Under the pieces are notes generated by a model. It worked only from the letters and a program-made list of their open reading frames with translations. It made no database searches and was not told where the DNA came from. DNA of 64,000 nucleotides, taken from the UHGV virus genome UHGV-0038495; one strand, 5' to 3'. This document shows, one piece after another, positions 1 to 64,000 of this stretch; positions within the stretch are counted from its first letter, which is position 1; the number at the start of each line of letters is the position of its first letter. A program made the translations under genes and the position numbers. The stretch is from a virus.

Positions 1-142
1 TTATTACATTATTACTTTTTCCAATTTTAGTAAATATCCACTCATCATTTTCGTTATACATATTAATTATGTATACTTTTCTTCATTGTTCCCCTCTTGT
101 AATTATATATTAACACAAGAGAGGAATAATGTCAAGCACTTT

Positions 143-616
143 TTACAGATTTTTTGATTCAGAAACAAAATATTTTACAGTTCCATATTTTTTCAATACT
201 TCTTTTACTTGCACGCTTTCCTCTTTCGTAGCGCAATAGAAATTGAAAATAATATATTTATTCACATCAATATAATTAAATGATAAATCTTTATTTTCAC
301 ATTCTTCTATAAGCGCGCCCGCCTCATTCCACTTGCATGTAGCTTCAACTTTCCATAGCTTTGTTTTTTCTGCGCGTTCTTCGCACCACTTAACAAGGAA
401 TACGCCCACGACATTACAAGCGGCGGTTACAGCGACTTTTTGCCACATCGGGAAGTCTGCTACAGTATATATTAAAACAATGTTATAATAGCCGTAATAG
501 ACCGCGGAACTAATAGAGGCTAACCACTTCCCACCATTTACGGTGAGGAGTGATTTTATAGTTGATGCGATAACGTTTATAATTGTTAAGATTGTAAATA
601 TAATTAATAGTTTCAT
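143..616 (-). CDS. Membrane protein with three N-terminal TM helices and a Cys-containing C-terminal cytoplasmic domain (holin-like or unknown)
   Basis: 157-aa ORF. Hydrophobic segments LLIIFTILTIINVIASTI, WLASISSAVYYGYYNIVLIYTV and VAVTAACNVVGVFLV, then a charged tail with CEERAE and FYCATKEE. Confidence 0.4.
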   Translation of the reverse strand: MKLLIIFTILTIINVIASTIKSLLTVNGGKWLASISSAVYYGYYNIVLIYTVADFPMWQKVAVTAACNVVGVFLVKWCEERAEKTKLWKVEATCKWNEAGALIEECENKDLSFNYIDVNKYIIFNFYCATKEESVQVKEVLKKYGTVKYFVSESKNL

Positions 617-623
617 TATCTGC

Positions 624-983
624 CTACTTTCTGTATTTGTTCCAATCTACTGAGATTAAACCTTTTGAAAGATTGAAAGTGTTCTTTTCTTCCTGTAAAA
701 GTTTTTCGATAATCTCAGAATATCCCCACGTGATTAATCCCTTATTCAAAGGAACGTTTTCAACAATGATTTTGATATTCGGCTGATATTCTACGTCAAC
801 AAGTGACGTTATATAATATGAATCAATAATTGATTCAAGAACTTGAATAAATTCTTCATAGGAAGTTGGCTTGTAGGTCGCGCTTTCCAGTAAATCATTA
901 AATCTAAAATATTTACTTGCGCCTACATATCTTTTTCCTTTTGTATCCTCTACATAAATTTCTGTCTGTGTTAGTTTATTCAT
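624..983 (-). CDS. Hypothetical protein
   Basis: 119-aa ORF tightly packed with the neighbouring minus-strand genes. No motif recognised. Confidence 0.4.
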   Translation of the reverse strand: MNKLTQTEIYVEDTKGKRYVGASKYFRFNDLLESATYKPTSYEEFIQVLESIIDSYYITSLVDVEYQPNIKIIVENVPLNKGLITWGYSEIIEKLLQEEKNTFNLSKGLISVDWNKYRK

Positions 984-1066
984 TTTTTTTGTTTTCCTCC
1001 TTTAACTGTCTTTATTATACTACAGGTCGCGCACAATGTCAATAAAAAAAGTGGTATTTCTACCAC

Positions 1067-1429
1067 TTATTTTTTACGTATTTTTGATACAACTATTTTG
1101 AAAGTATCTGCGCCAATATTTAACAACATTGTGTTTGTAGTCTTTTCAGGGCGCGTGATTGCGTCTGTACGGTCTTTCAGCGCGTCTGTAATAGCCTGCA
1201 TCAGACTTTCGCGCGTAGGGTCTATTTTTAGAGGTCTTTCAGCTTTTTTACCGTTTGGCGCGACTATCTTAACAGTTTTACGCATCTGCTTTTCAACTTT
1301 CTTTTGTTCGTCTGATAGTTCAAACAGTTTCGCGCCACGGTCAATTTCCTTGTCAGCCTCAATAATTTCCCGTGCCTCTTCTTCTGAAATGTCAAGGGTT
1401 TTCATTAACTTTTCAATTTCTTTGTTCAT
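1067..1429 (-). CDS. Cassette protein B, copy 1 (paralog of 4035..4421), unknown function
   Basis: 120 aa. Shares EIDRGAKLFELSDEQKKVEKQMRKTVKIVAPNGKK with 4035..4421 (EIDKGAKLFELTEEQKAVEKKMRKTVKAVAPNGKK). Confidence 0.5.
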   Translation of the reverse strand: MNKEIEKLMKTLDISEEEAREIIEADKEIDRGAKLFELSDEQKKVEKQMRKTVKIVAPNGKKAERPLKIDPTRESLMQAITDALKDRTDAITRPEKTTNTMLLNIGADTFKIVVSKIRKK

Positions 1430-1500
1430 TAATTCACCTCTTGTTTTTTAAAGGGTGAGCTTTTACACTCACCCCGGTTGTTTGACATTTTAATTATTAA

Positions 1501-1863
1501 TTACACAAGTTTAAAGGTCGTTGTCTTGCCATCTTTTTCACGGAATAATCTTCCATCTTCTACAGCAGGTTTGATTACAGAATTTAACTTCTGACTGGTA
1601 AGTATTCCCAGCTTGTCAAATTCAGCACGATGCGCAACTAATATTTCAGTTAGTGTATTTGGAGCGTCATTAAACAGGACAAGCACCTTTTCAAGTAATT
1701 CCGTGTTTTCTTCTGTTTTCTTCTTGCTTACACTCTTGCCCTTCTTATCAAGTGCAGTAAGAATATCCTTGAGCTTGTCAATAATTTCATCTGAAACTAT
1801 TTCCTTACCTTCGATAGCCTTAATAGTAATTTCCATAGCCTTTTTCTGTGTCATCTTTTCCAT
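1501..1863 (-). CDS. Cassette protein A, copy 1 (paralog of 4490..4864), unknown function
   Basis: 120 aa. C-terminus LGILTSQKLNSVIKPAVEDGRLFREKDGKTTTFKLV is nearly identical to that of 4490..4864. Confidence 0.5.
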   Translation of the reverse strand: MEKMTQKKAMEITIKAIEGKEIVSDEIIDKLKDILTALDKKGKSVSKKKTEENTELLEKVLVLFNDAPNTLTEILVAHRAEFDKLGILTSQKLNSVIKPAVEDGRLFREKDGKTTTFKLV

Positions 1864-2551
1864 TAATTTGTCCTTTTCTCTGTTTTACCGTCTTTCTCAG
1901 CTGACTTTGTTTTGCTCCCCTTTTGTACTTATATATTAACATAGGTTTAAGGGTTTGTCAATACCTTTTTTAAACTTTTTTGAAGAGGTTTATTTGTTTT
2001 CTTTCTCTCTTGTTTGTACTATAATAATAACAAATTTTTTGCTTTTTTGCAAGCGTTTTTGAAAAATTTTGTGTATTTTTTATGTATTTTGTATACTTTT
2101 TGTTAAATTTTTAACAATCTTTGGCGCTTTAACGCATTAAAATTGTATTTTTTTATGAGATTAAAGAACATGTATATAATTTTCAGATTGCATACAATCT
2201 TTTTGCATTAAAACATGTATACAATTTCGCTTCACAAGTGAATTATTGCATATGTCAATAGTTTCGGGTGAAATAATTGTCATGCTAATAGTTTGCTTGT
2301 CCAAGCAAATAATTCACAAGTGAAGTTTCAGTTAAATCCCTCGCTGTGACGACCGTGCCCTTTGGGCGTCACAGCGAGGGCCAGTGCTCCCAAGAACATG
2401 TGTTCGTAAACGCCTGTTCATGCTCCCGGTGCTCCCGAACATTCGTTCGTTCGTGCTCCCGCTTTAGTAGAGTAAAGTATTAAAGGACTAAAGTGATGCT
2501 CCCAACACTTTACCGCAATAGAGTGATAAAGTAGTGGGAGCATTTCACTTA
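1864..2551. repeat. Repeat-rich noncoding regulatory region, copy 1 of 3 paralogous regions
   Basis: No ORF. Contains AACATGTATACAA motifs, TTCACAAGTGAA motifs at 2232 and 2316, AATAGTTTCGGG at about 2258, five or more copies of TGCTCCC, TAAAGTG repeats and a GC-rich hairpin at 2339..2379. Confidence 0.6.
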
Positions 2552-2875
2552 TTAATAGTTTAAACCTGTAACGATATTCAGCATTGCGTCAATTTGTTCG
2601 TTGTCAAGACAATCATTGTAGAAACGAATATTTATTTCATTAATTAATATTGTAACTTTTATGTTATAAATTATATCTTTTAAATCGTGAACTTTTAAAA
2701 AGTTATTAGATAACATTATAATTGTTGTGTTGTCACTGTTGTCTATAACAAATAAATCATTGTTAATGATTTCAAAATTATAATCATTGTTACCTATTGC
2801 ATTTTCAACCGCTTGTGCTATTTCATAAATGTTTAAATGTTTATTTATTTCATTAATAATATTTATATTATTCAT
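2552..2875 (-). CDS. Small acidic hypothetical protein
   Basis: 107 aa, rich in D, E and N. Positioned in the early region. Confidence 0.4.
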   Translation of the reverse strand: MNNINIINEINKHLNIYEIAQAVENAIGNNDYNFEIINNDLFVIDNSDNTTIIMLSNNFLKVHDLKDIIYNIKVTILINEINIRFYNDCLDNEQIDAMLNIVTGLNY

Positions 2876-2892
2876 TATATTTATCTCCTGTA

Positions 2893-3234
2893 TTAATCTT
2901 CAAGATTTTCTATTGTTTTAGTTATTTCTTTAAACTTATCTTCTGAAATATTGTTATTGTCAAGGAATATTTCAAAATTACGAACTAACATTTTCGCACG
3001 AATAAAGCTCATTGCATCTTCTACATTGCCGAATGTATAATCGTTATCATATTCCCAAACTATTCTTATTACATCATTAATTGAATTAATACATAAAAAT
3101 TCGTTATCCCATTCATATGCATCAACAATTGATAGTTTTTTTTCTTCACTTTCAAATATTATATTGTAATCGTCTGTGATAATATCTATTATCTTATTAA
3201 ATAATTCTTTGAGATTTTTTCTATCTATATTCAT
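2893..3234 (-). CDS. Small acidic hypothetical protein
   Basis: 113 aa with many D/E residues (EWDNEFL, WEYDNDYTF). Confidence 0.4.
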   Translation of the reverse strand: MNIDRKNLKELFNKIIDIITDDYNIIFESEEKKLSIVDAYEWDNEFLCINSINDVIRIVWEYDNDYTFGNVEDAMSFIRAKMLVRNFEIFLDNNNISEDKFKEITKTIENLED

Positions 3235-3261
3235 ATACTTTTGTCTCCATTTCTTTTATAA

Positions 3262-3290
3262 GGCGGCTTTGCTGTAGCCGCCTTATTTTC
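3262..3290. terminator. Hairpin ggcggctttgctgtagccgcc followed by a T-rich tract (putative intrinsic terminator)
   Basis: Perfect 7-bp GC stem followed by ttattttc. Lies downstream of the minus-strand exonuclease gene, between it and the next gene. Confidence 0.35.
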
Positions 3291-3318
3291 ATTAGCAATA
3301 TTTTTCTCTTATATCTTA

Positions 3319-4026
3319 TTAAAGTTCACGACGCATCTTTTTATGTGTACTAAAGCACTTTGCTAATATTTCAGTCTCGATTAAAACGTCCTCTAAACCT
3401 GTGTGACATTCTACATACATTGGATTATTTTCCATATAACGTTTTACTGTTTCCGCCTTTACTTGCGCCCGTGGTGTTTTATGTTTTGTAATGTTGCCAT
3501 GCATAAAACAAAACTGCTGATATGTTGGGCGTTTATACAATGTATCCTGTGTCATTTTCATAATATCCCAAACAGGGTAATTCTTTAATATTGGCGGAGT
3601 CCAGTATTTACCACTCAAATAATTATTAGTTCTACAAATTGCGCCTACATCAAATCTTGCATTATAGGCACAAATTGCACGTATGCCCCAGTACTCTGCC
3701 CGTTCCTGTAAATGAAAAATTAATTCAGTCCAGTTACAAACTATATGGATACCATGTTCAATATCTTCTATATAATCCGCCCGCTTATCTGCAAAATAAC
3801 ATGAACGTATACGTTCAATTTCATCATAAAAAATATCTTTTACGATGTATGAGCCAGTTTCATATATGCGCCCTTTCTTATCTGTGATTGCATATCCCAA
3901 ATCATATACAAGCATGTTTGTACCTCTAACCGCCTGTATTGATTCGTCATATGTTGCGGTTTCCGTATCAACAACCATATAATACGTACAGCGGTTATCT
4001 TTTTTTAAAATTGGATTATAAAACAT
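3319..4026 (-). CDS. DEDDh-family 3'-5' exonuclease (DnaQ/RNase T-like)
   Basis: Motif I MVVDTETA (D-x-E), motif II YNARFD, motif III H-x4-D in ECHTGLEDVLIETE. 235 aa. Confidence 0.7.
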   Translation of the reverse strand: MFYNPILKKDNRCTYYMVVDTETATYDESIQAVRGTNMLVYDLGYAITDKKGRIYETGSYIVKDIFYDEIERIRSCYFADKRADYIEDIEHGIHIVCNWTELIFHLQERAEYWGIRAICAYNARFDVGAICRTNNYLSGKYWTPPILKNYPVWDIMKMTQDTLYKRPTYQQFCFMHGNITKHKTPRAQVKAETVKRYMENNPMYVECHTGLEDVLIETEILAKCFSTHKKMRREL

Positions 4027-4034
4027 TTAATTAT

Positions 4035-4421
4035 TTACCTTTTCTTTCTTTCTTTTGCAATAGTGACGGTAAAAGTGTCACCGAAAAATTCAAATTTAAT
4101 TTTGTTAGTTGTGCGTGGCGGTCGTTCGATATTCTCAATTGAGAATTTTTTATTGAATAACTCAATTATTGAAACTAACAATTTTTCCCTATTGTCATCA
4201 ATTTTCAACTCACGCTGAACCTTTTTCCCGTTTGGTGCTACAGCTTTTACAGTTTTACGCATCTTTTTTTCAACAGCTTTCTGTTCTTCTGTAAGTTCAA
4301 ATAACTTTGCGCCCTTGTCAATCTCTGCGTCTGATTGCAATATCTCAATCGCTTCTTCTTTTGACACGTCAAGCGATTGCATCAGATTAACAATCTGTTT
4401 TTCATCGTATTTACTTCTCAA
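4035..4421 (-). CDS. Cassette protein B, copy 2 (paralog of 1067..1429)
   Basis: 128 aa. Conserved block EIDKGAKLFELTEEQKAVEKKMRKTVKAVAPNGKK. Confidence 0.5.
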   Translation of the reverse strand: MRSKYDEKQIVNLMQSLDVSKEEAIEILQSDAEIDKGAKLFELTEEQKAVEKKMRKTVKAVAPNGKKVQRELKIDDNREKLLVSIIELFNKKFSIENIERPPRTTNKIKFEFFGDTFTVTIAKERKKR

Positions 4422-4489
4422 TGTGCTTGTATCCTTTTAATAGGTGGGAGCTTTACAGCTCCCGACCTTTAAAGTGATAACGATTAAAC

Positions 4490-4864
4490 TTACTTTACAA
4501 GTCTGAATGTCGTTGTCTTGCCGTCTTTCTCTCTGAAAATACGACCATCTTCTACGGCTGGACGGATAACGGCATTTAACTTCTGACTTGTTAAAATGCC
4601 CAGTTCGTCGAACTGTTCACGGTTGGCGGTCAACAGCTCTGTCAATGTATTCGGCGCGTCTGTGAATAATGGAAGCACTTTTTCAAGTAATTCCGCATTG
4701 GCATTGCTTGCACGCTTGCTTGTGGCGTTTGCTTTCTTTTCTAACGCCGTCTTGATATCAATTAACTTTTCAAGTACTTCATTAGTGATTTTTGATGTGT
4801 CACTATTTTTGATAGCGTCAATAGCAATATTGAGTGCTTTTACCTGTGTCATCTTGTTTGTCAT
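4490..4864 (-). CDS. Cassette protein A, copy 2 (paralog of 1501..1863)
   Basis: 124 aa. LGILTSQKLNAVIRPAVEDGRIFREKDGKTTTFRLVK. Confidence 0.5.
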   Translation of the reverse strand: MTNKMTQVKALNIAIDAIKNSDTSKITNEVLEKLIDIKTALEKKANATSKRASNANAELLEKVLPLFTDAPNTLTELLTANREQFDELGILTSQKLNAVIRPAVEDGRIFREKDGKTTTFRLVK

Positions 4865-5942
4865 AATTTACCATTCCTCTCGGTTTTATAGTCTTGTTAC
4901 CTGACTTTTAAACATTTTTAAATTCTATCAAGTTCCCTTGACACTTATTATTTTAAAGCATTTAAGTAAGATTGCCAAGCACTTTTTTTCATTCTTAAGA
5001 ACTTGTCTTCATCTCCCGATGTATTCCCGTTCTCAAGAACAATTATAGTATAGACTAATGCGGGCGTAATGTCAATCAAAAATAGTATGTATATTGTATA
5101 CATGAAAGTACGGGAGCATCTTCACTTGTGAATGATCTGCTGCGGCAATTGTTCGTATGGTCAAGGTTTTCGTGCTCCGATCATTGATCCAGTCAATAGT
5201 TCACTTGTTAAATGCTCCCGGAGCACGACAAACAACTGTTCTGCATATCAGTTCGTTTTTTGCTCCATCGGGAGCATTGTATTTTGTATGTTGCATATTG
5301 TATACACGACCGGACATACCGTTGACCCTGCCAATTATTGCGCTCTTCCACTTTAATGTACTAAAGCGAAATTTAAAACATGTATACAATTCTTAAATCG
5401 TATACAATCCGCATGATTGTATATATGTTTTAAATTTCGCTTTAGTACATTAACGCTTTAGCGTAGTAAAGCGCTGAAGAGGGAGTTTATAGTTTTCACT
5501 TTAGTACACTAAAGCGTTAGTGCTTTACTATGCTAAAGTGTTTGAAGAGGTCAATAGTTTCGGGCAGCAACTATTAACAAGTTCACTATGCACTTGTTAA
5601 TTTAAAAATTGATAATTCACTTGTTAAGTAAATGCCTCGCTGTGCCGGTCAAAGGACACAACCGGCACAGCGAGGCTCACGGACCACGCTTTAAAGTGCT
5701 AAAGTGGTAAAGCGCAATTATTTCAAATGAAATTATTAACATTATCAATTATTTCACACGCAATAGAAGAAGATACTAATAGTTTCATTTGAAATAATTG
5801 ACCGCGCGAACAGTTGAATTTTGCTGCGTCGCGCGATTGTATACATGTTTTCTTTGCTCTTGTTTGTATACATGTTTAAAAAAAGATTCACATTTTAATC
5901 TTTGCTCTTGTATGGAACTAATTAAAATGTGAATCTTTAAAT
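4865..5942. repeat. Repeat-rich noncoding regulatory region, copy 2 of 3
   Basis: No ORF of 60 aa or more apart from short overlapping artefacts. TTCACTTGT(G/T)AA motifs at 5127, 5200, 5592 and 5618; AACATGTATACAA at 5376 and 5833; GCTCC/GGGAGC inverted repeats at 5209 and 5263; TAAAGCG/TAAAGTG repeats; AATAGTTTCGGG at 5552; GC hairpin at 5634..5676. Confidence 0.6.
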
Positions 5943-6191
5943 TTATTCTAATGAATAACTACAAATATTTACTTCTTCATCAATATAACATTCTTTTTCT
6001 TCTTTAGGAATAAATCTTTCTAAAATCTGCATACAACAATGGTTTTCCATAAAATCCCAATCTGATTCATTATATTCCTCTTCGTCAGTTTCCCATAATT
6101 TTAAATATCTTAATTCTTCTTTTGTCAACTCTTCAAGCGGAATTGTTATTTTTTTTGTGATTGTATATTCTAATACTAATGGTTTTTTCAT
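5943..6191 (-). CDS. Small acidic Cys-containing hypothetical protein
   Basis: 82-aa ORF immediately downstream (minus sense) of regulatory region 2. Confidence 0.35.
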   Translation of the reverse strand: MKKPLVLEYTITKKITIPLEELTKEELRYLKLWETDEEEYNESDWDFMENHCCMQILERFIPKEEKECYIDEEVNICSYSLE

Positions 6192-6213
6192 TTTTTTTTA
6201 CTCCTTTATAAAT

Positions 6214-6402
6214 CTATTTTTTAGCAAACTTCATTAATTTATTTCTTAATTTTTCATATTTGATTAATTCCTTAAGATTATCTTGTGTTTCCTTGAACTC
6301 TTTAACTAAATCCATTTTATCTTTTTTAGTTGCTATTTTAATTAATAAGTTATAATATTTTATAACTATTTTTAGTATCAAAATATTTATTTTACTTTTC
6401 AT
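6214..6402 (-). CDS. Small lysine-rich hypothetical protein
   Basis: 62-aa ORF packed between flanking genes. Confidence 0.3.
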   Translation of the reverse strand: MKSKINILILKIVIKYYNLLIKIATKKDKMDLVKEFKETQDNLKELIKYEKLRNKLMKFAKK

Positions 6403-6469
6403 TTTTAAATTCCTCCTGTTTTATTTGATAATTAATTATATCGCATTATTAAAGACTTGTCAAGTTATT

Positions 6470-6715
6470 TTATAATAATAACCCCATTAACTCACAGATT
6501 ATTTTTTCAGGTTCTGTGGTTATTCCTGCATATAATATATGCTCTTTTACTGCGTGACTGTAATATGTTACAACCAACTTATTATTTTTATATGTTACGG
6601 TCATAACCGCAGGGTTGTTAATTCCCATAATAGTTATCCTGTCGGCGCCCTCATTTACAAGAGCGCCCATCTGTATAGCTGTGATATTTAAAATTTCCAT
6701 GTTCATTTTTTTCAC
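6470..6715 (-). CDS. Hypothetical protein
   Basis: 81-aa ORF. A ggagg-like RBS precedes the start on the minus strand. Confidence 0.35.
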   Translation of the reverse strand: MKKMNMEILNITAIQMGALVNEGADRITIMGINNPAVMTVTYKNNKLVVTYYSHAVKEHILYAGITTEPEKIICELMGLLL

Positions 6716-6768
6716 CTCCTTTTACTGAGCGGCGGTTTTGCTTGCCGCCCTTAACTATCTTTATTGTA

Positions 6769-7257
6769 CTATAGGTTTATATATTTGTCAATATATTTTT
6801 TCAATTTTTCTATTAAGTTTTTTTCGTCCTCTGCATGACCGCCTTTTACAATCCAGTTAGATCTGTTTTGTTTTTCATCGTCAAATAATATGTCATTTTC
6901 TGACAATTTACCTATTGCATCGGCTTTATCTGTTCCATAAGGAACAATTATATATTTATCTATTAAATGGTAATCTAAACCATTTTTGGCTAACCATCTG
7001 ATTTTGGCGTATCTTGTTTTTCTATTGTATTCTGTTGTTCCGTGTTTTGCCGTCCAACTAATAATATTTACACTGTTAATTATTGGATTCTGTAGTAATT
7101 CTTTTAATTGTTCCATATCCACCATAGGTTTGCAAAATTCATATGGTGCGATTGATTCAAGGGTTAAATGCCTTAACCAGTCTTTATATTCGTATAGGTT
7201 GGCAATAGTGCCGTCCATATCAAAGTAGATATTTAATTTTTTCATTTTTAAAACCAT
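6769..7257 (-). CDS. HAD-superfamily 5'(3')-deoxyribonucleotidase-like phosphatase
   Basis: Motif I IYFDMDGTIAN (DxDGT). Downstream LFDDEKQN resembles the HAD motif IV acidic pair. The size of 162 aa fits the NT5C-like family. Confidence 0.65.
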   Translation of the reverse strand: MVLKMKKLNIYFDMDGTIANLYEYKDWLRHLTLESIAPYEFCKPMVDMEQLKELLQNPIINSVNIISWTAKHGTTEYNRKTRYAKIRWLAKNGLDYHLIDKYIIVPYGTDKADAIGKLSENDILFDDEKQNRSNWIVKGGHAEDEKNLIEKLKKYIDKYINL

Positions 7258-7329
7258 CCTTTTTTATTTTATTTTAACATATAAAATTATAAAATGCAAT
7301 AGTGAAATTGAATCCAGTACATGTATACA

Positions 7330-7395
7330 ATTATCAATTTAAAAAATAAAAAACTCAATTTAAAAAATAAAATAATCAATTTAAAATAAAAACAA
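7330..7395. repeat. Three tandem roughly 21-bp AT-rich direct repeats (tcaatttaaaaaataaaa)
   Basis: Copies begin near 7334, 7355 and 7376. Confidence 0.5.
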
Positions 7396-7418
7396 ATGGT
7401 CTGAAAAAATCAGACCAC
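7384..7418 (-). terminator. Intrinsic terminator for minus-strand gene 7425..7649
   Basis: Hairpin tggtctga/tcagacca with a 7-nt loop, followed on the minus strand by a U-rich tract. Confidence 0.5.
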
Positions 7419-7424
7419 TATACT

Positions 7425-7649
7425 TTAAGATAAATAACAAGTTGTATAACAACTCATTATATAATTGAGGACAAAATCGATTTTATCGTCCTCAGTTGGA
7501 GCATAAACAGTTGCGTTTATGTTCTTAAAAGTGATATTATCACCGTTAAGGACAATGATTTGTTTTAATTCATCCAAATCATATAACACATATATGTTAC
7601 CATCTGTTGTGCTGAAGCCGTTTTCTTCTAATATCATTTTTGCTGTCAT
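7425..7649 (-). CDS. Hypothetical protein
   Basis: 74-aa ORF followed by a terminator. Confidence 0.35.
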   Translation of the reverse strand: MTAKMILEENGFSTTDGNIYVLYDLDELKQIIVLNGDNITFKNINATVYAPTEDDKIDFVLNYIMSCYTTCYLS

Positions 7650-7812
7650 TGCTATTTCTCCTCTTTATGTTTTCTTGATTTAATTTATACCTTATTATAA
7701 CGTTTATTTCTAATGCTGTCAATACATTTTACGAAAAATATTATATATTTTTTTAAAGTATTTTGTATGTTGTATACACAATAGAGCATAAAAAAATAAG
7801 CGGTTTAACCGC

Positions 7813-8133
7813 TTATTCCTGTAAAGTCCATCCGATAACAATGTCATCTGTCATATTGTCAGGCGTTTCATGGTCGCTTAGTTCGACCATATATGTCTTA
7901 CCATCCTCTAATGTGGGATTGTTTATATCCCATATTTCAGAGCCGTAAAATGAGCCGCCCAACTGAGGATGTCCTGGATTGTTTGTATAATATGTACATG
8001 TTTCTGTATATGTGTTTACCTTGCTTTCTGTTGCTTTAAAGGCATAGCCTAAACCGAATGCAATAGCAACAACTAATATTAAACTAATTAACTTTTTCAT
8101 TTTTTTTAAAAACCATCCTTTACTGTTTTTCAA
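7813..8133 (-). CDS. Secreted or membrane-anchored small protein
   Basis: N-terminal KKMKKLISLILVVAIAFGLGYAF is signal-peptide-like. 106 aa. Confidence 0.45.
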   Translation of the reverse strand: MKNSKGWFLKKMKKLISLILVVAIAFGLGYAFKATESKVNTYTETCTYYTNNPGHPQLGGSFYGSEIWDINNPTLEDGKTYMVELSDHETPDNMTDDIVIGWTLQE

Positions 8134-9171
8134 TTTGTTTTAACTTATGTATGCATATTACTATAGATTTATGCATTTGTCAATACGCTTTACGCATTTA
8201 ACTTTGTTTTTATTTCAGTACATTTTATTTTAAATATTTGTTCTACGCACGTATGTTCTTTAAATACTCGTTCTAAATATTAGTTCTGAATATACGTTCT
8301 ACATATCAGTTCTTTTTATCGCATACAGCATGAACGCCTGTTCTACATATTAGTTCTTCTATTGCTTGTAACTTGAATCCAAAATCTGAATATTTGTTCT
8401 TTTTTGCCACATACACATCCATTTCATTCTTTTTATTCTGAATATTTGTTCGCCAACAGGTCTTTTTGGCTTTTTAAATCATATATTCTGCATATCAGTT
8501 CTTTTATCTGTTCTCTTTTGTTCGATTAAAGAACATACAAGCTGAATATTTGTTCTTTTTAACCACATATTTGTTTTTTTAAGAACATTGCAATAGCGAA
8601 CACATGTACACTTTACTTGTGAACTAAACACCTGTTCTCAAACACCTCTGTTCTTTTATTTTCATTCGAGAACAGGTGTTTAGTTCACAAGTAAAGTTTT
8701 GAAGAGGTTATTGAAAAGTGAAACATTTGCGGCAGCAATAATGGAACTAACTAATAATTCATTTGTGTTTTTATGCAGAGGCTAATAGTTTCGGGGTGCA
8801 ATATTTCACTTTTGCTCTATGCACTTTTCAATTAATTTTTTAATAGTTCACAATTCAATTAAATGCCGAGCCAAGACGCAACAAGTGACCAAAAAGATGC
8901 AGCGTCTTGGCTCGGGCTTCAGCACTTCACTACACTAAAGTGGTAAAGTGCAACGATTTATAATTTTCTTGCTTTAACGCGTTAAAGTACTAAACCTATT
9001 CTTGCAGAGGGCAATTACTTTAATACACTAAAGCATTAAAGTATATTCTTGTGCAGGGCAATTACTTTACCCCCTTTAATGTATTAAAGTGAACACACGT
9101 TCATTGGTTAGAATCAACTAACTAACTTGTGAAACGAACGTATGTTTGCTTAAAATAAAAAAACAAGGGCG
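8134..9171. repeat. Repeat-rich noncoding regulatory region, copy 3 of 3
   Basis: Six or more iteron-like repeats ctg(a/c)atat(t/c)(t/a)gttct between 8275 and 8575; TTCACAAGT motifs; AATAGTTTCGGGG at 8783; TAAAGTG repeats; GC hairpin at 8865..8916. Confidence 0.6.
8611..8696. repeat. Large perfect inverted repeat with 29-bp arms
   Basis: ctttacttgtgaactaaacacctgttctc at 8611..8639 pairs with gagaacaggtgtttagttcacaagtaaag at 8668..8696. Confidence 0.7.
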
Positions 9172-9534
9172 TTACGCCCTTGTTTTTATTTCGTCAAGAT
9201 ATAGATTGGAGTTATCTATATCATAGGAGTCTATTGGTGTAGACTCCCACACACATATACCGTTCACATAAACGGTGCAATTGGGAGTGTTAGCATTGCG
9301 ACGGATAAAGTCTGCCATATCTGCTAACACCTGTCCAAGCGAATAGCCGCTTGATGCCTCCATATCTGGGATTAATTCGCATGTGGTCATCCACTCATAC
9401 ATAAATGAACCACTATCACGACTATATGTGTATACATAGTCGTAACCATAAGCGCCGCCGTTGCGACACTTACTGTTATTATATTCGCTATAGTCACTTA
9501 AAGCGACAACATTAATTCTATTGTTATTTTCCAT
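9172..9534 (-). CDS. Hypothetical protein
   Basis: 120-aa ORF. A terminator-like hairpin (caagggcgttacgcccttg) lies at its 3' end on the minus strand. Confidence 0.4.
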   Translation of the reverse strand: MENNNRINVVALSDYSEYNNSKCRNGGAYGYDYVYTYSRDSGSFMYEWMTTCELIPDMEASSGYSLGQVLADMADFIRRNANTPNCTVYVNGICVWESTPIDSYDIDNSNLYLDEIKTRA

Positions 9535-9548
9535 TTTTTTCCACCTCT

Positions 9549-9848
9549 TTATCTCAATTTATACCATTCAAGGACATCATTGTCATTGAATTTAACAATA
9601 TAATTTTCTCCGTCATGTAGCGGAGAATGCTTCGTAGGTGAATCAATCACCTGTTTGTTACTGGCGGTACAATGACCGCCTTTATAAATAAATACGCCTG
9701 TACCGGCGTTCTTAGAATCTTCCAAGAATGTTGCAACGGTGTAATTCTCACCGTCTTTTATATCGGTGAGAGTTGGCGTATGTGGTAGACAATAGCCTAC
9801 CACAATACCTATTAAACAAGCAGCTATAATGATTATGCGTTTTACCAT
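9549..9848 (-). CDS. Secreted protein or lipoprotein
   Basis: N-terminal MVKRIIIIAACLIGIVVGYC is a signal/lipobox-like segment. 99 aa. Confidence 0.45.
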   Translation of the reverse strand: MVKRIIIIAACLIGIVVGYCLPHTPTLTDIKDGENYTVATFLEDSKNAGTGVFIYKGGHCTASNKQVIDSPTKHSPLHDGENYIVKFNDNDVLEWYKLR

Positions 9849-9849
9849 A

Positions 9850-10404
9850 TTACGCCCACCCTTCTAAGAACTCACGAATTAATTTGTTCGGTGAACCAAC
9901 GGGATATTCACCGTAACCACCAAAATAGCGGTATTTGAAGCTCCCATCAGAGATTCTACGAATCTCCATAGTAGCCGCTATCTTGAATGTATCAACATTC
10001 ATAACGTGAATGTTGATATAGTCCGTACCATCAAATGACAGCGATACTTCAAAATCACTGTCATTTAATAAATATGCATACATATTAGCATATGCATAAA
10101 ACTTATTAAACATATGCAAATTACGTACAAGTTTCGCAATGCGTGTATAATCACACGCAAGAAACTGACGTTTCTTGTAATTAATGTTATCATATACATT
10201 AATTACATATAGACCGTCACGAGACTTGACAACAATGTCATACTCCCATGAAGCTATATACATAGCTTTATGGTCGATAGAAACATTACACGAATATTTG
10301 TGTGATGTTTCATCACTTGCTAATAAATTAGCAACTTTTATAAAATCCTTGCGATTATCATAAACATTCATTTCATCGATTAACATTTTAATTTCCTCCC
10401 ACAT
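9850..10404 (-). CDS. Hypothetical protein
   Basis: 184-aa ORF, the first gene of a minus-strand operon downstream of the 10405..11195 noncoding region. Confidence 0.45.
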   Translation of the reverse strand: MWEEIKMLIDEMNVYDNRKDFIKVANLLASDETSHKYSCNVSIDHKAMYIASWEYDIVVKSRDGLYVINVYDNINYKKRQFLACDYTRIAKLVRNLHMFNKFYAYANMYAYLLNDSDFEVSLSFDGTDYINIHVMNVDTFKIAATMEIRRISDGSFKYRYFGGYGEYPVGSPNKLIREFLEGWA

Positions 10405-11020
10405 TGTTTGATTGTTTATAAGTAAAATACATTTTGTGCGGTCTTATTTCACGCCGCCCCGACTTTAAAGCCTATTTCACGCGGTCGGGCGTTCCTTATT
10501 AAGTTGTCTACGGTAGTTATTTTACTACCGTTCAGGCTTATTGTCAAGCCTGTTTTTTTATTTTTTTTCTTGCGCTCGACCTTAACGCCGTTCGCACCAT
10601 TATAATAACAAACCTACAAACCAATGTCAAATATTTTTTTAGTTTTTTTTCAATTTTTTTCAGATCTGAATTTTTATTTGTTTGATGCAACTAATTAAAT
10701 ATAAAACTGATGCAATAGAAACCACATGAATATATCACATATAGGTCTGTAAGACTCAGAATTGCGTTTTAAGCAATTTTTTACGCTTATAGGTATAATG
10801 TATCAATAACACATAAAAAAACACTGTAAACGGCTTTTATACGTTTACAGTGTAGCAGGGTATATTTTAATTGTTTTATACAATAGTTGAACAGGTCAAC
10901 AATACATTTGTTATATTTTTATCAGTTAAAAACTGGATAGGGGCGGGTATATTACGGGTAAATCTTTAAATTGTGAAGCATATCGAGATTGCCTGGAAAA
11001 AAACTTTCTTAAAACTATTT

Positions 11021-11058
11021 TAAAATTAAAAGACGGAGTTGCCTTATAGGCAACTCCT
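11021..11058 (-). terminator. Intrinsic terminator for minus-strand operon 12003..11196
   Basis: Hairpin ggagttgcc/ggcaactcc followed on the minus strand by gtcttttaatttta. Confidence 0.45.
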
Positions 11059-11195
11059 CCAATCGCGAATAATCATTTCTCCTATATTCCTTCTATAATT
11101 TTCATTCTTAAAAATAAAATTTAATATTTATTTTTGATATTATTTCTTTTTTTAAATCTTCTACGTTCAAACTGGACCTCCTAAAATAAACTACT

Positions 11196-11399
11196 TTACT
11201 TGCCTAAAATTTTGTCTACACTTACATACCTATCACTTACAATATTCTGACACCCGCAATAAGGACAATCAAAAGCATCAAAAACAACTGATAACCCATC
11301 TTTACTTATCTCTCTAAGGTTTTTATTAGTAACCATATATTTATTTTCTTTAAGTAATTCAAATTCTTTTTTACATATTTTACATTTCATATATTCCAA
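11196..11399 (-). CDS. Zinc-ribbon protein
   Basis: CKICKK...CPYCGC, a pair of CxxC motifs. 67 aa. Overlaps the upstream gene by 20 nt. Confidence 0.5.
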   Translation of the reverse strand: MEYMKCKICKKEFELLKENKYMVTNKNLREISKDGLSVVFDAFDCPYCGCQNIVSDRYVSVDKILGK

Positions 11400-12003
11400 T
11401 CGTCTCCATTACCTTCTTGAAATAAGCAATCACGTACCTCCATTCCGGCAATCTATGAAATTCTCTTTGTCCTATCATTGTCTTTACCTGACCCATATTT
11501 GTTACAATCCCGGCGGTCAACTTTAATCCACTTGGCACATTATACAAAAGCGTCAAATAAGCATCTTCTTTCTCTTCCTTAGAAGCATCAGACTCCTTAA
11601 CTCTATTATACTCATCAACTAATCTTCTAACTTCTTCTTTCGTATTATCAGTAATCCACTCATTAAAAGGGTCATTCTCATCCACCAATTTTACGATCCT
11701 GTGCATAGTGCTTTGAGAACTGACTATATCCTGAAAGTGATACCTTTCCCATTCAACCCATGCCTTATTACTAAGCGTCAAATCAAACCCCAGTAAAATT
11801 CCATGCAGAAAATTATCATGCCCGCTTCCACGAGGCGCGCTTGCAAGCTTCTTTGTAATTTCCTTAATTTCATCCGTACATTTACTTACATCTGCCGCCA
11901 TAGGATACTTGGACGCGCGCACAGCATTACTCATATTATAAATGCATGCGTTGGTAATGATGCCATGCTCTTCAGGCGGTAAACTCTGATAATTATTTAT
12001 CAT
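11380..12003 (-). CDS. Hypothetical protein (possible HD-like His/Asp motif GSGHDNFLHG)
   Basis: 207-aa ORF translationally coupled to the Zn-ribbon gene. The motif assignment is speculative. Confidence 0.45.
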   Translation of the reverse strand: MINNYQSLPPEEHGIITNACIYNMSNAVRASKYPMAADVSKCTDEIKEITKKLASAPRGSGHDNFLHGILLGFDLTLSNKAWVEWERYHFQDIVSSQSTMHRIVKLVDENDPFNEWITDNTKEEVRRLVDEYNRVKESDASKEEKEDAYLTLLYNVPSGLKLTAGIVTNMGQVKTMIGQREFHRLPEWRYVIAYFKKVMETIGIYEM

Positions 12004-12203
12004 ACTCTTTCATTCCTTTCTATGTTTTAAAACAAGACGCGCCAGACTCTGACAAATTTTTATCAGAGTCTGCGCGCACCTTTTTCTTTGCTCTTGTATG
12101 TTAAAAATTAATATCTATTCATTTCTTGCGCTTTAATCATACAATAAGTTGGTAAAAATATAAATCCTAAAATTATTAATATTGCAAACATTCTCTTTCT
12201 CCT

Positions 12204-12494
12204 TTACCTTTCTTCTTTTGCTTCAAATGTTTCTTTTGCTATTGCATCTAAAAATTCTTTTGGTATTTCTATATTATATTCTTTAAAAATATCTGTTACA
12301 ATTTTATATTTATAAGATGGCGGATTCCGCTTAGAAGTTAAACATACATAATATTTACCTTCATGTTCTAAACTATAGAAGTCTAAATCCTCTCCCGCTC
12401 TTACATTTAATCTTTTTCTCATATTCTTAGGAATAGTTATTCTACCTAAATCATCAATCTTGCGGCTTGCGCTTTCATTTATTAAATTCATTTT
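12204..12494 (-). CDS. AbrB/MazE/SpoVT-family (swapped-hairpin) DNA-binding protein
   Basis: RKIDDLGRITIPKNMRKRLNVRAGEDLDF matches the AbrB N-domain signature. Start chosen at the internal Met MNLINES (RBS aaggaaagg). The ORF track offers 12572 as an alternative start. Confidence 0.65.
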   Translation of the reverse strand, partial: KMNLINESASRKIDDLGRITIPKNMRKRLNVRAGEDLDFYSLEHEGKYYVCLTSKRNPPSYKYKIVTDIFKEYNIEIPKEFLDAIAKETFEAKEER

Positions 12495-12751
12495 ATTTTT
12501 CCTTTCCTTTTGCAATAATTTTCTTAAGTGAATTGATATATTTATTATATCATAATTTTTTATATTTTCCAATTTTTCTTTGTGCTTTCTTTATATATTT
12601 ATTATATAATATTTTTTATAATTTTTATAATAGAGTTTTTGGTCTAGACCTCAACATAGTTTTTGCTTTTTTTTGTTTATAACAAAATTTTAGCATAAAT
12701 TTTTTGCATTGTCAAATTTGCTGCGGCGCATTTTTTTTTGGGCAAATACGC

Positions 12752-12780
12752 TTGACGAAAGATAAAAATTTTGGTATAAT
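12752..12780 (+). promoter_or_regulatory. Sigma-A/sigma-70 consensus promoter (TTGACG, 17 nt, TGgTATAAT) for the plus-strand module
   Basis: -35 ttgacg at 12752..12757; extended -10 tgg tataat at 12772..12780; 17-nt spacer; about 60 nt upstream of ATG 12840. Confidence 0.6.
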
Positions 12781-12839
12781 ATACTTGTGAATTGGTAAAA
12801 AGAAAAAATTATAATAAGCGGAAGGGTTTGAGAAACTAA

Positions 12840-13889
12840 ATGCTATTAGATAAAAAAATAACAGACCCAGAAGAGCGTTTACAAAAAGTAAATGAATTTC
12901 TGGCAGAAAATCCTAATCCATCTTCTCGAACACTAGAAACCCTCGCCGATTATTTAGTTTTTGCAATAGAAAAGAAAGAACGCTCCAAAGAAGTTACAAC
13001 TTCTAATCGCGCGACTACTATAGCAAAACGTGAAACTTCATTTGAGGGCTTGGTTTCTCAATTAGATGGCGGCGAAGATGGAATATATAATTTAACCTCA
13101 GATAATAAAAATGTGCTTTTAGCTCCTAAAATTACTATCACTAAGCGCGACATAGAAGAAAATAAAGATTTGCAACAGTTACGCGATACAATAAAATTTT
13201 GGGAAGATAGACTAAAAGAAACTTCTGAGGAAAGAAATAAATATGCGATAAAAAAAATGCTTATAGAAATGAGAAGAGACCAATACTTAATGAAAATGAG
13301 TAATAGACCTCCAATTATTCCTAAAGCAATTACAAAAACTAAGACGGTTATCTTTTTAAATGAAGAAATCTCAATAAATGAAGAAGGTGTCTTTAATATT
13401 GAAGGCTTTTCATTTTTAAGAAATGATGTGTGCGCGCAGATGCTTCAAAATTACTCGCGGTTGCACCAGGATTGCTCAGAAGAACTTAATGCTGATATGT
13501 GGTCCGCGGTACGAGACTTCGATGCCTTAAGCGAACGCGCGCTTTCAAAACTTCCTATTCTTTATGCTATTGCTATTGCTAAGATAGATGGAAAAACAAA
13601 TTCTCAAATACGAGAAAAGTTAATACAAGATTTCAAGGTAGAATATTCAGAAGAGTTTATTTCTTCGTTATGGTGTCGCAAAATACCTAATACAATAGCA
13701 GAGCAAGCGCAAGAAGAATGGCTTGAATGGTATTATACGGAAAAGGAAAAAGGTAAATATAAACGTTGTTCAAAATGTGGTCAAAATAAATTATCTATTC
13801 CTCGTTATTTTACTAGAAATAAAACAAGCAAGGATGGACTTTATAGTATTTGTAAAGAATGTCGAAATAAAAAGGTCAGACCTCTATAA
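12840..13889 (+). CDS. Hypothetical protein with C-terminal CxxC...CxxC zinc ribbon (possible packaging-associated DNA-binding protein)
   Basis: 349 aa. C-terminus CSKCGQNK...ICKECRNK. First gene of the plus-strand module. Confidence 0.5.
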   Translation: MLLDKKITDPEERLQKVNEFLAENPNPSSRTLETLADYLVFAIEKKERSKEVTTSNRATTIAKRETSFEGLVSQLDGGEDGIYNLTSDNKNVLLAPKITITKRDIEENKDLQQLRDTIKFWEDRLKETSEERNKYAIKKMLIEMRRDQYLMKMSNRPPIIPKAITKTKTVIFLNEEISINEEGVFNIEGFSFLRNDVCAQMLQNYSRLHQDCSEELNADMWSAVRDFDALSERALSKLPILYAIAIAKIDGKTNSQIREKLIQDFKVEYSEEFISSLWCRKIPNTIAEQAQEEWLEWYYTEKEKGKYKRCSKCGQNKLSIPRYFTRNKTSKDGLYSICKECRNKKVRPL

Positions 13890-13910
13890 TGTGGTCTGAC
13901 CTTTTTTTTA
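13874..13910 (+). terminator. Strong intrinsic terminator overlapping the stop codon of 12840..13889
   Basis: Perfect 9-bp stem ggtcagacc/ggtctgacc with a 10-nt loop containing the TAA stop, followed by T8. Confidence 0.7.
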
Positions 13911-13936
13911 TATAAAATAAAGGAGGTGTTATCTTT

Positions 13937-15133
13937 TTGGGAAGATCATCAACAAAAAGAAAAATTTACTGCGAAAAATGTAAATCTACATATGTTGAAG
14001 ATAGTTTTTATAAAAGTAATTTGGAAAAATATGCTAAAAACAATGGTTATATGAACATTTGTAAAAAGTGTATCACAATGAATGTAGATAACTGGGACGC
14101 AGATACTTATTTACCAATTTTACAAGAAGCGGACGTGCCTTATATACCGCGCGTCTGGAATAAGTTACTTAAAACCTACTGTCAAGACCCAGCTAAGGTT
14201 AATGGTATGACCGTTATAGGTAGATACTTGGGCGCAATGCGAATGGCGCAATATAAAAAATACAGATGGAATGATACTGAATATCTTATGAAGGTAGAAG
14301 ATAATGAAAAAGAAGTATCAATGCGTCAGCAGGGAAAGACCGAGAGCGAGATTCAAAAAACCTTAGAGGAGGACCGCGCGCCATTAGAAAAGCCAGAAAT
14401 TTTTAAAGAAGCTGAACGCAAGGTCGCAGCAGAAAGCGCAACTACTTTTTCTTCTTCTCTTGCATCTAATACACAGTCTGCGGAAGAACTAGGATTAACC
14501 GAAGATGATATTAATTATCTTTCTATTAAATGGGGTAGCTCATATTCTCCTGATGAGTGGGTTAAATTAGAGCAACTCTGGGTTGAAATGAATGAATCTT
14601 ATGATATACAAACAGCGGGCGAGCGCGATAGTTTAAAAATGATTTGCAAGACCTCACTCAAGGCTCATCAATTAATAGATCTTGGAGATGTGGACGGATT
14701 TCAAAAGCTTACACGCGTGTACGAAACCCTTATGAAGCAGAACAAATTTACTTCAAGCCAGCTTCGTGATGAATCTAAGGGAATTGATTGTCTTGGTAAG
14801 TTTGTTGCGCTTTGTGAACAAGAAGGAGGTTTTATTCCACAATATTATACCCCAGAGCCGCAAGACAGAGTAGATGAGACATTGGCAGATACCAAACGTT
14901 ACCTGCGTACTCTCGTACAAACTGAATCAAGTCTTGATATGTTGATTGAAAGCGCTATTAAAGCAATAGAAAAAGAAAATGAACATACAGAACAGGATGC
15001 TATTGATGAAATAATGAAGTTTGCAGATGAAGATCCAGAATACTCACCTTTAGAGGATTATCAGGAGCTGCGCGCATTTGAAGAGCAAGAGCTTGCCGCA
15101 GATATAGAAAGAGAGGAAGAAGATGGCGCTTAA
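13937..15133 (+). CDS. Acidic protein with N-terminal zinc ribbon (candidate small terminase subunit)
   Basis: TTG start after RBS aaaggaggtg. CEKCKS...ICKKC resembles the Zn module of the upstream gene. Very acidic C-terminus. Lies immediately upstream of, and overlapping, large terminase exon 1. Confidence 0.4.
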   Translation: MGRSSTKRKIYCEKCKSTYVEDSFYKSNLEKYAKNNGYMNICKKCITMNVDNWDADTYLPILQEADVPYIPRVWNKLLKTYCQDPAKVNGMTVIGRYLGAMRMAQYKKYRWNDTEYLMKVEDNEKEVSMRQQGKTESEIQKTLEEDRAPLEKPEIFKEAERKVAAESATTFSSSLASNTQSAEELGLTEDDINYLSIKWGSSYSPDEWVKLEQLWVEMNESYDIQTAGERDSLKMICKTSLKAHQLIDLGDVDGFQKLTRVYETLMKQNKFTSSQLRDESKGIDCLGKFVALCEQEGGFIPQYYTPEPQDRVDETLADTKRYLRTLVQTESSLDMLIESAIKAIEKENEHTEQDAIDEIMKFADEDPEYSPLEDYQELRAFEEQELAADIEREEEDGA

Positions 15134-15475
15134 TGACCTATTAAATCTTTCTCACTCTAAAGAAACTGTTAAAATGGGTATGTCTGAAGAACGTCTCAAG
15201 GATGCTGTTGCAGAAGGTAGAAAAATAATTTCATTTTTTAGGTGGTATCCAGACTTATTTGTAGATTGGCTTGCGAGTTTGAATCCAGATAATAAATTCC
15301 GGTTTTATTATTATCAGCGCGTATTCTTGCGCGCGGCTCTTAGGCATAAGTATGTGTACGCCGTCTACCCTCGTGCATATTCGAAGTCATTCCTCGCGGT
15401 ATTAGCCAAAATGGTGAAAGCCATACTTTATCCTAATTCACATTCATTTGTAACTTCTGGTGGTAAAGAGCGAAA
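15123..15475 (+). CDS. terL: Large terminase subunit, exon 1 (Walker A region). 3' boundary approximate
   Basis: KYVYAVYPRAYSKSFLAVLAKMV is a deviant P-loop. Exons 1 and 2 together align with T4 gp17 (GILAEKVDELCELIPAL versus GILAHKGSMSAEVLDRTKQAIELLP). The ORF runs into intron sequence and stops at 15503. Confidence 0.7.
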
Positions 15476-16490
15476 TAGCTTGCTCTGCATTATAGAAATA
15501 TAGTGATAAATTAATTTTTTGAAATGCTGGGACGTCCTAAAGTTCAATCGCTACAATATTTATTTTATATATCAAATAAATATGAAAGAGCTGAAAAGCA
15601 GAAATAAGGATTGAAATGAATTAAGCTGAAAAGCTAAGATTTAATAATGGATAATCAGCAGTTGTAAAGGAGATATATAATTATGAGAAAATTAACTTTA
15701 AAGGAATTTCAAGAACGTTTAAATGAAATACATCCAAAAGAAAAACTTGGTGCATTAAATTATAATGGTGGGCGTAAAAAGTGTGATGTTATTTGTTTAA
15801 CTTGTGGAACAATTTATAGTAAAACAGGTGAAAATTTTTTAAGTAAAACAACTAAAAGTATTTGTAAGCAATGTTTTCCTACGCAGCCTAACACCTTAAA
15901 AGAATATAAATTACCCGAAGAATATGAATATATAGAAAATTATAAAGGAATGCATAATAAAGTTTTAATTAGGCATAAAAAATGTGGTTTTATCTGGAAA
16001 ATTACTCCTAATAACATTAAACTTGGTAAAGGTTGCCCTAAATGCAATAAAAAAGTTTCTAAAGGAGAACAAAGAATTATAAAATGGTGTGAAGCAAATA
16101 ACATAAAATTTAATACACAAGTACCTTTAAAAATGGAAGGGCATAATTTAGTTTTAGATTTTTATTTACCCGAGTATGATTTGTATGTAGAATATAACGG
16201 AGAACAGCATTATCATCCAGTGGAACATTTTGGTGGAGAAGAAAAATTTAAGAAGCAAGTAGAATTAGACAAAATAAAAGTTAATTTTTTAAAGAATAAG
16301 TTATTAGTTATCTCATATTTAGATTTTGAAAATATAGAATCTATCCTTTATAATTCAACGACTATTCCAAAAGGAAGTACACCTAAGCAGGTGGAAGCGA
16401 AAAACATCTAAAAAGATGATGATATAGTCTCAACTCTATAGAAATATAGAGTCTTTTATAAGATATGTAAAGTAGCGTTTTACATAAAAG
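15476..16490 (+). mobile_element. Group I intron 1 in terL, with homing-endonuclease ORF in a peripheral loop. Boundaries approximate
   Basis: P element aatgctggga at about 15518; Q aatcagcag at about 15655; R caacgactat at about 16358; S gatgatatagtc at 16418..16430; P9 GAAA-tetraloop hairpin ctctatagaaatatagag; 3' hairpin tgtaaagtagcgttttaca. Confidence 0.6.
15683..16411 (+). CDS. Intron-encoded homing endonuclease: two zinc fingers plus Vsr/DUF559-like (EDxHD-type) PD-(D/E)xK nuclease domain
   Basis: CLTCG...CKQC and HKKCGF...CPKC fingers. LVLDFYLPEYDLYVEYNGEQHY...FGG matches the Vsr-like E-x-(D/N)-G-x-Q-H core, as in I-Bth0305I-type enzymes. Confidence 0.55.
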   Translation: MRKLTLKEFQERLNEIHPKEKLGALNYNGGRKKCDVICLTCGTIYSKTGENFLSKTTKSICKQCFPTQPNTLKEYKLPEEYEYIENYKGMHNKVLIRHKKCGFIWKITPNNIKLGKGCPKCNKKVSKGEQRIIKWCEANNIKFNTQVPLKMEGHNLVLDFYLPEYDLYVEYNGEQHYHPVEHFGGEEKFKKQVELDKIKVNFLKNKLLVISYLDFENIESILYNSTTIPKGSTPKQVEAKNI

Positions 16491-16685
16491 ATTTTTGAAG
16501 CATCTGGCATTTTAGCCGAGAAAGTTGATGAATTATGTGAATTAATACCAGCTCTTAAGAATGAGATCTATGAAGGAAGAGGCAAGGGTACAACAAAATC
16601 AAAAGATTATACCAAGATATTATTTAAGAATGGCTCGTATATAGATAATGTAGCTGCCCGTGAAACCTCGAGAGGTAAACGTAGG
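16491..16685 (+). CDS. terL: Large terminase subunit, exon 2. Boundaries approximate
   Basis: EASGILAEKVDELCELIPALKNEIYEGRG...FKNGSYIDNVAARETSRGK aligns with T4 gp17 [20 protein letters not shown]. The reading frame then degenerates into structured intron sequence. Confidence 0.55.
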
Positions 16686-17930
16686 ACCGATGGGACTATA
16701 GAAGAGGTAGAAAAAAATAACTGCCTGTATATATCTTTACTGCTAATCCGCAGGGTCGCTATCTACTAGCGGCTAACGGGGAAGGCTGACCGTTACACAT
16801 GTATGTCAAAACATGTTTAGGCGAAGTTAATCCCGTGGGAAAATACTAATAAATATAAGTGCAAAAGGAGAAATGATGATAGGCATATACAAAGTTACTA
16901 ATAAAATTAACAATAAAGTTTATATTGGTCAAAGTATTAATATAGAAAATCGTTTTCAACAGCATAAAAATAATTGTTCAAATGAAAATTTAAAGGATTA
17001 TAATACTAAGTTTTATAGAGCTTTAAGAAAATATGGAGTTGAAAATTTTACTTTTGAAGTATTAGAAGAATTAAGTAAAGAAGAATTAAATGAACGAGAA
17101 AAATATTGGGTATCTTTTTACAATTCTTTTAAAGAAGGATATAATAGTAATGGCGGTGGAGAAAAGGTTACAGAGAGCGGAGAATTACATCCAAATGCTA
17201 AAAACTCAAACGAAACTATTATAGCATTGAAAAAAGAAATAATAGAAGGTAAATTATCTCATGCGCAGCTGGGAGAAAAATATGGAATTAGTTCTTCAGA
17301 AGTTGGCTTAATTAATTTAGGTAAACGTTGGAGCTCAGTGGGTGATTTTACTTATCCATTAAGAAAAGACCCTATTGTAAGAAAAGGCTCTCAAAATGGA
17401 CATTCTGTTTTTTCTGACGAACAAGTAATGGATATAAGAAAAAGATATGTTAATGAAAGCGGAAGAAAAATTTATGAAGATTATAAAAGCATATGTTCTT
17501 ACACAGCTTTGGAAAGAGTTCTGTTAGGTAAGACGTATACATATCTTCCAATTTATAAAAAGAAAGAGCAGCGTTGGATAAATCCAAGTAATTAATTAAT
17601 TTTTTTATTTATTAGTATAATCCTGTATCGACTATTCCGGGTTAGACTGGAAGTAGGGCTATTATTGATACATAGCTAGGTTTTAGGAAACGAAGCCTAT
17701 GAAAACCGAAAAGGATATACTCTTAGGGAGTTGACACCTCCTAGAGTAAGATATAGTCAATACCAACAGAAATGTTGGGTAAATATGAGTAGGTGTAGAT
17801 GGTACGATCCTGAATGAAGTTATAATCCCTAGATGGTGGGGCCTAGTCGCGTGAGCGATTATGGAAAAATTGCGTGAACCTAAGACAAAAGGGTGTATTA
17901 TTAAAAATAATGCTAACGGAGAAGACATCA
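16686..17930 (+). mobile_element. Group I intron 2 in terL with GIY-YIG endonuclease ORF. Boundaries approximate
   Basis: R element atcgactattcc at about 17628; S gagtaagatatagtc at 17747..17761; P9 hairpin accaacagaaatgttggg with GAAA loop. Confidence 0.5.
16873..17595 (+). CDS. GIY-YIG homing endonuclease (intron-encoded)
   Basis: N-terminus IGIYKVTNKINNKVYIGQSINIENRFQQHKNN is the GIY-YIG motif. 240 aa. RBS aaaaggag. Confidence 0.8.
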   Translation: MMIGIYKVTNKINNKVYIGQSINIENRFQQHKNNCSNENLKDYNTKFYRALRKYGVENFTFEVLEELSKEELNEREKYWVSFYNSFKEGYNSNGGGEKVTESGELHPNAKNSNETIIALKKEIIEGKLSHAQLGEKYGISSSEVGLINLGKRWSSVGDFTYPLRKDPIVRKGSQNGHSVFSDEQVMDIRKRYVNESGRKIYEDYKSICSYTALERVLLGKTYTYLPIYKKKEQRWINPSN

Positions 17931-18035
17931 AGAACTCCGTGCCAAGTTTTAAATATATTTAAAGAAGGTGTAGAGATCATGGGTGATGAATGTAGCCCAG
18001 TAGGATGGATTTTGTCACCATCCGGAGCGCGCAAC
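17931..18035 (+). CDS. terL: Large terminase subunit, exon 3 (Walker B DE). Boundaries approximate
   Basis: Open frame encodes KEGVEIMGDECSPVGWILSPSGARNN, which aligns with T4 gp17 [30 protein letters not shown]. Confidence 0.45.
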
Positions 18036-19242
18036 AACTACTAGATAGTTGATGATATGATCCAATAGATGACCATGAACATTGATAGACTTGCAGGAGA
18101 TGGCAAGAGATATGAGAATGAAATGTTAAACAAGAGCCAAATTTACGTTAAATTTTTTGGGCAAAAGGTTACAAATTTATATGTTTTATTTTTATATATA
18201 TAGAAAGCATATTTTTATTTTTTAGACATAGGAGGTCTCTATATGTACTATATATATAAAATTGAAAATCAAGTTAATCACAAAATTTATATTGGTTTAA
18301 CCAATAACATTGCTCGTAGAAGAGCAAGACATTTTACAGATTTAAGATGTAATAAACATGATAACTCTTTTTTACAAAAAGAATTTAATATTTATGGAGA
18401 AGATAATTTTTCTTTTAATATTGAATTTGAAGGAGATGTAACTCCCGAGGAAATTGGTAAAAAAGAACAAGAATATATTAAAAAATATGATAGTTATAGA
18501 AATGGCTATAATCAAAATGAAGGTGGAAATTTTGGACCTAGTAATGGAGGTACTCATTTAACACAATCGGATATTTTTAATATATTATCTGCCTTAGAAT
18601 TTTGTTCTAAACCAGGAGGGGTTTTATCTGAAATGTATGATGTAAGCAGCACTACTATCTCTAGAATAAAAAAAGGAGTAAATCATAATCAATATAAAGA
18701 AGAATATGATAAGCTGCCCCTTGAAGAAAGACAGCGTATATACAAAATTTTTTGTGATAGCACCAACTTTTACAAAAACAAAATAAATACAACAATTATA
18801 AAAAGTAAGAGAAAATTAACAAAAGAACAAGTTTTTATGATTTTGGTTAATTTTGAATATAAAATTATTACACGGGTAAAAATGGCTGAAATAGTTGGTG
18901 TTTATAGCACTTATACATTAGATTGTATAAAAAAAGGATTAACTTATAAAGATTATGCATATGAATATGAACAATTAAGTAATGACCAAAAACAAGAAAT
19001 AGCGTCCTTATTGAGAAATCAATAAGAGTAAATTTTTGAATTGCTGGGAACTCCATATTGAAATGGACAATCAGCAGCTAAGTCTTTTATATTAATAAAA
19101 GAAAAGTCCAACGACTATAATAAGTACATGCAAGCGCATGGAAGCGGAAATCCCCTTTGTGAGGGTGAAGATATAGTCTATTCTATATAGTAATATATAG
19201 CAGTTCATAAGAGAACGTATGTAAAGTAGCGATTTACATAGA
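18036..19242 (+). mobile_element. Group I intron 3 in terL with GIY-YIG endonuclease ORF. Boundaries approximate
   Basis: P element aattgctgggaa at about 19035; Q aatcagcag at about 19068; R ccaacgactat at about 19098; S gaagatatagtc at 19167..19178; P9 hairpin ctatatagtaatatatag; 3' hairpin tgtaaagtagcgatttaca as in intron 1. Confidence 0.55.
18243..19025 (+). CDS. GIY-YIG homing endonuclease (intron-encoded)
   Basis: YYIYKIENQVNHKIYIGLTNNIARRRARH is the GIY-YIG motif. 260 aa. RBS ataggaggt. Confidence 0.8.
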   Translation: MYYIYKIENQVNHKIYIGLTNNIARRRARHFTDLRCNKHDNSFLQKEFNIYGEDNFSFNIEFEGDVTPEEIGKKEQEYIKKYDSYRNGYNQNEGGNFGPSNGGTHLTQSDIFNILSALEFCSKPGGVLSEMYDVSSTTISRIKKGVNHNQYKEEYDKLPLEERQRIYKIFCDSTNFYKNKINTTIIKSKRKLTKEQVFMILVNFEYKIITRVKMAEIVGVYSTYTLDCIKKGLTYKDYAYEYEQLSNDQKQEIASLLRNQ

Positions 19243-20310
19243 ATATTAAGAACAACAGCTGGGTACAAGAATGAATATCCATACAATAAACTCATACAGA
19301 TCTTGGTACGAAGTATCGTACAACCAGATAAGGCTATCGTACTTGGAGGTACATGGCGCTTGCCAGTTCTTGAGGGTCTTCAATCTAGAAACTTTGTTAA
19401 TGATTTAAAGGCAGATGCTACTTTTAATGAAGCTTCATTTGACCGAGAATATGAGAGTCTATGGGGTGGAACTGTAGAGGACGCGTTCTTTAATGCAGAC
19501 GCATTTGATAAAAATCGTATTATTAATACCGCAGAATCTGAAGCAAGCAAGAGAATAGGAAAAGGCGGCTATTATGTTATCTCAGTCGATGTAGGACGAT
19601 TGAATGATTTATCAGATATTACAATTATTAAAGTTAATCCACAAAACTCATTATCTTCATTAAAACAAATAGTAAATCTTTATTCATTAGAAAAAATGCA
19701 TTTTGAAGATCAGGCGATTCAGATAAAGCGTCTTTATTATAAGTATGGCGCGCGGCGCGTGATTATAGATGGAAATGGTTTGGGGCATGGACTTGTGGAC
19801 TATCTCGTAAAAAGTCAGGTGGATCCAAAGACTGGAGAGTATTTTCCGCCATTTGGTGTTTATAATGACCCAGACGGTAATTATAAGCGTTTTAAAACTG
19901 GCGATACAGAAGATAATGTTTTATATATAGTTAAAGCAAATGCGCCTTTTAATACAGAAATGTATACAATCCTACAGGCGCAATTAAATGCAGGTAAGAT
20001 TAAATTCTTAATTGACGAAAGAGTTAAAAAAGAAAAGCTTTTAGCAATGAATCAAACAAAGCGAATGTCACAAGAGGAAAGAGATACTTATTTACGTCCT
20101 TTTACTCTAACTTCTATATTGCGCGAACAGTTATTAAATCTCCGAGAAGAGACCGAAGGTGTTAATATCATACTCAAGCGCGCGAACAAAAATATAAAGA
20201 AAGATAAAGTTTCTTCCCTTGGATATGGGTTATTCTATATAAAGGTAGAAGAAGATGACCCAAGTAGACGCCGGCGCCACAATATTTCAGAATTTTTATT
20301 TATGAACTAA
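19243..20310 (+). CDS. terL: Large terminase subunit, exon 4 (ATPase motif III and RNase H-like nuclease domain). 5' boundary approximate
   Basis: ILRTTAGY aligns with T4 IIITTTPNG. YVISVDVGR and VIIDGNGLG are nuclease acidic motifs. The frame is open from about 19231; the ORF track starts at TTG 19303. Confidence 0.7.
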   Translation: MLRTTAGYKNEYPYNKLIQILVRSIVQPDKAIVLGGTWRLPVLEGLQSRNFVNDLKADATFNEASFDREYESLWGGTVEDAFFNADAFDKNRIINTAESEASKRIGKGGYYVISVDVGRLNDLSDITIIKVNPQNSLSSLKQIVNLYSLEKMHFEDQAIQIKRLYYKYGARRVIIDGNGLGHGLVDYLVKSQVDPKTGEYFPPFGVYNDPDGNYKRFKTGDTEDNVLYIVKANAPFNTEMYTILQAQLNAGKIKFLIDERVKKEKLLAMNQTKRMSQEERDTYLRPFTLTSILREQLLNLREETEGVNIILKRANKNIKKDKVSSLGYGLFYIKVEEDDPSRRRRHNISEFLFMN

Positions 20311-20446
20311 AAAAAATTCTCAAAATTTTGGTCATGTCTTTATAATCGCTTTGTAAGAGTTTTTATAGGTAATAGAAGAGTGAATTTCGATTTTATCTCT
20401 TCTTTACCTCTTGCATTAAGATTGGAGGTGATAGTATGTTGGCATC

Positions 20447-20802
20447 ATTTGGCGAAAGAAAAATCCATGAAATTCTTGAATCTAATGGTATCGTTTTTCA
20501 AGAAGAATATGTGATAGATGGATTATGTTCTGAAAATGGAACGCCACTTCGATTGTCGATTTGATTTTGCAATATTTGATGACGAAGGACATTTATGTTG
20601 TTTGATAGAATATCAAGGAAAACAGCATTATGAACCTTCACAAAAATTTGGTGGAAAACGAGGTTTTTACCAACAACAACATAACGATAATAAGAAAAGA
20701 AGGTTCTGCGCTTTAAATAAAATTAATTTAATTGAGATACCTTATACTGATGAAAATTTAATTTCCTATGATTATATCATGGAGCGCGCAGGACTATTTT
20801 AA
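20447..20802 (+). pseudogene. Free-standing Vsr/DUF559-like homing endonuclease, frameshifted
   Basis: Frame A (ATG 20447) encodes MLASFGERKIHEILESNGIVFQEEY..., resembling the region before the nuclease core of 15683..16411, and stops at 20575. Frame B (20518..20802) carries RFDFAIFDDEGHLCCLIEYQGKQHY...FGG. Confidence 0.55.
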
Positions 20803-20805
20803 GAG

Positions 20806-22437
20806 GTGCAAATAGTGAGACATAGACAAGAAGAAATTCGAGCTAAAGGTTTTGCTTTAACTGAACCAGAACCTACTGGCGCGCCCCTTGATTTTTCAAA
20901 ATTACGTGTTGGTGTCAAAACACTTGAAGATGCTATTGTAGATACAAATCCTTATAAGAGTTTAGGTTCAAGTAAAAAATATGCTGATAAGAATTTTATT
21001 CTTAAATCTTTGACTAATAAAGATTTTGAATCTCTTAGAAGAATTTCAAATTTATTTTTTGATAGTAGCGGTATCTATTCACACGCTTGTAAATATTTAG
21101 CAAGTTTGTATAGATATGATTGGTATTTAGTGCCTTATATAAACGATTCTGATAAAATTAATGAAGATAAGGTTCTAAAGGAATTTGCTAACTTATTAGA
21201 ATTTTTTGATAATTCTCATTTGAAGCTTCAGTGTAATGACTTGGCACTTAAAGTAATTAAAAATGGTTGTTATTATGGGTATATTCTTAAAGCTAATACC
21301 CATTTAAGTATTCAAGAGTTACCTATAGAGTATTGTAGAACTCGATATATGAGAAATTCAATTCCAGTGGTTGAATTTAATATGAGATATTTTGATGATA
21401 ATTTTACTGACATGCAGTATAGGCTGCGCGTTTTGAAAGCATTTCCAGAAGAATTCTCTAAAGCATATGTGATGTATAAGAATGGCAAGTTAAAACCTGA
21501 TTATAGTGGTGATACCTCTGGGTGGTATATGCTTGACCCAGATCTTGCTTTTAAGTTAAATCTTGGTGGCAGTGACATGCCTATTTTAGCCAATGCAATT
21601 CCGGCAATTATTAATTTAGCAGAGGCGCAAGATTTAGATAGAAAGAAAATGATGCAACGTCTTTTAAAGATTATTATTCAAAAATTACCAACTGATAAGA
21701 ATGGTGATTTAATATTTGACGTTGAAGAAGCAAGAGACTTACATAACAATGCAGTTACAATGTTAAGAAATTCAATAGGTGTTGACGTATTAACGACTTT
21801 TGCTGACACTGATGCAATAAATTTATCAGATTCTAATACTGCGACTACATCTGACGACTTGGCAAAGGTGGAGCGTGCAGTATATAATGAGTTCGGTTTT
21901 GCGAAAAATTTATTTAACTCAGATGGCAATATAGCACTTGAAAAGTCTACTTTAGTAGATGAAGCAACTATTCGCACTCTTGTATTAACTTTTCAAGCTT
22001 TCTTTGATAGAATTTTAAAACTTATATCAAGTAAAAATAAGAAATATCATTTTAACTTTAGGATGCTTGAAACAACACAATTTAATTACAAAGAACTGTC
22101 AAAATTATATAAGGACCAAGTACAAATTGGTTATTCTAAGATGTTGCCGCAAATTGCGCTTGGACATTCTCAGAGTGAAATTTTGGCAATGGCAACATTT
22201 GAAAATCAAGTTTTACATCTTTCTGATATTATGATACCACCAATGAGTAGTAACACTATGAGTGGTAAGGTAGAATCTCAAGAAATTAATGCGGCTACCA
22301 AGAAAAATACTTCCCAAACTACTACAAAGAAAACTACTAAAGTGGTAGATTCTGAGGAAAGTAAAGGCGGTCGTCCTGAACTTCCCGATGACCAAAAGTC
22401 AGAAAAGACTATACAAAATCGGGAAGGTATGAGTTAA
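20806..22437 (+). CDS. Portal protein (by position and size)
   Basis: 543 aa directly after terL. GTG start with RBS aagagg. Acidic C-terminal tail. Confidence 0.55.
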   Translation: MQIVRHRQEEIRAKGFALTEPEPTGAPLDFSKLRVGVKTLEDAIVDTNPYKSLGSSKKYADKNFILKSLTNKDFESLRRISNLFFDSSGIYSHACKYLASLYRYDWYLVPYINDSDKINEDKVLKEFANLLEFFDNSHLKLQCNDLALKVIKNGCYYGYILKANTHLSIQELPIEYCRTRYMRNSIPVVEFNMRYFDDNFTDMQYRLRVLKAFPEEFSKAYVMYKNGKLKPDYSGDTSGWYMLDPDLAFKLNLGGSDMPILANAIPAIINLAEAQDLDRKKMMQRLLKIIIQKLPTDKNGDLIFDVEEARDLHNNAVTMLRNSIGVDVLTTFADTDAINLSDSNTATTSDDLAKVERAVYNEFGFAKNLFNSDGNIALEKSTLVDEATIRTLVLTFQAFFDRILKLISSKNKKYHFNFRMLETTQFNYKELSKLYKDQVQIGYSKMLPQIALGHSQSEILAMATFENQVLHLSDIMIPPMSSNTMSGKVESQEINAATKKNTSQTTTKKTTKVVDSEESKGGRPELPDDQKSEKTIQNREGMS

Positions 22438-22449
22438 TAGGAGGATAAG

Positions 22450-23748
22450 ATGCATTTAAGCGTTCCAAAAGATGCTCAATGTGAATTTATCAATCTTGAG
22501 AGTACTCCAAATCCACTGATATCTAAGTGTCAGATTAAAGTTTGTTATGTTTCTGATAAACCTAATCGCAACCGTTCGGTAATTACTAAAGAAGTTGCGC
22601 GCAATGAACTGGCGCCCTCTCTTCGCGGTTGTCCTATTGTAGGAGTTTTTAACGAAACTAATGAAGATTATGAAGAACATAATAAAACTATTAAAATCTC
22701 AAATGGTAAATTTACAATTACAGAAGATACGAAGCCTTATGGCTTTGTTGATATAAATGCTCAGGTTTGGTTTCAGAAATTTATTGATGACAACCAAGTA
22801 GAGCGTGAATATTTAATGACTGAGGGTTATATTTGGACAGGTACATATCCAGAATCTCAAAGAGTTATAGAGCGTGGAAATAATCAGTCTATGGAACTGG
22901 ATGGCGCGACCATGGAAGGACAGTGGGAGAGAGATGCGAATGGAGAGCCGCAATTCTTTATTATAAATAAAGCTATCATTTCTAAACTCTGTATTTTGGG
23001 CGAGGATTTTGAACCATGTTTTGAAGGCGCTCAGATTAAGGCTTCATTCTCATTAGACGAAGGTTTCAAGAAAACTCTTTTCTCTATGGTAGATGAAGTA
23101 AAGAAAATTTTTGGAGAAGGAGGAAACCCAATGGATTCTGAAAAGGATAAGAAGCCGGCTGAAGAATTTAGCCAGATAGAAGATCCTACTCCAGCTGAAG
23201 AGTTTGTAGACCAACCTAAGGAAGAAAAACCTGAACCGGCGCAAGACTTTAAAGCGGAAGATAAGGAAGAAGAAAAACCTGAACCAAAAGAAGAAGAAAA
23301 GAAGGAAGAGTCTGAAAAGAAGGAAGAAGAACCTAAAGAAGAAGAGCCTAAGAAAAAGGAATATTCTTTAGATGAAATTCCAGAATATGTAGAACTTAAT
23401 AATAAGTTCTCTCAGCTTACTACCGATTTTTCTACTCTTGCGGAAGAGGTTAAAGAATTAAGAGATTTTAAGGCTAAGGCTGAAAAAGCTGAAAAACAGA
23501 AGATGATAGACCAATTCTATATGCTTTCTGATGAAGATAAAGCTGATGTAGTCTCTCATATAGATACCTATTCTCTTGAAGAAATAGAATCAAAATTATC
23601 AGTTATCTGTGTTCGTAATAGAGTAGATTTCTCTTTAGATAAAGAAGAAGAACCAGCAGATAAACTTACATATAGTCTTACAGAAGAATCAACTGATAAT
23701 GTTCCAGAGTGGATTAAAGCTGTAAGAGAAACAGAAAAGAATTTATAA
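22450..23748 (+). CDS. Scaffolding protein (possibly with an N-terminal protease-like domain)
   Basis: 432 aa. Long KE-rich low-complexity segment (EEKPEPKEEEKKEESEKKEEEPKEEEPKKKE) and predicted coiled coil. Lies between the portal and capsid genes. Confidence 0.5.
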   Translation: MHLSVPKDAQCEFINLESTPNPLISKCQIKVCYVSDKPNRNRSVITKEVARNELAPSLRGCPIVGVFNETNEDYEEHNKTIKISNGKFTITEDTKPYGFVDINAQVWFQKFIDDNQVEREYLMTEGYIWTGTYPESQRVIERGNNQSMELDGATMEGQWERDANGEPQFFIINKAIISKLCILGEDFEPCFEGAQIKASFSLDEGFKKTLFSMVDEVKKIFGEGGNPMDSEKDKKPAEEFSQIEDPTPAEEFVDQPKEEKPEPAQDFKAEDKEEEKPEPKEEEKKEESEKKEEEPKEEEPKKKEYSLDEIPEYVELNNKFSQLTTDFSTLAEEVKELRDFKAKAEKAEKQKMIDQFYMLSDEDKADVVSHIDTYSLEEIESKLSVICVRNRVDFSLDKEEEPADKLTYSLTEESTDNVPEWIKAVRETEKNL

Positions 23749-23763
23749 TAGGAGGAAGTTTTA

Positions 23764-24372
23764 ATGGCTACTATGGTAAGCAATGCTGACAAGACATTTA
23801 AAGTAACTGTCGGCAATACAAAGGGCGTAAGCTCAAGCCAGGCTGCTGGCGTATCATATGGTTATGCTCAGGTTGAGCCTAATCATCTTTCAGCTCAGAG
23901 AACTGGCGCAATTTATGCACAGCTCCCATGCAAGAGCGATATTGAAGTTCTTGAAAATGGTCAGTTTGTAAAGTATGATTATCCGGAAGGTGTTGTAGAC
24001 TTTACTGGTAAGGGCGAATGGATGCTCGTTTTTAATGAAGTAAAGGTATATTATGATAGAGATACAGACGCTGATTTTGCAATGAAGAAGTCTAATTATA
24101 TTGCAAGAGTCTATGGCGCTGATAATTCTTTTATGCCAGAAAATACTAATATGGTTCCGAGAGTATTTAAGACTGATATTGGTGATATTTTCACTACTAA
24201 TGCGGTTCAGAATAAGATTGAGGAACTTAAAAAGGGTGATACTCTTACAGTTGGCGAAGATGGTTTCCTTAAAAAGACAGAGGGCGCTTCTGAGGGTATG
24301 ATTTGGCAGGTTGCTAAGATTTATACTCTTAGTGATTTACAGCCGGCAGTTAAGGTTCAGAGAATTCAGTAA
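23764..24372 (+). CDS. Head protein (decoration or auxiliary capsid protein?)
   Basis: 202 aa between scaffold and major capsid protein. RBS taggagg. Confidence 0.35.
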   Translation: MATMVSNADKTFKVTVGNTKGVSSSQAAGVSYGYAQVEPNHLSAQRTGAIYAQLPCKSDIEVLENGQFVKYDYPEGVVDFTGKGEWMLVFNEVKVYYDRDTDADFAMKKSNYIARVYGADNSFMPENTNMVPRVFKTDIGDIFTTNAVQNKIEELKKGDTLTVGEDGFLKKTEGASEGMIWQVAKIYTLSDLQPAVKVQRIQ

Positions 24373-24391
24373 GGGAAAGGAGGAGATATAA

Positions 24392-25438
24392 ATGGCTATG
24401 GAATATAAAGATTTACTTGCCCTTATGAAGGCAACAGCAAAAGCAGCACCAAGCGCGCCTGTTAATTTTAGTTATGAAGGAAAGCCACAGACTTTCTCTT
24501 ATGAGGCTATGAACGAAACTCTGAGAAAGGAACTTAATGAGTATGTAGGTACTTATGCTCTTTATAGAGAAAATAAGAATATGCTCTTCTCGCTTATTGA
24601 AGAGACTATGGATGACCTGCTTCCTAAGAGAGTTCTTGAACAGTATGGTCAGTTTGCAGACGTTAGGACTTTCGCGCAAGGTACTAAGCCAATCTTTAAG
24701 CATAAGACTGGTAGAATGAGAGCTAAGCAGTTTATTACTAGAGTTGGACTCGCAGGTATCTATGAAGTATTCAAGCTTGGTCAGGAAAACTTTGAAGTAC
24801 AGACAAGTGCAATCGGCGGAGCTGCTCAAATAGGTCTGGAAGAGTTCCTTGACGGTAGAGTAGACTTCTCAGAACTTACTCAGATTGTAATGGACGGTAT
24901 GGATGAGCTTGTTTATAGAGAAATTGCTAAGGCTCTTACTTCTTCTATTGCACAACTTCCAGCTGCAAATAGAGTTTCAGCAACCGGTTTTGATGAAGTT
25001 GAATTTGATAGACTGATTGCTACTGCTTCAGCATATGGCGCTCCTGCAATTTATTGTACTTATGAATTCGCTGTTAAGATGATGCCATCTGCAACTACTT
25101 GGGTTTCAGATAATATGAGAGACGAAGTATGGAGAAATGGTTACTTTACTCGTTATAAGGGTAATATTCCAGTAATAATTCTTCCACAGTCTTTCGAGGA
25201 TGAAACTAATGCAACTAAGGTTATAGACCCAGGCTATTGTTGGATTATTCCAGGTGGCACTGATTCCAAGCCAGTTAAGGTTGCATTTGAGGGTAATACT
25301 ATTGTTGATGAATTTGCTCATTATGATAGATCAAGAGATATTCAGGTTTACAAGAAGGTTGGTGTTGTAGTAATGATGACTAACAACATCTGCTCTTATG
25401 TAGATACTGCACTTGCAGGTAAACTTGCAAACGAATAA
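24392..25438 (+). CDS. Major capsid protein (putative)
   Basis: 348 aa. Strong RBS aaaggaggag. Follows the scaffold gene and is followed by a GGAGGGG hairpin. Confidence 0.55.
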   Translation: MAMEYKDLLALMKATAKAAPSAPVNFSYEGKPQTFSYEAMNETLRKELNEYVGTYALYRENKNMLFSLIEETMDDLLPKRVLEQYGQFADVRTFAQGTKPIFKHKTGRMRAKQFITRVGLAGIYEVFKLGQENFEVQTSAIGGAAQIGLEEFLDGRVDFSELTQIVMDGMDELVYREIAKALTSSIAQLPAANRVSATGFDEVEFDRLIATASAYGAPAIYCTYEFAVKMMPSATTWVSDNMRDEVWRNGYFTRYKGNIPVIILPQSFEDETNATKVIDPGYCWIIPGGTDSKPVKVAFEGNTIVDEFAHYDRSRDIQVYKKVGVVVMMTNNICSYVDTALAGKLANE

Positions 25439-25448
25439 TATAGATTAG

Positions 25449-25480
25449 TTGGAGGGGTTATTCCCCTCCAATTTATAAAG
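25449..25480 (+). terminator. GGAGGGG...CCCCTCC hairpin after the capsid gene (attenuator or terminator)
   Basis: ttggaggggttattcccctccaa, a 9-bp GC-rich stem. Downstream tract is only moderately T-rich. Confidence 0.4.
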
Positions 25481-25499
25481 GAGATAAAGGAGTTAAGTT

Positions 25500-26051
25500 A
25501 TGGCAAAAGTAAAAAATCGTAGCAATGGAAAAGCTGTTTATACTATTCCAGAATTAGGCGATAAAAGAAATATAAGACGAGAATTTGCGCCACATGAAAT
25601 TAAAGAAATTCCAGCAGAAGAACTTGAAGCGCTGACTTATATCGGTGGTGGTGAGCAAATTTTAAAGAATTATTTACAGATTCTTGACAAAGAAGCAATA
25701 GCTAAGGTAAATTTAGAAGTTGAACCAGAATATGCTATGTCTGAGGAAGATGTTAAGAAACTTATGAGAGAAGGTACATTAGATGCTTTTAAGGATTGTC
25801 TTGATTTTGCTCCACAGGCAATTAAAGATATGATAAAAGATTATGCTGTTTCTCTTCCGTTAAATGATTCTGCTAAAAGAGATGCTATTAAAGAAATCTT
25901 AAAGTTTGATGTCGATAGAGCTATCTTAAATAAAAAAGCTTCAGAAGAAACAGATGCTCCAAAAGCAGAAGAAAAAACTCGTAGAGTTGAACCGGCAGCT
26001 TCTACTAACGGACGCAGAACTGCGGCACCAAAATACGAGATTATTGACTAA
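25500..26051 (+). CDS. Structural or morphogenesis protein
   Basis: 183 aa. RBS aaaggag. Position within the structural operon. Confidence 0.4.
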   Translation: MAKVKNRSNGKAVYTIPELGDKRNIRREFAPHEIKEIPAEELEALTYIGGGEQILKNYLQILDKEAIAKVNLEVEPEYAMSEEDVKKLMREGTLDAFKDCLDFAPQAIKDMIKDYAVSLPLNDSAKRDAIKEILKFDVDRAILNKKASEETDAPKAEEKTRRVEPAASTNGRRTAAPKYEIID

Positions 26052-26069
26052 TAGATAGAAAGGAGACAT

Positions 26070-26540
26070 ATGACTTCTTTCGATGTAATTTACGACCGTT
26101 TCCTTGGAAAAATCACTGATGACATGTATCAAGAGTGGACAAAAGAAGAAACGATAGAGGATTGCAGAAATATTTTAGCTGATGCAATTCCTTATTTTGA
26201 ATTTCCTCGATTCGCGATTTATGATTACAATGAAACTGGGTTCACCGCCGATTTAACCCAAGAGGAAATAAATATTCTTGCGATTTTAATGATGCGCGCT
26301 TGGGTTCAGCGTCAAATAACTAGCATTGAGAATACTCGTATGAAGTACTCGAACGCTGATTTTAAAATGACAAGTCAAGCGAACCATTTAGCTAAGTTAA
26401 TTTCCCTTAAAGATAATATTTCGACTGAAGAGCGCCATATGCAGCGTCTTTATAGGCGCCGCCGTAGAAAAGAAAAAGATGGTAGTATGGAATCAAATTG
26501 GTCAGTTCTTATAGAAAAGAGTGCGTTACGTGACGACTAA
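26070..26540 (+). CDS. Head-tail connector or head completion protein (putative)
   Basis: 156 aa. RBS aaaggag. Position after the capsid gene. Confidence 0.35.
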   Translation: MTSFDVIYDRFLGKITDDMYQEWTKEETIEDCRNILADAIPYFEFPRFAIYDYNETGFTADLTQEEINILAILMMRAWVQRQITSIENTRMKYSNADFKMTSQANHLAKLISLKDNISTEERHMQRLYRRRRRKEKDGSMESNWSVLIEKSALRDD

Positions 26541-26817
26541 ATATGGTTTTGATTGTGACCTTGACGAAAGCCGCAAGCGCATGACTAATCAAATATGGAA
26601 ATTGATTCCACTTTGGGAAGAAAATGCTGATTGGGAAAAACAATTAAATAGTGTAATTATTGAAATAGCAGGACTTAATGAAATTTTTAAAGGACAGGTA
26701 AACTTTCTCACACTTTTGTCTAAGCTAGAAGGAATGAGGATTATTAAACATTTTGAACCTTATAGACGCAATGTGTTTGAGAGTATTACAATGTTCAATG
26801 ACTTGTACCATGAATAA
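26521..26817 (+). CDS. Small structural protein
   Basis: 98 aa. Overlaps both neighbouring genes. Confidence 0.35.
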   Translation: MRYVTTKYGFDCDLDESRKRMTNQIWKLIPLWEENADWEKQLNSVIIEIAGLNEIFKGQVNFLTLLSKLEGMRIIKHFEPYRRNVFESITMFNDLYHE

Positions 26818-27745
26818 TTTAGATTTAATGAAGAAAAGGCTCGATTGGCAGGGCGGTGACCAAGAGCATAGAATGATACAAGATAAGTATAAAACATTCC
26901 TCAAGACTTTAAAATATAGTCATCAAGCTGAGGATGTTAGAAAAATGGGGGAAGACGTGCAGTGGCGCGCGCTTATAAACCCAGATAAAGAAAAAGAAGA
27001 TTATGATGATAAAATACTTTCTATAGATTTTGCTTCTAAATTTATGCCGGGAGATATATTTGAATGGCTTAATACAGATACAAAATGGATAGTATATTTA
27101 CCTCATTCTACTGAAGATTCTTTTTTTAAAGCGGAAATTAGACGTTGCAAATGGGAACTTTTTTGGGTAGATGGTAAAGAAAAAAAATCTTCATGGTGTT
27201 ATATCCAAGGTCCAGTAGAAACGAAGATTAATTATCTGCAAAAGTCAGGAATTAGTATAGATACACCTAACTGGTCTTTAGATATATTAATTCCAAACAA
27301 TTCAGATACTAAAAAATTTTTTAAGAGATATGCACGCTTTCTTTTTAATGATATGGCTTGGGAAATTCAAGTAGTTGATAGTATTAGTATCGAGGGTATA
27401 TTACAAATAACTGCCCTTGAATATTATAAAGATATTGATAAAGACAAACCCGATGAATCACTTGCGAATGCATTTGTGATAAAGCCTGCAAGAGAAGAAA
27501 AGTCTGGGGAACATATCATAGAGGGGGAAGGTGTCATTCGACCTAAAAAATCTTATGTATATGGCGCGGGTCTTACTGGCGGCGCGTGGTCAATTAAAGA
27601 GAAACGTCCTATTACTTTAGTTCCTCTTGCAGACCAACGTGTAAAATTAGTTTGGAATGATGTAGTAAGTGGCAATTTTACATTGGTGTATACAGTGGAA
27701 GGCGCAACTTATGAAAAAATGATTGTGGTAGAATCATTGTTTTAG
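26809..27745 (+). CDS. Structural protein
   Basis: ATGA overlap with the stop of the previous gene. The ORF track begins this ORF further upstream at 26753. Confidence 0.4.
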
Positions 27746-27765
27746 AGAAAAAGGAGTTTAAAGAT

Positions 27766-28317
27766 ATGAAAAGAGTACATTATGAAAAGCCTAACTCTAG
27801 TTTCTTATCTTTGGAAAAAGATTATCGTTTAATAATTAATAAACTTTTAGATAATGAGGATTTTAAAAAATTGCTTTATCGTACTGATAAAACATGTCTT
27901 TCTTCCTCTTGTCCAAATCTTTCAGAAGATGAAGTTTTAGATTTGATTACAAAGAAATATATTAAAATTGTACCGAAGGTTGAGGTTGACCCAGAACTAA
28001 AGGCGCAAGTTATTATTTCTTTTGATAATTTTATTCCGAGTGGAAATCCAAAGTTTAGGGATTGTGACATAATATTTGATATATTATGCAATTTTAAATT
28101 ATGGGAATTGACTGATTTTCAATTAAGACCTTATAAAATTGCGGGTATTATTGATTCTATGTTTAATAATCAAAAGTTGACTGGTATCGGAACTGTTCAA
28201 TTTGCTGGCGGGAGTCAGATAGTTGTTAGTGATGAAATTGCTGGATTGACTTTAATGTATTCTGTAACACATGGTAAAGATGACCAAGTAAAGGATATTA
28301 AAACTTTAAATGGTTAA
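27766..28317 (+). CDS. Tail completion or neck protein (putative)
   Basis: 183 aa. RBS aaaaggag. Confidence 0.35.
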   Translation: MKRVHYEKPNSSFLSLEKDYRLIINKLLDNEDFKKLLYRTDKTCLSSSCPNLSEDEVLDLITKKYIKIVPKVEVDPELKAQVIISFDNFIPSGNPKFRDCDIIFDILCNFKLWELTDFQLRPYKIAGIIDSMFNNQKLTGIGTVQFAGGSQIVVSDEIAGLTLMYSVTHGKDDQVKDIKTLNG

Positions 28318-29041
28318 ATTAAGTCATTTTACAGGTATAGATATACCTATTCCAGAATTAGGACTGGTTTTACATCAACCATCAATTACAGAATTATCAT
28401 ATCTTGGAACTGATGAAATTATTTTCTCTGTAATAAAATTTATCACATTAAAAAAAGAAAATTACTTTCAAAACTTACCGGCTTTTGCGGAAATTACTAA
28501 TTTTAAAATTTTCTCAACAATACTTCAAGAAAAGGAATCTAAAGAACTTAAAGATAATATTTTTTCACTGTTGTTTATTTTATTTCCTGATTATAAATTT
28601 ATGTTTTCACCCTCTGGCGGTTTAATTGCTAATAACGTGGAAACTAAACATTCTGTTCTTATAGATGATGCTAAATTTGAAATATTACAAGAAAAGTTAA
28701 GGGAAATTTTTCAGACCTATAAAATATTTGGTGCTGAGAAAATTTATAATCCTGCAAATAGAAAAGCCGCAGAAATAGCGGAAAAAATAAAAAGAGGTAA
28801 ACAAAAGATTGCGGCTCAAAAAGGTTCTTCTCAAGAATCTGTTTTGGCGCGTTATATTTCAATTCTGTCTGTAGGCTTACGTATTAATCCTCTGGAGATT
28901 TGTAAATGGACGTTACCTACTTTATATGAAGTTTTTGAAAGATTTAATCTAAATATGGCATGGAATATAGATCTTAAGATACGTTTAGCGGGTGGCTCTC
29001 CAGATCAGCCGGTAGACGATTGGATGAAAGATATTACATAA
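28310..29041 (+). CDS. Tail-associated protein (putative)
   Basis: 243 aa. Start overlaps the stop of the previous gene. Confidence 0.35.
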   Translation: MVKLSHFTGIDIPIPELGLVLHQPSITELSYLGTDEIIFSVIKFITLKKENYFQNLPAFAEITNFKIFSTILQEKESKELKDNIFSLLFILFPDYKFMFSPSGGLIANNVETKHSVLIDDAKFEILQEKLREIFQTYKIFGAEKIYNPANRKAAEIAEKIKRGKQKIAAQKGSSQESVLARYISILSVGLRINPLEICKWTLPTLYEVFERFNLNMAWNIDLKIRLAGGSPDQPVDDWMKDIT

Positions 29042-29070
29042 ATTAAAAAAATTTTTTAGGAGGTATATCT

Positions 29071-30042
29071 ATGCGTTTAGGCGTACGCGAATGCGTTGAT
29101 GTATGTTTTAAAGCTCTTGCGAATATAAAAATAGGCAATCACGTATTTAAAAAGGGCGAACCAGTTATTTATTTTGATACAGTAACTACTTCCGAGCTCA
29201 CAGGCGAGTCTACAACTACTTATGCTCAGGGTGGACGTGGTAACTCTAGATTAATCGCATGGGAAGGCGAAAAGAACGTAACCTTTACATTTACAGATGC
29301 TCTCATTAGCCCTGTGGGTATGGCTATCCTGACTGGTGCAAATTTAATCCAGGCTGATAATACTGAAGCTAACGCAGTATTTGGTCACGAAACAGTTGCA
29401 CTGATAGCTACGGAAGATGGTAAAGTAACACTTACTTCTAATGACCCTTCTATTTATGTTTCACAGGAAGGCGAAGTTGATAGACCTGTTTATATTATGC
29501 TGTTAGATGAAAATGGTGAAATGTCTGGTACAGCAGTTAAGATTGCAGGCACAAGTGTAACAGAAACAGGTACTGTAGTATCAAGCACTCTTATTAAGAA
29601 GGGTGATAGAATTATGATAGACTACTATCATAAGTATATGACAGATGCTATGAGAATAGAAATTACTCCAGACCAGTTTGCAGGTTATTTCTATATTGAG
29701 GGTTCAACTCTTTATAGAAGAGAACTTGATGGTGTAGACGTACCGGCAGAAATCATTATCCCTAAGGGTAAGGTTCAGACTTCATTTACGTTTACAATGT
29801 CTTCAAGTGGCGACCCAAGCACCTTCCAGTTTACGGTTGATGCATTCCCAGGTTATGTTAAGGGCGCAAGTCAGAAGACGCTTGCAGCACTCCAGATACT
29901 GGGCGCAGATGATAACTATGATGCTGAGGTTGGCGCAGAAACCGGTGAAGTAACTTATAAGAGATATCAGTACAATGAAAATACTGATGGATTCTATTTT
30001 GGTAGCGAAAAACTTACTGGTGACGACACAGAAATTGAATAA
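29071..30042 (+). CDS. Major tail (tube) protein (putative)
   Basis: 323 aa rich in T/S/V, suggesting beta structure. Strong RBS ttaggaggt. Followed by a strong terminator, as expected for a highly expressed structural gene. Confidence 0.45.
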   Translation: MRLGVRECVDVCFKALANIKIGNHVFKKGEPVIYFDTVTTSELTGESTTTYAQGGRGNSRLIAWEGEKNVTFTFTDALISPVGMAILTGANLIQADNTEANAVFGHETVALIATEDGKVTLTSNDPSIYVSQEGEVDRPVYIMLLDENGEMSGTAVKIAGTSVTETGTVVSSTLIKKGDRIMIDYYHKYMTDAMRIEITPDQFAGYFYIEGSTLYRRELDGVDVPAEIIIPKGKVQTSFTFTMSSSGDPSTFQFTVDAFPGYVKGASQKTLAALQILGADDNYDAEVGAETGEVTYKRYQYNENTDGFYFGSEKLTGDDTEIE

Positions 30043-30050
30043 TAAATTAA

Positions 30051-30076
30051 GGAGGGTTTATCCCTCCTTTTTTTTA
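30051..30076 (+). terminator. Intrinsic terminator after the major tail gene
   Basis: ggagggtttatccctcc followed by T9. Confidence 0.65.
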
Positions 30077-30095
30077 TAGGTGAAAGGAGTTTATT

Positions 30096-31577
30096 ATGGC
30101 TCAAGGTGGAATCGGGGATTATATACATTATCGAAATTATAGATATAGATATTATGGAATTGGAGCTCGAGAAAAAGGTATTTCCGCATCAAAAGCTCTT
30201 AGTGACCAAAAACAAAAATTAAAAATAAATAGCGGTTCATTGTCTTCAACAATAATAACAGAGATTGAAAAAACAATGACTTCAATTATGTATCCAAATG
30301 AAAAAGGTAGTAATTATACAAAAATTATAAATAATATAGAACAGGAAAGAATCCGACAAGAAGTAGAAGCTTTTGTTAAACAATGGGGAGAACATATCAC
30401 AACAGATTGGGGTAAAGGTGGAGAACCTTCTGGCACGAAAAAAGGCGGAAGTATTCAGAAACTAGGCCCAAGAAAAGATGATGATAAAGAACATCGCGTT
30501 TATGTTAAAACTATATATAAAAGAGTTAAGCAATTTAGAGAAGCAATAACGCAGCAAAAACGAAAAGGTATTATTTCTGAAGAAGAGTTATTAAAATTGA
30601 GAAAAGAAATAAATACTATTTCTAAAGAAATGACAGCTGCAGGTCTTACACTTTCACCAAAATCAAGTAAAGTAATTAGAAATACAAGTAAATCTTGGGA
30701 TTTTGTAAAACGTTTAAATGCTTTATTTACTGCTTTATCTTATCCCAAGGATAAAATTTTGGGAGAGATGCTTGAAATTGTTCAAAGAAGGACTTTAGAG
30801 GCAGTTTCAAATTTTGCGAATAAAACTGGTTCAGATTTAGTATATAAATGTTTAGATATAAAAGGGTCTGATAAAAAGAATATTATTGTAGAAAATAATC
30901 TTGGTTCTTTTGTTAATAAAGAAGCTTTTTTTAATAATACTAAAAATGTTGTACAATTATCTGAAAATACTACTTTAATTTCTAGTTTATCCTTGGGAAG
31001 CAAAACAGTAAAAGCAGATGTAACAATGATTATGATTGATGTAAATGGATTAGTCAATTTTTCTGGCTTTTCAGATAAAAACTATTATGGACCAAATCTT
31101 CATCTTGTAGAAAAAACACCTTTGTTAGATTTATTAATGGATCAAAATTCAGCCTTTGCGACGCATTATTTAAACATGGTAGCTAGAAATGAGACGGGCG
31201 GGGGTACTCCTTCAACTGTTAATTCAAGTTATATCCATGAAATCAAAAGAATTATTGCGATAAAGGCTTTGCAAGGTGTAATATCAAATTTACAAGGGTA
31301 TAGTGCAAATTATTTAGTATTAAATGATAGGCAGAATAAAAAAATTACAATAAAGAGTATAAATAAAATTATAAGCGATATTGAAGAAAAATCTTCCATT
31401 GAAAATTATTTTATAATTAGTCCAAATATAGAAGATATTGTATTACCAAATATGTTTGTTAAATCAACTTCTGGTAATCCTATATTGGGAGCGCGCGAGA
31501 GAATCGCAAATGTATTAGGTGAAGCAAGAAAGAAAAAAATTGTTGCTTCTATGAAAAAGAATGCTTTATATTTATAA
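30096..31577 (+). CDS. Tail protein of unknown role
   Basis: 493 aa. Position between the major tail protein and the chaperone/TMP genes. Confidence 0.35.
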   Translation: MAQGGIGDYIHYRNYRYRYYGIGAREKGISASKALSDQKQKLKINSGSLSSTIITEIEKTMTSIMYPNEKGSNYTKIINNIEQERIRQEVEAFVKQWGEHITTDWGKGGEPSGTKKGGSIQKLGPRKDDDKEHRVYVKTIYKRVKQFREAITQQKRKGIISEEELLKLRKEINTISKEMTAAGLTLSPKSSKVIRNTSKSWDFVKRLNALFTALSYPKDKILGEMLEIVQRRTLEAVSNFANKTGSDLVYKCLDIKGSDKKNIIVENNLGSFVNKEAFFNNTKNVVQLSENTTLISSLSLGSKTVKADVTMIMIDVNGLVNFSGFSDKNYYGPNLHLVEKTPLLDLLMDQNSAFATHYLNMVARNETGGGTPSTVNSSYIHEIKRIIAIKALQGVISNLQGYSANYLVLNDRQNKKITIKSINKIISDIEEKSSIENYFIISPNIEDIVLPNMFVKSTSGNPILGARERIANVLGEARKKKIVASMKKNALYL

Positions 31578-31583
31578 AAATTT

Positions 31584-31595
31584 TGATATAATATA
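31584..31595 (+). promoter_or_regulatory. Extended -10 promoter element TGATATAATATA (copy 1 of 3)
   Basis: Identical 12-mer upstream of the genes at 31622, 55559 and 57612, each about 25-30 nt before an RBS. Confidence 0.4.
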
Positions 31596-31621
31596 TTATA
31601 TATGAGATAAAGGAGGCTGTT

Positions 31622-32149
31622 ATGGCAAAAATCACTTTTACAAAACTTAATCTTCCTAAAATAAGTAAGGAAGAAAAAACAATAGAAATTAATGGCGCAC
31701 AGGTTGCTGTGAAACAGTTTTTATCGACTGAAGAAAAATTAAATTTAATAGAATCTATTTTAACCAAATCAGTAGATGAAGTATATGGCTATTTTAATCC
31801 TATTAGAATTGATTTTATAACAACTATAGAATTAATTAAAGCATATACTAATATTACTTTTACAGAGAAACAGATTGGAGATAATTTATTCAAGACCATG
31901 GATCTTTTAGATGCCGCCGGCGCAACTGATACAATTATTAGTGCGATTCCAAAAGAAGAGTATGATAGTATCATTAAGACTATTGAATCTTGTTCTATTG
32001 CAATAGAAAGATATAATTGTAGTCTTGCGGGTATGCTTAGCAGAATGCGCGCAGATAATGATGCTATCGCAATGGATGTAGATAAAATAACCGAGGGCTT
32101 AAGTCCAGAAAATCTTGAATACGTAAAGAAAATTATCGAAAATGCGTAA
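31622..32149 (+). CDS. Tail assembly chaperone (putative)
   Basis: 175 aa, predicted helical and acidic, immediately upstream of the TMP gene. Confidence 0.35.
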   Translation: MAKITFTKLNLPKISKEEKTIEINGAQVAVKQFLSTEEKLNLIESILTKSVDEVYGYFNPIRIDFITTIELIKAYTNITFTEKQIGDNLFKTMDLLDAAGATDTIISAIPKEEYDSIIKTIESCSIAIERYNCSLAGMLSRMRADNDAIAMDVDKITEGLSPENLEYVKKIIENA

Positions 32150-32266
32150 GGACATTTTACTAAAAAGCGCTGAATAAAATTTTTATTTAATATGGAAAGA
32201 TATATCCACCCGTTTTATGGGTGGATTTTTTTATAGATATTTTTAAGGAGAGAAAGGAGAATTACA

Positions 32267-35200
32267 TTGGCTAAAGCATTAAATTATAATTTGAATTTTA
32301 AAGCCAATACAAAAGAAGCGGAAACTGCATTAAAACAACTTCAGATGCAGTTAGAAAAGATTTCTTTAAAATCCTTTAAAATTGATTCTAAAGGATTTAA
32401 AGAAGCTCAAGCAGATGCACGAAAGTTACAACAGGCGCTTAATTTTTCAACTACTTCAACTGGTAAATTAGATTTAACTAAATTTAATTCCGAATTAAAG
32501 AAAAGTGGATTAACAGTAAATCAGCTTTCAAAACAAATGTTGTCGCTTGGTGTTGATGGCGAAAAAGCTTTCGCTTCTTTTGCAAAAACCATTTCTTCAA
32601 CTCAAACACCTATTCGTCAAACAAGTAAAATGCTTGATGAAATGTGGGTTACAATGAAGAATACTATGCGTTGGCAGTTTACTACTGCGGCACTGGGTGG
32701 TTTTACTGGAGCGATTTCTGATGCAGTATCTTACGCCCATCAGTTAGATAGCGCTTTAAGAGATATTAGAATAGTATCTGGAGAAAGTGCTGAGTCTATG
32801 GAACAATTTGCTGTAGATGCAAGTAAAGCGGCAAAGCGTTTAAGTTCTACGACCAAGGATTATGCAGAAGGAGCTTTGATTTATTATCAGCAAGGTCTGG
32901 ATCAAGAAGAGTCAAGAGCTAGAACCGAGACCACATTAAAGATGGCTAATGTTACTGGAGATAGCGCATCAGAGGTATCTTCTTACATGACCGCAATTTG
33001 GAATAACTATGCAAAAGGTTCAGAAAATCTTGAACACTTTACAGATGTTATGGCAGATTTAGGTGCACGTACAGCATCTAGCTCTTCAGAAATTGCTGAT
33101 GGCTTACAGCAGTTTGTATCTTTAGGACCAGTAATAGGACTTTCATTCGACAATGCAGCTGCTGCGCTGGCGGCAGTAAGTTCAAGCACTCGTGAATCTG
33201 CAGCCACTATTGGTAACTCATTTAAAACAATTTTTGCGAGATTACAAGGATTAAAACTTGGAGATACCTTAGATGATGGAACAGATTTGAATAAGTATTC
33301 TGAAGCTTTAGCAACTGCGGGTGTGCAGATTAAAGATTCTACTGGACAATTAAAAGATGCTGACACAATCCTTGACGAGCTTATGGATAAATGGGATGGT
33401 TTAGCCAAAGACCAACAAGTTGCAACTGCGCAGACAGTTGCTGGAGTTCACCAATATGCTAGATTTATGTCTTTGATGGAAGCTAAAGATGCTTATCGCC
33501 AAAACCTGCAATGGGCGCAGAATGCAGATGGTGCGGTAGATGAGCAAATGAAATATTATGAAGAATCTTGGACAGCTGCACAAGATCGTTTTAAAGACTC
33601 TTTAAATCAAGTATATAATCAATTAGATATAGAAGACGGTGCAAAAACTTTATATAACGTATTGGATAAAATTGCTAGCGGCGCGGCAGAAGCAATAGAT
33701 AATGTCGGTGGCATACAGCCAATTTTCTTTGCTCTTGCAAGTTTTTTAGGTGGAACTTTTTCTTCTCAAATAAGTAATACTTTTTCTCGTTTTAAACAAA
33801 ATATAATTACTACTATAACAAGTGAAGAACAATTAAAACAGGCTCATCAAGAGATGTTAAATGTTATTCAAGAAAAAAAGGATGGTATTGGAAGTGTAGC
33901 AATTCAAAAGGAAATAGAAGGTTATGAGCAATTAATTCAATTAAAACAAAAAGTAGCTAATGCTTCTAAAAACTTGTCTTCTGATGAAATTGCTTATAAT
34001 GATGCAGTTTTACAATCTGTTGAACAATTACTTTTAAAAGAAAAAGAGTTAAGAGAATTAAGAGTTGAGAAAGAAGATACCTACCAAGACCTTCCAGAAG
34101 ATACTTTTAATAATTTTGCAAAAACAGTTAAAGGTGGAAATATTCTTAGAGGAGAAAATGGTTTAGGCGGCGCTAACGAAGAGAGAGTTTCTGCTTTTTA
34201 TAATAGTAGAAATGTAGAAAATAATATAAATGCTTCAAATGAAACAAGAATTAGAGAATTAATTGATAATGTTTTACAGTTAGAAACAGCAAATGCGCAA
34301 GCCACTGCATCTTTTAAGAGAGTTGAAGAAGCAGGTAAAACTTTTAGCTCAGCAAATGAAAAAGATATTAATAAGGTTAGAGAAAGTTATGCTAAATTAT
34401 TACAAGATATAAAAGATGACTTTCCTTTATTAGTTAAAGAATTAAAAAAGGCAGATGTAGATATTGTAGATTCAATAGAAAGTATTACAGCTCAATCTTT
34501 AGAAGAAATTAAGAAAAATATTGAAGAAACAAAAAGAAATTTAAGTAACTTGCGTTCAAATGTTCAAAGGTCAGCTAATTTAGGTGGTCAAGCTTTAAGT
34601 GGTTTAAATATAAATCCTAAGAAATTGCGCGAAGCCGCAGAAGAACAAGTAAATATCATAAATCAACAGCGTGAAACTTCGGGAATGAGACAGAATTTAA
34701 ATGATTCAGTCATTGAAAAACCAGTTAAAAAAGATACTGTGAAACAAATATTAATGTTAAATAGTGCTTTAAGTCAGACTGCTTTTGCAATGATGTCCGT
34801 AAGAAGTATTTGGAAAGATTTAAAAGACCCAGATATTAGTGGTTGGGAAAAATTAACCAGTGTATTAATAAATATTGGTTTTATTACACCTACTATTATG
34901 TCTGGAATAAAAGGTATTAATACTATTATAGGTAAAAAAAATAGCTTAAAAAATATTAAAGTAGATGAAGATATAGTCAATAAATATAGTCAACAAGCGC
35001 AAGATTTACAAGAAAAAATAAATAGAAAAAATAAAATTAATATTTCTAAAGAGGGTGCGGAACAAGCCGCAGTAGCAGCAAATGAACATTATATTCAAAG
35101 TCTAGCGCGTTTATCAGATGCTAAAAAAGAAGCTGCTAGTATTGATAATGTTTTAGATAATGCGGAAAAAGCTCGTATTCAAAATGAACTTTCATTGGCA

Positions 35201-38200
35201 ACCGTAGAACATGAACAGGCAACTTTCTTAAAAGAAAAAACAGCTCTTAATAGAGAAGCATTACTTGCAGAGGAAGCTGAAATTGATGCTCAATTAGCAC
35301 AAGCCGTAGCCGCAGATAGTGTAACAGTATCTCGTACTGGAGAAATGCGTGCTACAACTGCAAGTATTGCAACTTCTAAGGTAAAGGAATTACAAAATGC
35401 AGGCGAAGCAGTTTCAGAAGAGTTGGTAAATGCCGCACTCTCGGAAGGTATTACATTACAAAACGTAGACATAGCTGTTAAATATAAAGGTGTTGCTGCG
35501 ACAGTTGCGGCGGCATTGGCTCAAGGTCAATTTGCCGTAGCTCTTAAAGCTGTAGGGGTAGCATTAAAGGGCATTATAACAGCGGCCGCGCCTTTCTTAC
35601 CTTTAATTGTTGCTATTGGTGGTGCCATTGCTATTTTCAAGGTAGTAAAAGATGCAATGAATGAAGCTACTGATAATGCGCAAGAACAAAGTGATAAACT
35701 ACAAGCTTTACAAGAAAATCTTTCTAATGTAAATCAAGAATATGAAGGTTTAAAAGAAGCGCAGTCTACTTATGATGAGGCTAAATCTGGGTTAGATGGA
35801 CTTGTTCAAGGTACTCAAGAATGGAATGAAGCCCTTGAAGAAGCTAATAATAAAATCTTAGAAATTTTAAATAATTATCCAGAACTCTGGGCCTATGCTT
35901 CAAGGGATGAAAATGGTTTAATTTCTATAGACGACGAGGGTTTTGAAGAACTAATAGAGAAAAAGCAAGAAGCTGCACGAAAAGCTGAAGCCGCAAAGGT
36001 TGTCCAGCAGCAGACCTCTACAAAAGCTGATAATGATTTGTTAGCCGAGCAAGCAGGCGCGAAATGGAATAATGAAATTAGAGATATTTATAGCCAATAT
36101 TCACAAGGACAAATAGATGAGTCACAAGTAAGAAGTCAAGTTGCTCAACAAGAATATGAAGATTTTAACAGAATAGAAGAAAAATTAAAAGGTATTAATA
36201 AAGAAAGTGCTGAATATAGAGAGATACTGGCTAATAATGGTTTGTCAGTTCAAGATTGGGAAGAAAAATTAACATCAGTAGATGAAAAAACAAAAACAAT
36301 AATCGAAAATGCTAATAAAGCAAAATCTAATAGTACTGGCGCAGATAATGCTATGGGTACTTATCTTTCTTCTCTTGTAGCAACTGATGAAGATTTCACG
36401 GAATATGGAAATCAAAAACAAATAACCGAGGCATTAGAAGCATCTTATCAGAAAAAAGTTAAAGAAATACGTAAAAATAATAGTGATAAAGATATTAGAG
36501 AAGCTTATGAACGTGAAACTACTTTAAAAGAAGGCGATAAAGGTTATCAAGATAATGTTGACGAACAAGCAAAAGTTTTAGCTGCTATTAAAATGACTAA
36601 AGAAGAAGCTCAAGAAGTTGTAGATCAAGTAAATAGTGATATGCAACAGCTTCAAAGTCAGGTTTGGGGAGAATCTGGTGGTGGCTTATTGGGTCAAATG
36701 CTTACTGGTAATGGTAGCGCTGAAGGATATACCTTAGAAGAAATAAGTAAATTAAAATCTCAACTTGATACATTAATGAGCCCAGAACAATGGGCAAATG
36801 CTAACGATGAAGATGTTATACGAAGCCTTTTTGGAGTAGATAGTGAAACTGCAAAAGAAATTATTTCAAGATATGGTACAGAAGCTATTGAAACATTTGT
36901 TAATGCTGTAAAGAATTTTGTAAAAGCAGATAAAAAAGATTTTGATCCAGTAGAACAAGCAGCAGATGGTAATGAAGAAATAAAAGATAGAGTAGATGAT
37001 ATAAAGAAAGCATATGATAAGTTACCGGAAGATGAGAAAAAAGTAGCATTAGAAGTTATTCCAAAAATGACAGAGGACGATGCTAAGAGTTTCATTAAGG
37101 ACTCAAAAGGATATATAAAGAAATATTCTAATGATTTAAAAGCAGAAGAAACATTTGCAAATATTACAAAAGAAATAGATGCTGCAAAAGACGCCGGCGA
37201 TACTTATAATTTTGATGCAACAGATGTAAAGAATTATGCTAAACAACTTCAAAATCTCGCACGCCAAAATAAAATTGCTAATAAAGAGCTTAAAGACAAT
37301 TACGATTTAGCATTGCAAGTCGCATATTCTTATCAAAAGATGAATGACGGTCTTGAAAAGATAAGAAGTAATTGGGACGATTGGAAAAATATATTTAAGA
37401 CTGTATCTCCAAATAATTCAGAATATCAGAAGACTTTAACTGACTACGCTGGACAAATGGAAAAAGTTTTAGGAATGCAGCTTAATGATCTTGAGAATAA
37501 AGATGGTGAAGCTATTAAATTAGACTTTTTAGTTGATACAGAATCTTTAAAATTAGCCGAACAAGCTTTAAATGGTGATGCAGATGCAGTTGATAGATTA
37601 AAAGCAAAAGCGCAAGAAAAAATCTTTTTTGAAGTATATGCAGATGAAATAGATGATTCTGGCATGAGAGATGATTTGGCGAAAATGGCTAATTTAATTA
37701 CTGGTTGGGTGTCAAATCATAATATTGAAGTTGGCGCAAGCATTGATAACTCTCAATTTAATAAAGCTCTTTATTCTATGGCTGCTGCAACAGGACAAAC
37801 AGTTGCAGATATTGCTAGAATGTTTGGATTTACTGTCGGTGGTAAATTAGATGGCTATGATACTATTCAAGTGAAAAGAACAAATCTACAATCTGTAATA
37901 GATGACGGTGGTATGGAAATTGATGCTGTATCTGGAGCTGCTTCAAAAACTGCTACAAAATTTCAAAAGGCAAAAGCCGCAGGTTATGCTACTGTAATGG
38001 TTCCTAGGTTATCTTTTGGAGTAACAAATTCTGCTGCGGGGACTACAGGTTCAGTTCCAAAAGGAGTAGGCACAACCGGTTCAAAGGGCGGTGGCTCCGG
38101 CAAATCCAAAGGCGGCGGTGGAGGTGGCTCTAGTAATAAATATGAGCCAGATAAGTTAGATGATGAATTTGATAAATACTATTATTATAAAAAATCAATA

Positions 38201-41047
38201 GAAGATTTAGGTAAAGCGTATGATAAATTATCTGCTGCGCGCGACCGTGCTTATGAGCCAAAAAAATACTATGATGATACTGCATCAATGAACGCTAATA
38301 TCGAAGCAAGAATTAGAGTATATGACAACTATATAAAAGTTCTTGACAATGACGTAAAATTCGATAAAAAATTCTTAACTGGTTTAGGCGCAAAATTTGA
38401 CTCTTGGGGCAATATGACTAATTATGAAGCTTTTATGAAAAATCGTATGGCTAATTATCAAATGCGATTAAACAAAGCTGGTAATGATGACGCCGCAAGT
38501 AAAATTAAAGACCAATGGGAAATTGAAAAAGGGCATGTAGAAGCTTGGCAAGAAAGACATGATACATTAACTGATGCCAGACAAGCAAGAGAAGAATTAA
38601 AAAATACCTTAATAGACAATAAACTTGATAGTTTCCAATTTGAATTAGATGTAAATACTGATAAAGCAGATGTTGCACTTGACCACATATCTTCAAGACT
38701 TTCACATTTAGACCATTATAAGCTTAATGTGTCATTACTTGTAGATGCGCAAGAGGATGAATTAGGTGAAATGCTCAATAAGCTTGAGTATCAGCGTCAT
38801 TATCTTAGACAATTAAATGTAGAAGCGGCTACAGATGGCATGAACAAGAATCTACAAGACGCGATTAATGAAGCTAAGAAAAATATAGATTCACTTGTAA
38901 CAGATATAGAAAATAAAGTTGATGATATTGGTAATGATATTCAAAAAATATTTGATGATTTAGACGATAGATTAGACAGTACAAAAAATAGAATAAGTAG
39001 TTTTAGTGATATTTTAAATAATATGAAAGATATTATTAATCTTTCTGGACAAAAATATACTAAAAATGAAACTTTTAAAGCATTACAATATTCAATACAA
39101 CAGACAAACAAGCAAAATGTAGAATTATTAAAAGGACAAGTAGATGCGCAAAAAGATATTGTTCAAAAACTAAAAAACGCACGGAAGGAGCTTGCCGATC
39201 AAGGAGCTGATGAAGCGGTCTTAAAGCAATGGGATGATAAGATTAAAGAAGCTGAAGAACAGTATACTTCATTAGGCGCTGAACTTACAAGTGCACTTCA
39301 AGACTCAATTTCTAATATTATGGATGCCGCGGTAGAGGCACTTGAAGATGCTATGAAGAAAGCTGAAATGAAATTATTTAATATTGGCGATTTAGAGATG
39401 GCAAAGAATTATTATGAAGAATATCAAGACCTTTCAGAAGAATATTTAGATAATACAGAAAAAACTTATGAATTAGGTAAATTAATGCGTCAAATAAATA
39501 ATTCTATCGCTGACAAGAATAATGTTGCTGGCGCGAAAGAATTAGCAGAACTGGCAGATGAAGTTACCAAGAAACAAGAGAAAGGTGTTAAATTAAGTCA
39601 ATACGATGTAGATTTATTAAATGCTAAGTATCAACTCACTCTTGCGCAAATAGCATTAGAAGAAGCTCAAAATAATAAAACCACTATGCGCCTTAGACGT
39701 GACGCATCTGGTAACTATAGTTATGTATATACCGCAGACGCAGATGCTATTTCAAATGCTGAACAAAATGTAGAAGATAAGCAGAAAAATCTTTATGACA
39801 TATCTAAAGATTATGAAGAAAAAATTGCAGCTTCTTGGTTTGATGTTTTACAACAGTATGAAGAAAGAGTGCAAGAACTTCAAGAAAAATATCAAGCAGG
39901 TATAATAACTCAAACAGAATTTAACAAGCAAAAGGAAGCATTAGATGATATTTATAAACAGAAAATAGAATATATTTATGGTGAACTGAATAAAGTATAT
40001 GAAAATTCTACTTTAACTTTTAAGGATAGCAACTTACAAAAGGCTACTTCTATGAATGAACTAGTGGATATCTACAATAAGTCGAATGAATTTATTAAAG
40101 ATATTTCTACAGATGCGACTCAAAATGCAAAAGACCAAGCGGATGCAGTTACAGATATTTTGGGTTCTGTGGGTATTGAAGTAGGTAAATTGGCTGATGC
40201 CTTTAATACTGCCAATACAGATATTAATAGCAGTGTTACTTCAATGGTTGCTTCAGCCAAAACTTCTTTAGCAGAATTTAATGCTTCGTTAGATACCAGT
40301 ATCCAAAAGATTAAAGAATATGCAGCTGCGGCAAGTGCTGCATTTGACAAAACTGGTGACGCATATGTTGCAACAGGTGATGTAACTGGTTTTACTGGCG
40401 ACTTATCTAAGCAATATATGAACGCGGTTGCCAAAGGTGATATGGAGCTAGCTAATCAACTCTTAGAGGCACGCAAGGGTAAAATGGCAGGTATGGATGC
40501 TAATACTTTATCAAGTCTAATTAATGATGAGCGGTTACAGAAATGGACAACATATTATAACAATCCAGATTCTGCATACTATGAAGCCGCACATGATATG
40601 CTTGATTATGTAAATAATGGGGGTAGTGCTTTACAATGGTGGTTAAAGGTTATGAATAAAATCACTCAAGACAACCCTTACAAAAAACCTTCTTCATTTG
40701 ATTCCGGCGGATACACTGGACCTTGGGGGTCTGAAGGCAAACTCGCGCTTTTACACGAGAAGGAATTAATACTTAATAAAACAGATACAGAAAATATTTT
40801 GGACGCAGTGAATATAATTCGTTCTATGAGTCAATCAATTACTTCTTCTCTTGTAAATGATTTAGTAGATTTGGTAGCTTCTTGGAATAGATTAACTACA
40901 AATGTAAATAGTTCTACAGAAAAAATTCCGCAAGTAATTACCATAGATGCTACATTCCCTAATGTTTCTGTTGCATCAGAAATAGAAGAAGCATTTAACG
41001 ATTTAGCAAACCAGGCAGCACAATTTGCAAGTATAAAAAGAGTTTAG
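32267..41047 (+). CDS. Tail tape measure protein (2926 aa)
   Basis: N-terminal region matches the TP901-family TMP core (MWVTMKNTMRWQFTTAALGGFTGAISDAVSYAHQLD...IGNSFKTIFARLQG). Also long coiled coils, hydrophobic segments and a Gly-rich linker (GGGSGKSKGGGGGGS). Confidence 0.85.
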   Translation: MAKALNYNLNFKANTKEAETALKQLQMQLEKISLKSFKIDSKGFKEAQADARKLQQALNFSTTSTGKLDLTKFNSELKKSGLTVNQLSKQMLSLGVDGEKAFASFAKTISSTQTPIRQTSKMLDEMWVTMKNTMRWQFTTAALGGFTGAISDAVSYAHQLDSALRDIRIVSGESAESMEQFAVDASKAAKRLSSTTKDYAEGALIYYQQGLDQEESRARTETTLKMANVTGDSASEVSSYMTAIWNNYAKGSENLEHFTDVMADLGARTASSSSEIADGLQQFVSLGPVIGLSFDNAAAALAAVSSSTRESAATIGNSFKTIFARLQGLKLGDTLDDGTDLNKYSEALATAGVQIKDSTGQLKDADTILDELMDKWDGLAKDQQVATAQTVAGVHQYARFMSLMEAKDAYRQNLQWAQNADGAVDEQMKYYEESWTAAQDRFKDSLNQVYNQLDIEDGAKTLYNVLDKIASGAAEAIDNVGGIQPIFFALASFLGGTFSSQISNTFSRFKQNIITTITSEEQLKQAHQEMLNVIQEKKDGIGSVAIQKEIEGYEQLIQLKQKVANASKNLSSDEIAYNDAVLQSVEQLLLKEKELRELRVEKEDTYQDLPEDTFNNFAKTVKGGNILRGENGLGGANEERVSAFYNSRNVENNINASNETRIRELIDNVLQLETANAQATASFKRVEEAGKTFSSANEKDINKVRESYAKLLQDIKDDFPLLVKELKKADVDIVDSIESITAQSLEEIKKNIEETKRNLSNLRSNVQRSANLGGQALSGLNINPKKLREAAEEQVNIINQQRETSGMRQNLNDSVIEKPVKKDTVKQILMLNSALSQTAFAMMSVRSIWKDLKDPDISGWEKLTSVLINIGFITPTIMSGIKGINTIIGKKNSLKNIKVDEDIVNKYSQQAQDLQEKINRKNKINISKEGAEQAAVAANEHYIQSLARLSDAKKEAASIDNVLDNAEKARIQNELSLATVEHEQATFLKEKTALNREALLAEEAEIDAQLAQAVAADSVTVSRTGEMRATTASIATSKVKELQNAGEAVSEELVNAALSEGITLQNVDIAVKYKGVAATVAAALAQGQFAVALKAVGVALKGIITAAAPFLPLIVAIGGAIAIFKVVKDAMNEATDNAQEQSDKLQALQENLSNVNQEYEGLKEAQSTYDEAKSGLDGLVQGTQEWNEALEEANNKILEILNNYPELWAYASRDENGLISIDDEGFEELIEKKQEAARKAEAAKVVQQQTSTKADNDLLAEQAGAKWNNEIRDIYSQYSQGQIDESQVRSQVAQQEYEDFNRIEEKLKGINKESAEYREILANNGLSVQDWEEKLTSVDEKTKTIIENANKAKSNSTGADNAMGTYLSSLVATDEDFTEYGNQKQITEALEASYQKKVKEIRKNNSDKDIREAYERETTLKEGDKGYQDNVDEQAKVLAAIKMTKEEAQEVVDQVNSDMQQLQSQVWGESGGGLLGQMLTGNGSAEGYTLEEISKLKSQLDTLMSPEQWANANDEDVIRSLFGVDSETAKEIISRYGTEAIETFVNAVKNFVKADKKDFDPVEQAADGNEEIKDRVDDIKKAYDKLPEDEKKVALEVIPKMTEDDAKSFIKDSKGYIKKYSNDLKAEETFANITKEIDAAKDAGDTYNFDATDVKNYAKQLQNLARQNKIANKELKDNYDLALQVAYSYQKMNDGLEKIRSNWDDWKNIFKTVSPNNSEYQKTLTDYAGQMEKVLGMQLNDLENKDGEAIKLDFLVDTESLKLAEQALNGDADAVDRLKAKAQEKIFFEVYADEIDDSGMRDDLAKMANLITGWVSNHNIEVGASIDNSQFNKALYSMAAATGQTVADIARMFGFTVGGKLDGYDTIQVKRTNLQSVIDDGGMEIDAVSGAASKTATKFQKAKAAGYATVMVPRLSFGVTNSAAGTTGSVPKGVGTTGSKGGGSGKSKGGGGGGSSNKYEPDKLDDEFDKYYYYKKSIEDLGKAYDKLSAARDRAYEPKKYYDDTASMNANIEARIRVYDNYIKVLDNDVKFDKKFLTGLGAKFDSWGNMTNYEAFMKNRMANYQMRLNKAGNDDAASKIKDQWEIEKGHVEAWQERHDTLTDARQAREELKNTLIDNKLDSFQFELDVNTDKADVALDHISSRLSHLDHYKLNVSLLVDAQEDELGEMLNKLEYQRHYLRQLNVEAATDGMNKNLQDAINEAKKNIDSLVTDIENKVDDIGNDIQKIFDDLDDRLDSTKNRISSFSDILNNMKDIINLSGQKYTKNETFKALQYSIQQTNKQNVELLKGQVDAQKDIVQKLKNARKELADQGADEAVLKQWDDKIKEAEEQYTSLGAELTSALQDSISNIMDAAVEALEDAMKKAEMKLFNIGDLEMAKNYYEEYQDLSEEYLDNTEKTYELGKLMRQINNSIADKNNVAGAKELAELADEVTKKQEKGVKLSQYDVDLLNAKYQLTLAQIALEEAQNNKTTMRLRRDASGNYSYVYTADADAISNAEQNVEDKQKNLYDISKDYEEKIAASWFDVLQQYEERVQELQEKYQAGIITQTEFNKQKEALDDIYKQKIEYIYGELNKVYENSTLTFKDSNLQKATSMNELVDIYNKSNEFIKDISTDATQNAKDQADAVTDILGSVGIEVGKLADAFNTANTDINSSVTSMVASAKTSLAEFNASLDTSIQKIKEYAAAASAAFDKTGDAYVATGDVTGFTGDLSKQYMNAVAKGDMELANQLLEARKGKMAGMDANTLSSLINDERLQKWTTYYNNPDSAYYEAAHDMLDYVNNGGSALQWWLKVMNKITQDNPYKKPSSFDSGGYTGPWGSEGKLALLHEKELILNKTDTENILDAVNIIRSMSQSITSSLVNDLVDLVASWNRLTTNVNSSTEKIPQVITIDATFPNVSVASEIEEAFNDLANQAAQFASIKRV

Positions 41048-41057
41048 TATAATATAA

Positions 41058-41078
41058 GAGGGGATTAATTCCCCTCTC
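41058..41078 (+). other. GC-rich hairpin after the TMP gene
   Basis: agaggggattaattcccctct with no clear T-tract. Same family as the hairpins at 25449, 30051 and 53112. Confidence 0.4.
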
Positions 41079-41104
41079 AATACTAAGGAGAGAAAGGAGA
41101 AAAT

Positions 41105-44100
41105 ATGGCACATATTACAAGTTTCGACAAACTTTTAGAAGCCATGTCTAAGATTGCAGATTCTAGTGATTCTAAATTAAAATATGATAAGACTGTAATT
41201 ATGGAAATAATTCAGCTTGTAGACGCTACTACTGGAGAATATGCGGTTAAATACCAGGGTAATACTCTTCAAGCCTTTGCCGCGGATTTAAAGGCAAAAT
41301 ATAGCAAAGGAAATTCTGTTTATGTAAAAATACCTGAAGGTGATTTTACTAATACGAAGATTATTGAAGGAAAAGTTAATAATAAAGATACCACTGAGCA
41401 AGAGCGCAATATAATAAGTAATACTATTATAGATGTAGAGCCTTCTTGGTTCGCGAAATCCACTTACGGAGTTTTACCTAAAGTAGATGGTCTTGTAGCT
41501 GGAGGGATGCTAATAGATGAAAAAGAGAATCCACAAGGAATTAAGTTTTGGAAACATGATGCCGAAAACGTGCATCATACTGATACAGATACTTTATTAA
41601 AAGTTTATAATAAAGAATTTGATAAATTTATTATAAAAGCATCTTTTATGACTAATTTTTTAGGCAATCATATTCAAGGTAATTATGGTTTAAAATTAAC
41701 TTTAAGATTAGTAAATATGAGTAAAGAAAAAGAAAAGGACCCAGAATATATTACCAAGGATTTTATTTTAGATACAACTTCTTTTACAGGAAATATTTAT
41801 GAGCTATCTTCTTACAGCCCGCAATACGCTGTTTTTCAGATTCCAAAAAATAGTTTTTTAGGTGTTGAATCTTTTACCTTTTTTCAAGAAGGTATGGAAG
41901 TAGATGTTTGGGCCAAACCAAATCCTAGCAATCCAACAGAAAATGAAAAACAACAAATAAGCACTCCGAATATATATGTTAAAAACATTTCAGTAAATTA
42001 TGTTCAAATTTTGGACTATACTCAAGATACATATTATGTTTTGATTGATACCCCAAAAGGCAATAACGTGAACACAAAAGTCTCAAAAATTACAGTAAGT
42101 CCGCGCCTTATATACAAGGGTGAAAACGTTATTTCTGATTCCTCTTGTGAAGTGTATTGGTATAAAGAGAACCCAGATGCGCTCGTAGGAACACCATTGT
42201 ACAGCGCGCAAGTAGGTTGTGGGTGGGAATTGATAAATGACGAAGCAAAAGTTTCTAAAAATATATTGACAATTTTTAAAAATGATGTTATAATAGAACA
42301 AAGATATAAGGTATTAATCTTATATGGTAAAAAGCAAAGTCCATTTACAGGAATTGTAACTATTTATAATAGTGAAAATGAATATTCTGATATTGAGCTT
42401 TTGCGCGATACTGTAAAAGATAAAGATTATTTATATATTAAGAATCAGGAATATAAAGGTAGTTGGTATAGAGAATTACCAAATGGTTCATATATAAATT
42501 TAGATGATAATTATAGTGCAAAAAAAGAAGAAAACGATATTATAGACATTACGGTGAATGTGAGTAGTAATGCAGATAAAAAAGTAAATAAAACTTTAAG
42601 GGGTTATAACAAAGTTAATATTACCGAGTTTTTATCATATCCTAGCTTTACTATCTATTGCAAAATATATGATAAAGATAAAAAATTCTTAGTAACTCGT
42701 CATTATGAAATTAATAATGTTGGTGAAGAAACTGATGTAACTGTTAGTTTTGAAGGTGAAAAGATTTATAGATATGACGCAAATGGCGATATTGCAATAG
42801 AAGAATCAGAAAAAGAGAAAACTATTGATGGTAAAATAGCATGGCGCGAAGGTGCTGGAACCGCATTTAAAGTTAAGTGGATTGATGGTTATGGTGAAGT
42901 TATTGGAACTACTGCTATTCAACCTAAAAATTCTATGATGGAAAATGTTTACGTTGATGGATATAACGTTTTGCATTACACTATTAGACCTAAATATTAT
43001 AACTATTATCAGAATAATACTTTAACTATGCAGATTATTACCATTGATGGAAAAACTTATAATTTCCCTTGTGATATATTGTTTGTTAAAGATGGTGAAC
43101 AAGGGACTAATGGTACTACTTATATTACTATGATTCGTCCTATAAAATTAACGACAGATAAGAAATATAAATTAGACACTGATTATAAAGTAATGATGCA
43201 AGGACAAAGCCAAGCTTTTAAAGCATATGTTTATAAAGATGGTAAACAGATAGAAAATAATAGTAATTATGAATTGCTTTTTGATTGGAGTGCTGAAGGT
43301 TTTGATTTACCAGAGATGCCCAAGGATAATAACAAGCCTTTAGGATATGGTCAAATTATCAATATAACTACTCCAACGAATGCCCCGAAATCAAAAGAAA
43401 TTACTAAATTAATTCCAGAGTTAGATCCTATGGGTAGACCTACCGGGGAAATGATTGAAGCTACTGAAAAAACCAATGAATATACTCCTAGGGGATATAT
43501 ACTTAAAGTTGCAGTTACGATACGAGATAAAAGTACTGAAGGTCAGCGTGCGACAAAAGTTTATTATAATTTTCCTTTAGCTGTTGTATTTGGAGCTAAA
43601 GATTTTGATTCAGTTTCTTTTAATACCAATATTCCTAATTTTGTTCAATATGAATCAGATGGTTCTATTGCATCTTATAAATACGAAGAATTATATGTTA
43701 CATATAATGGAAGTGAACAAATATTAAATGGTGAAATCTTAAGCTATGCTGAAGATACTATTAATATTACTCAAGTAGGCGGAAAATATTATTTACAACC
43801 TGTAAACAGTTATTATTATCAAACCGGTTCAGCTGGAATACAAATAAAATTACCTAATAATGAAGATGGTAGTGATAATGGCTATATAGTTTATTCTATA
43901 ATGATGTATAGAAATACTTTTGGTAATAATTATATTAATGGTTGGGATGGTACTCAGCTTAAATTAGATGAAAAAGGTAATTATTTACTTGCTGCTATGG
44001 TAGGTGCAGGACGTAAGAATAGTGATAATACTTTTACTGGTGTTGTTATGGGCACTATTAAAGATGGTGGGAAAGAAAAAGATGGATTGTTTGGATATAG

Positions 44101-44707
44101 CGGCGGGCAGCAAACTTTTTCTCTAGACGCTGAAACAGGTAATGCTACTTTCGGAAAAAATCAGCAGATACAAATTACTGCTGATGATGCAACTATTGCA
44201 GGAAGTTTGTCAGAAGAAAATTATATGATATTAAAATTAATGCCAACCAATGAAACTAATAAAGCTATTTTAATTCACGCAGATAATGAAGATAAATTTT
44301 ATGCAGATTATCAAGGTAATATTTTTTTAAAAGGGGAAATTAGTTCTGATAAAGGAAAGATTGGTGGTTGGATAATAGATGAATATGGATTGACATCTCC
44401 AGATGGTCTTCATAGACTTAAAACTAATTCAGGACTAACTACAACTGCTATAAGTATACTTACAGCGCCAAATACTTATGGTTCAATAGGTGCTTTTACC
44501 TTAAGCGATGGAACGACAGGTTTTGGAATGATTGGACCAGGTACTATTGCTTTTAGAGCAAAAAAAGGCAGTGGAGCATATCTTAAAGTTCAAGAAGATG
44601 GATATGTAAAATTAGGACCTTCAGTTACTTTGGGAACTTCTAGTGGTACTTTAACATGTAATGTACCTGCTAGTAGACAATCCGGAATTTATGCACAATT
44701 TGCATAA
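41105..44707 (+). CDS. Large distal tail or baseplate protein (1200 aa)
   Basis: First gene after the TMP gene. RBS aaggagag. Confidence 0.45.
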   Translation: MAHITSFDKLLEAMSKIADSSDSKLKYDKTVIMEIIQLVDATTGEYAVKYQGNTLQAFAADLKAKYSKGNSVYVKIPEGDFTNTKIIEGKVNNKDTTEQERNIISNTIIDVEPSWFAKSTYGVLPKVDGLVAGGMLIDEKENPQGIKFWKHDAENVHHTDTDTLLKVYNKEFDKFIIKASFMTNFLGNHIQGNYGLKLTLRLVNMSKEKEKDPEYITKDFILDTTSFTGNIYELSSYSPQYAVFQIPKNSFLGVESFTFFQEGMEVDVWAKPNPSNPTENEKQQISTPNIYVKNISVNYVQILDYTQDTYYVLIDTPKGNNVNTKVSKITVSPRLIYKGENVISDSSCEVYWYKENPDALVGTPLYSAQVGCGWELINDEAKVSKNILTIFKNDVIIEQRYKVLILYGKKQSPFTGIVTIYNSENEYSDIELLRDTVKDKDYLYIKNQEYKGSWYRELPNGSYINLDDNYSAKKEENDIIDITVNVSSNADKKVNKTLRGYNKVNITEFLSYPSFTIYCKIYDKDKKFLVTRHYEINNVGEETDVTVSFEGEKIYRYDANGDIAIEESEKEKTIDGKIAWREGAGTAFKVKWIDGYGEVIGTTAIQPKNSMMENVYVDGYNVLHYTIRPKYYNYYQNNTLTMQIITIDGKTYNFPCDILFVKDGEQGTNGTTYITMIRPIKLTTDKKYKLDTDYKVMMQGQSQAFKAYVYKDGKQIENNSNYELLFDWSAEGFDLPEMPKDNNKPLGYGQIINITTPTNAPKSKEITKLIPELDPMGRPTGEMIEATEKTNEYTPRGYILKVAVTIRDKSTEGQRATKVYYNFPLAVVFGAKDFDSVSFNTNIPNFVQYESDGSIASYKYEELYVTYNGSEQILNGEILSYAEDTINITQVGGKYYLQPVNSYYYQTGSAGIQIKLPNNEDGSDNGYIVYSIMMYRNTFGNNYINGWDGTQLKLDEKGNYLLAAMVGAGRKNSDNTFTGVVMGTIKDGGKEKDGLFGYSGGQQTFSLDAETGNATFGKNQQIQITADDATIAGSLSEENYMILKLMPTNETNKAILIHADNEDKFYADYQGNIFLKGEISSDKGKIGGWIIDEYGLTSPDGLHRLKTNSGLTTTAISILTAPNTYGSIGAFTLSDGTTGFGMIGPGTIAFRAKKGSGAYLKVQEDGYVKLGPSVTLGTSSGTLTCNVPASRQSGIYAQFA

Positions 44708-44733
44708 TTTTAAGAGATAAAGGAGAAAAAAAT

Positions 44734-45093
44734 ATGAAATTATCTTATGAAAAACTTATACCAATTAATGATACTTTACAGGCACTCAGAGACAAGAGTG
44801 CGGTAGACGTGAAAACATCTTTTAAAGTAGTTAGAAACCTTAGACTTCTTGAGCCAGAAATTAAAGAAATTTATGGTGCAAGAGAAAGGTTAATTAGAGA
44901 GAATGGTAAAGATGATGGTAATGGAAATATTTCTGTACCACCAGAAATGGTTGAAGATGTTCAAAGACAATTAAATGATTTAATTCATACAGAAATAGAA
45001 ATTAATTTAATGCCTTTTAAATTAGATGAATTACAGTCTTTTGAGATGACGGTAAATCAGCTTGATGCGCTTTACGAAATTATTGCTGAGTAA
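44734..45093 (+). CDS. Small baseplate-associated protein
   Basis: 119 aa. RBS aaaggag. Confidence 0.35.
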   Translation: MKLSYEKLIPINDTLQALRDKSAVDVKTSFKVVRNLRLLEPEIKEIYGARERLIRENGKDDGNGNISVPPEMVEDVQRQLNDLIHTEIEINLMPFKLDELQSFEMTVNQLDALYEIIAE

Positions 45094-45159
45094 GGGCATT
45101 TTTCTATCATCTACTGTAAACATTTTTTATAATAAGTGAGAAGAGATAAAGGAGGTTTT

Positions 45160-48100
45160 ATGGCAACATTATTTCCGCCGATTTTGGCGGCTTCACAACC
45201 AGCTTTTGTCTCTGCGAATTCGTTTAAAATATATTTTACAATGCCAGAGTTAGTATCTACCTCTAGTATAGGACACCTTCAGATAAAAATAACTTATCAA
45301 TCAAATGGTCGTTCTGTTGCAAATACAAGTAGATATCCTGATGGAATTATTTATAAGAGGGCAGATGAAATGGCGCTGCAAAAAGGTGAAATTAATATTT
45401 CATCAAAAGAAGATTTGGAAAATGGTAATAATCTAAAAACTGATACTTACTATAAGGTCCAAATCAGATTTGGTAGTGACAAAAATTTAACTTGGCTAGA
45501 CGAACAGTCAACTGTAAAATTTTTTGATTGGAAAACTCAACAAATAATTAATAATCAGACCACTTTTCAAGTTTTTGGAGAGTGGTCTACTATTATGGTT
45601 TTAAAATGTATTGACAAACCAACAATAGCAATAACGAGTGAGCAGACAAGCGGTTCTGGTGGCGTGCAGTTTGATAGTACTGTGCGCGCAATTGATACAA
45701 TAGTACCAAAATTTTCGGGTTATTATAGATGTACTTCTAATGAGCCTGTAGATAAATATAGATTCCAAGTATATACTGGGCAATCTATTGATGAAGCAGA
45801 TTTATTTGTAGATTCTGGGTGGCTACAACATGATAGTTCTAAGGAGAATCTTTTATTAGACTATAATTGGATACAACAACATAAAATAGAAGAAACCGAT
45901 GCTTCATATCAAGTGCTTAGTATTGATGAACACAGATTTAATCAGGCATTTGAGGAAGGCAAGCAATATACCTTAGTCTATTCTGTTATAACTAAAAATG
46001 GTTATGAAGGTTCTTCTAAGCCAGATTACTTTGAAGTAGTATTAAGTAGATTAAATAAAATTACTGGAATGTCTCTTACTGTATATGATTATTCAAATCC
46101 TATGACAAATGAAGAAGGATGTATGGTTTTAGAAATTGGTTTTGAAGGCGCAACTACTGGTAATTTTGTTATTATGCGAACAGATGAATTTTCTGATTAT
46201 AAATATTGGGAAGATTTGAATTATTTTGTTATATCTGATAATAAAACAACTTTATATAAAACAGATTATACAATAGAAAGTGGAATTAAGTATAAATATG
46301 CAATAGTAAAAGAAAACAGTGTTGGATATAGGTCTATACCTTTAATGGAAAAAGACGCGCCTGCGCGCTGGGTTAATTTCCAATATAATTATCTTTTAAG
46401 CGAAAAAGGTCATATTCGTTTAATGTATGATAATACTATTCAGTCTTTTAAAAAGAACGTTTCTCAAAATAAACAAGACACATTGGGTGGTAAATATCCT
46501 ACCATTACTAAAAATGGATATGCTTATTATACTGAATTTCAAGTTGAAGGACTTATTTCTGTAGAACAAGAAATAACTGATTATATTGATGCAAATGGAT
46601 TTAAATTTAAAGCAGGAGATTGCCTCGTAGGTGCTGATAAAATTTGCTTTAGTGCGTACAGTAAAGATAATTATTTTCACCGAGCAGATGGCTCGGACGA
46701 TTTTGATAGAATTGAGAATGAAGATGGAACTGTTAAAGAATGGAAGGGTGGAGTATTTACTTATCAAGTAAATAATTTGGAGAATATCAATAATTTAACT
46801 GATGATTATTATTTTGTTGAAAGAAAATATCGTGAAACTATTATTGATTTTTTAAATGATGGTAAATATAAATTATATAAATCTCCTACTGAGGGAAATA
46901 TTTTAGTAGTTCTTACAGATGTTTCTTTAACACCAAAAGAAGAAATAGGTAGATTAGTTTATTCATTTAGTGCGACTGCGACAGAGGTGGATGAACCTAG
47001 CTTAAAGAACTTAGACGAATTCGGCTTGATAGATATAGGCGAGTTTTATGAGCAAATTGGTGATGTACAATGTGTTTGTGGACAAATCAGTGGAATATTT
47101 ACTGAAAAAGAAAACATTTTCCAAGCTATTGTAAATGATGCCCATAGACAGATAGGTGATTCTGATTATGAATATCAGTTTAGAAATCTAAAAGCAATTT
47201 CATTTGACACTTATCCTCACTTAAATTTTGTAGAAGAAGCAAGCTCTTATGTTAATGAAATAAATAATTATAAATCAAAGTTGCAAACAGAAGAATTGAC
47301 AGAATACCAACAAGCGAAGATACAGAAACAAATAGACGCCTTACAAAAGAAAGTAGATGTCTTAAATAATTTGAACACAGAAATGAATAGAAATACTTAT
47401 TATCAGTCTTTAGCGGTAAAAATTGATGGTAATGAAATAAGAGTTCAACCAAATAGAATCTATAATCTAGATAATTTATATATGACTGATAGCCATGAAA
47501 TATATGCAATCCCTCATATCATTGGAAAAGATATATTTTATACTCCTATGGTTATTAATTATACTGCGCGCGTGATTACAACCGAAGCTCTAGCTCGTAC
47601 AGTTATTAAAAAAGACTCTCTTACTGTTTGGGGTCAGATTGGTGGTGTATTTGAAACTAATAAAACTATTCTTAATAACTATAATCCATTAAGAATAAAA
47701 ACAGATTGTAGGGTTTATAATGAGGAAAAACCATTAGATACTGCTAATAATAAGTATAATATGGAAAATAGTAAAAATTATTTAGTTATTCAGACCACAG
47801 ATATTTTTTCTGGAATTAAGCAGCTTTGTAAAGAGCAGGCTGAAAAAGCATATAATACTTCATTTAGTAATTACGATGAGGATAATGATACCTATAATGA
47901 TGGATATAGATATTATATTTTTGAGTATATATCTAAATTAGATATTGAAGCAGATGAAGGAACTGTTCTTTATATTAAAAATAAAAAAGGTGAGTATCCT
48001 ATTAGAATTGGTGCAACAGAAAGATATGTTATTACTGATTTGAGGTCAGATGATATACAGGGACTGCGGTTTGAGGAAAATTCAAAGAATTATGCTTTAA

Positions 48101-48162
48101 TTAATTATACTTGTAAAACAACTGTAACAACAATGGGTAATGCGTTGGCGATAGGGGGCTGA
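45160..48162 (+). CDS. Large tail/baseplate protein (about 1000 aa)
   Basis: Start taken at MATLFPP after RBS aaaggagg. The ORF track extends it upstream to 45136. Confidence 0.45.
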   Translation: MATLFPPILAASQPAFVSANSFKIYFTMPELVSTSSIGHLQIKITYQSNGRSVANTSRYPDGIIYKRADEMALQKGEINISSKEDLENGNNLKTDTYYKVQIRFGSDKNLTWLDEQSTVKFFDWKTQQIINNQTTFQVFGEWSTIMVLKCIDKPTIAITSEQTSGSGGVQFDSTVRAIDTIVPKFSGYYRCTSNEPVDKYRFQVYTGQSIDEADLFVDSGWLQHDSSKENLLLDYNWIQQHKIEETDASYQVLSIDEHRFNQAFEEGKQYTLVYSVITKNGYEGSSKPDYFEVVLSRLNKITGMSLTVYDYSNPMTNEEGCMVLEIGFEGATTGNFVIMRTDEFSDYKYWEDLNYFVISDNKTTLYKTDYTIESGIKYKYAIVKENSVGYRSIPLMEKDAPARWVNFQYNYLLSEKGHIRLMYDNTIQSFKKNVSQNKQDTLGGKYPTITKNGYAYYTEFQVEGLISVEQEITDYIDANGFKFKAGDCLVGADKICFSAYSKDNYFHRADGSDDFDRIENEDGTVKEWKGGVFTYQVNNLENINNLTDDYYFVERKYRETIIDFLNDGKYKLYKSPTEGNILVVLTDVSLTPKEEIGRLVYSFSATATEVDEPSLKNLDEFGLIDIGEFYEQIGDVQCVCGQISGIFTEKENIFQAIVNDAHRQIGDSDYEYQFRNLKAISFDTYPHLNFVEEASSYVNEINNYKSKLQTEELTEYQQAKIQKQIDALQKKVDVLNNLNTEMNRNTYYQSLAVKIDGNEIRVQPNRIYNLDNLYMTDSHEIYAIPHIIGKDIFYTPMVINYTARVITTEALARTVIKKDSLTVWGQIGGVFETNKTILNNYNPLRIKTDCRVYNEEKPLDTANNKYNMENSKNYLVIQTTDIFSGIKQLCKEQAEKAYNTSFSNYDEDNDTYNDGYRYYIFEYISKLDIEADEGTVLYIKNKKGEYPIRIGATERYVITDLRSDDIQGLRFEENSKNYALINYTCKTTVTTMGNALAIGG

Positions 48163-48166
48163 TAGT

Positions 48167-50164
48167 ATGTATGAATATCTTCAAGATAGAGACTTCCTCC
48201 TTAAGCTGGATCGCGCGAATATTAGAGAACATTGGTGTAAACTTACTTTGCTTTCTTTTGCAGAAGAACCAATTAAAGAAATCCAAGGTTTAATTTCCGG
48301 TGGTTCACTTAATGTTAATGGCAGCGCTGCAATTAGAAGAACTATTAGTTTGACTATGATAGCAAATGAAAAGACTAACGACCTTGAAAATATTGATAAC
48401 TTGATTAGTATTAATAAAAAGATAAAAGTAGAAGTTGGTTTAACGAATCCTTTTAAATCTTATCAGAAAAAATATGGGGATTTGATATGGTTTCCTTGTG
48501 GCGTTTTTGTAATATCTAGCGCGAATATGTCTAACTCTACTAGTGGTTGTTCAATATCTATTTCTGGGAAAGATAAGATGGTTCTTTTAGATGGCTCTGT
48601 TGGAGGCGCACTTCCAGCTTCAGTATCTTTTCACCAGATTGAAGTGGAAGATAATGAGGGCAAGATTTATTATGAATATCCAACTATAAGTCAAATTATT
48701 AGAGAAGCAGTCTTTCATTTTGGTGGAGAATCAGAAGAGAATATATATATTAATGATATAGAAGAAACTGCAAAACTTTTAATTAAATATAAAGGTTCTA
48801 GTCCAATGTATCTTAAAGATGACGGTAGCTATTTCTTTATAGGCGACACTCCGCCAGATAAAGATAGCGCCTGGACTATTTACTCTTCAGGTCAAGATGT
48901 TGGGTATAAGTCAACTCCTTTCACGTATCCGGGAGACTTAACTATGAATGCAGGTCAATCAATAACTAATGTCTTGGATAAAATTGTTAGTGCACTTGGT
49001 GGAAATTTTGAGTATTATTATGACGTATTTGGCAGATTCTTTTTTAAAGCTAAGAAAAATTATTTGAACACTTCTTATACTCCTATTAATGAATTAAATG
49101 GAGAACAGTATATAAACTTTTTTAGCGATAGTAAATATGCTTATTCTTTTAATGATTCTAAGACAGTAATTTCAGTTTCTAAGAACCCATCTTATGATAA
49201 CATTAAAAATGATTACATATGTTGGGGGCAAAAGAAAATTGATAGTTCTTTAACAATAGGAATAAGGTATCATTTGGTTATTGATAAAAAGCCATCTTTA
49301 AACTTATGTTTATTGGATATGTACAAACTCGTTAAAGATAAAAAAATTGTTAGATATGAGTTTGTAGAAAAGGGCGCGGCTGCGCCGTCATTGCCAGAAG
49401 GATTTAAAGATGCAACAGAAGAAGAAAAAGAGGGTTGGATAAAAGTATGTAGCGCTTGTGACTTAGAATGGGCGGATTGGCGCGAAGAACTTTATCGGCG
49501 CGCGTTGGTAAATTATCAAGACTCTAGTTATACGCGCAATACCTATGACGAAGAACTTTTAGCTGAATGGCGCAAACTTTATGACCCAGATAATAAGGAT
49601 TGGATAGAGACGACTGATAATAAGCGTAAGGGATGGAATCCGAACGTATATAATGATCCCGCATCTCTACAATATTGGCTTGACTTCATTGACTCTTCCG
49701 CTCCTATAGGTAGATATAGTGTATCTGAGATCGGGCGCCGCGCGAAGATTAATAATGTCAACACTATTTCTCTCTTGTATCAAACTGAAGTTCCAGATGT
49801 TATTTATGTACTAAATGATAGTAGTAATCAAGCAGAAATTAATGAAGCAAAGAAAAATTTTATATTATATGGACAAAAATATTGTTTATATACTCCACAA
49901 CAAGAAAATTATTTCTTAACATCTACTACAAGTGCAACTGCGTTTGAAAATATAAGAGAATCTCTTTATCAGAATTTGGTTTATAATACTTCAATTTCAA
50001 TTAACTGCGCGCCGATTTATTATTTAGAACCAAATATCTTGATAAAAGTTAGTGATAAATTAAGTAATATAGATGGGGATTATGTTATATCCCAGTTCAG
50101 TTTGCCTCTTGCATATAATGGAACTATGTCTATTACCGCACAAGAAGCGCTGATTAGAGTATAG
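48167..50164 (+). CDS. Baseplate protein (665 aa)
   Basis: Contiguous with the neighbouring tail genes. Function assigned by position only. Confidence 0.4.
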   Translation: MYEYLQDRDFLLKLDRANIREHWCKLTLLSFAEEPIKEIQGLISGGSLNVNGSAAIRRTISLTMIANEKTNDLENIDNLISINKKIKVEVGLTNPFKSYQKKYGDLIWFPCGVFVISSANMSNSTSGCSISISGKDKMVLLDGSVGGALPASVSFHQIEVEDNEGKIYYEYPTISQIIREAVFHFGGESEENIYINDIEETAKLLIKYKGSSPMYLKDDGSYFFIGDTPPDKDSAWTIYSSGQDVGYKSTPFTYPGDLTMNAGQSITNVLDKIVSALGGNFEYYYDVFGRFFFKAKKNYLNTSYTPINELNGEQYINFFSDSKYAYSFNDSKTVISVSKNPSYDNIKNDYICWGQKKIDSSLTIGIRYHLVIDKKPSLNLCLLDMYKLVKDKKIVRYEFVEKGAAAPSLPEGFKDATEEEKEGWIKVCSACDLEWADWREELYRRALVNYQDSSYTRNTYDEELLAEWRKLYDPDNKDWIETTDNKRKGWNPNVYNDPASLQYWLDFIDSSAPIGRYSVSEIGRRAKINNVNTISLLYQTEVPDVIYVLNDSSNQAEINEAKKNFILYGQKYCLYTPQQENYFLTSTTSATAFENIRESLYQNLVYNTSISINCAPIYYLEPNILIKVSDKLSNIDGDYVISQFSLPLAYNGTMSITAQEALIRV

Positions 50165-50178
50165 GAGGTAAAGGAATA

Positions 50179-50808
50179 ATGGCAGTACCAAATCAAATTG
50201 TGTACCGGCTAGAAGATTATAGGGTTGAAGGTGGTTATATAACAACGCCTTCAGGTATAAATATCCATAAAGAAATAGTTTCTCAAATGAAAATGGGTAA
50301 TTTTAGTAAGTTGGGGATACAGGCCCCACCGGGCACAAAATTTCAAATTAATGGAATCTCAATTATGATGGGAAGAACTGGTATATATGAATTGGATGAA
50401 GATGTTCAAGTAGCCACACTGGTTTTTGAGGAAGTACCTAATTATGAAAAAGATGATGAAAAAACTGGAATAGCTTTATCAGAAGGTATTTCGTTAATGA
50501 AAGAAGCCAAAGAGCTTTATAATACTTACATTATTAAAGATGCAGAAACTAATATTGAGAAATATCCTGGCAATATGGATGAAGATAAAAATTTTACAAC
50601 TCAATATTGGCTTGATTACCAAAAAGTTATGACTGGTGGAACACTTTCAAATGGAACTATAATTACAACTGGATATAATACATTAATAGAAAATGCAAGA
50701 AGTCAGCTGCTGCAAGGCGCGAATGGTATTTATGTTGCAAATGGAACGAAAGAACTTAATAATGTTATTATAGACTTTTTAACAGAGAAAGGAGGTAGTG
50801 GTAACTAA
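50179..50808 (+). CDS. Small baseplate or fiber-associated protein
   Basis: 209 aa. RBS taggaggt. Stop overlaps the next start (TAATG). Confidence 0.35.
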   Translation: MAVPNQIVYRLEDYRVEGGYITTPSGINIHKEIVSQMKMGNFSKLGIQAPPGTKFQINGISIMMGRTGIYELDEDVQVATLVFEEVPNYEKDDEKTGIALSEGISLMKEAKELYNTYIIKDAETNIEKYPGNMDEDKNFTTQYWLDYQKVMTGGTLSNGTIITTGYNTLIENARSQLLQGANGIYVANGTKELNNVIIDFLTEKGGSGN

Positions 50809-53105
50809 TGGATATGAGCTTTTATGGCGGCAAGCAAGGAAAAAGTTTTAGAATATCTAAGGTTTTTCAAAATAAAGCCGAATTAATTAGAGATTTAAAC
50901 GCTCGTTGGAATTCAAGTATTGGTATTAATGAATTAGTATTTATTAACTATGGAAATCCGGGGAATAAAGACATAGTGGTTCGCGCAGGAGAAATCATTG
51001 AAATAGATGGTCAAAAACTTCCACCTACACTAAAGGATTTAACTTTATTTGAAAAAAATAGATTTATAGATTTTAATTACGAATTTTCGGTTTATGATGA
51101 AGAGCAAGGACAGTATGTAACCAAAGCTGATGGTAAGCTATTTAATACTACTATTTGGCAAAAGATTTATAAAGATGATATTCCAATTAAGACAGATACT
51201 AAAATTGATCCAATTAAAGGGATAGATAGATATATGATTTCTGATGATTTTGGTGTTGGCTATGAACTTGTAGCTTGTTTAACCGGAAATACGCCAGAGA
51301 TTTCAGTAGAGAGTTCTTGGATTTATACAGACCAAGAGCCAAGGGCATATTTGAATAAAGAGAACTATGATGCTGAAAAACCTTTAATTCATTTTGATTT
51401 ACCTAAAGGAATAACTTTGCTTTATGGACCTGAATTAATAAATCGGAATACAACAGAGTTAAGACTTGATGTAACAGAAAAATTTGGAACTGGTGACTAT
51501 TATATAAATAATACAAATGGAAATACTTATTTATGTACTGCGGTTGGCGCGCAAACAAATGGGAAAAAAGTATATATAGTTAAATACATTGCAACATTAG
51601 CAAGAGAAGTTGATGAAGTTACTATTGAATCTGTAAATCCATACGTATCTGTTGATGGTTCTTGGAAACAGCAAAACGCGGGCGTTCAGAATACTATAAA
51701 TGACGAAACTTGGAATATAAAATTTACTCTACCAAAATTACCAACTCTTTCTACATCCGTAAGTGAATTATTGTCGCCAGCAAATCGACAGAGAATTACA
51801 GTGACTGGCGCGATAAAAGATGCAAATACTTATAATTTTGATTTCACTCTTGCAAAACCGTCCGTTTGGTTAAATGGCGCAGGCGTTCCAGGAAATGCAG
51901 CTGTTGGGGAAGATGGTGATTATTATTTAAACACTGAGACACAAGATGTTTCTTTTAAAAATAATGGTGCTTGGAATTTAGTAACTAACATTAAAGGTGC
52001 TCAAGGTATTCAAGGCATTAAGGGAGATAACGTTGCTATTGTAAATAGTTTTGATTTTGTTTATGATGCAACAGTTACGGGTTATATAAAAGTAGAAGGT
52101 GCAGAAAATACTTACAGAGGTAATTTAGATCCAAGTTCAACGGTGGATTTAGTAAAATTTGGTGAGATTGCCGTAGAAGTTAATGGTAATAAACAGCCAA
52201 AATCTTCTGATTTATTTAATCTTAATTATACCAATGCAAAAGGTGAAGAAAATGCATATTGGTTATTTAAATTAACCAATGATAGTAGTAATAATAAGTG
52301 GAGTTCTATGAGAGTTACTGGTAATGCGGGTTCTCTTGCAACTTTACTTATGAATGAATTTGATGCAGAAAATAGGTCTGATAAAACTTATACTACTGGA
52401 TATATTAATAATAAATTTACAGAAGAAGAAGCAAAAGTAGATGAAAAATTTAGTAACTTTACGATAGATAACATGATTACTACCGCGGCAGCTGTTGCTC
52501 CCAAAGGTGGAGAATTTACCTTTGATATAGGTGAAGGTGTTATTAAGGCAGACCAAAAAGTTGTTTTTAATGTTACTAAAGATGATGACACGGTATTTGA
52601 TGCCGCTTTTTCAAATATACAAAAACAAATAAATGATTTTAAGAACGCAACCATAGATATCGCGCACGGCGGAACTGGTGGTACAACCGTAGAGGAAGCG
52701 CGCATGAATCTTGGGGTGTATAGTAAGACAGAAATTTATAATAAGACTGAGATTGATAAAAAGGAAACTACTTTACAAGAAAGCATAAGTAGTGTTGAGG
52801 ATAAAGCAGCTAAAGCACAAGTCGCAGCAAAAAATGCAACAACTATAGCCTTGAACTTTACAATTCCTTTAAAGAGTTCTGGTACTGGAACTTGGACTAC
52901 GGTAGAAGGAAAAACGAGAGTTGTTTTAAACATAGAACATGGTTTTACAGATACTAATAAACAACCTATGGTTGTTTGCAAAGATAATGAAGATGAATCT
53001 TATCAGAAGATAGAAGAAATTACTTTTGATACTGGCAATATTTCTATTATTATGAGTGAAGAAAATAAAGTAGCGATTAATTTATTTGCTTTCTATCCAC
53101 AATAA
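50808..53105 (+). CDS. Tail fiber protein with short collagen-like segment
   Basis: GAQGIQGIKGDN is a run of G-X-Y triplets. HGGTGGTTVEEARMNLGVY resembles the GGTGA...AR.NLG motif common in phage tail fibers. 765 aa. Confidence 0.55.
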   Translation: MDMSFYGGKQGKSFRISKVFQNKAELIRDLNARWNSSIGINELVFINYGNPGNKDIVVRAGEIIEIDGQKLPPTLKDLTLFEKNRFIDFNYEFSVYDEEQGQYVTKADGKLFNTTIWQKIYKDDIPIKTDTKIDPIKGIDRYMISDDFGVGYELVACLTGNTPEISVESSWIYTDQEPRAYLNKENYDAEKPLIHFDLPKGITLLYGPELINRNTTELRLDVTEKFGTGDYYINNTNGNTYLCTAVGAQTNGKKVYIVKYIATLAREVDEVTIESVNPYVSVDGSWKQQNAGVQNTINDETWNIKFTLPKLPTLSTSVSELLSPANRQRITVTGAIKDANTYNFDFTLAKPSVWLNGAGVPGNAAVGEDGDYYLNTETQDVSFKNNGAWNLVTNIKGAQGIQGIKGDNVAIVNSFDFVYDATVTGYIKVEGAENTYRGNLDPSSTVDLVKFGEIAVEVNGNKQPKSSDLFNLNYTNAKGEENAYWLFKLTNDSSNNKWSSMRVTGNAGSLATLLMNEFDAENRSDKTYTTGYINNKFTEEEAKVDEKFSNFTIDNMITTAAAVAPKGGEFTFDIGEGVIKADQKVVFNVTKDDDTVFDAAFSNIQKQINDFKNATIDIAHGGTGGTTVEEARMNLGVYSKTEIYNKTEIDKKETTLQESISSVEDKAAKAQVAAKNATTIALNFTIPLKSSGTGTWTTVEGKTRVVLNIEHGFTDTNKQPMVVCKDNEDESYQKIEEITFDTGNISIIMSEENKVAINLFAFYPQ

Positions 53106-53150
53106 AAAAAATCCCCTCTACTGTATAATTGTAGAGGGGATTTTTTATTT
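53103..53150. terminator. Bidirectional intrinsic terminator between convergent genes
   Basis: A8, then perfect 10-bp stem tcccctctac/gtagagggga, then T6. Confidence 0.7.
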
Positions 53151-53681
53151 TATTCCTTCAAGATAAAATCTTATATTTAAATCTATATAATCGTCTATAT
53201 TAATTTGTCTTACTTCAGTATAAAATCTGCAATTAGAACAAGAACTAAGTGAATAAGTTTTGGTATTGTTTATAGGAGCGATATAATATTCTTGATTAGA
53301 CATATAAAGGAAAAAAGTACTATGTATATTTTTTGAAAAGGTGAAAGATTTTTTATATTCTGTTGTGTCTCCTTTTGTAGTAAATAAATGATAGATATAA
53401 AACTGTCCTATGTTATCAAACTCAAATGTAATATCCACCCAAACCTGTCCAGACTTATATCCAGCTATTTTAGTAGAGCAACTTCCATCATATATTCCAA
53501 GATTTATATAGTTATAATTTTTCATTTTTTCAATGGGTAAGACAAGTTCAGAAAAAAGACTCTTAGAATGACTCTGCAATGGATCCATATTAAGAGTTAT
53601 TGGGTCAGAAATAAAAAAAATTTCTTTTTTTAAACTTTCTTTACTATTATTTTGACCTAGTAAAATTCCTTTTGTTGCCAT
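53145..53681 (-). CDS. RBP-like paralog 1 (N-terminal MATKGILLGQ)
   Basis: Start placed at the internal Met (RBS caaggag), not the track's 53756. Shares the GILLGQ N-terminal motif with four other ORFs. Confidence 0.5.
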   Translation of the reverse strand: MATKGILLGQNNSKESLKKEIFFISDPITLNMDPLQSHSKSLFSELVLPIEKMKNYNYINLGIYDGSCSTKIAGYKSGQVWVDITFEFDNIGQFYIYHLFTTKGDTTEYKKSFTFSKNIHSTFFLYMSNQEYYIAPINNTKTYSLSSCSNCRFYTEVRQINIDDYIDLNIRFYLEGIK

Positions 53682-53734
53682 GATGTAATCTCCTTGTATT
53701 AGAAATATACACCATTTAAAAGATTTGTAATATT

Positions 53735-54205
53735 TTACAGTTTCATTATAAAACAAAGAGCATAATAAGGCGGCATATTGTTGTGGGAATTTCCTTTACC
53801 GACGGTAGAAGTAGTAGTATCACCAGACATACTACCAGCTTCTAAGCCTGGTAATGTTTTTGCAGAACCGGCATAGCGTGAGGCATATTCTAGGGATATT
53901 CCATTCGTTCCACTTCTATAATCACTATATTGAATTATATCGTGCGTATGATTACCAATATCATGGCTATGACTAGGCATTTGCGCAATAGTAAGAGTAA
54001 CTTCTTTTTCACCACCTGTTGCGCCTACAGTATAATTTTTACCTGCGCCTAATACAAATTTATCTCTTAGATCCGGAGTATTATTACTTCCATTACATAG
54101 CGCCCATCCATTTGGTATATTAGAACTAGAACCAGACCACATACAGATTAGACCCGTGGGGATTGAGCCACCATCGCCTTGACCTAATAAAATACCTGTA
54201 CTCAT
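53735..54205 (-). CDS. RBP-like paralog 2 with phage tail-collar domain
   Basis: MSTGILLGQGDGG... then IPNGWALCNGSN...TPDLRDKFVLGAG matches the tail-collar (MdpB-like) domain. 156 aa. Confidence 0.65.
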   Translation of the reverse strand: MSTGILLGQGDGGSIPTGLICMWSGSSSNIPNGWALCNGSNNTPDLRDKFVLGAGKNYTVGATGGEKEVTLTIAQMPSHSHDIGNHTHDIIQYSDYRSGTNGISLEYASRYAGSAKTLPGLEAGSMSGDTTTSTVGKGNSHNNMPPYYALCFIMKL

Positions 54206-54243
54206 AATAAAGACCTCCTTTATGAGTACAGAATTTTAATTTA

Positions 54244-54696
54244 TTAAAAAATTTTTATTGCTGAAACTATTAACTTGCCAGAATAGACACCTTTACTAGA
54301 AAATTCTAATTGAGAAGGCGAGTCTGTTCGTAAAGTTGTCACAAAATCTTCCCCATTTGCAATTTGGGCAATATAATAAGAACTGTTTTTTGTCCTTGAG
54401 CGAATTTGAAAAAGTTGCCTAAAATTTGTAACTTTAACATTTTTTTCTAAAGTCATTATAATTTTATTATTATATTCTGAATTACTTATTCTTAAATATC
54501 CATAATATTCACTCCCCTGTATAGCAGTTCCTTCTAAAAAAAAAGAAATAAAATCATAGTTATTTAAAATATCTTCCGTCCAGTCAATTCTACCAATATA
54601 AATAGAATCGCTAGATAAAGAAAATTCTGTAACAATATATTTTTCTATTGTGGAGAAACTATCACTTTTCCCAAGTAAAATGCCATTAACTGCCAT
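54244..54696 (-). CDS. RBP-like paralog 3 (MAVNGILLGK)
   Basis: 150 aa. Shares the conserved N-terminal motif, followed by a divergent body. Confidence 0.5.
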   Translation of the reverse strand: MAVNGILLGKSDSFSTIEKYIVTEFSLSSDSIYIGRIDWTEDILNNYDFISFFLEGTAIQGSEYYGYLRISNSEYNNKIIMTLEKNVKVTNFRQLFQIRSRTKNSSYYIAQIANGEDFVTTLRTDSPSQLEFSSKGVYSGKLIVSAIKIF

Positions 54697-54937
54697 AAAG
54701 ACCTCCTTGTCTATTTACAAGAAAATAAAATCAGTAAAATTTTTTGGACAAAAATGGTTCAAGTCGCTGAGTATATTTTTATAATATATAGAGATATAGA
54801 ATATCTTATGCCGGTAAGGGATAACTATATCTCTTACCAATTTTTTTATAATTTTTATAGTTTACAAATGAAAATTTACACTTTTTTACATTTCAAAAAA
54901 GTGTGGGTTTTTAAGACTGATAGAAAGGAGAATTATA

Positions 54938-55476
54938 TGAGTGTAAATGGAATTTTATTAGGACAGAATAATAAAAATGATAATGAAAATGATTTAAACT
55001 TTAAATTTTACAAAACTTTTTCTACATCAGGCAATAGTTGGTCTGACATTGATTTACCTAATGGTTATATATACAAAATTTTTATAAACAAACTTAATGA
55101 TTGGGGAAATAGATATGATTTTATGAACTTACAGATTCAAAATGATAGTACTAACCATTATTATTATTATCCTTCTTCCTTCTTAACAAGCTATAATCCA
55201 AGTCCATGGGGAGTTAACTCAAAAGAATCTTCCAGAAATAATACTTTTAATTTAATTGGAGAATCTCCATATAATAATACTGCAAGCGAAGCCCCTCTTT
55301 ATTTAACAATATGTGCTTTGCCAAGTAAGGGATGGTGTATTGTACAATATCTTAACTCATTAAAGAAATTCGTAGAATGGAAAGTAACTTCGAGTCTTTC
55401 GTTATCATATTATGACAGTTATCAAACCTCTGGAAGAACTATAGCTCAGATTTATCGAACACCTTTTAAGTTTTAA
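54938..55476 (+). CDS. RBP-like paralog 4 (MSVNGILLGQ)
   Basis: Start at ATG 54938 after RBS aaaggag. The track's upstream extension to 54754 lacks an RBS and covers the divergent promoter region. Confidence 0.5.
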
Positions 55477-55522
55477 ATTAATTATTTATTAATTTTATAC
55501 ATTTCTTAAATAATAAAAAGTA

Positions 55523-55531
55523 TGATATAAT
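55523..55531 (+). promoter_or_regulatory. Extended -10 promoter TGATATAAT(ATA), copy 2
   Basis: Same 12-mer as at 31584 and 57567. Confidence 0.4.
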
Positions 55532-55558
55532 ATAAACAAAAGAAAAGGAGATTAACTT

Positions 55559-56044
55559 ATGGCATTATTCAAATTAGTAGATGTTTTACCAAAAGAAAAA
55601 ACTAAAGGATATGTTTATTTACAGCGCGCAGGTGAGAAAAATGCAGTTATGTATGCAGATATATCAGAATCAGAAAGAGTTGGAGTTGCAGCAAACGCAA
55701 TAGTACAAAAGGATGAAATAATAGAAGCTGATGAAGTTGCAACTATTAATGATATCGCAGAATTGCGCGAACAGCTTAATGATCTTTTAATCCAGGTCTC
55801 TATGGGTGCGAAGATGTTCCCAATCACTTTGGAGAAAGGTAAATGGTCCGAAGTCGAGTCACGTTGGATATACGAGGAAGAAATTGCTAGCGTGAACGAT
55901 CCAGAATCTGTAGTAATACAGTGTACTGAAAATGAACGTGAATACAGTTTGATTATGGCTTGTAAGGTAGAAGAAGGAAAAATTCAATTTATAGCAGGAC
56001 ACCAACCGATAAATCCAATCTCAGTATTAGTAATTATAAAATAG
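55559..56044 (+). CDS. Hypothetical protein
   Basis: 161 aa. RBS aaaaggag. Confidence 0.4.
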   Translation: MALFKLVDVLPKEKTKGYVYLQRAGEKNAVMYADISESERVGVAANAIVQKDEIIEADEVATINDIAELREQLNDLLIQVSMGAKMFPITLEKGKWSEVESRWIYEEEIASVNDPESVVIQCTENEREYSLIMACKVEEGKIQFIAGHQPINPISVLVIIK

Positions 56045-56074
56045 AATCGCTTAAATGCGGTTCTATTTTTTTTT
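56044..56074 (+). terminator. Intrinsic terminator
   Basis: gaatcgc/gcggttc stem with one mismatch, followed by T9. Confidence 0.5.
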
Positions 56075-56089
56075 GCCTTTTTTGAGCTT

Positions 56090-56200
56090 GCTGTTTTGTC
56101 GAATGCAATAAGCTGAGCATAGCAATTTGTCGAATCCAGCGGGCTGAGCATAGCAATTTGTCGAAATTTGTAGAATTTTGTCGAAAATTACAGTTACGAA
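56090..56200. repeat. Iteron-like direct repeats TTTGTCGAA (four or five copies), including two 23-bp copies of gctgagcatagcaatttgtcgaa
   Basis: Copies at about 56095, 56127, 56158 and 56179, with a variant tttgtagaa at 56167. The 23-mers are at 56113 and 56142. Confidence 0.6.
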
Positions 56201-56280
56201 TATTCACAATCATCCTCTTATATTTTTTATAACTAATGAAGGGGTTTAAAGTATAATATAAATTCCAAGAAAGGAGAATT

Positions 56281-56703
56281 GTGTTGAACAACAATAATTA
56301 TTACCCCGGCGCACAAGGGATAAATATCCCACCTAGAGCGCCAATTTATAATGCTCCTCCGACAGGTTTGAAGGGTAGACCGGTATCCTCTATAGAAGAG
56401 GCACGAGCAATCGCCATAGACTTTGATGGTGTAATAAACTATTTCCCAGACTTAGCTAATAACCGCATTTACACTAAACAATTTCAAATGGACGGAACTG
56501 CGCCACTTAAAATGTATGTATTAAAAGAGATTCCTAACAACTTTGAATTCTCAGAAGGAGATTATATCACAAGAGAAGAATTCAATAACGTTATATCTAA
56601 GCTAACCGCGCTTTTGCAGCAAAATCAGCAAATTCCGCCTGTAGAAGAACCAACCCCTACGCCTGAACAACCTGCCGCGAAGCCTTTAGATATTAATTTT
56701 TAA
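56281..56703 (+). CDS. Hypothetical protein with Pro-rich C-terminus
   Basis: GTG/TTG start after aaaggag. 140 aa. Confidence 0.4.
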   Translation: MLNNNNYYPGAQGINIPPRAPIYNAPPTGLKGRPVSSIEEARAIAIDFDGVINYFPDLANNRIYTKQFQMDGTAPLKMYVLKEIPNNFEFSEGDYITREEFNNVISKLTALLQQNQQIPPVEEPTPTPEQPAAKPLDINF

Positions 56704-56715
56704 AGGAGGAAAAGA

Positions 56716-56967
56716 ATGAATAATATGCAGATGGACCCTAGACTAAAAGTTATAATGCAACTAAAAAACGGGGCGAATCCACAACAAATTGTAATGAGCA
56801 TGCTACAGCAAAGCGCGTCTCAGAATCCAATGGCTCAAAATTTCTTAGCTCTTGCAAACTCTCATAAAACAAACGATATGGAGCAAATTGTAAGAAATAT
56901 GTATCAAGCCAAAGGATTGGATTTTGACAAGGCAAGCTCAGAATTGAAAGAAATGCTCCGTAGATAG
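56716..56967 (+). CDS. Hypothetical Q/N/M-rich small protein
   Basis: 83 aa. RBS aaaggagg. Confidence 0.4.
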   Translation: MNNMQMDPRLKVIMQLKNGANPQQIVMSMLQQSASQNPMAQNFLALANSHKTNDMEQIVRNMYQAKGLDFDKASSELKEMLRR

Positions 56968-56976
56968 GAGAAATTT

Positions 56977-57504
56977 ATGTTTAACGGTAATACTAATGGT
57001 TATAGTTTAGCAGATATCGCTGCTGCTACTGGTGGTTATGGTAACAGAGATTCAGGCTGGGGCGGCGATGGCTGGTGGTTAATCCTTATCCTCATGTTCT
57101 GTTGGGGTGGCTTCGGTTATGGCGATGGCTTTGGTAGAGGTGGTTTTGGAGGAGGTACAGCAAATTCTCCAGCATTCCAAGGTGCGCTTACTAGAGCAGA
57201 CTTATGTGAAGAAAGTAACTTCAACAATTTATCTCGCGCAATAGAAAGTGGATTTAAGGGTTCTAATGAAGGTTTTGCGTCTGCGGCACTGGCTCGCGCG
57301 AATAACACTGCAGCTTTACAGAGTTCACTTTGTCAAGGTTTTAATACTGTTCAGAACACTATTACTAATGGTGATTATGATATCTTACAGTCTATTAATT
57401 CTAATACTGTTGCAAATATGCAGAATACAAATGCGATTACTGCACAGTTGAATAATATGGCAGCTCAACAGGCTAATTGCTGCTTAACTTCACAGGCAGC
57501 CTAA
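56977..57504 (+). CDS. Gly-rich membrane protein with N/Q/A-rich C-terminal region (paralogous to 58502..58882). 3' end may include intron-derived codons
   Basis: GGYGNRDSGWGGDGWWLILILMFCWGGFGYGDGFGRGGFGGG, then IESGFKGSNEGF...AAQQAN, similar to IAQGFSDLNYN...ASQQAQN of the downstream ORF. Confidence 0.45.
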   Translation: MFNGNTNGYSLADIAAATGGYGNRDSGWGGDGWWLILILMFCWGGFGYGDGFGRGGFGGGTANSPAFQGALTRADLCEESNFNNLSRAIESGFKGSNEGFASAALARANNTAALQSSLCQGFNTVQNTITNGDYDILQSINSNTVANMQNTNAITAQLNNMAAQQANCCLTSQAA

Positions 57505-57566
57505 ACGAGTAATTGTTTAGTTAACAATCCGGTGAATTGCTGGAAGGCTAAGTTTACAAAAAAATA

Positions 57567-57575
57567 TGATATAAT
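57567..57575 (+). promoter_or_regulatory. Extended -10 promoter TGATATAAT(ATA), copy 3
   Basis: Same 12-mer as at 31584 and 55523, about 37 nt upstream of ATG 57612. Confidence 0.4.
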
Positions 57576-57611
57576 ATATACATAAAAATATTTTAAAGGA
57601 GGCATAAACAA

Positions 57612-58355
57612 ATGTCTGAGAAAAAATTTTATGTATATAAATGGTTTAATACTTCTACAGGAGAAGTCTTTTATATCGGCAAAGGATGCGGAAAAAGATT
57701 TCAAGTTACAAAAAAAAGAAATCAAAAATTTCTTGATTACATATCAGAAAATCCTGTTAGTAGTGAAATCATAGAGTCTAATTTAACAGAGGAAGAAAGT
57801 TTTCAAAAAGAAAAAGAATGGTATGATTATTATAAATCTTTAAATCAATGTTCTTGTAATCTTATGGAACCTGGAACAGGAGGATTAAGTTTTGTATGGA
57901 CAGAAGAAATGAAAACTTACTGGTCTAAAAATAACCCTATGAAAAAAGAAGAACAACGTCAACGAATGAAAGAAAATAATCCTATGAAAAATCCAGAAAC
58001 CGCTTTAAAAAATGGTGCGGCTCACAAAAGAGCTGTTATTATTGGGGATAAAACTTTTGATAGTTTAAAAGAAGCAGGATTATTCTTTAATGTAAGTCCA
58101 GTGACAATTGGTAGTTGGTGTAAAAACGGAATTAGTTCAAAGGGAGAAAAATGCTCTTATGCAGATGGGAAAGGAGCTAAAAAATGCAAGAACAAAGGAA
58201 TTCCTGTTTTAATAGATGACGTTTATTATCCATCAATAGCGGACGCTGCAGCTCACTTAGATGTTTCCGCTTCTGCCATTAAATTAAGTTTAAAAAATAA
58301 TAAACCTACTAAAAATCATATTTGTAAATATGCTAATCAGCAGCCTAGCCAATGA
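57612..58355 (+). CDS. GIY-YIG homing endonuclease with NUMOD-like DNA-binding repeats
   Basis: FYVYKWFNTSTGEVFYIGKGCGKRF is the GIY-YIG motif. Repeated NNPMKK...NNPMKN motifs. Confidence 0.75.
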   Translation: MSEKKFYVYKWFNTSTGEVFYIGKGCGKRFQVTKKRNQKFLDYISENPVSSEIIESNLTEEESFQKEKEWYDYYKSLNQCSCNLMEPGTGGLSFVWTEEMKTYWSKNNPMKKEEQRQRMKENNPMKNPETALKNGAAHKRAVIIGDKTFDSLKEAGLFFNVSPVTIGSWCKNGISSKGEKCSYADGKGAKKCKNKGIPVLIDDVYYPSIADAAAHLDVSASAIKLSLKNNKPTKNHICKYANQQPSQ

Positions 58356-58501
58356 AAGTCAATAAAAGTAATTGGAAGGTTCAACGACTAATGGGTGAGC
58401 TATGACAAGCAATAAACCCAACACGAGTGCCGGACTCCTTTTATAAAAAGGATGAAGATATAGTCTGAACTATATGGAAACATATAGAAATAAGGAATAA
58501 A

Positions 58502-58882
58502 ATGCCTTATGATAACAATATTGGTGAAACTAAAACTCAGATAGCTCAAGGTTTCTCAGACCTTAACTACAATCTCGCGACCCAAGAGTGTCAGACTAGA
58601 CAGGCAGTAACAGATAGTGCAAGAGACATAATTGATAATCAGAATGCAAATACTCGCTCAATCCTTGACTTCTTAACTCAGGATAGACTGGCTTCATTAA
58701 CTGCTGAAAATCAGTCACTTAAATTTGCAGCTTCACAACAGGCTCAGAATGCTTACCTTGTACAGCAACTTGGCGCGAAACCTGCAGCACCAGCATATGT
58801 AGTACCAAATCCTTATACTGGTTCTTATAATTATAACTATGGTGGATGCGGCTGCAATTACAACACTGGCGCACTCGCATAA
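58502..58882 (+). CDS. N/Q/A-rich protein with C-terminal CGC motif. Either a paralog of 56977..57504 or exon 2 of the same gene
   Basis: 126 aa. The frame is open upstream to 58469, so an exon junction just before the ATG is possible. Confidence 0.4.
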   Translation: MPYDNNIGETKTQIAQGFSDLNYNLATQECQTRQAVTDSARDIIDNQNANTRSILDFLTQDRLASLTAENQSLKFAASQQAQNAYLVQQLGAKPAAPAYVVPNPYTGSYNYNYGGCGCNYNTGALA

Positions 58883-58896
58883 GAAAGGAGTAGTAT

Positions 58897-59316
58897 ATGG
58901 AAATAACTGCTAATGCTGTTCAAACAGTAGCTTCAAACGGAAACGTTTTATTCACAGCAACTGCGGTTCCGGGGTCATGTAGCATAATCCATAGGCAAGG
59001 CTCTGGGTTAGTTAATCTTAGAGGAGTGACACAGCAGTGTCGCTCCCGCTTTAGAATTTCATTTGGAGGAAATGTGGCACTTGCAACGGGCGCAACAGTT
59101 GGACCAATTACCTTAGCTCTTGCAATAGATGGAGAACCAGTTTCATCAACTTCAATGATAGTAACACCTGCCGCAGTTGGAGATTATTTTAATGTATTCT
59201 CAAGCATGTTTTTAAATGTTCCTCGCGGAGATAATTATTCTATAAGTATTAAAAATCTTAGTGGAGTAAACGTAGACATTCAAAATGCAAATTTAATTGT
59301 AGAAAGGGTGGCGTAA
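58897..59316 (+). CDS. BclA C-terminal-like (C1q/TNF-like jelly-roll) domain protein
   Basis: 139 aa ending NLIVERVA, comparable to the BclA C-terminal domain ending IIIEKVA. Alternating hydrophobic beta pattern throughout. Confidence 0.45.
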   Translation: MEITANAVQTVASNGNVLFTATAVPGSCSIIHRQGSGLVNLRGVTQQCRSRFRISFGGNVALATGATVGPITLALAIDGEPVSSTSMIVTPAAVGDYFNVFSSMFLNVPRGDNYSISIKNLSGVNVDIQNANLIVERVA

Positions 59317-59317
59317 T

Positions 59318-59896
59318 ATGGAAGGTTTAAAGACAATAAAAAAGACTTTAATCGCGGCGGTTCAGGGTCAGATCGGAGATCTTGGTAATGTAGACGCGCA
59401 TGAAATGGGCGAAGTCGTAGATATGATTAAAGACCTTGAAGAAGCTTGCTATTATCATACGATAGTAGAAGCAATGGAAGAGAAAGATGAGCATGGAAAA
59501 AGACGCTATTTTAGAGAACTTCCATATTATCCTAATCCAATGTATGATAGAGATAGATATGAACAAGACGAGCCTTATAGAATGTACTATCACGATGGGC
59601 GCGGAACCAGAATGAATTCTGGACGTTATTCCGAATATGATGACGCTATAGGTCCATATCGTGAGACTAAAGTACCGACTATGAAACGAGACTCGCGCGA
59701 AGGTAGAAGTGGTCTTTCAAGAAAAGGCTATATTGAAGCACGCGAAGGTCATTTAGACAAAGAAACAAAAATGAAAGAATTAGATAAGTATATGAATGAT
59801 TTAACTCAAGATATAGTGGAAATGATAAATGATTTATCACAAGAGGAAAAAGATTTATTAAGGAATAAGATGGCAGGTCTTGTGAATAGAATTTGA
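59318..59896 (+). CDS. Hypothetical charged protein
   Basis: 192 aa rich in R, E, D and Y. ATGG overlap with the previous stop. Confidence 0.4.
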   Translation: MEGLKTIKKTLIAAVQGQIGDLGNVDAHEMGEVVDMIKDLEEACYYHTIVEAMEEKDEHGKRRYFRELPYYPNPMYDRDRYEQDEPYRMYYHDGRGTRMNSGRYSEYDDAIGPYRETKVPTMKRDSREGRSGLSRKGYIEAREGHLDKETKMKELDKYMNDLTQDIVEMINDLSQEEKDLLRNKMAGLVNRI

Positions 59897-60201
59897 TAAA
59901 GATTAATAATGTTAAATGGGAGATATATCTTGTATCTCCCAATCATCCAGAAATGTGCCAGCCAGACGGAACTTGGACTATAGGCGCTTGTGACTGGCAA
60001 ACCAAGGGTATTTATATCGTAGATAACTTAGACGAAGCTTTGACATGGAAAGTTCTAGCTCATGAGATTACTCATGCTGCGATGTTTAGTTATAATATCG
60101 CTATGAGCGCAGAGCTAGAAGAGTTTATTGCCGATTTAATAGCCACGTATGGATTTGAAATCATAGCTCAAACTAATAAAATTTTCTCAAGAATTACATA
60201 A
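59893..60201 (+). CDS. Small HExxH zinc-metallopeptidase-like protein (ImmA/IrrE-like?)
   Basis: VLAHEITHAAMF carries an HExxH motif. 102 aa. Confidence 0.4.
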   Translation: MIKINNVKWEIYLVSPNHPEMCQPDGTWTIGACDWQTKGIYIVDNLDEALTWKVLAHEITHAAMFSYNIAMSAELEEFIADLIATYGFEIIAQTNKIFSRIT

Positions 60202-60248
60202 AAAAAATAAAGGGTAGTAACGTAAGTTACTACCCTTTTTCTTATTTT
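60201..60248. terminator. Bidirectional intrinsic terminator between convergent genes
   Basis: A7, then agggtagtaac gtaa gttactaccct as a perfect 11-bp stem, then T5cttatttt. Confidence 0.7.
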
Positions 60249-60625
60249 GTAAATATTTTTTCTTCTTTAACCGCAGCTTCGATTTTAGCATCTATATAAG
60301 CATCTAAATCTTTTATTGCGGCTTCCAGTATTTTTTGACCATTTTCGCCTAAAACATCCATAACTGCTTTCTTAGTTTTGTTAAAGGCAAACTTCTGCGC
60401 GCTCTCATCAAATTTACCTTGTTCCTTGAGTGCATCTACATAAGTCTGATTCGTAGCGGAAACCGCATCTTGAATAGCTCTTTCTAACAAGTCTATGTAG
60501 AAACTAGCTTTTTCATTCTTTGCCTCTTGTTTAGCCTTTGTAGCGAAATTATGCAAAAGACGAATGAGTACAATACCGAGAATCGCGCACAGCGCTTCAA
60601 TAATTTGGTATATATATTGTTCCAT
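60242..60625 (-). CDS. Holin, LL-H (phage_holin_6)-like
   Basis: Single N-terminal TM (IYQIIEALCAILGIVLIRLL), then a long charged helical tail ending KIEAAVKEE. 127 aa. Confidence 0.45.
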   Translation of the reverse strand: MEQYIYQIIEALCAILGIVLIRLLHNFATKAKQEAKNEKASFYIDLLERAIQDAVSATNQTYVDALKEQGKFDESAQKFAFNKTKKAVMDVLGENGQKILEAAIKDLDAYIDAKIEAAVKEEKIFTK

Positions 60626-60673
60626 GGAATTTATTCCTCCTTTATATAAGAAATAAAAAATCCATTAATAAGA

Positions 60674-61294
60674 TTATAATAATTTGTCCAAATCAGCACC
60701 ATATTTTTTTGGGTCTTTTAACATATTACGCAAAGTGCTATAACAGTAACCATCGGCAAACTGCAAAAGCGCAGTAATTGGATAGCCTTCTTTCCAAAGA
60801 TTATAAATCATTGGAAAGTTTTCTGGGAGTTTTTTAGTTGGACGCCCAAATGCTACTCCTTTTTCTTTCGCTATTGCAATACCCTCAGCTTGACGCTGTT
60901 TGATAAATTTGCGCTCTTGTTCAGCACTAAAAAATAAGACGTTTACTATAAGATTATTAATAAATATTCCCATTTCTCCAAGTTCATGATTAGTATTAAG
61001 AAAAGGTGTATCAATTACTTTTATTTGGATATGGCGTTTTTGAATTAGCTCTGACCACATTTGCAGCGCTTCCTCGTAATGGCGCGAGAGTCTGTCTAAA
61101 GATTTTATAACTAGAGTATCACCCTCTTTAATTACCTTCATGAGTTTTTGATAAGATGGACGGTTAAAATCTTTGCCTGAAGCCTTATCACTAAATACAT
61201 GATCTTCAGTCACTCCCGCATCAGATAGAGCTTTTAATTGCCTGTCTAATTTCTGTTCGTGACTACTTACTCTTGCATACCCATAGATTTCCAT
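60674..61294 (-). CDS. Small serine recombinase (Hin/Gin/resolvase family, likely DNA invertase)
   Basis: YGYARVSSHEQKLDRQ carries the catalytic Ser, and GDTLVIKSLDRLSR is also conserved. Small size with a C-terminal HTH segment. 206 aa. Confidence 0.8.
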   Translation of the reverse strand: MEIYGYARVSSHEQKLDRQLKALSDAGVTEDHVFSDKASGKDFNRPSYQKLMKVIKEGDTLVIKSLDRLSRHYEEALQMWSELIQKRHIQIKVIDTPFLNTNHELGEMGIFINNLIVNVLFFSAEQERKFIKQRQAEGIAIAKEKGVAFGRPTKKLPENFPMIYNLWKEGYPITALLQFADGYCYSTLRNMLKDPKKYGADLDKLL

Positions 61295-61409
61295 TGTAAC
61301 ACCTTTCTTTCATTAATCTTTTTATTTTATTATAACATGTTTTTTATTTAATTAAAATGGTAATAATTAACAATTTAATTAAAGTATCCTTTTTAAAATT
61401 AGATCAAAA

Positions 61410-62639
61410 CTATCCGGATATTAATTGTTTAATTGACAGAGAGACAACTTCATTTTCATTAATCTCTGTTGGTTTTTGAATAATTTCTGTTTTAAATAAA
61501 TAATTATCACTATAAGAATATTTTTCTGGTATTTTTAGAATTTTCCAAGGTCCATTTGCATTTTTAGAATAATATAAAAATTGCGCAGTAAGAAAACCTT
61601 TGTAATCATTTAAAATAATTAAACGTTGAATTATATTATCCGGTATTTCAGATAGCCCAATATTAGTTTTATTGGCTAATATTGAAATATTTTCTCCATA
61701 AACTATCTCGTTATCTTTTATACTAGCTAATAATCCATTGAAATTTAATATTCCAGAAATTAATGGGGTTTGATATTTTGTATAGGAACCATCTTTATCA
61801 TGTGTTATGGCTGCAGAATCCGCTGCATAAAACATGTTTTGACTCCAATCTTTTCTCATTCCAAAACTTCTAAATCCTTGAGAATCAGGCTCAAATTGTG
61901 CTCGAATATTAAAAGCGCTATCTGTCCACCAGTTATAAATATTCTTCTTACAATCATTTTCATTAAAAGAATCTGCGTATGGTATAAAAAAATGAATATT
62001 TACATAATCATCTCTTTTACGATAACAATAATGTATTCCATAGTCATTTTTTTCTATATTAACTTTTTGAATAGAAAAATTAGTTTCATCTCCAAAACAT
62101 AAAGGAGAATTGCTATCGGTTATTTGTGTATATTGATTCCAGTCTATTAAGTTTTCAGATTGAAAAATTTTAACACATACATACTCATTTCGAGAACTAT
62201 TCAAAGAGTCTTTATATGTACCTGCGATATAATATTTTCTATCTGTTCCACATAAAAAAGTGGCTTCATCTGGATAAAAAGTTGTTGAAGAACCTAATAT
62301 GTTAAAAGGATTAGCATATTGCCATGTTATAAGATCTTTTGAAAAAGCTACATGATGGTAGTAATAACGATACATTGCCCAAGTGTAATAATAATAATAA
62401 TAAATAATAAAAATTCCATTATCATAATGGATATTCTTTATAACGACACTGTCAAAAGTTTGGTTATTATCTGTTATATTATAAAGATTTTTTAACTCAA
62501 CTGTTAAATTTTTTATATCTTGTATATCTATCCCTTTAAGAAAAACAGTCGTTCCATTAAATATAACTTTTTCACAATCCACTCCATTGTAAACAACTTC
62601 TGTAATATTAGTTCCATTTACTTTTATACTCATTATCAT
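61410..62639 (-). CDS. RBP-like or tail-fiber-like protein (409 aa). N-terminus is homologous to the GILLGQ paralogs
   Basis: MSIKVNGT...VIFNGTTVFLKG resembles the N-terminal region of the GILLGQ family. Tyr-run YYYYYYTW. Body possibly a beta-propeller/carbohydrate-active fold. Confidence 0.45.
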   Translation of the reverse strand: MIMSIKVNGTNITEVVYNGVDCEKVIFNGTTVFLKGIDIQDIKNLTVELKNLYNITDNNQTFDSVVIKNIHYDNGIFIIYYYYYYTWAMYRYYYHHVAFSKDLITWQYANPFNILGSSTTFYPDEATFLCGTDRKYYIAGTYKDSLNSSRNEYVCVKIFQSENLIDWNQYTQITDSNSPLCFGDETNFSIQKVNIEKNDYGIHYCYRKRDDYVNIHFFIPYADSFNENDCKKNIYNWWTDSAFNIRAQFEPDSQGFRSFGMRKDWSQNMFYAADSAAITHDKDGSYTKYQTPLISGILNFNGLLASIKDNEIVYGENISILANKTNIGLSEIPDNIIQRLIILNDYKGFLTAQFLYYSKNANGPWKILKIPEKYSYSDNYLFKTEIIQKPTEINENEVVSLSIKQLISG

Positions 62640-62642
62640 TCT

Positions 62643-62730
62643 CCTTTAACGATTATTAAAGTTGTTCCATCTAAAGTAAAAGTAACAGTATCTTGCCCTA
62701 ACAAAATTCCATTTACAGCCATTTTTACAG
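62643..62730 (-). pseudogene. Truncated 28-codon copy of the conserved RBP N-terminus (MAVNGILLGQDTVTFTLDGTTLIIVKGE*)
   Basis: Begins with the same MAVNGILLGQ as 54244..54696 and stops after 28 codons. The 409-aa ORF then starts 4 nt downstream in another frame. Confidence 0.45.
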
Positions 62731-62821
62731 GCTCCTTTCTGTTTTATAATCGTACACAATTAAAAAGGCATAAAAAAAATGGGTAGACAATTAAGTCTAC
62801 CCAACAAGAAGGAAATGAAAA

Positions 62822-63004
62822 TTAAATAAGTTTATCTAAAGGAGTTTTTCTACACATATCAAGAAATTCCTTCTGTTCTGCATCATGTGGGAAATATTTA
62901 ATTCCCTGTTTCTGGCAAAACATATCAAGAGCAACTCCAATATCAACGCCTTGACTTACAGAAATATCTCTAATTTCTTTGCCATGAGCTAAATATTTGT
63001 TCAT
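62822..63004 (-). CDS. Small hypothetical protein (start at MNKYL)
   Basis: RBS gaggtg precedes the internal ATG. The track's 63139 start overlaps the upstream gene. Confidence 0.3.
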   Translation of the reverse strand: MNKYLAHGKEIRDISVSQGVDIGVALDMFCQKQGIKYFPHDAEQKEFLDMCRKTPLDKLI

Positions 63005-63020
63005 TACAATCACCTCTTTT

Positions 63021-63521
63021 TTAATCCATATTATAATACTTATGAGCAACAGCATTATGTAAATCATGTCCATCATCATTACCGCCAAGTCGCTCATAAG
63101 CTTCAAAATCAATTTGGTGCTGAAGCCATTCAGTTTCACTTATTTTATGAGTTGGTTCTAAGAGAGCTTTACATTGTCTCTTAAAATTATTGCCTTGAAC
63201 ACTTAGCAATCCCTCTTTCAGAATCTTTTGCTGTGCATCAGATGACTGAACGTCTTTGCGAACCTCGTTTATCTTCTGTTCCACTTTATCATCTAAAGCG
63301 GTAATGCGATTATTCGTTTCTATCAAACATTCATTCATCTTTTCAAAACGCTCATCTATCTTCTCAAGAATACCATCATAAAAAGCTTTTTGCTCTTCTG
63401 TTTTTTGATGTTGCTGTTCTGCGCGCCACAGTTTCCAATAGCGCCTACAAGCAAAAGATAAGCCAGATACGATTAAACCAAATACAACTTCAACCCAATA
63501 CTTTAAAATAAATTCAGGCAT
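63021..63521 (-). CDS. N-terminal TM plus coiled-coil protein (lysis-associated?)
   Basis: VVFGLIVSGLSFA is a TM helix, followed by helical repeats rich in Q, K and E. 166 aa. Confidence 0.35.
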   Translation of the reverse strand: MPEFILKYWVEVVFGLIVSGLSFACRRYWKLWRAEQQHQKTEEQKAFYDGILEKIDERFEKMNECLIETNNRITALDDKVEQKINEVRKDVQSSDAQQKILKEGLLSVQGNNFKRQCKALLEPTHKISETEWLQHQIDFEAYERLGGNDDGHDLHNAVAHKYYNMD

Positions 63522-63591
63522 AGTTAATATCTTCCTTTCATAGATTATAAAAAATCTATTAAAGGGATTATATTAATTTGTCCAAATAGTT

Positions 63592-64000
63592 TTACCATGC
63601 GCACTGGTTTGCTGCGGTTTGCGCGATGAAGTAACTGTCTGCGATTCCTATTGCATCTGCAATATCATCATTTACTTCAATATTGTATTTACCTTTTACA
63701 TACTCAATATCTTTCTTTTTAAGTTCAGCTCGCTTAATTCCTCTGCCTGTTTTAATGCCAATTTTACTACGCCAAGAGGAAGGTTGAATAAATTCATATT
63801 TTATCTCAGGATTTGTTTGATAAATAGAATCTATAAGCGCGAACTGCGTATAAGTTAATAATTTTTGAGTATGAAGGTTTAAATTGTCGAGTCTTACTTC
63901 CTCAGCAATTACTTTTTGAATAGACGGATGCGCGCCCAATATTTCACTGAGCGCGTTTCTCATTTCTGTTATTCTTACTATTGCATCTTTTTTAGAAGAA
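63592..64000 (-). CDS. RuvC-like Holliday junction resolvase, C-terminal part (gene continues beyond window edge)
   Basis: EVNDDIADAIGIADSYF matches the RuvC C-terminal catalytic Asp motif. The frame remains open to position 64000. Confidence 0.5.
   Translation of the reverse strand, partial: SSKKDAIVRITEMRNALSEILGAHPSIQKVIAEEVRLDNLNLHTQKLLTYTQFALIDSIYQTNPEIKYEFIQPSSWRSKIGIKTGRGIKRAELKKKDIEYVKGKYNIEVNDDIADAIGIADSYFIAQTAANQCAW

Follow-up and report, generated by a model that had tools for sequence, protein, structure and literature searches.

Three repeat-rich noncoding regions in the early arm of an uncultured gut siphovirus as putative multi-operator control regions

Three noncoding regions (R1, R2 and R3) lie in the arm of a phage genome that holds leftward early genes (host-takeover type). 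They are tentatively read, with a probability of about 0.4, as multi-operator regions acting in cis to control three early transcription units. The source phage is an uncultured siphovirus of ~135-140 kb with a gut Clostridia host and is common in the human gut. The window, i.e., the whole stretch of DNA analysed, is 64 kb long, and the three regions make up 4.4% of it. The gene sense of all three is the minus strand:

1864..2551, minus strand: R1, putative control region, noncoding, upstream of the cassette 1 genes 1501-1863 and 1067-1429
4865..5942, minus strand: R2, putative control region, noncoding, upstream of the cassette 2 genes 4490-4864, 4035-4421 and 3319-4026
8134..9171, minus strand: R3, putative control region, noncoding, upstream of the 106-aa gene 7813-8133

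As the original prediction had it, the regions are devoid of credible open reading frames. No ORF was found in them under any stop-codon usage: the longest frame with standard stops has 86 codons and is interrupted by a 7-nt indel in one relative, while reading any one stop codon as sense opens at most 155 codons. Each region starts where the preceding unit stops, and at its other end lie near-consensus promoters of the sigma-A type facing the leftward genes downstream:

5882..5938, minus strand: intrinsic terminator of the unit preceding the R2 cassette, 18-bp stem then T7
9159..9187, minus strand: intrinsic terminator of the unit preceding R3
5047..5075, minus strand: predicted R2 promoter P1, TTGACA-17-TATACT, with the GTTCTTGAGAAC palindrome (5029-5040) at about +1
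4950..4978, minus strand: predicted R2 promoter P2, TTGGCA-17-TAAAAT (TTGACA in relatives)
1933..1961, minus strand: predicted R1 promoter, TTGACA-17-TAATAT, with TG
2021..2052, minus strand: predicted second R1 promoter, TTGCAA-17-TATTAT
8155..8183, minus strand: predicted R3 promoter, TTGACA-17-TAATAT

These minus-strand promoters at the gene-proximal ends are conserved in relatives, which argues for control regions, as do the operator-like positions of two kinds of word. Palindromes of the GTTCTT-N2-AAGAAC type lie on or beside both R2 cassette promoters (the GTTCTTAAGAA palindrome, 4992-5002, is just upstream of P2), and the GTTCTT half-site is iterated in R3. Moreover, at least four early promoters, in two cases outside R1-R3 (7318, 7764-7781), have TGTATACA sites 55-90 bp upstream.

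The 64 kb contain exactly three copies of a collinear core of ~155 nt, one per region and all in direct orientation:

2241..2393, unstranded: core copy 1, nhmmer E 5e-38, with the AATAGTTTCGGG box, TTCAC palindromes, TAAAT and the GC hairpin
5537..5688, unstranded: core copy 2, nhmmer E 1e-41
8769..8924, unstranded: core copy 3, nhmmer E 1e-37

In gene sense, the core comprises CTTTA-N6-TAAAG-N3-TAAAG, a GC-rich hairpin of 14-16 bp followed by ATTTA, TTCAC-type palindromes and a CCCGAAACTATT box. The box said to be common to all regions is confirmed, as AATAGTTTCGGG has three exact copies (2257, 5553, 8784), one per region, with none elsewhere in the 64 kb and none in shuffles. The regions had also been called paralogous. 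Colinearity holds for the core (nhmmer E 1e-37 to 1e-41) but not for the remainder, where R1-R3 have words in common without a common order; the label thus suits the core and the promoter/leader parts of R1 and R2, not the regions as a whole.

The GC-rich hairpin ascribed to each region is likewise present, with DNA folding energies of -18.6 to -23.2 kcal/mol (z -5.2 to -8.2):

2338..2380, unstranded: R1 GC-rich hairpin/palindrome, 14-bp outer stem, loop inverted relative to the R2 hairpin
5634..5676, unstranded: R2 GC-rich hairpin, 16-bp stem and 11-nt loop, then ATTTACTT on the minus strand
8866..8915, unstranded: R3 GC-rich hairpin, 14-bp stem of unrelated sequence and 22-nt loop

Its pairing is kept through compensatory changes: 97.9% of cells are paired, both sides have changed in 6 of 16 stem pairs, and the observed score was reached by 0 of 500 shuffles. 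R1 and R2 carry the loop in opposite orientations, so that its sequence and orientation appear immaterial. The hairpin may insulate neighbouring units from one another, whether through weak termination on the sense strand or as a palindrome prone to cruciform formation. Against a terminator stand the sense-strand tract of only three U in R1 and R3 and the canonical terminators already present ~250 nt upstream of it in R2 and R3. It is also prone to recombination; in one relative (L012) the junction of an R2-to-R1 inversion falls exactly inside it, and in another (L010) the R1 hairpin is the reverse complement of an R2-type hairpin. The compensatory changes and the loop inversion, the terminal sigma-A-type promoters and the conservation of the regions above that of the genes were all absent from the original prediction.

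Five word families are concentrated in R1-R3, namely the CTTTA-N6-TAAAG dyad, TTCACWWGTGAA, TGTATACA, TGCTCCC and GTTCT, and an unbiased k-mer enrichment returned the identical five (p 1e-9 to 1e-16). Their main arrays are:

5349..5540, unstranded: five CTTTA-N6-TAAAG dyads in R2 (5351, 5440, 5456, 5499, 5523), overlapping a palindrome with 38-nt arms (5353-5453) that contains two TGTATACA sites
5687..5714, unstranded: CTTTA-N6-TAAAG-N3-TAAAG unit beside the R2 hairpin, repeated at 8923-8950 (R3) and 2460-2495 (R1)
8970..9091, unstranded: three exact dyads in R3 (8972, 9018, 9074), in a ~56-nt tandem module with GCAG(A)GGGCAATTACTTTA
2385..2542, unstranded: TGCTCCC/GGGAGCA cluster in R1, six copies with GAAC/GTTC words and dyads
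5112..5276, unstranded: TGCTCC/GGAGCA dyads in R2, with TTCACTTGTGAA (5121) and TTCACTTGTTAA (5200)
8230..8556, plus strand: NNATATNNGTTCT array in R3, ~9 same-orientation units, six in tandem at 13-15 bp and the rest 43-54 bp apart
8610..8697, unstranded: inverted repeat with 33-nt arms containing TTCACAAGT and AGAACAGGTG words
5837..5876, minus strand: two exact AACATGTATACAA sites directly downstream of the R2 upstream terminator
2167, 2212, 5094, 5377, 5417 and 7318: further AACATGTATACAA sites

CTTTA-N6-TAAAG, the most frequent word, is a genuine dyad of 16 bp in which the N6 spacing is fixed; it has nine exact copies in R1-R3 and none elsewhere (25 matches at up to one mismatch, 8.7 expected). 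Its half-sites are conserved and its spacers vary (11 distinct R2 sequences). It is a sharper form of the TAAAGTG/TAAAGCG repeats noted before, which are borne out, as 21 of the 38 TAAAGYG copies in the window fall in the three regions. For TTCACWWGTGAA, a 12-mer previously credited with at least eight copies, enrichment and confinement to R1-R3 hold, but the count is seven (three exact, four with one mismatch; 0.87 expected, seven or more in 0 of 100 shuffles). Coordinates and motifs match the original prediction, apart from small corrections to the counts. AACATGTATACAA, expected at six or more places in R1 and R2 plus 7318, has four exact copies (2212, 5377, 5837, 5864), three with one mismatch (2167, 5417, 7318) and two with two mismatches in R1/R2, nine of its ten window matches lying between 2.0 and 7.4 kb. 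TGCTCCC/GGGAGCA has 10 of 11 window copies in R1/R2 (2.75 expected). The six or more copies of ctg(a/c)atatNNgttct proposed for R3 correspond to nine CTGMATATNNGTTCT matches there (up to two mismatches); with one more in R2 these make up 10 of 12 matches, all on the plus strand, where 4.7 were expected.

Related metagenomic genomes retain all three regions, whose distal parts are 92-97% identical to those of relatives compared with 72-92% for neighbouring genes and 71-81% for the adjacent 124-aa gene. Gene content between and around the regions varies, and the regions stay in place. Orthologous cores cluster according to position, R1 cores with other R1 cores and likewise for R2 and R3, and one relative (L023) has an R2/R3 hybrid core. 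Half of the R1 core is lost in three relatives (L005, L006, L009), which suggests that the R1 copy is dispensable unless the contigs are misassembled. Distant relatives (L017, L038 and the cultured Enterococcus phage VRE9_1) have a terminator, a GC hairpin, lineage-specific words, sigma-A promoters and a winged-helix cassette, and in the cultured Enterococcus phages VRE9/EF1 the equivalent layout adjoins winged-helix protein and exonuclease genes. Three cassette 2 proteins are encoded nearby:

4490..4864, minus strand: 124-aa winged-helix protein of cassette 2, candidate binder of the arrays (paralogue 1501-1863, 64% identical)
4035..4421, minus strand: 128-aa partner protein (paralogue 1067-1429, 54% identical)
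3319..4026, minus strand: 235-aa DEDD-type exonuclease-like protein, phrog_20187, also found together with the winged-helix gene in distant relatives

In the proposed mechanism, each region would lead in gene sense from the end of the preceding unit through the ~155-bp module and word arrays of at least five families to one or two sigma-A-type promoters. The words would be double-stranded DNA binding sites for several phage-encoded, mostly dimeric, regulators that jointly determine how strongly the early genes are transcribed and when they are shut off. A repressor word spread over many intergenic promoter regions has a precedent in SPbeta, where MrpR binds the SPBRE word in ten of them (PMC10516654). 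The duplicated winged-helix proteins directly downstream of R1 and R2 are among the likeliest binders, which would imply autoregulation. The dimeric-regulator arrays proposed earlier are supported by the fixed-N6 dyad, its conserved half-sites and non-covarying flanks and the promoter palindromes, but not as to the binder, for which the AbrB-like protein (12204-12572) is one of several candidates. Of the cassette proteins suggested as regulators, the first belongs to a winged-helix family, although its structure model has low confidence (pLDDT 55), and no recognisable fold was found for its partner. Other observations also weigh against control regions: 450-800 bp are nearly invariant, far above the usual need of an operator set; the fixed order of the core and its selected hairpin are not explained by operators; the R1 half-core is dispensed with in the three relatives above; and the promoters themselves are free of most dyads and TTCAC palindromes, which are found 100-700 bp farther upstream.

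Distal parts of the regions could instead give rise to small RNAs or long leader transcripts, e.g., a processive-antitermination RNA carrying RNA polymerase through many early terminators, or the hairpin could be an RNase III site or 3'-end stabiliser. The compensatory changes, the near-uniform conservation across hundreds of bases typical of structured RNA, the ~250 nt between terminator and hairpin in R2 and R3, with room for a separate short transcript, and TATACA/TACAAT within AACATGTATACAA(T) sites, which could act as -10 elements, fit this reading. It is nevertheless improbable. An Rfam search of the regions matched no family even at a permissive E-value, and RNAalifold on 15 cores found no conserved helix besides the hairpin. 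No covariation is seen at the pair by which the dyad would be lengthened if it were an RNA stem (three Watson-Crick, 5 + 3 G.T on opposite strands, one mismatch), one orthologue has two mismatches in a 7-bp would-be stem, and the few wobble-type pairs show no consistent strand preference, some fitting the plus strand and others the minus strand. Because of the non-covarying flanks, the lack of another helix and the empty Rfam search, the words look like double-stranded DNA sites rather than RNA. As for the hairpin, its loop is inverted between two of the copies, and template switching can give compensatory change in a DNA palindrome without RNA selection. Even less probable are mere recombination linkers, conserved boundaries left by cassette duplication and kept alike by homologous exchange between phages or copies. 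Variable gene content around fixed regions, the hybrid core and the two hairpin rearrangements would suit them, but orthologues group by position, so the three copies are not being homogenised in concert; the words stay constant while spacers and stem pairs change, a pattern that speaks for selection on the words; and distant relatives have analogous layouts with unrelated words.

Replication origins, up to three and related, are unlikely too. The arrays would be initiator sites, the AT-rich stretches and the hairpin would serve for unwinding or priming, and initiation would be activated by early transcription that passes through or beside the regions. Phages with multiple related origins include SPP1 (oriL/oriR) and T4. 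The regions do bring together direct repeats and long palindromes, AT-rich tracts and a GC hairpin prone to form structure, noncoding sequence is better conserved than flanking genes, and the neighbours are genes of DNA metabolism (the winged-helix DNA-binding protein, the exonuclease and a deoxyribonucleotidase-like protein). In VRE9_1, TGTTATTTT words stand as six minus-strand copies, the GC hairpin and four plus-strand copies, a dyad arrangement typical of bidirectional origins. However, DnaA boxes are not enriched, no Rep, helicase or primase gene was found beside the regions in the 64-kb window, it would be unusual for 7 kb to hold three origins, and the turning point of the cumulative GC skew coincides with the divergence of transcription at ~12 kb, not with R1-R3. 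The R3 units of 13-15 bp are irregularly spaced without helical phasing. Origin iterons, proposed earlier as the alternative to operator arrays, gain no support and are unlikely rather than refuted.

Sites for DNA handling are also doubtful, whether dispersed centromere/operator sites with a spreading protein, modelled on KorB-OB, N15 or pSM19035-omega sites, or untranslated repeats for injection stop or anchoring as in T5 first-step transfer. For the centromere version speak TTCAC-WW-GTGAA, which resembles the chromosomal parS half-site, and a match of the partner paralogue 1067-1429 to the ParB family PF08775, weak and below threshold (E 0.02); no ParA or ParB N-terminal domain was seen in the 64-kb window. 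Paired DnaA boxes are lacking as well. The visible contig ends are assembly breaks at a palindrome and do not locate the regions relative to the physical genome ends, which also counts against DNA-handling sites. Pre-early T5 DNA has three untranslated repeat regions with a common 131-bp module, far more conserved than the surrounding ORFs and adjoining dmp (5'-deoxyribonucleotidase), A1 and the small DNA-binding protein A2 (bioRxiv 10.1101/866236). The parallel extends to region number, a common module (155 bp here), conservation above that of ORFs and neighbours (the deoxyribonucleotidase-like and exonuclease-like ORFs and the small winged-helix proteins), but the module, inverted in T5, is direct here.

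The three regions R1 (1864–2551), R2 (4865–5942) and R3 (8134–9171) form a genuine family of noncoding elements, statistically well supported and conserved in evolution. That they lack ORFs, as the original prediction held, was confirmed under the standard code and under any two-stop code; hidden coding or recoding was rejected on the same ground, no long frame being present under any two-stop code. The late genes of the window read normally in the standard code, whereas the relative phAss-1 recodes TAG. All motifs listed earlier are present and concentrated in R1–R3, which make up 4.4% of the window, and their enrichment was borne out by an unbiased k-mer test, which returned the GGGAGCA, CACTTTA/CGCTTTA, GTATACA, TTCAC(W)(W)GT and TGTTCT families. 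Short words are thus significantly repeated in intergenic promoter regions of one genome, as in an operator array. The TAAAGTG/TAAAGCG words are captured most sharply by the dyad CTTTA-N6-TAAAG, which has nine exact copies, all within R1–R3. The proposed colinearity of the three regions holds for a core of about 155 nt (2241–2393, 5537–5688 and 8769–8924) and fails beyond it. Searched with a profile of the three core copies, the window yields exactly those three, and every related contig of sufficient length yields three at orthologous positions.

The phage itself belongs to a clade frequent in human-gut metagenomes, with 227 sequences in one protein cluster and identical proteins on dozens of contigs. 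The window belongs to a large siphovirus genome and encodes a portal, a tape-measure protein (2926 aa, PF10145), a holin, tail-fibre proteins, a YonG_N protein and a sigma-factor-like protein; metagenomic contigs of 131–142 kb carry identical or near-identical proteins. With the portal of phAss-1, a human-gut phage, the window's portal shares 40% identity, and with the portals of the Enterococcus phages EF1/VRE9 34%. In a scan of GTDB genomes for divergent core copies, one related phage contig was found in the bin of a Clostridium MAG. From 1 to about 12.6 kb, the genes are small, lie on the minus strand only and are almost all without assigned function, and near-perfect TTGACA-17-TATAAT sites precede many of them; on this layout, the segment is the leftward early arm. 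It includes a deoxyribonucleotidase-like ORF (6769–7257, minus strand; phrog_2643, 5e-9) and a DEDD exonuclease-like ORF (3319–4026, minus strand; phrog_20187, 2e-35). No tRNA or tmRNA genes were found, and deposited phages gave no DNA match and no match for the 124-aa protein encoded directly downstream of R2.

Read in gene sense, on the minus strand, the regions share a common plan built from the following features:

5882–5938, minus strand: canonical terminator of the preceding unit, at the start of R2
9159–9187, minus strand: canonical terminator of the preceding unit, at the start of R3
2338–2380: GC hairpin of R1, followed by ATTTA
5634–5676: GC hairpin of R2, followed by ATTTA
8866–8915: GC hairpin of R3, followed by ATTTA
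1933–1961, minus strand: sigma-A-type promoter closing R1
2021–2052, minus strand: sigma-A-type promoter closing R1
5047–5075, minus strand: sigma-A-type promoter P1, closing R2
4950–4978, minus strand: sigma-A-type promoter P2, closing R2
8155–8183, minus strand: sigma-A-type promoter closing R3

R1 starts directly after the gene 2552–2875. The region start is followed by dyads, including a conserved CTTTA-N6-TAAAG-N3-TAAAG unit, then by the hairpin with its ATTTA, the TTCAC palindromes and the CCCGAAACTATT box. Past the core, the regions diverge in content: R2 holds further dyads within a palindrome of 38-nt arms, TGTATACA sites and TGCTCC/GGAGCA dyads, and R3 a palindrome of 33-nt arms and an array of NNATATNNGTTCT units, all in one orientation. 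At the R2 promoters, the palindrome GTTCTTGAGAAC lies at about +1 of P1 and GTTCTTAAGAA just upstream of P2; these are the most operator-like positions found. The 12-mer CTTTGCTCTTGT (ACAAGAGCAAAG when read on the minus strand) occurs three times on the plus strand: directly after an AACATGTATACAA site in R2 (5852–5863), in the loop of the R2 upstream terminator (5900–5911) and upstream of the gene 11380–12003 (12086–12097). Its role may be that of a conserved leader or start-site element. Elsewhere in the early arm, three tandem 21-bp units (ATCAATTTAAAAAATAAAAAA) at 7333–7397 are bounded by a TGTATACAA site (7318) on one side and a bidirectional terminator-like hairpin (7395–7419) on the other. 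A fourth ORF-free stretch (10405–11195, 791 nt) has two consensus promoters (10630 and 10547) and its own GC hairpins (e.g., 10456–10490); the core and exact dyads are absent from it.

R1–R3 are the most strongly conserved sequence of the early arm. In comparison with five related genomes, their distal parts show 92–97% nucleotide identity, with lower values (77–93%) in the most divergent genome (L001); the flanking genes are 72–92% identical, and the gene directly downstream of R2 only 71–81%. Variation is patterned: among 11 distinct R2 sequences it falls in the hairpin stem and loop, the dyad spacers and the promoter-proximal part, and the words and long inter-word stretches are invariant. 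Around R1–R3, gene content varies from genome to genome, whereas R1–R3 themselves stay in place. A mobile MITE was considered and set aside, the copies being positionally orthologous in all genomes. For divergent core copies, pattern scans of IMG/VR and JGI metagenomes yielded close relatives only, and two protein-seeded scans yielded none.

R1 and R2 are each followed by genes for a protein of about 120 aa and a partner of about 120–128 aa, the paralogues being 64% and 54% identical, respectively; in the cassette downstream of R2, a DEDD-type exonuclease-like gene comes next. The first protein is one of a family of 54 clusters (50% identity). In its C-terminal half, winged-helix matches are weak but consistent (F-93 WHD, MCM_C, Mnd1, Penicillinase_R, TrmB, AspA, AdcR), and a low-confidence AlphaFold model of the 124-aa protein, too poor for a structure search (pLDDT 55), has a helix-helix-helix-strand-strand topology. 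Sequence searches of Pfam, PHROGs and the PDB with the cassette proteins returned nothing above threshold. The partner protein, whose model (pLDDT 76) had no Foldseek match in the PDB with E < 1, has no recognizable family or fold. Candidate binders of the arrays are the putative winged-helix proteins 4490–4864 and 1501–1863 and the AbrB-like protein 12204–12572.

Distant relatives share this layout with different words. L017 has a winged-helix protein 39% identical to that of the window, preceded by a terminator, a GC hairpin (CGCCTCGC..GCGAGGCG), four 11-bp CTGTAAC repeats over a promoter, and a second promoter; the partner gene follows. In L038, two noncoding stretches with GC hairpins flanked by TGGAAA/TTTCCA words, then promoters, adjoin exonuclease, winged-helix and partner genes. 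The cultured Enterococcus phage VRE9_1 (L040, PP680567) has two exonuclease paralogues. The gene before one of them (L040:8529–8918) matches the winged-helix family (hhalign 97.6%), and the gene before the other (2847–3281) has a near-identical start region. Its two stretches with only spurious micro-ORFs hold 16 copies of TGTTATTTT (17 in the 18.7-kb locus, with 1.5 expected); in one stretch, six minus-strand copies precede and four plus-strand copies follow a GC hairpin. This hairpin is followed by ATTTTAC, and TTGTGAA/TTCACAA palindromes are also present. A perfect 111-bp tandem duplication (L040 6802–7023) lies within the repeat-rich noncoding stretch, for which the deposited VRE9_1 record annotates several PHANOTATE ORFs of 30–70 codons with scores near zero; these are probably not genes.

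The best-supported reading, to which we give a probability of about 0.4, is that R1–R3 are multi-operator control regions for early transcription units, in which the word arrays would serve as multiple operators and the GC hairpin would act as an insulator. Promoter adjacency, the operator-like palindromes, the behavior of the dyads and the linked family of putative DNA-binding proteins fit this reading, which does not account for so much invariant sequence, for the fixed core or for most sites lying at a distance from promoters. Its closest analogue in proposed mechanism is the Bacillus phage SPbeta, whose master repressor MrpR reads SPBRE operators in many intergenic promoter regions (PMC10516654). 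As in this ~135-kb Firmicutes siphovirus, TGTATACA and the dyad words recur in intergenic promoter regions. SPBRE is, however, one 15-bp word per promoter, compared with five word families, an ordered 155-bp core and a hairpin here, and no MrpR-like protein (tyrosine-recombinase fold) was seen in the window.

Whether the elements act as DNA or as RNA bears on the rival that they are RNA leaders or small RNAs, a reading we hold improbable. In its favor, pairing of the R1/R2-type hairpin is kept (97.9% of cells pair, and 6 of 16 pairs have changed on both sides among 12 distinct sequences), with a covariation score of 0.267 versus 0.084 in shuffles, reached by none of 500; the R3 stem has the same shape and an unrelated sequence. 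The hairpins were also compared with intrinsic terminators, in which a U-rich tract comes right behind a GC-rich stem-loop on the transcribed strand: the GC stems are strong, and the minus-strand tails ATTTACTT (R2), ATTTAACT (R1) and ATTTAATT (R3) contain only three consecutive U each; a terminator scan flagged the R2 tail, and the plus strand has no T-run at any of the three hairpins. Loop sequence and orientation are irrelevant, since R1 carries the R2 hairpin in flipped orientation and, in L010, the R1 hairpin is the reverse complement of the R2 type. The rare non-Watson–Crick hairpin pairs give no consistent strand for a putative RNA: one is G·U-compatible on the minus strand, another on the plus strand. 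At the dyads, the stem-extending pair is Watson–Crick in 3 of 12 cases, G·T on the plus strand in five, G·T on the minus strand in three and a mismatch in one, and one orthologue has two mismatches within a 7-bp would-be stem. RNAalifold on 15 cores recovered the hairpin alone and no other helix. Of the several covarying helices expected of a novel structured RNA, only the GC hairpin is supported, the dyad flanks being without covariation. Known RNA families were also rejected: Rfam at the gathering threshold and at a permissive E-value gave no family for R1–R3, and the permissive search of 1800–9300 returned only sub-threshold microRNA/sRNA hairpin matches. Because the dyad flanks do not covary, the G·U-type pairs fall on both strands, the loop is flipped, and RNAalifold and Rfam are negative, we conclude that the words act as double-stranded DNA sites. 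Selection would have kept the hairpin as a palindrome, or template switching would have corrected it, and it may act at the DNA or the RNA level. Two further candidates were discarded: a CRISPR-repeat mimic, for which the 14–16-bp stems are too long, and an N4-type hairpin promoter, as the 2926-aa protein is the tape-measure protein and not a virion RNA polymerase.

Recombination may occur at the core, and the idea that the regions are mere recombination linkers draws on it. In L012 (Logan SRR25571835, an 83.8-kb contig), the downstream cassette of R2 is followed by distal R1, the hairpin and distal R2 in reverse orientation; the 3.3-kb segment bounded by the R2 and R1 hairpins is inverted. 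The junction is a 41-nt overlap exactly at the hairpin (L012 3196–3236 versus window 2339–2379 and 5635–5675); it could be a real variant or an assembly chimera and was seen in one of 35 hairpin instances. A hybrid core in L023 (~3789–3884), with an R2-type 5′ part joined to an R3-type TTCAC box and hairpin, implies that R3 and R2 recombined or underwent a deletion between them, or else that the contig is chimeric, and half of the R1 core is lost in L005, L006 and L009. We regard mere linkers as the least probable of the readings. Relative to the 124-aa gene, contigs L003 and L012 start 520 and 523 nt upstream, which corresponds to window positions ~5384–5387. The relatives are metagenomic contigs with arbitrary ends, and short-read contigs recurrently break at the center of the 38-nt-arm palindrome (5353–5453), offset by about half a k-mer. 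Physical genome ends in R2 were therefore rejected in favor of an assembly artefact that could pass for a genome end.

In form, the T5 pre-early DNA offers the closest described analogue with its Untranslated Repeat Regions 1–3, among them the injection stop signal. The first-step-transfer DNA of T5 holds three ORF-free repeat regions that are far better conserved than the neighboring ORFs (bioRxiv 10.1101/866236). Like these, R1–R3 are three untranslated, repeat-rich stretches of ~0.2–1.2 kb within the arm that a siphovirus of >120 kb expresses earliest, far better conserved among relatives than the adjacent ORFs. The deoxyribonucleotidase-like and DEDD exonuclease-like ORFs and the small DNA-binding proteins alongside recall the dmp/A1/A2 pre-early set. 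Unlike in T5, the host is Gram-positive, the shared module is direct instead of inverted and has no paired DnaA boxes, and there is no sequence similarity to the T5 regions, whose own function is putative. A T5-type region would also be expected in the long terminal repeat, at the point where DNA entry pauses. Dispersed operator or centromere arrays, such as the KorB OB sites of RK2, the omega heptads upstream of three pSM19035 promoters and the SopB sites of N15, consist of short palindromic or heptad words, direct and inverted, in several promoter regions, bound by a small dimeric DNA-binding protein. R1–R3 resemble them in having short words in both orientations in several promoter regions of one replicon, but no ribbon-helix-helix protein was found in the window. 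The only ParB/parS-related match was PF08775 (E 0.02, 15.7 bits versus a cutoff of 25), and no ParA occurs among the scanned window ORFs, about half of the genome lying outside the window. A partition role would need a plasmid state, and none is in evidence here. A T5 iss-like or centromere-like architectural role is rated as rather improbable.

A replication origin seems unlikely, if somewhat less so. Firmicutes phage origins (SPP1 oriL/oriR and those of lactococcal and S. thermophilus phages) are conserved, ORF-free and rich in repeats and palindromes, and SPP1 has more than one related origin copy. Unlike these, R1–R3 have no adjacent initiator, helicase or primase gene and no DnaA boxes, and they form three copies within 7 kb, each ending in promoters for unrelated small genes. 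The downstream genes encode the 124-aa winged-helix and 128-aa proteins, with no Rep in Pfam/PHROGs. Matches to the DnaA box TTATCCACA with at most one mismatch are not enriched (21 found versus 19.75 expected), and one of the 21 falls in R1–R3 (TTAACCACA, 8559). For iterons, at least three direct 17–22-bp repeats in helical phase would be expected; the R3 units are 13–15 bp in tandem and then 43–54 bp apart. We give similarly low odds to a broader proposal, in which hairpin and word arrays would form a conserved DNA-structure element (a cruciform plus nucleoprotein array) serving a DNA-level step of early infection instead of ordinary promoter control. Such an element would act with the linked winged-helix/partner/exonuclease cassette and be common to large Firmicutes siphoviruses across a wide clade, which reaches from phages of gut Clostridia to the cultured Enterococcus phages EF1/VRE9. 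Candidate steps are T5-iss-like staged or anchored DNA entry, multi-site replication initiation, and the protection and organization of the entering genome end. None of the elements described so far showed sequence homology; R1–R3 would belong with the repeat-rich cis-acting regions of phage early arms, with a proposed function.

As the most strongly conserved sequence of the arm, R1–R3 would mark the early-infection step that is least free to change, in a common gut phage clade whose early arm contains almost nothing with known function. They would offer access to how early genes are regulated, or to the biology of origins or DNA entry, and they account for the assembly breaks and chimeras that recur among metagenomic contigs of this clade. 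Some cultured relatives, the VRE9 series, were isolated on vancomycin-resistant E. faecium, and the phage group is under consideration for therapy. Since a like layout is present in cultured Enterococcus phages, the function is directly testable.

Outside the early arm, a group I intron (18986–19200, plus strand; RF00028, 101.9 bits) in the region before the portal gene is the only gathering-level Rfam match in the window. GIY-YIG endonuclease-like ORFs lie nearby (16873–17595 and 18243–19025), and a homing-endonuclease-like ORF is found at 57612–58355. A serine DNA invertase of 206 aa (60674–61294, minus strand; PF00239, 3e-30; phrog_125) adjoins the holin gene. A 34-nt inverted repeat (54937–54970/62689–62722) has arms that are 82% complementary and 7.7 kb apart, each starting at an ATG encoding MSVNGILLGQ or MAVNGILLGQ, and C-terminal tail-fibre fragments lie on the opposite strand (53735–54205, minus strand). 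Together, these features probably represent an invertible tail-fibre (host-range) segment.

Follow-up and report, generated by a model that had tools for sequence, protein, structure and literature searches.

A phage large terminase gene interrupted by four predicted group I introns, three of which carry homing endonuclease genes

The genes td, nrdB and nrdD (sunY) of phage T4 are nucleotide-metabolism genes with one intron each, and these introns carry I-TevI, I-TevII and I-TevIII. The introns of orf142 of Staphylococcus phage Twort were reportedly described by Landthaler and Shub in 1999. As cited in PMC11878797, orf142 contains three closely spaced group I introns with short internal exons. 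TerL genes with two to three spliced group I introns were published for the Bastillevirinae, such as Bacillus phages SIOphi, phiAGATE and Moonbeam (PMC11878797, NAR 2025), and phrog_559 was identified there as a VSR-like endonuclease specific to TerL introns. Here, a TerL gene with five exons and four introns was located at 15123-20310 of virus genome UHGV-0038495; the window, meaning the whole stretch of DNA that was analysed, is 64,000 nt long. Introns account for 3448 of the 5188 nt of the gene. We consider it very probable that this is the TerL of an SPbeta/YonF-like tailed phage, one essential late gene interrupted by four independently acquired group I introns. The features are as follows.

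15123..15471, + strand: TerL exon 1 (349 nt; amino acids 1-116 and the first base of the Q117 codon)
15472..16497, + strand: intron A (1026 nt; group I, T4-like IA type; guide gcttGctct 15478-86, P2 15488-505, P9 16434-51, 3' hairpin 16466-84)
15683..16411, + strand: intron A homing endonuclease (242 aa; treble-clef zinc finger and putative VSR/DUF559-like nuclease domain)
16498..16708, + strand: TerL exon 2 (211 nt; ASGILAEKV...RRTDGTIEE and two bases of V187)
16709..17787, + strand: intron B (1079 nt; group I; guide actGcct 16720-26, P7.1, P7.2, P8, P9 17763-78)
16873..17595, + strand: intron B homing endonuclease (240 aa; GIY-YIG)
17788..17830, + strand: TerL exon 3 (43-nt mini-exon; third base of V187, then VGVDGTILNEVIIP)
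17831..18071, + strand: intron C (241 nt, no ORF; group I-like with P7.1 and P7.2; guide atggtGggg 17833-41, P2 17844-61 with GUGA loop, P3 17870-76 with 18028-34, P 17914-25, Q 17933-43, R 17967-79, P8 18035-51, S 18051-63)
18072..18148, + strand: TerL exon 4 (77-nt mini-exon; TMNIDRLAGDGKRYENEMLNKSQIY and two bases of V)
18149..19250, + strand: intron D (1102 nt; group I, T4-like IA type; P2 19011-22, P9 19183-200, 3' hairpin 19220-38)
18243..19025, + strand: intron D homing endonuclease (260 aa; GIY-YIG)
19251..20310, + strand: TerL exon 5 (1060 nt; third base of V, then TTAGYKNEY... to the stop)

The joined exons formed an open frame of 1740 nt encoding a TerL of 579 aa. More than 100 homologues without introns (574-578 aa) were collinear with this spliced translation and showed no gaps where the exons meet. 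Exon 1 was delimited by tblastn with the intron-less TerL of Enterococcus phage H1 and Geobacillus E3, and contig L004 was collinear with it as far as 15471. It contains YQR and the Walker A-like PRAYSKS, where an earlier note on this DNA had correctly placed Walker A. The Walker B strand lies in exon 2, as does the acidic pair EE, and the Walker B motif GTIEEV spans the exon 2/3 junction. The exon 3 residues VGVDGTILNEVIIP agreed with VDGQKLSEVVIP of E3 and with the family consensus VGVDGTILSEVIIP, and in L004 and L008 exons 2 and 3 were continuous. The exon 4/5 join was uninterrupted in P0001 and L004 (SQIYVTTAGYK). Together, the mini-exons encode the invariant residues P200, M202, N203 and R206. 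The C-motif and the entire nuclease domain are located in exon 5, for which tblastn found 122 phage records with the annotation TerL or YonF; this exon matched the PHROG TerL families phrog_2, phrog_5909 and phrog_5713 weakly, and its fold matched TerL nuclease domains. No second TerL was found among the ORFs of at least 120 aa within the window.

The junctions were placed at 15471/16498, 16708/17788, 17830/18072 and 18148/19251, and all of them are base-exact because related contigs lack subsets of the introns. L004 and L008 lack introns A, B and D and both have C, and L005 lacks B, C and D. Intron A was missing in L004 and L008 precisely at 15471/16498, while introns B and D were missing in L004, L005 and L008 at 16708/17788 and 18148/19251, respectively. 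Intron C was missing in L005 and in all full-length homologues at about 60% identity. All four introns were present in the same order in contigs from three samples, representing three independent assemblies. L057 and L058 were 99.7-99.8% identical to the window over the locus and had all four introns, as did a contig of ERR7738938 (L055/L056) that was 100% identical to the window and may be the same strain. Each of the introns has G as its final base (G16497, G17787, G18071 and G19250), and the last exon base is U before B, C and D and C before A. The exons were 98% identical to those of L004 in protein and about 95% identical in DNA, indicating purifying selection. The earlier note had proposed a TerL gene broken by endonuclease-bearing group I introns, and this was borne out. 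Its count of three introns and four exons was replaced by four and five on the evidence of the intron-less alleles and the more than 100 homologues, and none of its six junction coordinates (15475/16491, 16685/17931 and 18035/19243) matched those of the alleles. An endonuclease in every intron, as it had claimed, was found for A, B and D but not for C, that is, for three of the four.

Judged by its modelled fold, the product is a large terminase with ATPase and nuclease domains. The AF2 model of a 61%-identical homologue had a pLDDT of 88.4, and when this model was compared with the PDB by Foldseek, the top 37 matches were all large terminases, both for the full length and for each domain separately. 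The top match was T4 gp17 (E 4.8e-17, 11% identity). By sequence, the protein falls in the SPbeta YonF-like family, that of Firmicutes siphophages of 130-140 kb, with kin in SPbeta (YonF), Enterococcus phages H1, EF1 and VRE9, Geobacillus E3 and the Lactococcus 949-group phages, and it had no match in Pfam (Terminase families), NCBIfam or the PDB sequences. Alignment of the TerL profile with gp17 by hhalign was weak (probability 1.4%, E 0.037); the motifs nonetheless lined up, with GLIEEC set against the gp17 Walker B motif IYIDEC. The description of the gene as T4-like therefore holds for the fold but not for the sequence. The protein shares with the solved large terminases (T4 gp17; PDB 3cpe, 5oe8, 6z6d and 4idh) the two-domain fold and the motif order of YQR, Walker A, Walker B, C-motif and RNase H-like nuclease, at an identity of 9-12%.

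A search with the group I model RF00028, as the earlier note had suggested, detected intron D above threshold (101.9 bits against a gathering score of 50, E 3e-25, full model 1-253, 18986-19200), whereas A and B gave partial matches below it and C gave none. Intron D has a full set of P (19039-49), Q (19069-77), R (19109-18) and S (19168-78). Its endonuclease ORF lies in the P1 loop, before P, has the ribosome-binding site taggagg and ends with its stop codon in P2. The protein matched Pfam GIY-YIG (38.2 bits, cut-off 22.6), TIGR01453 slightly under the cut-off (55.4 against 56.05 bits) and phrog_7168. The guide is probably aGcgt near 19002; the inferred P1, with a U.G pair, would be weak at only 4 bp, and no P10 was found in the guide-pairing search. 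In a related intron of L004, the 3' hairpin differed by two compensatory changes. The sequence GATATAGTC occurred 7 times in the window, compared with 0.49 expected.

Intron A has P at 15522-32, Q at 15653-61, R at 16356-65 and S at 16418-29, and in P, Q, R, S and P9 its sequence is almost the same as that of D. The threefold order of P, Q, R and S that had been reported is complete in D and present in A, where P and S each have one mismatch, but B differs in P and Q. The GNRA-loop hairpin after each S (16434-51, 17763-78 and 19183-200) and the 3' hairpin common to the first and last endonuclease introns (16466-84 and 19220-38) were both found as described. Intron A matched RF00028 partially (34.2 bits, E 9e-7, 16295-16451), below the gathering score of 50 because the 729-nt ORF splits the core. 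This ORF sits in the P6 loop, between Q and R, so the endonuclease ORFs of the first and last introns do occupy different loops, as had been stated. It is preceded by the ribosome-binding site aaaggag, and at the 3' end it overlaps with R, P3' and P8. The protein matched Pfam DUF4379 (27 bits, cut-off 24.5), DUF559 under the cut-off (16.7 against 20.6 bits) and, with an E value of 4e-46, phrog_559, described as a VSR-fold endonuclease of TerL introns (PMC11878797); it had no match among the PDB sequences. The guide complements the joined exon ends agagc|aagc without a mismatch (9 bp; distance from the 5' splice site, 11 nt) and was the unique best match. At this splice site C15471 is paired with G15482, giving a C-G and not a U.G pair. 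To our knowledge, U.G is near-universal at the 5' splice site of group I introns. Alternative U...G junctions for intron A were rejected, as the invariant Q117 was lost and there was no guide sequence.

In intron B, the P-like taacggggaagg (16774-85) and the Q-like aatcccgtggg (16829-39) differ from P and Q of A and D, while S is exact (17748-58) and R (17627-35) has an altered 5' end. A 12-bp stem (16844-55 with 17606-17) closes the ORF loop, and the assignment of P3 is tentative. Pairing of aggU with Gcct and of act with agt (P10) gave the guide 7 bp. In one search RF00028 matched intron B weakly and partially at 17.3 bits, and in another it did not match. Homologous cores were found in EF1 and, at the same codon position, in the TerL of Enterococcus phage VRE9_3. 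In the 3' half (P7, P7.1, P7.2 and P9; three sequences), 27 pairs were 96% paired with 7 double changes; pairing fell to 27-41% when the partners were slid, and 0 of 500 shuffles were as high. The endonuclease ORF has the ribosome-binding site aaaaggag, and its product matched Pfam GIY-YIG (41.2 bits, cut-off 22.6), TIGR01453 'group I intron endonuclease' (82.4 bits, cut-off 56.05), phrog_7168 and phrog_314.

The guide of intron C complements cccU|accat over 9 bp (P1 and P10), lies 8 nt from the splice site and was the unique best match. Intron C also has P6, P7 with a bulged A, P7.1 and P7.2, an unusual insert of two hairpins between P3 and P4, and a final G 8 nt past P7. Its R motif GUAGAGA(C/U) aligned with the R of the model in an RF00028-positive intron on L012, and a 345-nt endonuclease remnant was present in the P8 loop of the L008 intron C. 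Across three sequences, from which the structure with its P3/P7 pseudoknot was itself partly derived, 73 pairs were 99.1% paired with 6 double changes, compared with 37-45% when the partners were slid. The group I status of B and C is supported by guide pairing, terminal G and compensatory base changes.

We infer self-splicing, endonuclease activity and homing at the TerL locus. The gene would be transcribed as a single precursor, in which each intron would fold so that its guide holds the end of the upstream exon (P1) and the beginning of the downstream one (P10). The introns would leave via two guanosine-dependent transesterifications, as is typical of group I ribozymes, and splicing would unite the five exons into the TerL frame. 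Introns A, B and D carry homing endonuclease genes of the free-standing type, each with its own ribosome-binding site, whose products would cut intron-less alleles in co-infecting relatives, with repair copying the intron in; this would account for the presence and absence of introns in close relatives. Intron C has lost its endonuclease, of which a relative keeps the remnant, and would persist as a bare ribozyme. Of the insertion sites, one directly follows the conserved SGGKE motif, one is in Walker B, one just past Walker B and one in the C-motif, all in the most conserved ATPase-coding DNA, and relatives have an additional intron in Walker A. Such sites would be expected of endonucleases with invariant target sequences.

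Exons 3 and 4 total 120 nt, and exons 2 and 4 end in the same codon phase; therefore, a join of the B 5' to the D 3' splice site would keep the frame and produce a TerL shortened by 40 residues, which run from Walker B to the C-motif. Such a skipped-exon TerL, inactive or regulatory, could time DNA packaging; exon skipping has precedents in Twort and SIOphi. Furthermore, B and C may be a distinct group I structural subclass undetected by RF00028, with a two-hairpin domain between P3 and P4, P7.1 and P7.2, and in C also without P5 and P9, and intron A would be a natural functional case in which the 5' splice site has a C-G pair. We regard these readings, a TerL isoform by exon skipping and a B/C subclass with a functional C-G in A, as unlikely.

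Another explanation is that C, and perhaps B, has ceased to be an autonomous ribozyme and is a degenerate group I derivative, dependent for its removal on a protein cofactor or on an adjacent intron, or that it is lost along with the flanking mini-exons through exon skipping. Intron C as modelled has neither P5 nor P9, has lost its endonuclease and had no match to RF00028 even at E<=10 (341-nt search), and in the Bastillevirinae some introns splice only in vivo and the SIOphi TerL skips an internal exon (PMC11878797). However, P1, P10, P3, P4, P6, P7, P8 and the terminal G of intron C are intact and conserved at 80% sequence identity, and accurate removal of the introns must occur because TerL is essential and the mini-exons encode its invariant residues. 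We regard this explanation as quite improbable.

The original three-intron, four-exon arrangement, with 17931-18035 (MGDECSPVGWILSPSGAR) as a coding exon holding Walker B, is scarcely credible. The segment does offer a 56-aa open frame and a DE dipeptide, in 'MGDEC' (MGDECSP...), but it lies inside the ORF-less intron C (17831-18071), where it folds into conserved helices (P6a, R, P7.1, P7.2 and P3') with compensatory changes. MGDECSPVGWILSPSGAR was found in no homologue, whereas homologues have VGVDGTILNEVIIP and TMNIDR...SQIY, that is, the overlooked mini-exons VGVDGTILNEVIIP (17788-17830) and TMNIDRLAGDGKRYENEMLNKSQIY (18072-18148), with IIP joined directly to TMN in L005 and in all full-length homologues. 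Furthermore, the three-intron junctions cannot give both a kept frame and a terminal G. A decaying pseudogene or an assembly chimera of strains, conceivable for metagenome-derived material with intron sets that differ among close relatives, is equally hard to credit given the identical arrangement in three independent assemblies, the intact exons under purifying selection and the lack of a second TerL among the window's ORFs of at least 120 aa.

On the preferred reading of one TerL gene with four introns, this gut phage gene is a dense example of a published phenomenon and no new kind of system. As in the Bastillevirinae, TerL is split by several IA-type group I introns, most of them with an endonuclease in a loop, a phrog_559 endonuclease and small internal exons are present, and standard models often detect one half of a ribozyme or none. 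The Bastillevirinae have at most three introns per gene in PMC11878797, compared with four here, and belong to the Herelleviridae, whereas this is an SPbeta/YonF-like siphophage and the TerL sequence families are unrelated; moreover, the C at one 5' splice site is unlike the Bastillevirinae, and splicing was experimental there and is predicted from sequence here. An intron-dense late gene, short internal exons and possible exon skipping are shared with Twort orf142, in which the introns are without ORFs and interrupt a tail tube gene, whereas here three of four carry endonucleases and interrupt TerL. Introns A and D have the P, Q, R and S consensus of the T4 td, nrdB and nrdD (sunY) type, and the T4 introns and this gene have in common that GIY-YIG endonuclease ORFs occupy peripheral loops and enter core helices with their ends.

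On the + strand between 14 and 21.5 kb, the ORFs consisted of one of 126 aa starting at 15123, three of 240–260 aa, and one of 335 aa ending at 20310, flanked by genes for a 398-aa protein and a 543-aa portal protein. The three middle ORFs encoded endonucleases, the second of which gave no record in an exact-sequence look-up:

15683-16411, +, intron A endonuclease (phrog_559, VSR-like, E 4e-46; DUF4379 zinc finger)
16873-17595, +, intron B endonuclease, GIY-YIG (TIGR01453 "group I intron endonuclease" passed, 82 bits)
18243-19025, +, intron D endonuclease, GIY-YIG

Used as a tblastn query, the last ORF matched 122 phage records, which were large terminase (TerL)/YonF proteins of 130–165 kb Firmicutes siphophages (Enterococcus H1, EF1, and VRE9; Geobacillus E3; SPbeta-like Bacillus phages; the Lactococcus 949 group; and gut phage Phass-1). 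No match was found when the locus was compared by megablast with 50,697 phage records. Two intron-less TerL proteins, from Enterococcus phage H1 and from Geobacillus E3, were then used as tblastn queries against the window. Exons 1, 2, and the last exon of the four-exon gene proposed in an earlier note were recovered, while its third exon (about 17931-18035) had no match and now falls inside an intron. The same search revealed additional coding stretches at 17795-17830 (VDGTILNEVIIP) and at about 18075-18146 (MNIDRLAGDG...NKSQIY). In a database search, the provisional spliced protein matched more than 100 full-length homologues (574–578 aa, about 60% identity) without gaps at the junctions, and also three partial proteins with 75–98% identity. 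Joining 15123-15471, 16498-16708, 17788-17830, 18072-18148, and 19251-20310 gave 1740 nt with an open 579-aa frame reading ...SGGKEQASGI..., ...GTIEEVVGVDGTILNEVIIPTMNIDR..., and ...SQIYVTTAGY..., a residue-for-residue match to the family consensus. All four intron sites were in or adjoining conserved ATPase motifs:

15472-16497, +, intron A, at the Q117 codon, directly after the conserved SGGKE motif
16709-17787, +, intron B, in Walker B
17831-18071, +, intron C, without an ORF, 14 codons downstream of B
18149-19250, +, intron D, in the IYV|TTAG C-motif

Pfam, NCBIfam, and PDB sequence searches with the fragments, the spliced protein, and the family profile gave no terminase match. An initial AlphaFold model from a shallow alignment was unusable (pLDDT 39) and was redone with an alignment of 55 diverse relatives that an exhaustive profile search had supplied; the model of a 61%-identical homologue, standing in for the TerL of the window, reached a pLDDT of 88. 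The top 37 Foldseek matches in the PDB were all large terminases, the best being T4 gp17 (E 4.8e-17, 11% identity), and a weak gp17 profile alignment kept the motifs YQR, SRQLGKT/PRAYSKS (Walker A), and IYIDEC/GLIEEC (Walker B) in register. The gene was identified as TerL because of these fold matches and the motif register; the earlier description of it as T4-like holds for the fold but not for the sequence. Among representatives of the TerL family, which had roughly 1800 members in the profile search, many fragments began or ended recurrently at profile positions 72, 93-96, 131, 180, 189, 201, 225-227, 239-240, 293-294 (seven clusters), 336, and 405, and several proteins of 620–1013 aa matched the profile in two stretches. 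These recurrent break points suggest that the family may hold many more intron or intein sites.

Inteins were ruled out by stop codons in all frames and by the presence of RNA cores, and TAG-to-Gln recoding, considered because the relative Phass-1 lies in the code 15 clade, was discarded because the intervening sequences contain in-frame TGA and TAA. The contigs encoding the three partial proteins were natural intron-minus alleles. Contig L004 (95% DNA identity) was uninterrupted at 15471/16498, 16708/17788, and 18148/19251 and retained the 241-nt element 17831-18071; L008 (about 80% identity) likewise retained this element and lacked the other three; and L005 (72–78% identity) lacked the last three elements, including 17831-18071. 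All four insertions occurred in unchanged order in contigs from three samples: L057 and L058 were 99.7–99.8% identical to the window, and the ERR7738938 contig (L055/L056) was 100% identical and may represent the same strain. The four-intron arrangement is not an assembly chimera, because contigs from three samples share all four introns in order.

Relatives also carried introns at other sites. L004 had a further, D-like TerL intron that interrupts the codons of Walker A at PR|AYSKS (L004 1-68), and L005 had a different, unrelated 270-nt ORF-less intron (L005 1610-1879) after GG|KEQ, 7 nt upstream of site A, with a guide, ctttGccg, complementary to both exon ends. At the insertion sites, the exon bases of intron-plus and intron-minus alleles (window versus L004) diverged more than the surrounding exon, for example aaagagc|aagca versus aaggagcaggca and atttacgt|aacaaca versus atatacgtgacaacc. 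This divergence would fit co-conversion tracts, or changes in the target site that prevent cleavage.

In a search of the whole window with the Rfam group I intron model RF00028, the single match above the curated threshold was at 18986-19200 (101.9 bits), and intron D is certainly a group I intron. Narrower searches gave two more partial matches below threshold, at 16295-16451 (34.2 bits) and 17748-17777 (17.3 bits). The earlier group I assignment of three introns was borne out by the model at threshold for intron D; in the other TerL introns the matches were partial and sub-threshold or absent. A P1/P10 guide for intron D was sought, and nothing convincing was found beyond a 4-bp pairing; exon 4 also matches the 3' hairpin of this intron over 7 bp, but this was rejected as a guide, being at chance level in a hairpin that covaries as a local stem.

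Introns A and D were near-identical base for base in P, Q, R, S, P9, and the 3' hairpin. The internal guide of intron A, gcttGctct (15478-86), complemented the ligated exons agagc|aagc perfectly, was the unique best match within the intron, and lay 11 nt from the splice site. At this splice site the exon ends in C, where U is near-universal; alternative junctions using U were rejected, since they give up the invariant Q117 and lack a guide. Intron B had the guide actGcct, an ORF loop closed by a 12-bp stem, R, S, and a P9 with a GAAA loop; a dedicated RF00028 search of it gave no match. Homologous cores were found in the TerL gene of Enterococcus phage VRE9_3, at the identical codon position, and in EF1. 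Across these three sequences, P7.1, P7.2, and P9 showed seven double compensatory changes, and the covariation set was 96% paired versus 27–41% in slid controls.

RF00028 matched neither intron C nor the related introns in contigs L004, L005, and L008. Intron C is preceded by U and ends in G; 8 nt from the splice site lies its guide, atggtGggg, which forms 9 bp with cccU|accat. It could be drawn with P2 (GUGA loop), P3, P4, P6, P7 (bulged A), P7.1, P7.2, and P8, comprising 73 pairs that were 99% paired, the window and L008 differing by six double changes; as modelled, it has neither a P5 helix nor P9. Its GGUGUAGAGAUCA motif is the R element according to the Rfam alignment of an RF00028-positive intron in contig L012. 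The same alignment led us to assign GAAGGUGUAGAGA to the R element and to reject it as an IC3-type S element, and TATGG/CCTAAG was rejected as a tetraloop receptor because the L008 changes were not compensatory. Both B and C are modelled with extra hairpins between P3 and P4, and their structural assignments are tentative. The P8 loop of the L008 intron contained a 345-nt endonuclease gene remnant, of which the window keeps the last codons alone (VDDMIQ*). A 16-mer scan of IMG/VR with the R motif of intron C gave 41 loci, nearly all chance matches in coding DNA, and just L012 and L041 resembled related introns. L012 (IMG/VR 3300029922_001130), an unrelated viral contig, had three RF00028 matches (53.7, 43.4, and 50.2 bits) within 1.3 kb (52-1296) and represents another multi-intron phage gene.

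Two other features were present in the window:

57505-58495 (approximate), +, fifth group I intron (RF00028 48.6 bits, E 4.7e-11, 58253-58487, just sub-threshold)
20436-20802, +, small VSR/DUF2726-like endonuclease between TerL and the portal gene (phrog_559, phrog_9084)

The fifth intron encloses a GIY-YIG-like ORF (57612-58355) and splits a gene of unknown function (56977-58882, +) into 56977-57504 and 58502-58882. The small endonuclease, a relative of the intron A enzyme in its nuclease domain, lies in two overlapping frames of 42 and 94 aa, a split common to L004, and represents a frameshifted pseudogene or else what remains of a free-standing homing endonuclease. Immediately upstream of TerL is a gene with a YonG_N domain (13937-15133, phrog_3314). 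In the 99%-identical L057 and L058, this gene is broken by a 1.1-kb HNH/NUMOD4 endonuclease insert at window position 14689/14690, which the window lacks; L008 has a similar insert, and a 35-nt S+P9 element there is 94% identical to window 58455-58489.

TerL is the standard marker in phage classification and in choosing genome starts. Here it appears as five ORF fragments together with three endonuclease genes, no terminase model of Pfam or NCBIfam recognises the fragments, and in related cultured Enterococcus phages such fragments are called hypothetical. The interrupted TerL genes of these cultured phages are unannotated: VRE9_3 (L052, PP680569) has an N-terminal TerL fragment plus one GIY-YIG and one HNH endonuclease at 2030-4648, in a genome linearised inside the TerL gene, and in EF1 and EF5 the C-terminal half is split by an HNH endonuclease. 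At threshold, RF00028 detected one of the four TerL introns, or one of five when the fifth intron of the window is counted; group I introns are therefore probably undercounted in phage metagenomes. With four introns in one gene and more occupied sites in close relatives, this family is a useful natural system, in which one could study how homing endonucleases compete, how introns are gained and lost, and whether packaging is delayed or gated by the splicing of several introns.

Group I introns were reported in 5 of 52 TerL genes of Bastillevirinae, "some ... split by two or three", together with VSR-type endonucleases of phrog_559 that are confined to TerL introns, ribozyme halves overlooked by models, an internal exon of small size, and skipping of an exon in the SIOphi TerL (PMC11878797, 2025); three introns in Twort orf142 are cited there. 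The four-intron TerL is an instance of this known phenomenon, and its moderate interest lies in annotation, the RF00028 sensitivity gap, and the unusual C-G splice site. Compared with the Bastillevirinae introns, the phenomenon is shared, whereas the phage lineage and the TerL sequence family differ, and the gene in the window has one intron more than we found reported.

Follow-up and report, generated by a model that had tools for sequence, protein, structure and literature searches.

A putative shufflon-like, promoter-moving inversion system for receptor-binding cassettes in an uncultured gut Clostridia phage

To judge from comparisons of assembled genomes, a locus downstream of the tail-fiber gene in a human gut phage is probably a shufflon-like system of programmed, multi-site DNA inversion, in which a promoter is moved to switch between receptor-binding (tail-fiber tip) cassettes. 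The phage is of the Clostridia type, with a genome of ~140 kb (circular assembly, ~139.8 kb). The 64-kb stretch that was analyzed, referred to here as the window, carries five stand-alone genes that begin with a common GILLG-containing peptide, four of them at 53145 to 55476 and the fifth starting at 62722 on the minus strand (Table 1). Recombination at TGT sites upstream of such genes is supported by three differences between assemblies: an inversion in a sister phage (L022/L023), a block of two cassettes in L036, and a larger inversion in L032.

Table 1. Features of the cassette locus, with positions in the window
Feature	Position	Strand	Description
Tail-fiber protein	50808..53105	+	765 aa, collagen-like repeat
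Bidirectional terminator-like hairpin	53101..53151	.	Between tail-fiber gene and A; inverted repeat I24, 21-nt arms, 90% complementary, A and T run flanks
Cassette A	53145..53681	-	178 aa, MATKGILLGQ...; start is ATG 53681, not TTG 53756
Crossover core sA (TGT)	53709..53711	-	30 nt upstream of ATG of A
Cassette B	53735..54205	-	156 aa, MSTGILLGQ...; tail-collar/gp10_C-type receptor-binding tip domain
Crossover core sB (TGT)	54228..54230	-	25 nt upstream of ATG of B
Cassette C	54244..54696	-	150 aa, MAVNGILLGK...
Spacer (putative promoter/leader directed at D)	54697..54936	+	240 bp; conserved; ends in master site 54902-54904
Crossover-type core sC (TGT)	54717..54719	-	23 nt upstream of ATG of C; left spacer edge
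Promoter candidate 1	54758-54785	+	TTCAAG-16-TATAAT; weak consensus match
First dyad	54813..54838	+	11-bp-stem hairpin, then T-run; terminator or attenuator-like, rightward only; invariant in 6 relatives
Promoter candidate 2	54834-54861	+	TTACCA-16-TATAGT; weak consensus match
Second dyad, extended	54870..54912	+	Long leader hairpin; master crossover site in 3' arm
Master core sD/R (TGT)	54902..54904	+	...TTTCAAAAAAG TGT GGGTTTTTAAGA...; 35 nt upstream of ATG of D
Cassette D	54937..55476	+	179 aa, MSVNGILLGQ...; sole cassette facing leader in window isomer
Candidate extra site (TGT)	55499..55501	-	Between D stop and promoter of next gene; position equivalent to L001 sY; weak, sequence resemblance only
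Small serine recombinase (invertase/resolvase family)	60674..61294	-	206 aa; own TGnTATAAT-type promoter (predicted)
E409 (fifth-cassette body)	61410..62639	-	409 aa; directly upstream of recombinase, same orientation
E28 (start of fifth cassette)	62636..62722	-	28-aa ORF MAVNGILLGQDTVTFTLDGTTLIIVKGE, ATGA-coupled to E409
Crossover core sE (TGT)	62754..62756	-	34 nt upstream of ATG of E28
Terminator-like hairpin	62780..62803	-	Directly upstream of sE

The cassettes and their shared N terminus

All five cassettes have a nine-residue N-terminal peptide in common. The initial annotation of this DNA had described a start motif placed just after an RBS in five copies, and both points held: M-x-x-(x)-GILLG(Q/K) lies directly 3' of a GGAG-type RBS in cassettes A to D, and the fifth copy, for which that annotation gave no position, is MAVNGILLGQ at 62722. 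The pattern G[ILV]L[LI]G occurs six times in the six reading frames of the 64 kb, and five of these occurrences are cassette N termini. The further claim that ~18 bp of near-identical DNA encodes the motif did not survive alignment of the 5' coding DNA, in which the copies were identical at 12 to 16 of 18 positions (67 to 89%). All of the differences are synonymous except for the Lys codon of C. Across 23 cassette types G-I-L-L is invariant, and four Gly codons and four Leu codons are used. What is conserved in the shared motif is the protein sequence and not the DNA.

In every cassette the peptide is followed by a low-complexity N/S/G linker and then by an unrelated body; past residue 12 there was zero pairwise similarity (best blastp E = 0.07), as had been proposed. 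The body previously assigned to a tail-collar domain is that of cassette B, which matched PHROG 1800 at 3.7e-28 over residues 8 to 156 and scored 22.4 and 24.6 bits against Pfam PF07484 (Collar) and PF21939 (Gp10_C), just under the respective cutoffs of 24 and 27. B has 26,980 homologues in a representative search (10,667 with E <= 1e-10). When A, C, D, E409, and ten cassettes of relatives were compared with Pfam and PHROG, nothing other than the collar domain was matched, and the body of A had zero matches in either. Only three homologues of D were found among 5.8 billion proteins, and its AlphaFold2 model (pLDDT 40) was unusable. Gene callers predict D as a protein of 240 aa, compared with the 179 aa given here. 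The fifth cassette may be defective, because E28 has only 28 aa. There is no room in front of it for a promoter, and the terminator-like hairpin at 62780 to 62803 would shield it from upstream transcription.

In close relatives of the phage, the same N termini precede different bodies. Other bodies occupy the position of C in L001, L017, and L032; the A cassette of the window recurs in L032 behind a different neighbor; and Z291, a cassette of L036, is a collar domain, as is B. Motifs classic for tail fibers, Phage_fiber_2 and the sequence YLPLTGGTLTG, are found in GILLG genes of relatives. The idea that these are exchangeable host-range cassettes is thus upheld as to layout, by the body swaps, the collar body, and these fiber motifs, whereas the role of the peptide as an anchor is one that we infer. 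The C-terminal 82 residues of the tail-fiber protein are a candidate platform onto which the GILLG proteins could dock, because this is its most conserved part: across 13 homologues, residues 684 to 765 had a mean conservation of 0.82 with 22 invariant positions, compared with 0.33 for residues 601 to 683.

Near and distant DNA searches of GenBank phages recovered no relatives of the locus, the sole matches being to a group I intron and the collar domain, and tblastn of the fiber against the same phages gave no match. A degenerate DNA pattern for M-x-V-N-G-I-L-L-G recovered this phage clade alone from IMG/VR, the remaining matches being due to chance.

Rearrangements and crossover sites

Two assemblies of the sister phage, L022 (ERZ27300218) and L023 (JGI 3300013902), differ by four mismatches in 22,457 bp and by the exact inversion of 1,055 bp, a segment that consists of cassettes X' and C' together with the whole spacer and whose two ends are the sites orthologous to sB and sD/R. 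The crossover falls inside TGT, which is all that the parental sites share, and both recombinant junctions match the prediction. The inverted state is present in independent MEGAHIT and metaSPAdes assemblies. Spacer-inversion isomers, which the initial annotation had proposed as a check, therefore exist in the sister phage. For the strain of the window, a search with the exact proteins of C, a 161-aa neighbor, B, and the invertase found no inversion isomers, and 8 of 8 contigs had the same orientation.

The window strain does vary in another respect. L036 matches the window contig at 99.97% identity and has an additional 2,054 bp, comprising cassettes X373 and Z291, exactly between two directly oriented sites; the strain thus exists with and without this block, the junction of which is sB. 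Classical Hin-type invertases avoid reaction between directly oriented sites, and the ~30 nt of flanking similarity could allow homology-driven loss to explain the L035/L036 difference instead. In L032, a 95% relative, a 5.8-kb segment corresponding to 55614 to 61375 of the window, including the invertase, is inverted relative to the fiber gene, so that a cassette and then the invertase lie directly behind the leader. The junction of this large inversion that has ACA as its 3' flank may be a further site. Inversions of two different sizes were seen in relatives.

A TGT is found in the 5' untranslated region (5'UTR), 22 to 36 nt upstream of the ATG, in 23 of 23 distinct cassettes. Among these cassettes the left and right flanks of the sites assort independently, and the switch point is the TGT. 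The common 5' module comprises an A/T-rich half-site, the TGT core, a short 5'UTR with an RBS, the ATG, and M-x-x-(x)-G-I-L-L-G/N. Of the five sites in the window, four are on the minus strand and one is on the plus strand, and there is one more candidate. At sA the homology with L021/L032 changes over exactly at the core, and at sE the window and L030 agree in the left flank but not in the right, the change falling at TGT. No isomer using sC was seen among the assemblies compared. The leader reads ...CAAAAAAG TGT at its master-site end; R and the L018 recombinant (TTAAAAACC TGT GGGTTTTTAA) are near-palindromic, and the right half-sites are poor in most cassette sites. One metaSPAdes contig (L033) terminates exactly at the ...ACA of sA and another at a distance of exactly one 55-mer from the T in a junction TGT, ends that hint at assembly-graph support for recombination. 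The break of ENA contig k141_617807 inside B was also considered as a sign of heterogeneity and was rejected, as it is the k-1 overlap of a circular assembly.

The leader, the recombinase, and the proposed switch

The spacer between C and D is ~95% identical to its counterparts in L001 and L017, and ~140 nt of it are nearly invariant. In relatives that lack the invertase, the element lies between the tail-fiber terminator and a single GILLG gene. A scan of the minus strand of the spacer found no sigma-70-type promoter. From sequence, the spacer is predicted to be the sole conserved promoter/leader element of the locus, its promoter activity and direction likewise being predictions, and we infer that the promoter is unidirectional and leaves the other cassettes silent. 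Were there a leftward promoter, every isomer could express all cassettes. Both dyad symmetries noted earlier are present in the spacer: one is the hairpin at 54813 to 54838, and the other, at 54880 to 54904, is the top of the longer hairpin at 54870 to 54912. The RNA fold of 54790 to 54940 had a z score of -6.3, and changes in the second hairpin among relatives are one-sided and preserve G-U or A-U pairs. A search of 53000 to 63200 against Rfam placed no family in the spacer.

The recombinase matched PF00239 (3.2e-30 over residues 3 to 147) and PHROG 125, "DNA invertase" (1.2e-48), and has a YARVSS motif at residues 6 to 11, where the N-terminal catalytic Ser of the family is expected. Its nearest solved structures are Sin/Bin3, gamma-delta resolvase, and Gin, i.e., resolvases as much as invertases. 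The enzyme shares 95% identity with its counterpart in the sister phage, in which isomers are seen, and is the presumptive catalyst of the inversions. Four phages (the window, L001, L017/L022, and L032) have both the invertase and a multi-cassette array, and four others (L025, L027, L042, and L044) have neither and keep one GILLG gene behind the same leader. L031, a different phage whose recombinase is 47% identical, has no comparable cassettes. The serine recombinase, the TGT crossover sites, and the spacer as a conserved promoter/leader were all absent from the initial annotation.

In the proposed mechanism, the recombinase would recombine R with an oppositely oriented cassette site, and the intervening segment would flip, such that the promoter/leader would face another cassette or set of cassettes. 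The leader would serve D in the isomer of the window and B then A in the common isomer of the sister phage. The shared peptide would dock every alternative tip onto the same virion partner, probably the conserved C-terminal domain of the 765-aa fiber. With alternative tips docking on one partner, the switch would therefore change receptor specificity, and it might in this way affect host range. If this is true, uncultured gut Clostridia phages of ~140 kb would possess a receptor-binding system that is naturally plug-and-play.

The GILLG proteins might alternatively be made together as a branched multi-receptor fiber, with the inversions reflecting evolutionary reordering of two divergent operons and no on/off switch. 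Such co-expression would suit the presence of an RBS and start codon on every cassette, the possibility of a weak leftward promoter, and the fact that in both isomers of the sister phage every cassette is downstream of one spacer end or the other. We nevertheless consider it unlikely, since relatives without leftward genes keep the element, which serves a rightward gene only; a terminator insulates cassette E; and the cassettes are dispensable, given that L001 has a pseudogene as its B cassette. It would also leave the invertase and the conserved sites without a selected role, yet invertase and array are present or missing together in the eight phages listed above. An origin of the mosaicism in homologous or illegitimate recombination between co-infecting phages at similar 5' ends, with the recombinase doing another job (e.g., resolving multimers of a circular plasmid-like prophage), seems to us improbable. 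Sin and gamma-delta resolvases among the closest solved relatives, the circular assembly, and the deletion of a block between direct repeats with ~30 nt of similarity are in line with this account; it fits poorly with an inversion between sites sharing only 3 nt in otherwise near-identical genomes, with several independent junctions at the same TGT, and with the lack of the recombinase in relatives that lack the array.

Very little weight attaches to the GILLG-coding DNA being itself the recombination site, as in Mu, P1, and Min. The motif DNA does form imperfect inverted repeats (82% over 34 nt for D versus E), but these codons were rejected as the crossover site because all mapped breakpoints lie upstream of the ATG, at the distance of the TGT cores, and third codon positions vary freely. 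That the apparent isomers are assembly artifacts is more improbable still: all isomer data do come from metagenome assemblies, but the flanking inverted identity is only 3 to 10 nt, far under the k of any assembler, and both states repeat across independent samples and different assemblers.

Comparison with known systems

Mu, P1, and p15B of enterobacteria are textbook cases of programmed fiber inversion, and Bifidobacterium prophages are a proposed case; coding segments are fused by the crossover in every one of them. Inversion of phage fiber genes by a small serine recombinase is known from the Mu Gin/G-segment, P1 Cin/C-segment, e14 Pin, and p15B Min systems. The programmed inversion proposed here would resemble them in that a phage-encoded small serine recombinase adjoins alternative tail-fiber determinants and inversion at short sites with a tiny core, probably imperfect palindromes, would change the receptor-binding part that is made. 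More than two sites are present, as in Min, and same-genome inversion isomers, a feature of Hin, Gin, Cin, and Min, were found in the sister phage. In Gin, Cin, and Min, however, crossover takes place in the fiber open reading frame and joins variable C termini to a constant N-terminal part (Sc), whereas the breakpoints here are in the 5'UTR, the cassettes are whole genes that each repeat the nine-residue N terminus, and the promoter/leader itself is on the invertible DNA. The host also differs from those of the enterobacterial systems in being of the low-GC Firmicute type, in which Fis is presumably not to be expected; a MAG bin points to a species of Clostridium as host. The Mu, P1, e14, and p15B systems are summarized in PMC6109161 and PMC9881135.

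Several cassettes with short asymmetric crossover repeats just upstream of each variable segment, and more than two sites in both orientations that make multiple alternative inversions possible, are shared with the R64 PilV shufflon and with the Rin shufflon of Bifidobacterium prophages (PMC6109161). Rin also shows isomers between closely related genomes and targets a gut-phage receptor-binding protein. Rin and Rci are tyrosine recombinases, whereas the enzyme here is of the serine family, and the variable segments of Rin and R64 encode C-terminal pieces that are joined to a constant N-terminal gene, in contrast to the self-contained genes with their own starts found here.

Invertible-promoter phase variation is known from Campylobacter fetus sap S-layer switching and from fimS and the Bacteroides capsule promoters with Mpi. 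The likeness would be that a single promoter on invertible DNA is placed before alternative full-length homologues with a conserved N-terminal anchoring part, through nested inversions of different sizes; the 1,055-bp inverted segment carries the whole conserved leader, in which the promoter is predicted. Recombination in sap is RecA dependent and occurs in long conserved 5' coding regions, whereas here a serine recombinase would act at 5'UTR sites with a 3-nt core, and in a phage. Furthermore, fimS and Mpi switch one fixed operon on or off, as opposed to alternative cassettes. A short conserved N terminus, unrelated receptor-binding bodies, and a common adaptor are likewise features of the branched receptor-binding systems with conserved N-terminal docking peptides in Klebsiella KP34-type phages, G7C, and CBA120; those proteins are expressed and assembled together in the absence of any DNA switching, and their docking is structurally proven, whereas that of the GILLG proteins is putative.

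The chances are about even that the locus is a host-range switch of a design not yet described, in which a serine invertase re-aims one promoter/leader on invertible DNA, via 5'UTR sites with a 3-nt core, at any of five or more promoter-less, complete receptor-binding genes that all plug into the same fiber by a universal nine-residue peptide. If confirmed, it would add large, uncultured gut phages of the Firmicute type to those whose host range varies through an invertase, account for contig breaks and differences at this locus in metagenome assemblies, and offer two engineering handles, namely a nine-residue docking tag by which receptor-binding domains could be exchanged and a compact recombinase together with its sites. 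For the human gut (Hadza and Nepal samples), the locus also ties differences between phage strains in metagenomes to receptor choice in a concrete, testable manner. With a whole gene as the unit of exchange and the promoter/leader as the moving part, it would constitute a second architectural solution for receptor switching by phages.

Cassettes with a common N-terminus

The cassette cluster lies downstream of a collagen-repeat tail fiber gene and the bidirectional terminator that follows it. Each of cassettes A to D is preceded by a GGAG-type ribosome-binding site (RBS). The initial annotation had described four ORFs with a shared GILLG(Q/K) N-terminus behind an RBS and unrelated protein bodies, and this description holds: past residue 12, no similarity among the cassettes was detectable (best E = 0.07). 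The body that had been read as a tail-collar domain is that of cassette B (PHROG 1800 at 3.7e-28), a tail-collar/gp10_C-type tip domain whose Pfam matches are narrowly subthreshold. Homologues of cassette B numbered 26,980 in a representative search, mostly C-terminal domains of long fibers; cassette D had 3 homologues and a structure model with a pLDDT of 40. Most cassettes carry a low-complexity N/S/G stretch behind the motif.

Coordinates of the features of the switch locus
Feature	Coordinates	Strand	Details
Tail fiber	50808-53105		765 aa; collagen repeat
Cassette A	53145-53681	-	178 aa; MATKGILLGQ
Core sA	53709-53711	-	TGT
Cassette B	53735-54205	-	156 aa; MSTGILLGQ
Core sB	54228-54230	-	TGT
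Cassette C	54244-54696	-	150 aa; MAVNGILLGK
Spacer	54697-54936		240 bp
Core sC	54717-54719	-	TGT
Promoter candidate	54758-54785	+	TTCAAG-16-TATAAT
Promoter candidate	54834-54861	+	TTACCA-16-TATAGT
Core sD/R	54902-54904	+	TGT
Cassette D	54937-55476	+	179 aa; MSVNGILLGQ
Serine recombinase	60674-61294	-	206 aa
Cassette E, long ORF (E409)	61410-62639	-	409 aa; start overlaps E28 by ATGA
Cassette E, short ORF (E28)	62636-62722	-	28 aa; MAVNGILLGQDTVTFTLDGTTLIIVKGE; ATGA-coupled to E409
Core sE	62754-62756	-	TGT

In a six-frame scan, G[ILV]L[LI]G occurred six times in 64 kb, five of them at ORF residues 4 to 9. The motif had also been said to be encoded by near-identical DNA of about 18 bp; the motif copies do recur, but "near-identical" was an overstatement, as the GILLGQ codons match at 12 to 16 of 18 positions. 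All differences among these 18 nt are synonymous, save for the Lys codon of cassette C. Across 23 cassette types, G-I-L-L is invariant and codon use is varied (four codons for the first Gly, four for the last, and TTA, CTA, CTT, or CTC for the second Leu). GILLG is a protein-level feature. A distant stand-alone 175-aa collar protein (P0133) starts with MALGAILGQ, similar to the GILLGQ N-terminus, and by this resemblance a related docking peptide may exist beyond this clade.

A terminator lies ahead of the fifth cassette, E, which may be defective. Its 28-aa ORF could be what is left of an adaptor gene (the related locus L017 has a 183-aa D') or a genuine mini-protein. In L001, a 95% relative, the collar cassette B is a pseudogene (12351-12665, minus strand): an in-frame stop follows codon 33 and the rest is truncated, as would be expected if archived cassettes can be dispensed with.

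Relatives that lack an invertase carry exactly one gene with a GILLG N-terminus, immediately 3' of the fiber gene. Its body in these phages has classic fiber sequences, namely MAVNGILLGADTNSNKYLPLTGGTLTG and, in L034, a match to Pfam Phage_fiber_2. The final 82 residues of the fiber itself are its most conserved segment (0.82, with 22 invariant positions among 13 homologues), directly preceded by its most variable one (0.33). This pattern is the reverse of that of a receptor-binding tip, and a conserved end after a variable segment would fit a docking platform for interchangeable tips.

Site-specific crossover at a TGT core

A TGT lies 22 to 36 nt 5' of the ATG in 23/23 distinct cassettes at all loci compared. 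To the left, each site is flanked by whatever lies upstream, and to the right by the untranslated region (UTR) that belongs to the cassette; the two flanks assort independently, with the changeover at TGT. A sister phage, assembled from several samples and encoding an invertase with 95% identity to that of the window, is represented by L022 (MEGAHIT) and L023 (JGI). Between these there are 4 mismatches over 22,457 bp and an exact 1,055-bp inversion that takes in a pair of cassettes, X' and C', along with the whole spacer. The parental sites, in the 5'UTRs of B' (TTAAAAACC TGT ACTCAAAG) and D' (CAAAAAAG TGT GGGTTTTTAA), have TGT alone in common, and both recombinant junctions are their exact reciprocal products. 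These comparisons show site-specific crossover at TGT. Crossover within the codons of the GILLG motif is contradicted by the mapped switch upstream of the ATG.

In the inverted state the leader of the sister phage faces B' and then A', and the displayed and similarity-collapsed loci suggest that this state is the commoner one. Isomers through spacer inversion, which the initial annotation had suggested looking for, were found in the sister phage but not in the window's own strain, where they were also sought. Two metaSPAdes contigs end at graph branch points set by the crossover core, one (L024/L018, at 14628) exactly 55 nt, or one k-mer, past the T of the junction TGT and the other (L033, at 5036) exactly at the ...ACA of sA; these ends suggest that alternative arrangements coexist within those samples.

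Two further loci are arranged differently. L036 (Hadza/Nepal gut), of the window's own strain, has 99.97% identity to the window contig and an additional 2,054 bp comprising two cassettes, X373 (MSTEGILLNH...) and Z291 (MTTGILLGQ..., a second protein of the collar type). This insert fits precisely between two sites in direct orientation, and its junction falls within C-TGTACTCATA. In L032, a 95% relative, a block matching window 55614-61375, with the invertase and genes of the lysis region, has the opposite orientation with respect to the fiber gene, and a 383-aa cassette, then the invertase, stand immediately behind the leader. The junction of this large inversion possibly involves an extra site at a cassette 3' end.

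More TGT/ACA junctions (a candidate at window 55499-55501; L001 about 15705 and 20975; L029 about 530-560) occur at cassette 3' ends and, in relatives, some 100 nt 5' of the invertase gene; in L029, a site lies between the invertase and a cassette divergent from it. These are hints of sites beyond the five in 5'UTRs.

Directly downstream of cassette E is a gene that the initial annotation had not noticed, encoding a small serine recombinase. The protein matches PF00239 (3.2e-30) and PHROG 125 "DNA invertase" (1.2e-48) and contains a YARVSS motif; among solved structures, Sin/Bin3, gamma-delta resolvase, and Gin come closest. The window, L001, L017/L022, and L032 have the invertase together with a multi-cassette array; L025, L027, L042, and L044 have neither. 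Because of this co-occurrence and the enzyme family, it is strongly suggested that this recombinase catalyzes the TGT crossover.

The spacer and its genomic setting

The window, L001, and L017 share ~95% identity across the spacer, in which ~140 nt are nearly invariant; between the window and L017, the neighboring fiber proteins have only ~50% identity. In the invertase-less relatives the same element sits between the fiber terminator and the single GILLG gene, so its ancestral role was probably to serve the rightward gene. Both promoter candidates are on the plus strand, and no sigma-70-like promoter was detected in a scan of the spacer minus strand. The two dyads noted earlier in the spacer are present: the first (54813-54838) is a hairpin with a T-run behind it, and the second is the top of a longer hairpin (54870-54912) whose 3' arm holds the master site R. 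The leader RNA fold has a z of -6.3, and substitutions in relatives retain pairing via G-U or A-U changes, with no double compensatory change seen. An Rfam search of the spacer matched no family. A leader of ~190 nt ahead of the D-position gene (window 54740-54912; L025 12300-12511; L027; L034), which folds into three hairpins, outranks every neighboring protein in conservation; it could be an attenuator/antiterminator or a small-RNA gene.

The window matches a Logan contig at 100%, and the phage genome assembles as a ~139.8-kb circle from human-gut samples. A 95% relative fell into the same bin as an uncultured Clostridium species; judged by the portal protein, Phass-1 (40%) is the closest phage that has been isolated. 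A 2,926-aa ORF (32267-41047) is the counterpart of the relatives' tape-measure protein (PF10145 on 2,918- to 2,992-aa homologues); the tail must then be very long. A 288-aa gene (56977-58882; exons 56977-57504 and 58502-58882) that is intact in L001 and L032 is split here by a group I intron (Rfam RF00028, 48.6 bits, 58253-58487), which bears a GIY-YIG homing-endonuclease ORF (57612-58355). Just past the terminator of a 161-aa gene is a tandem 31-nt pair (84% identical, 56095-56156), also found in L001 (16724-16785). Past the window's right end, L039/L040 1-7000 is an early region that encodes NrdD (anaerobic ribonucleotide reductase) with its activase, a dUTPase, and PhoH, in keeping with a large phage whose host is anaerobic.

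A proposed switch and its relation to known systems

We propose that the recombinase pairs R with a cassette site in the opposite orientation and inverts the DNA between them, after which the promoter and leader would aim at another cassette or set of cassettes. The window isomer would be the D-on state. Predicted single steps from it are R x sC, giving C, B, and A, and R x sA, giving A; R x sB would give B and A, as found in the sister phage, and R x sE would give E28 and E409, an L032-like state. Additional rounds of inversion would permute cassette order, and the alternative tips would all dock via the common N-terminal peptide. We infer that the promoter is unidirectional, that archived cassettes are silent, that the peptide docks, and that host range changes.

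The main rival is that all tips are co-expressed and the inversions are neutral reordering; this would depend on a leftward promoter that escaped detection, and we consider it unlikely. Homology-driven mosaicism, with the resolvase unrelated to it, is hard to square with an inversion at 3 nt of identity between near-identical genomes and seems decidedly improbable. All data are metagenome assemblies; that the isomers are an assembly artifact is very unlikely.

The proposed switch works similarly to the Gin, Cin, and Min fiber switches and the Rin shufflon (PMC6109161; survey, PMC9881135), yet without their defining intragenic crossover, which fuses constant N-terminal to variable C-terminal parts. 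We therefore class the locus as a variant form of programmed fiber inversion outside the Gin/Min family. Its switch logic is nearer to that of systems that move a promoter, for example Campylobacter fetus sap, in which recombination is homologous.
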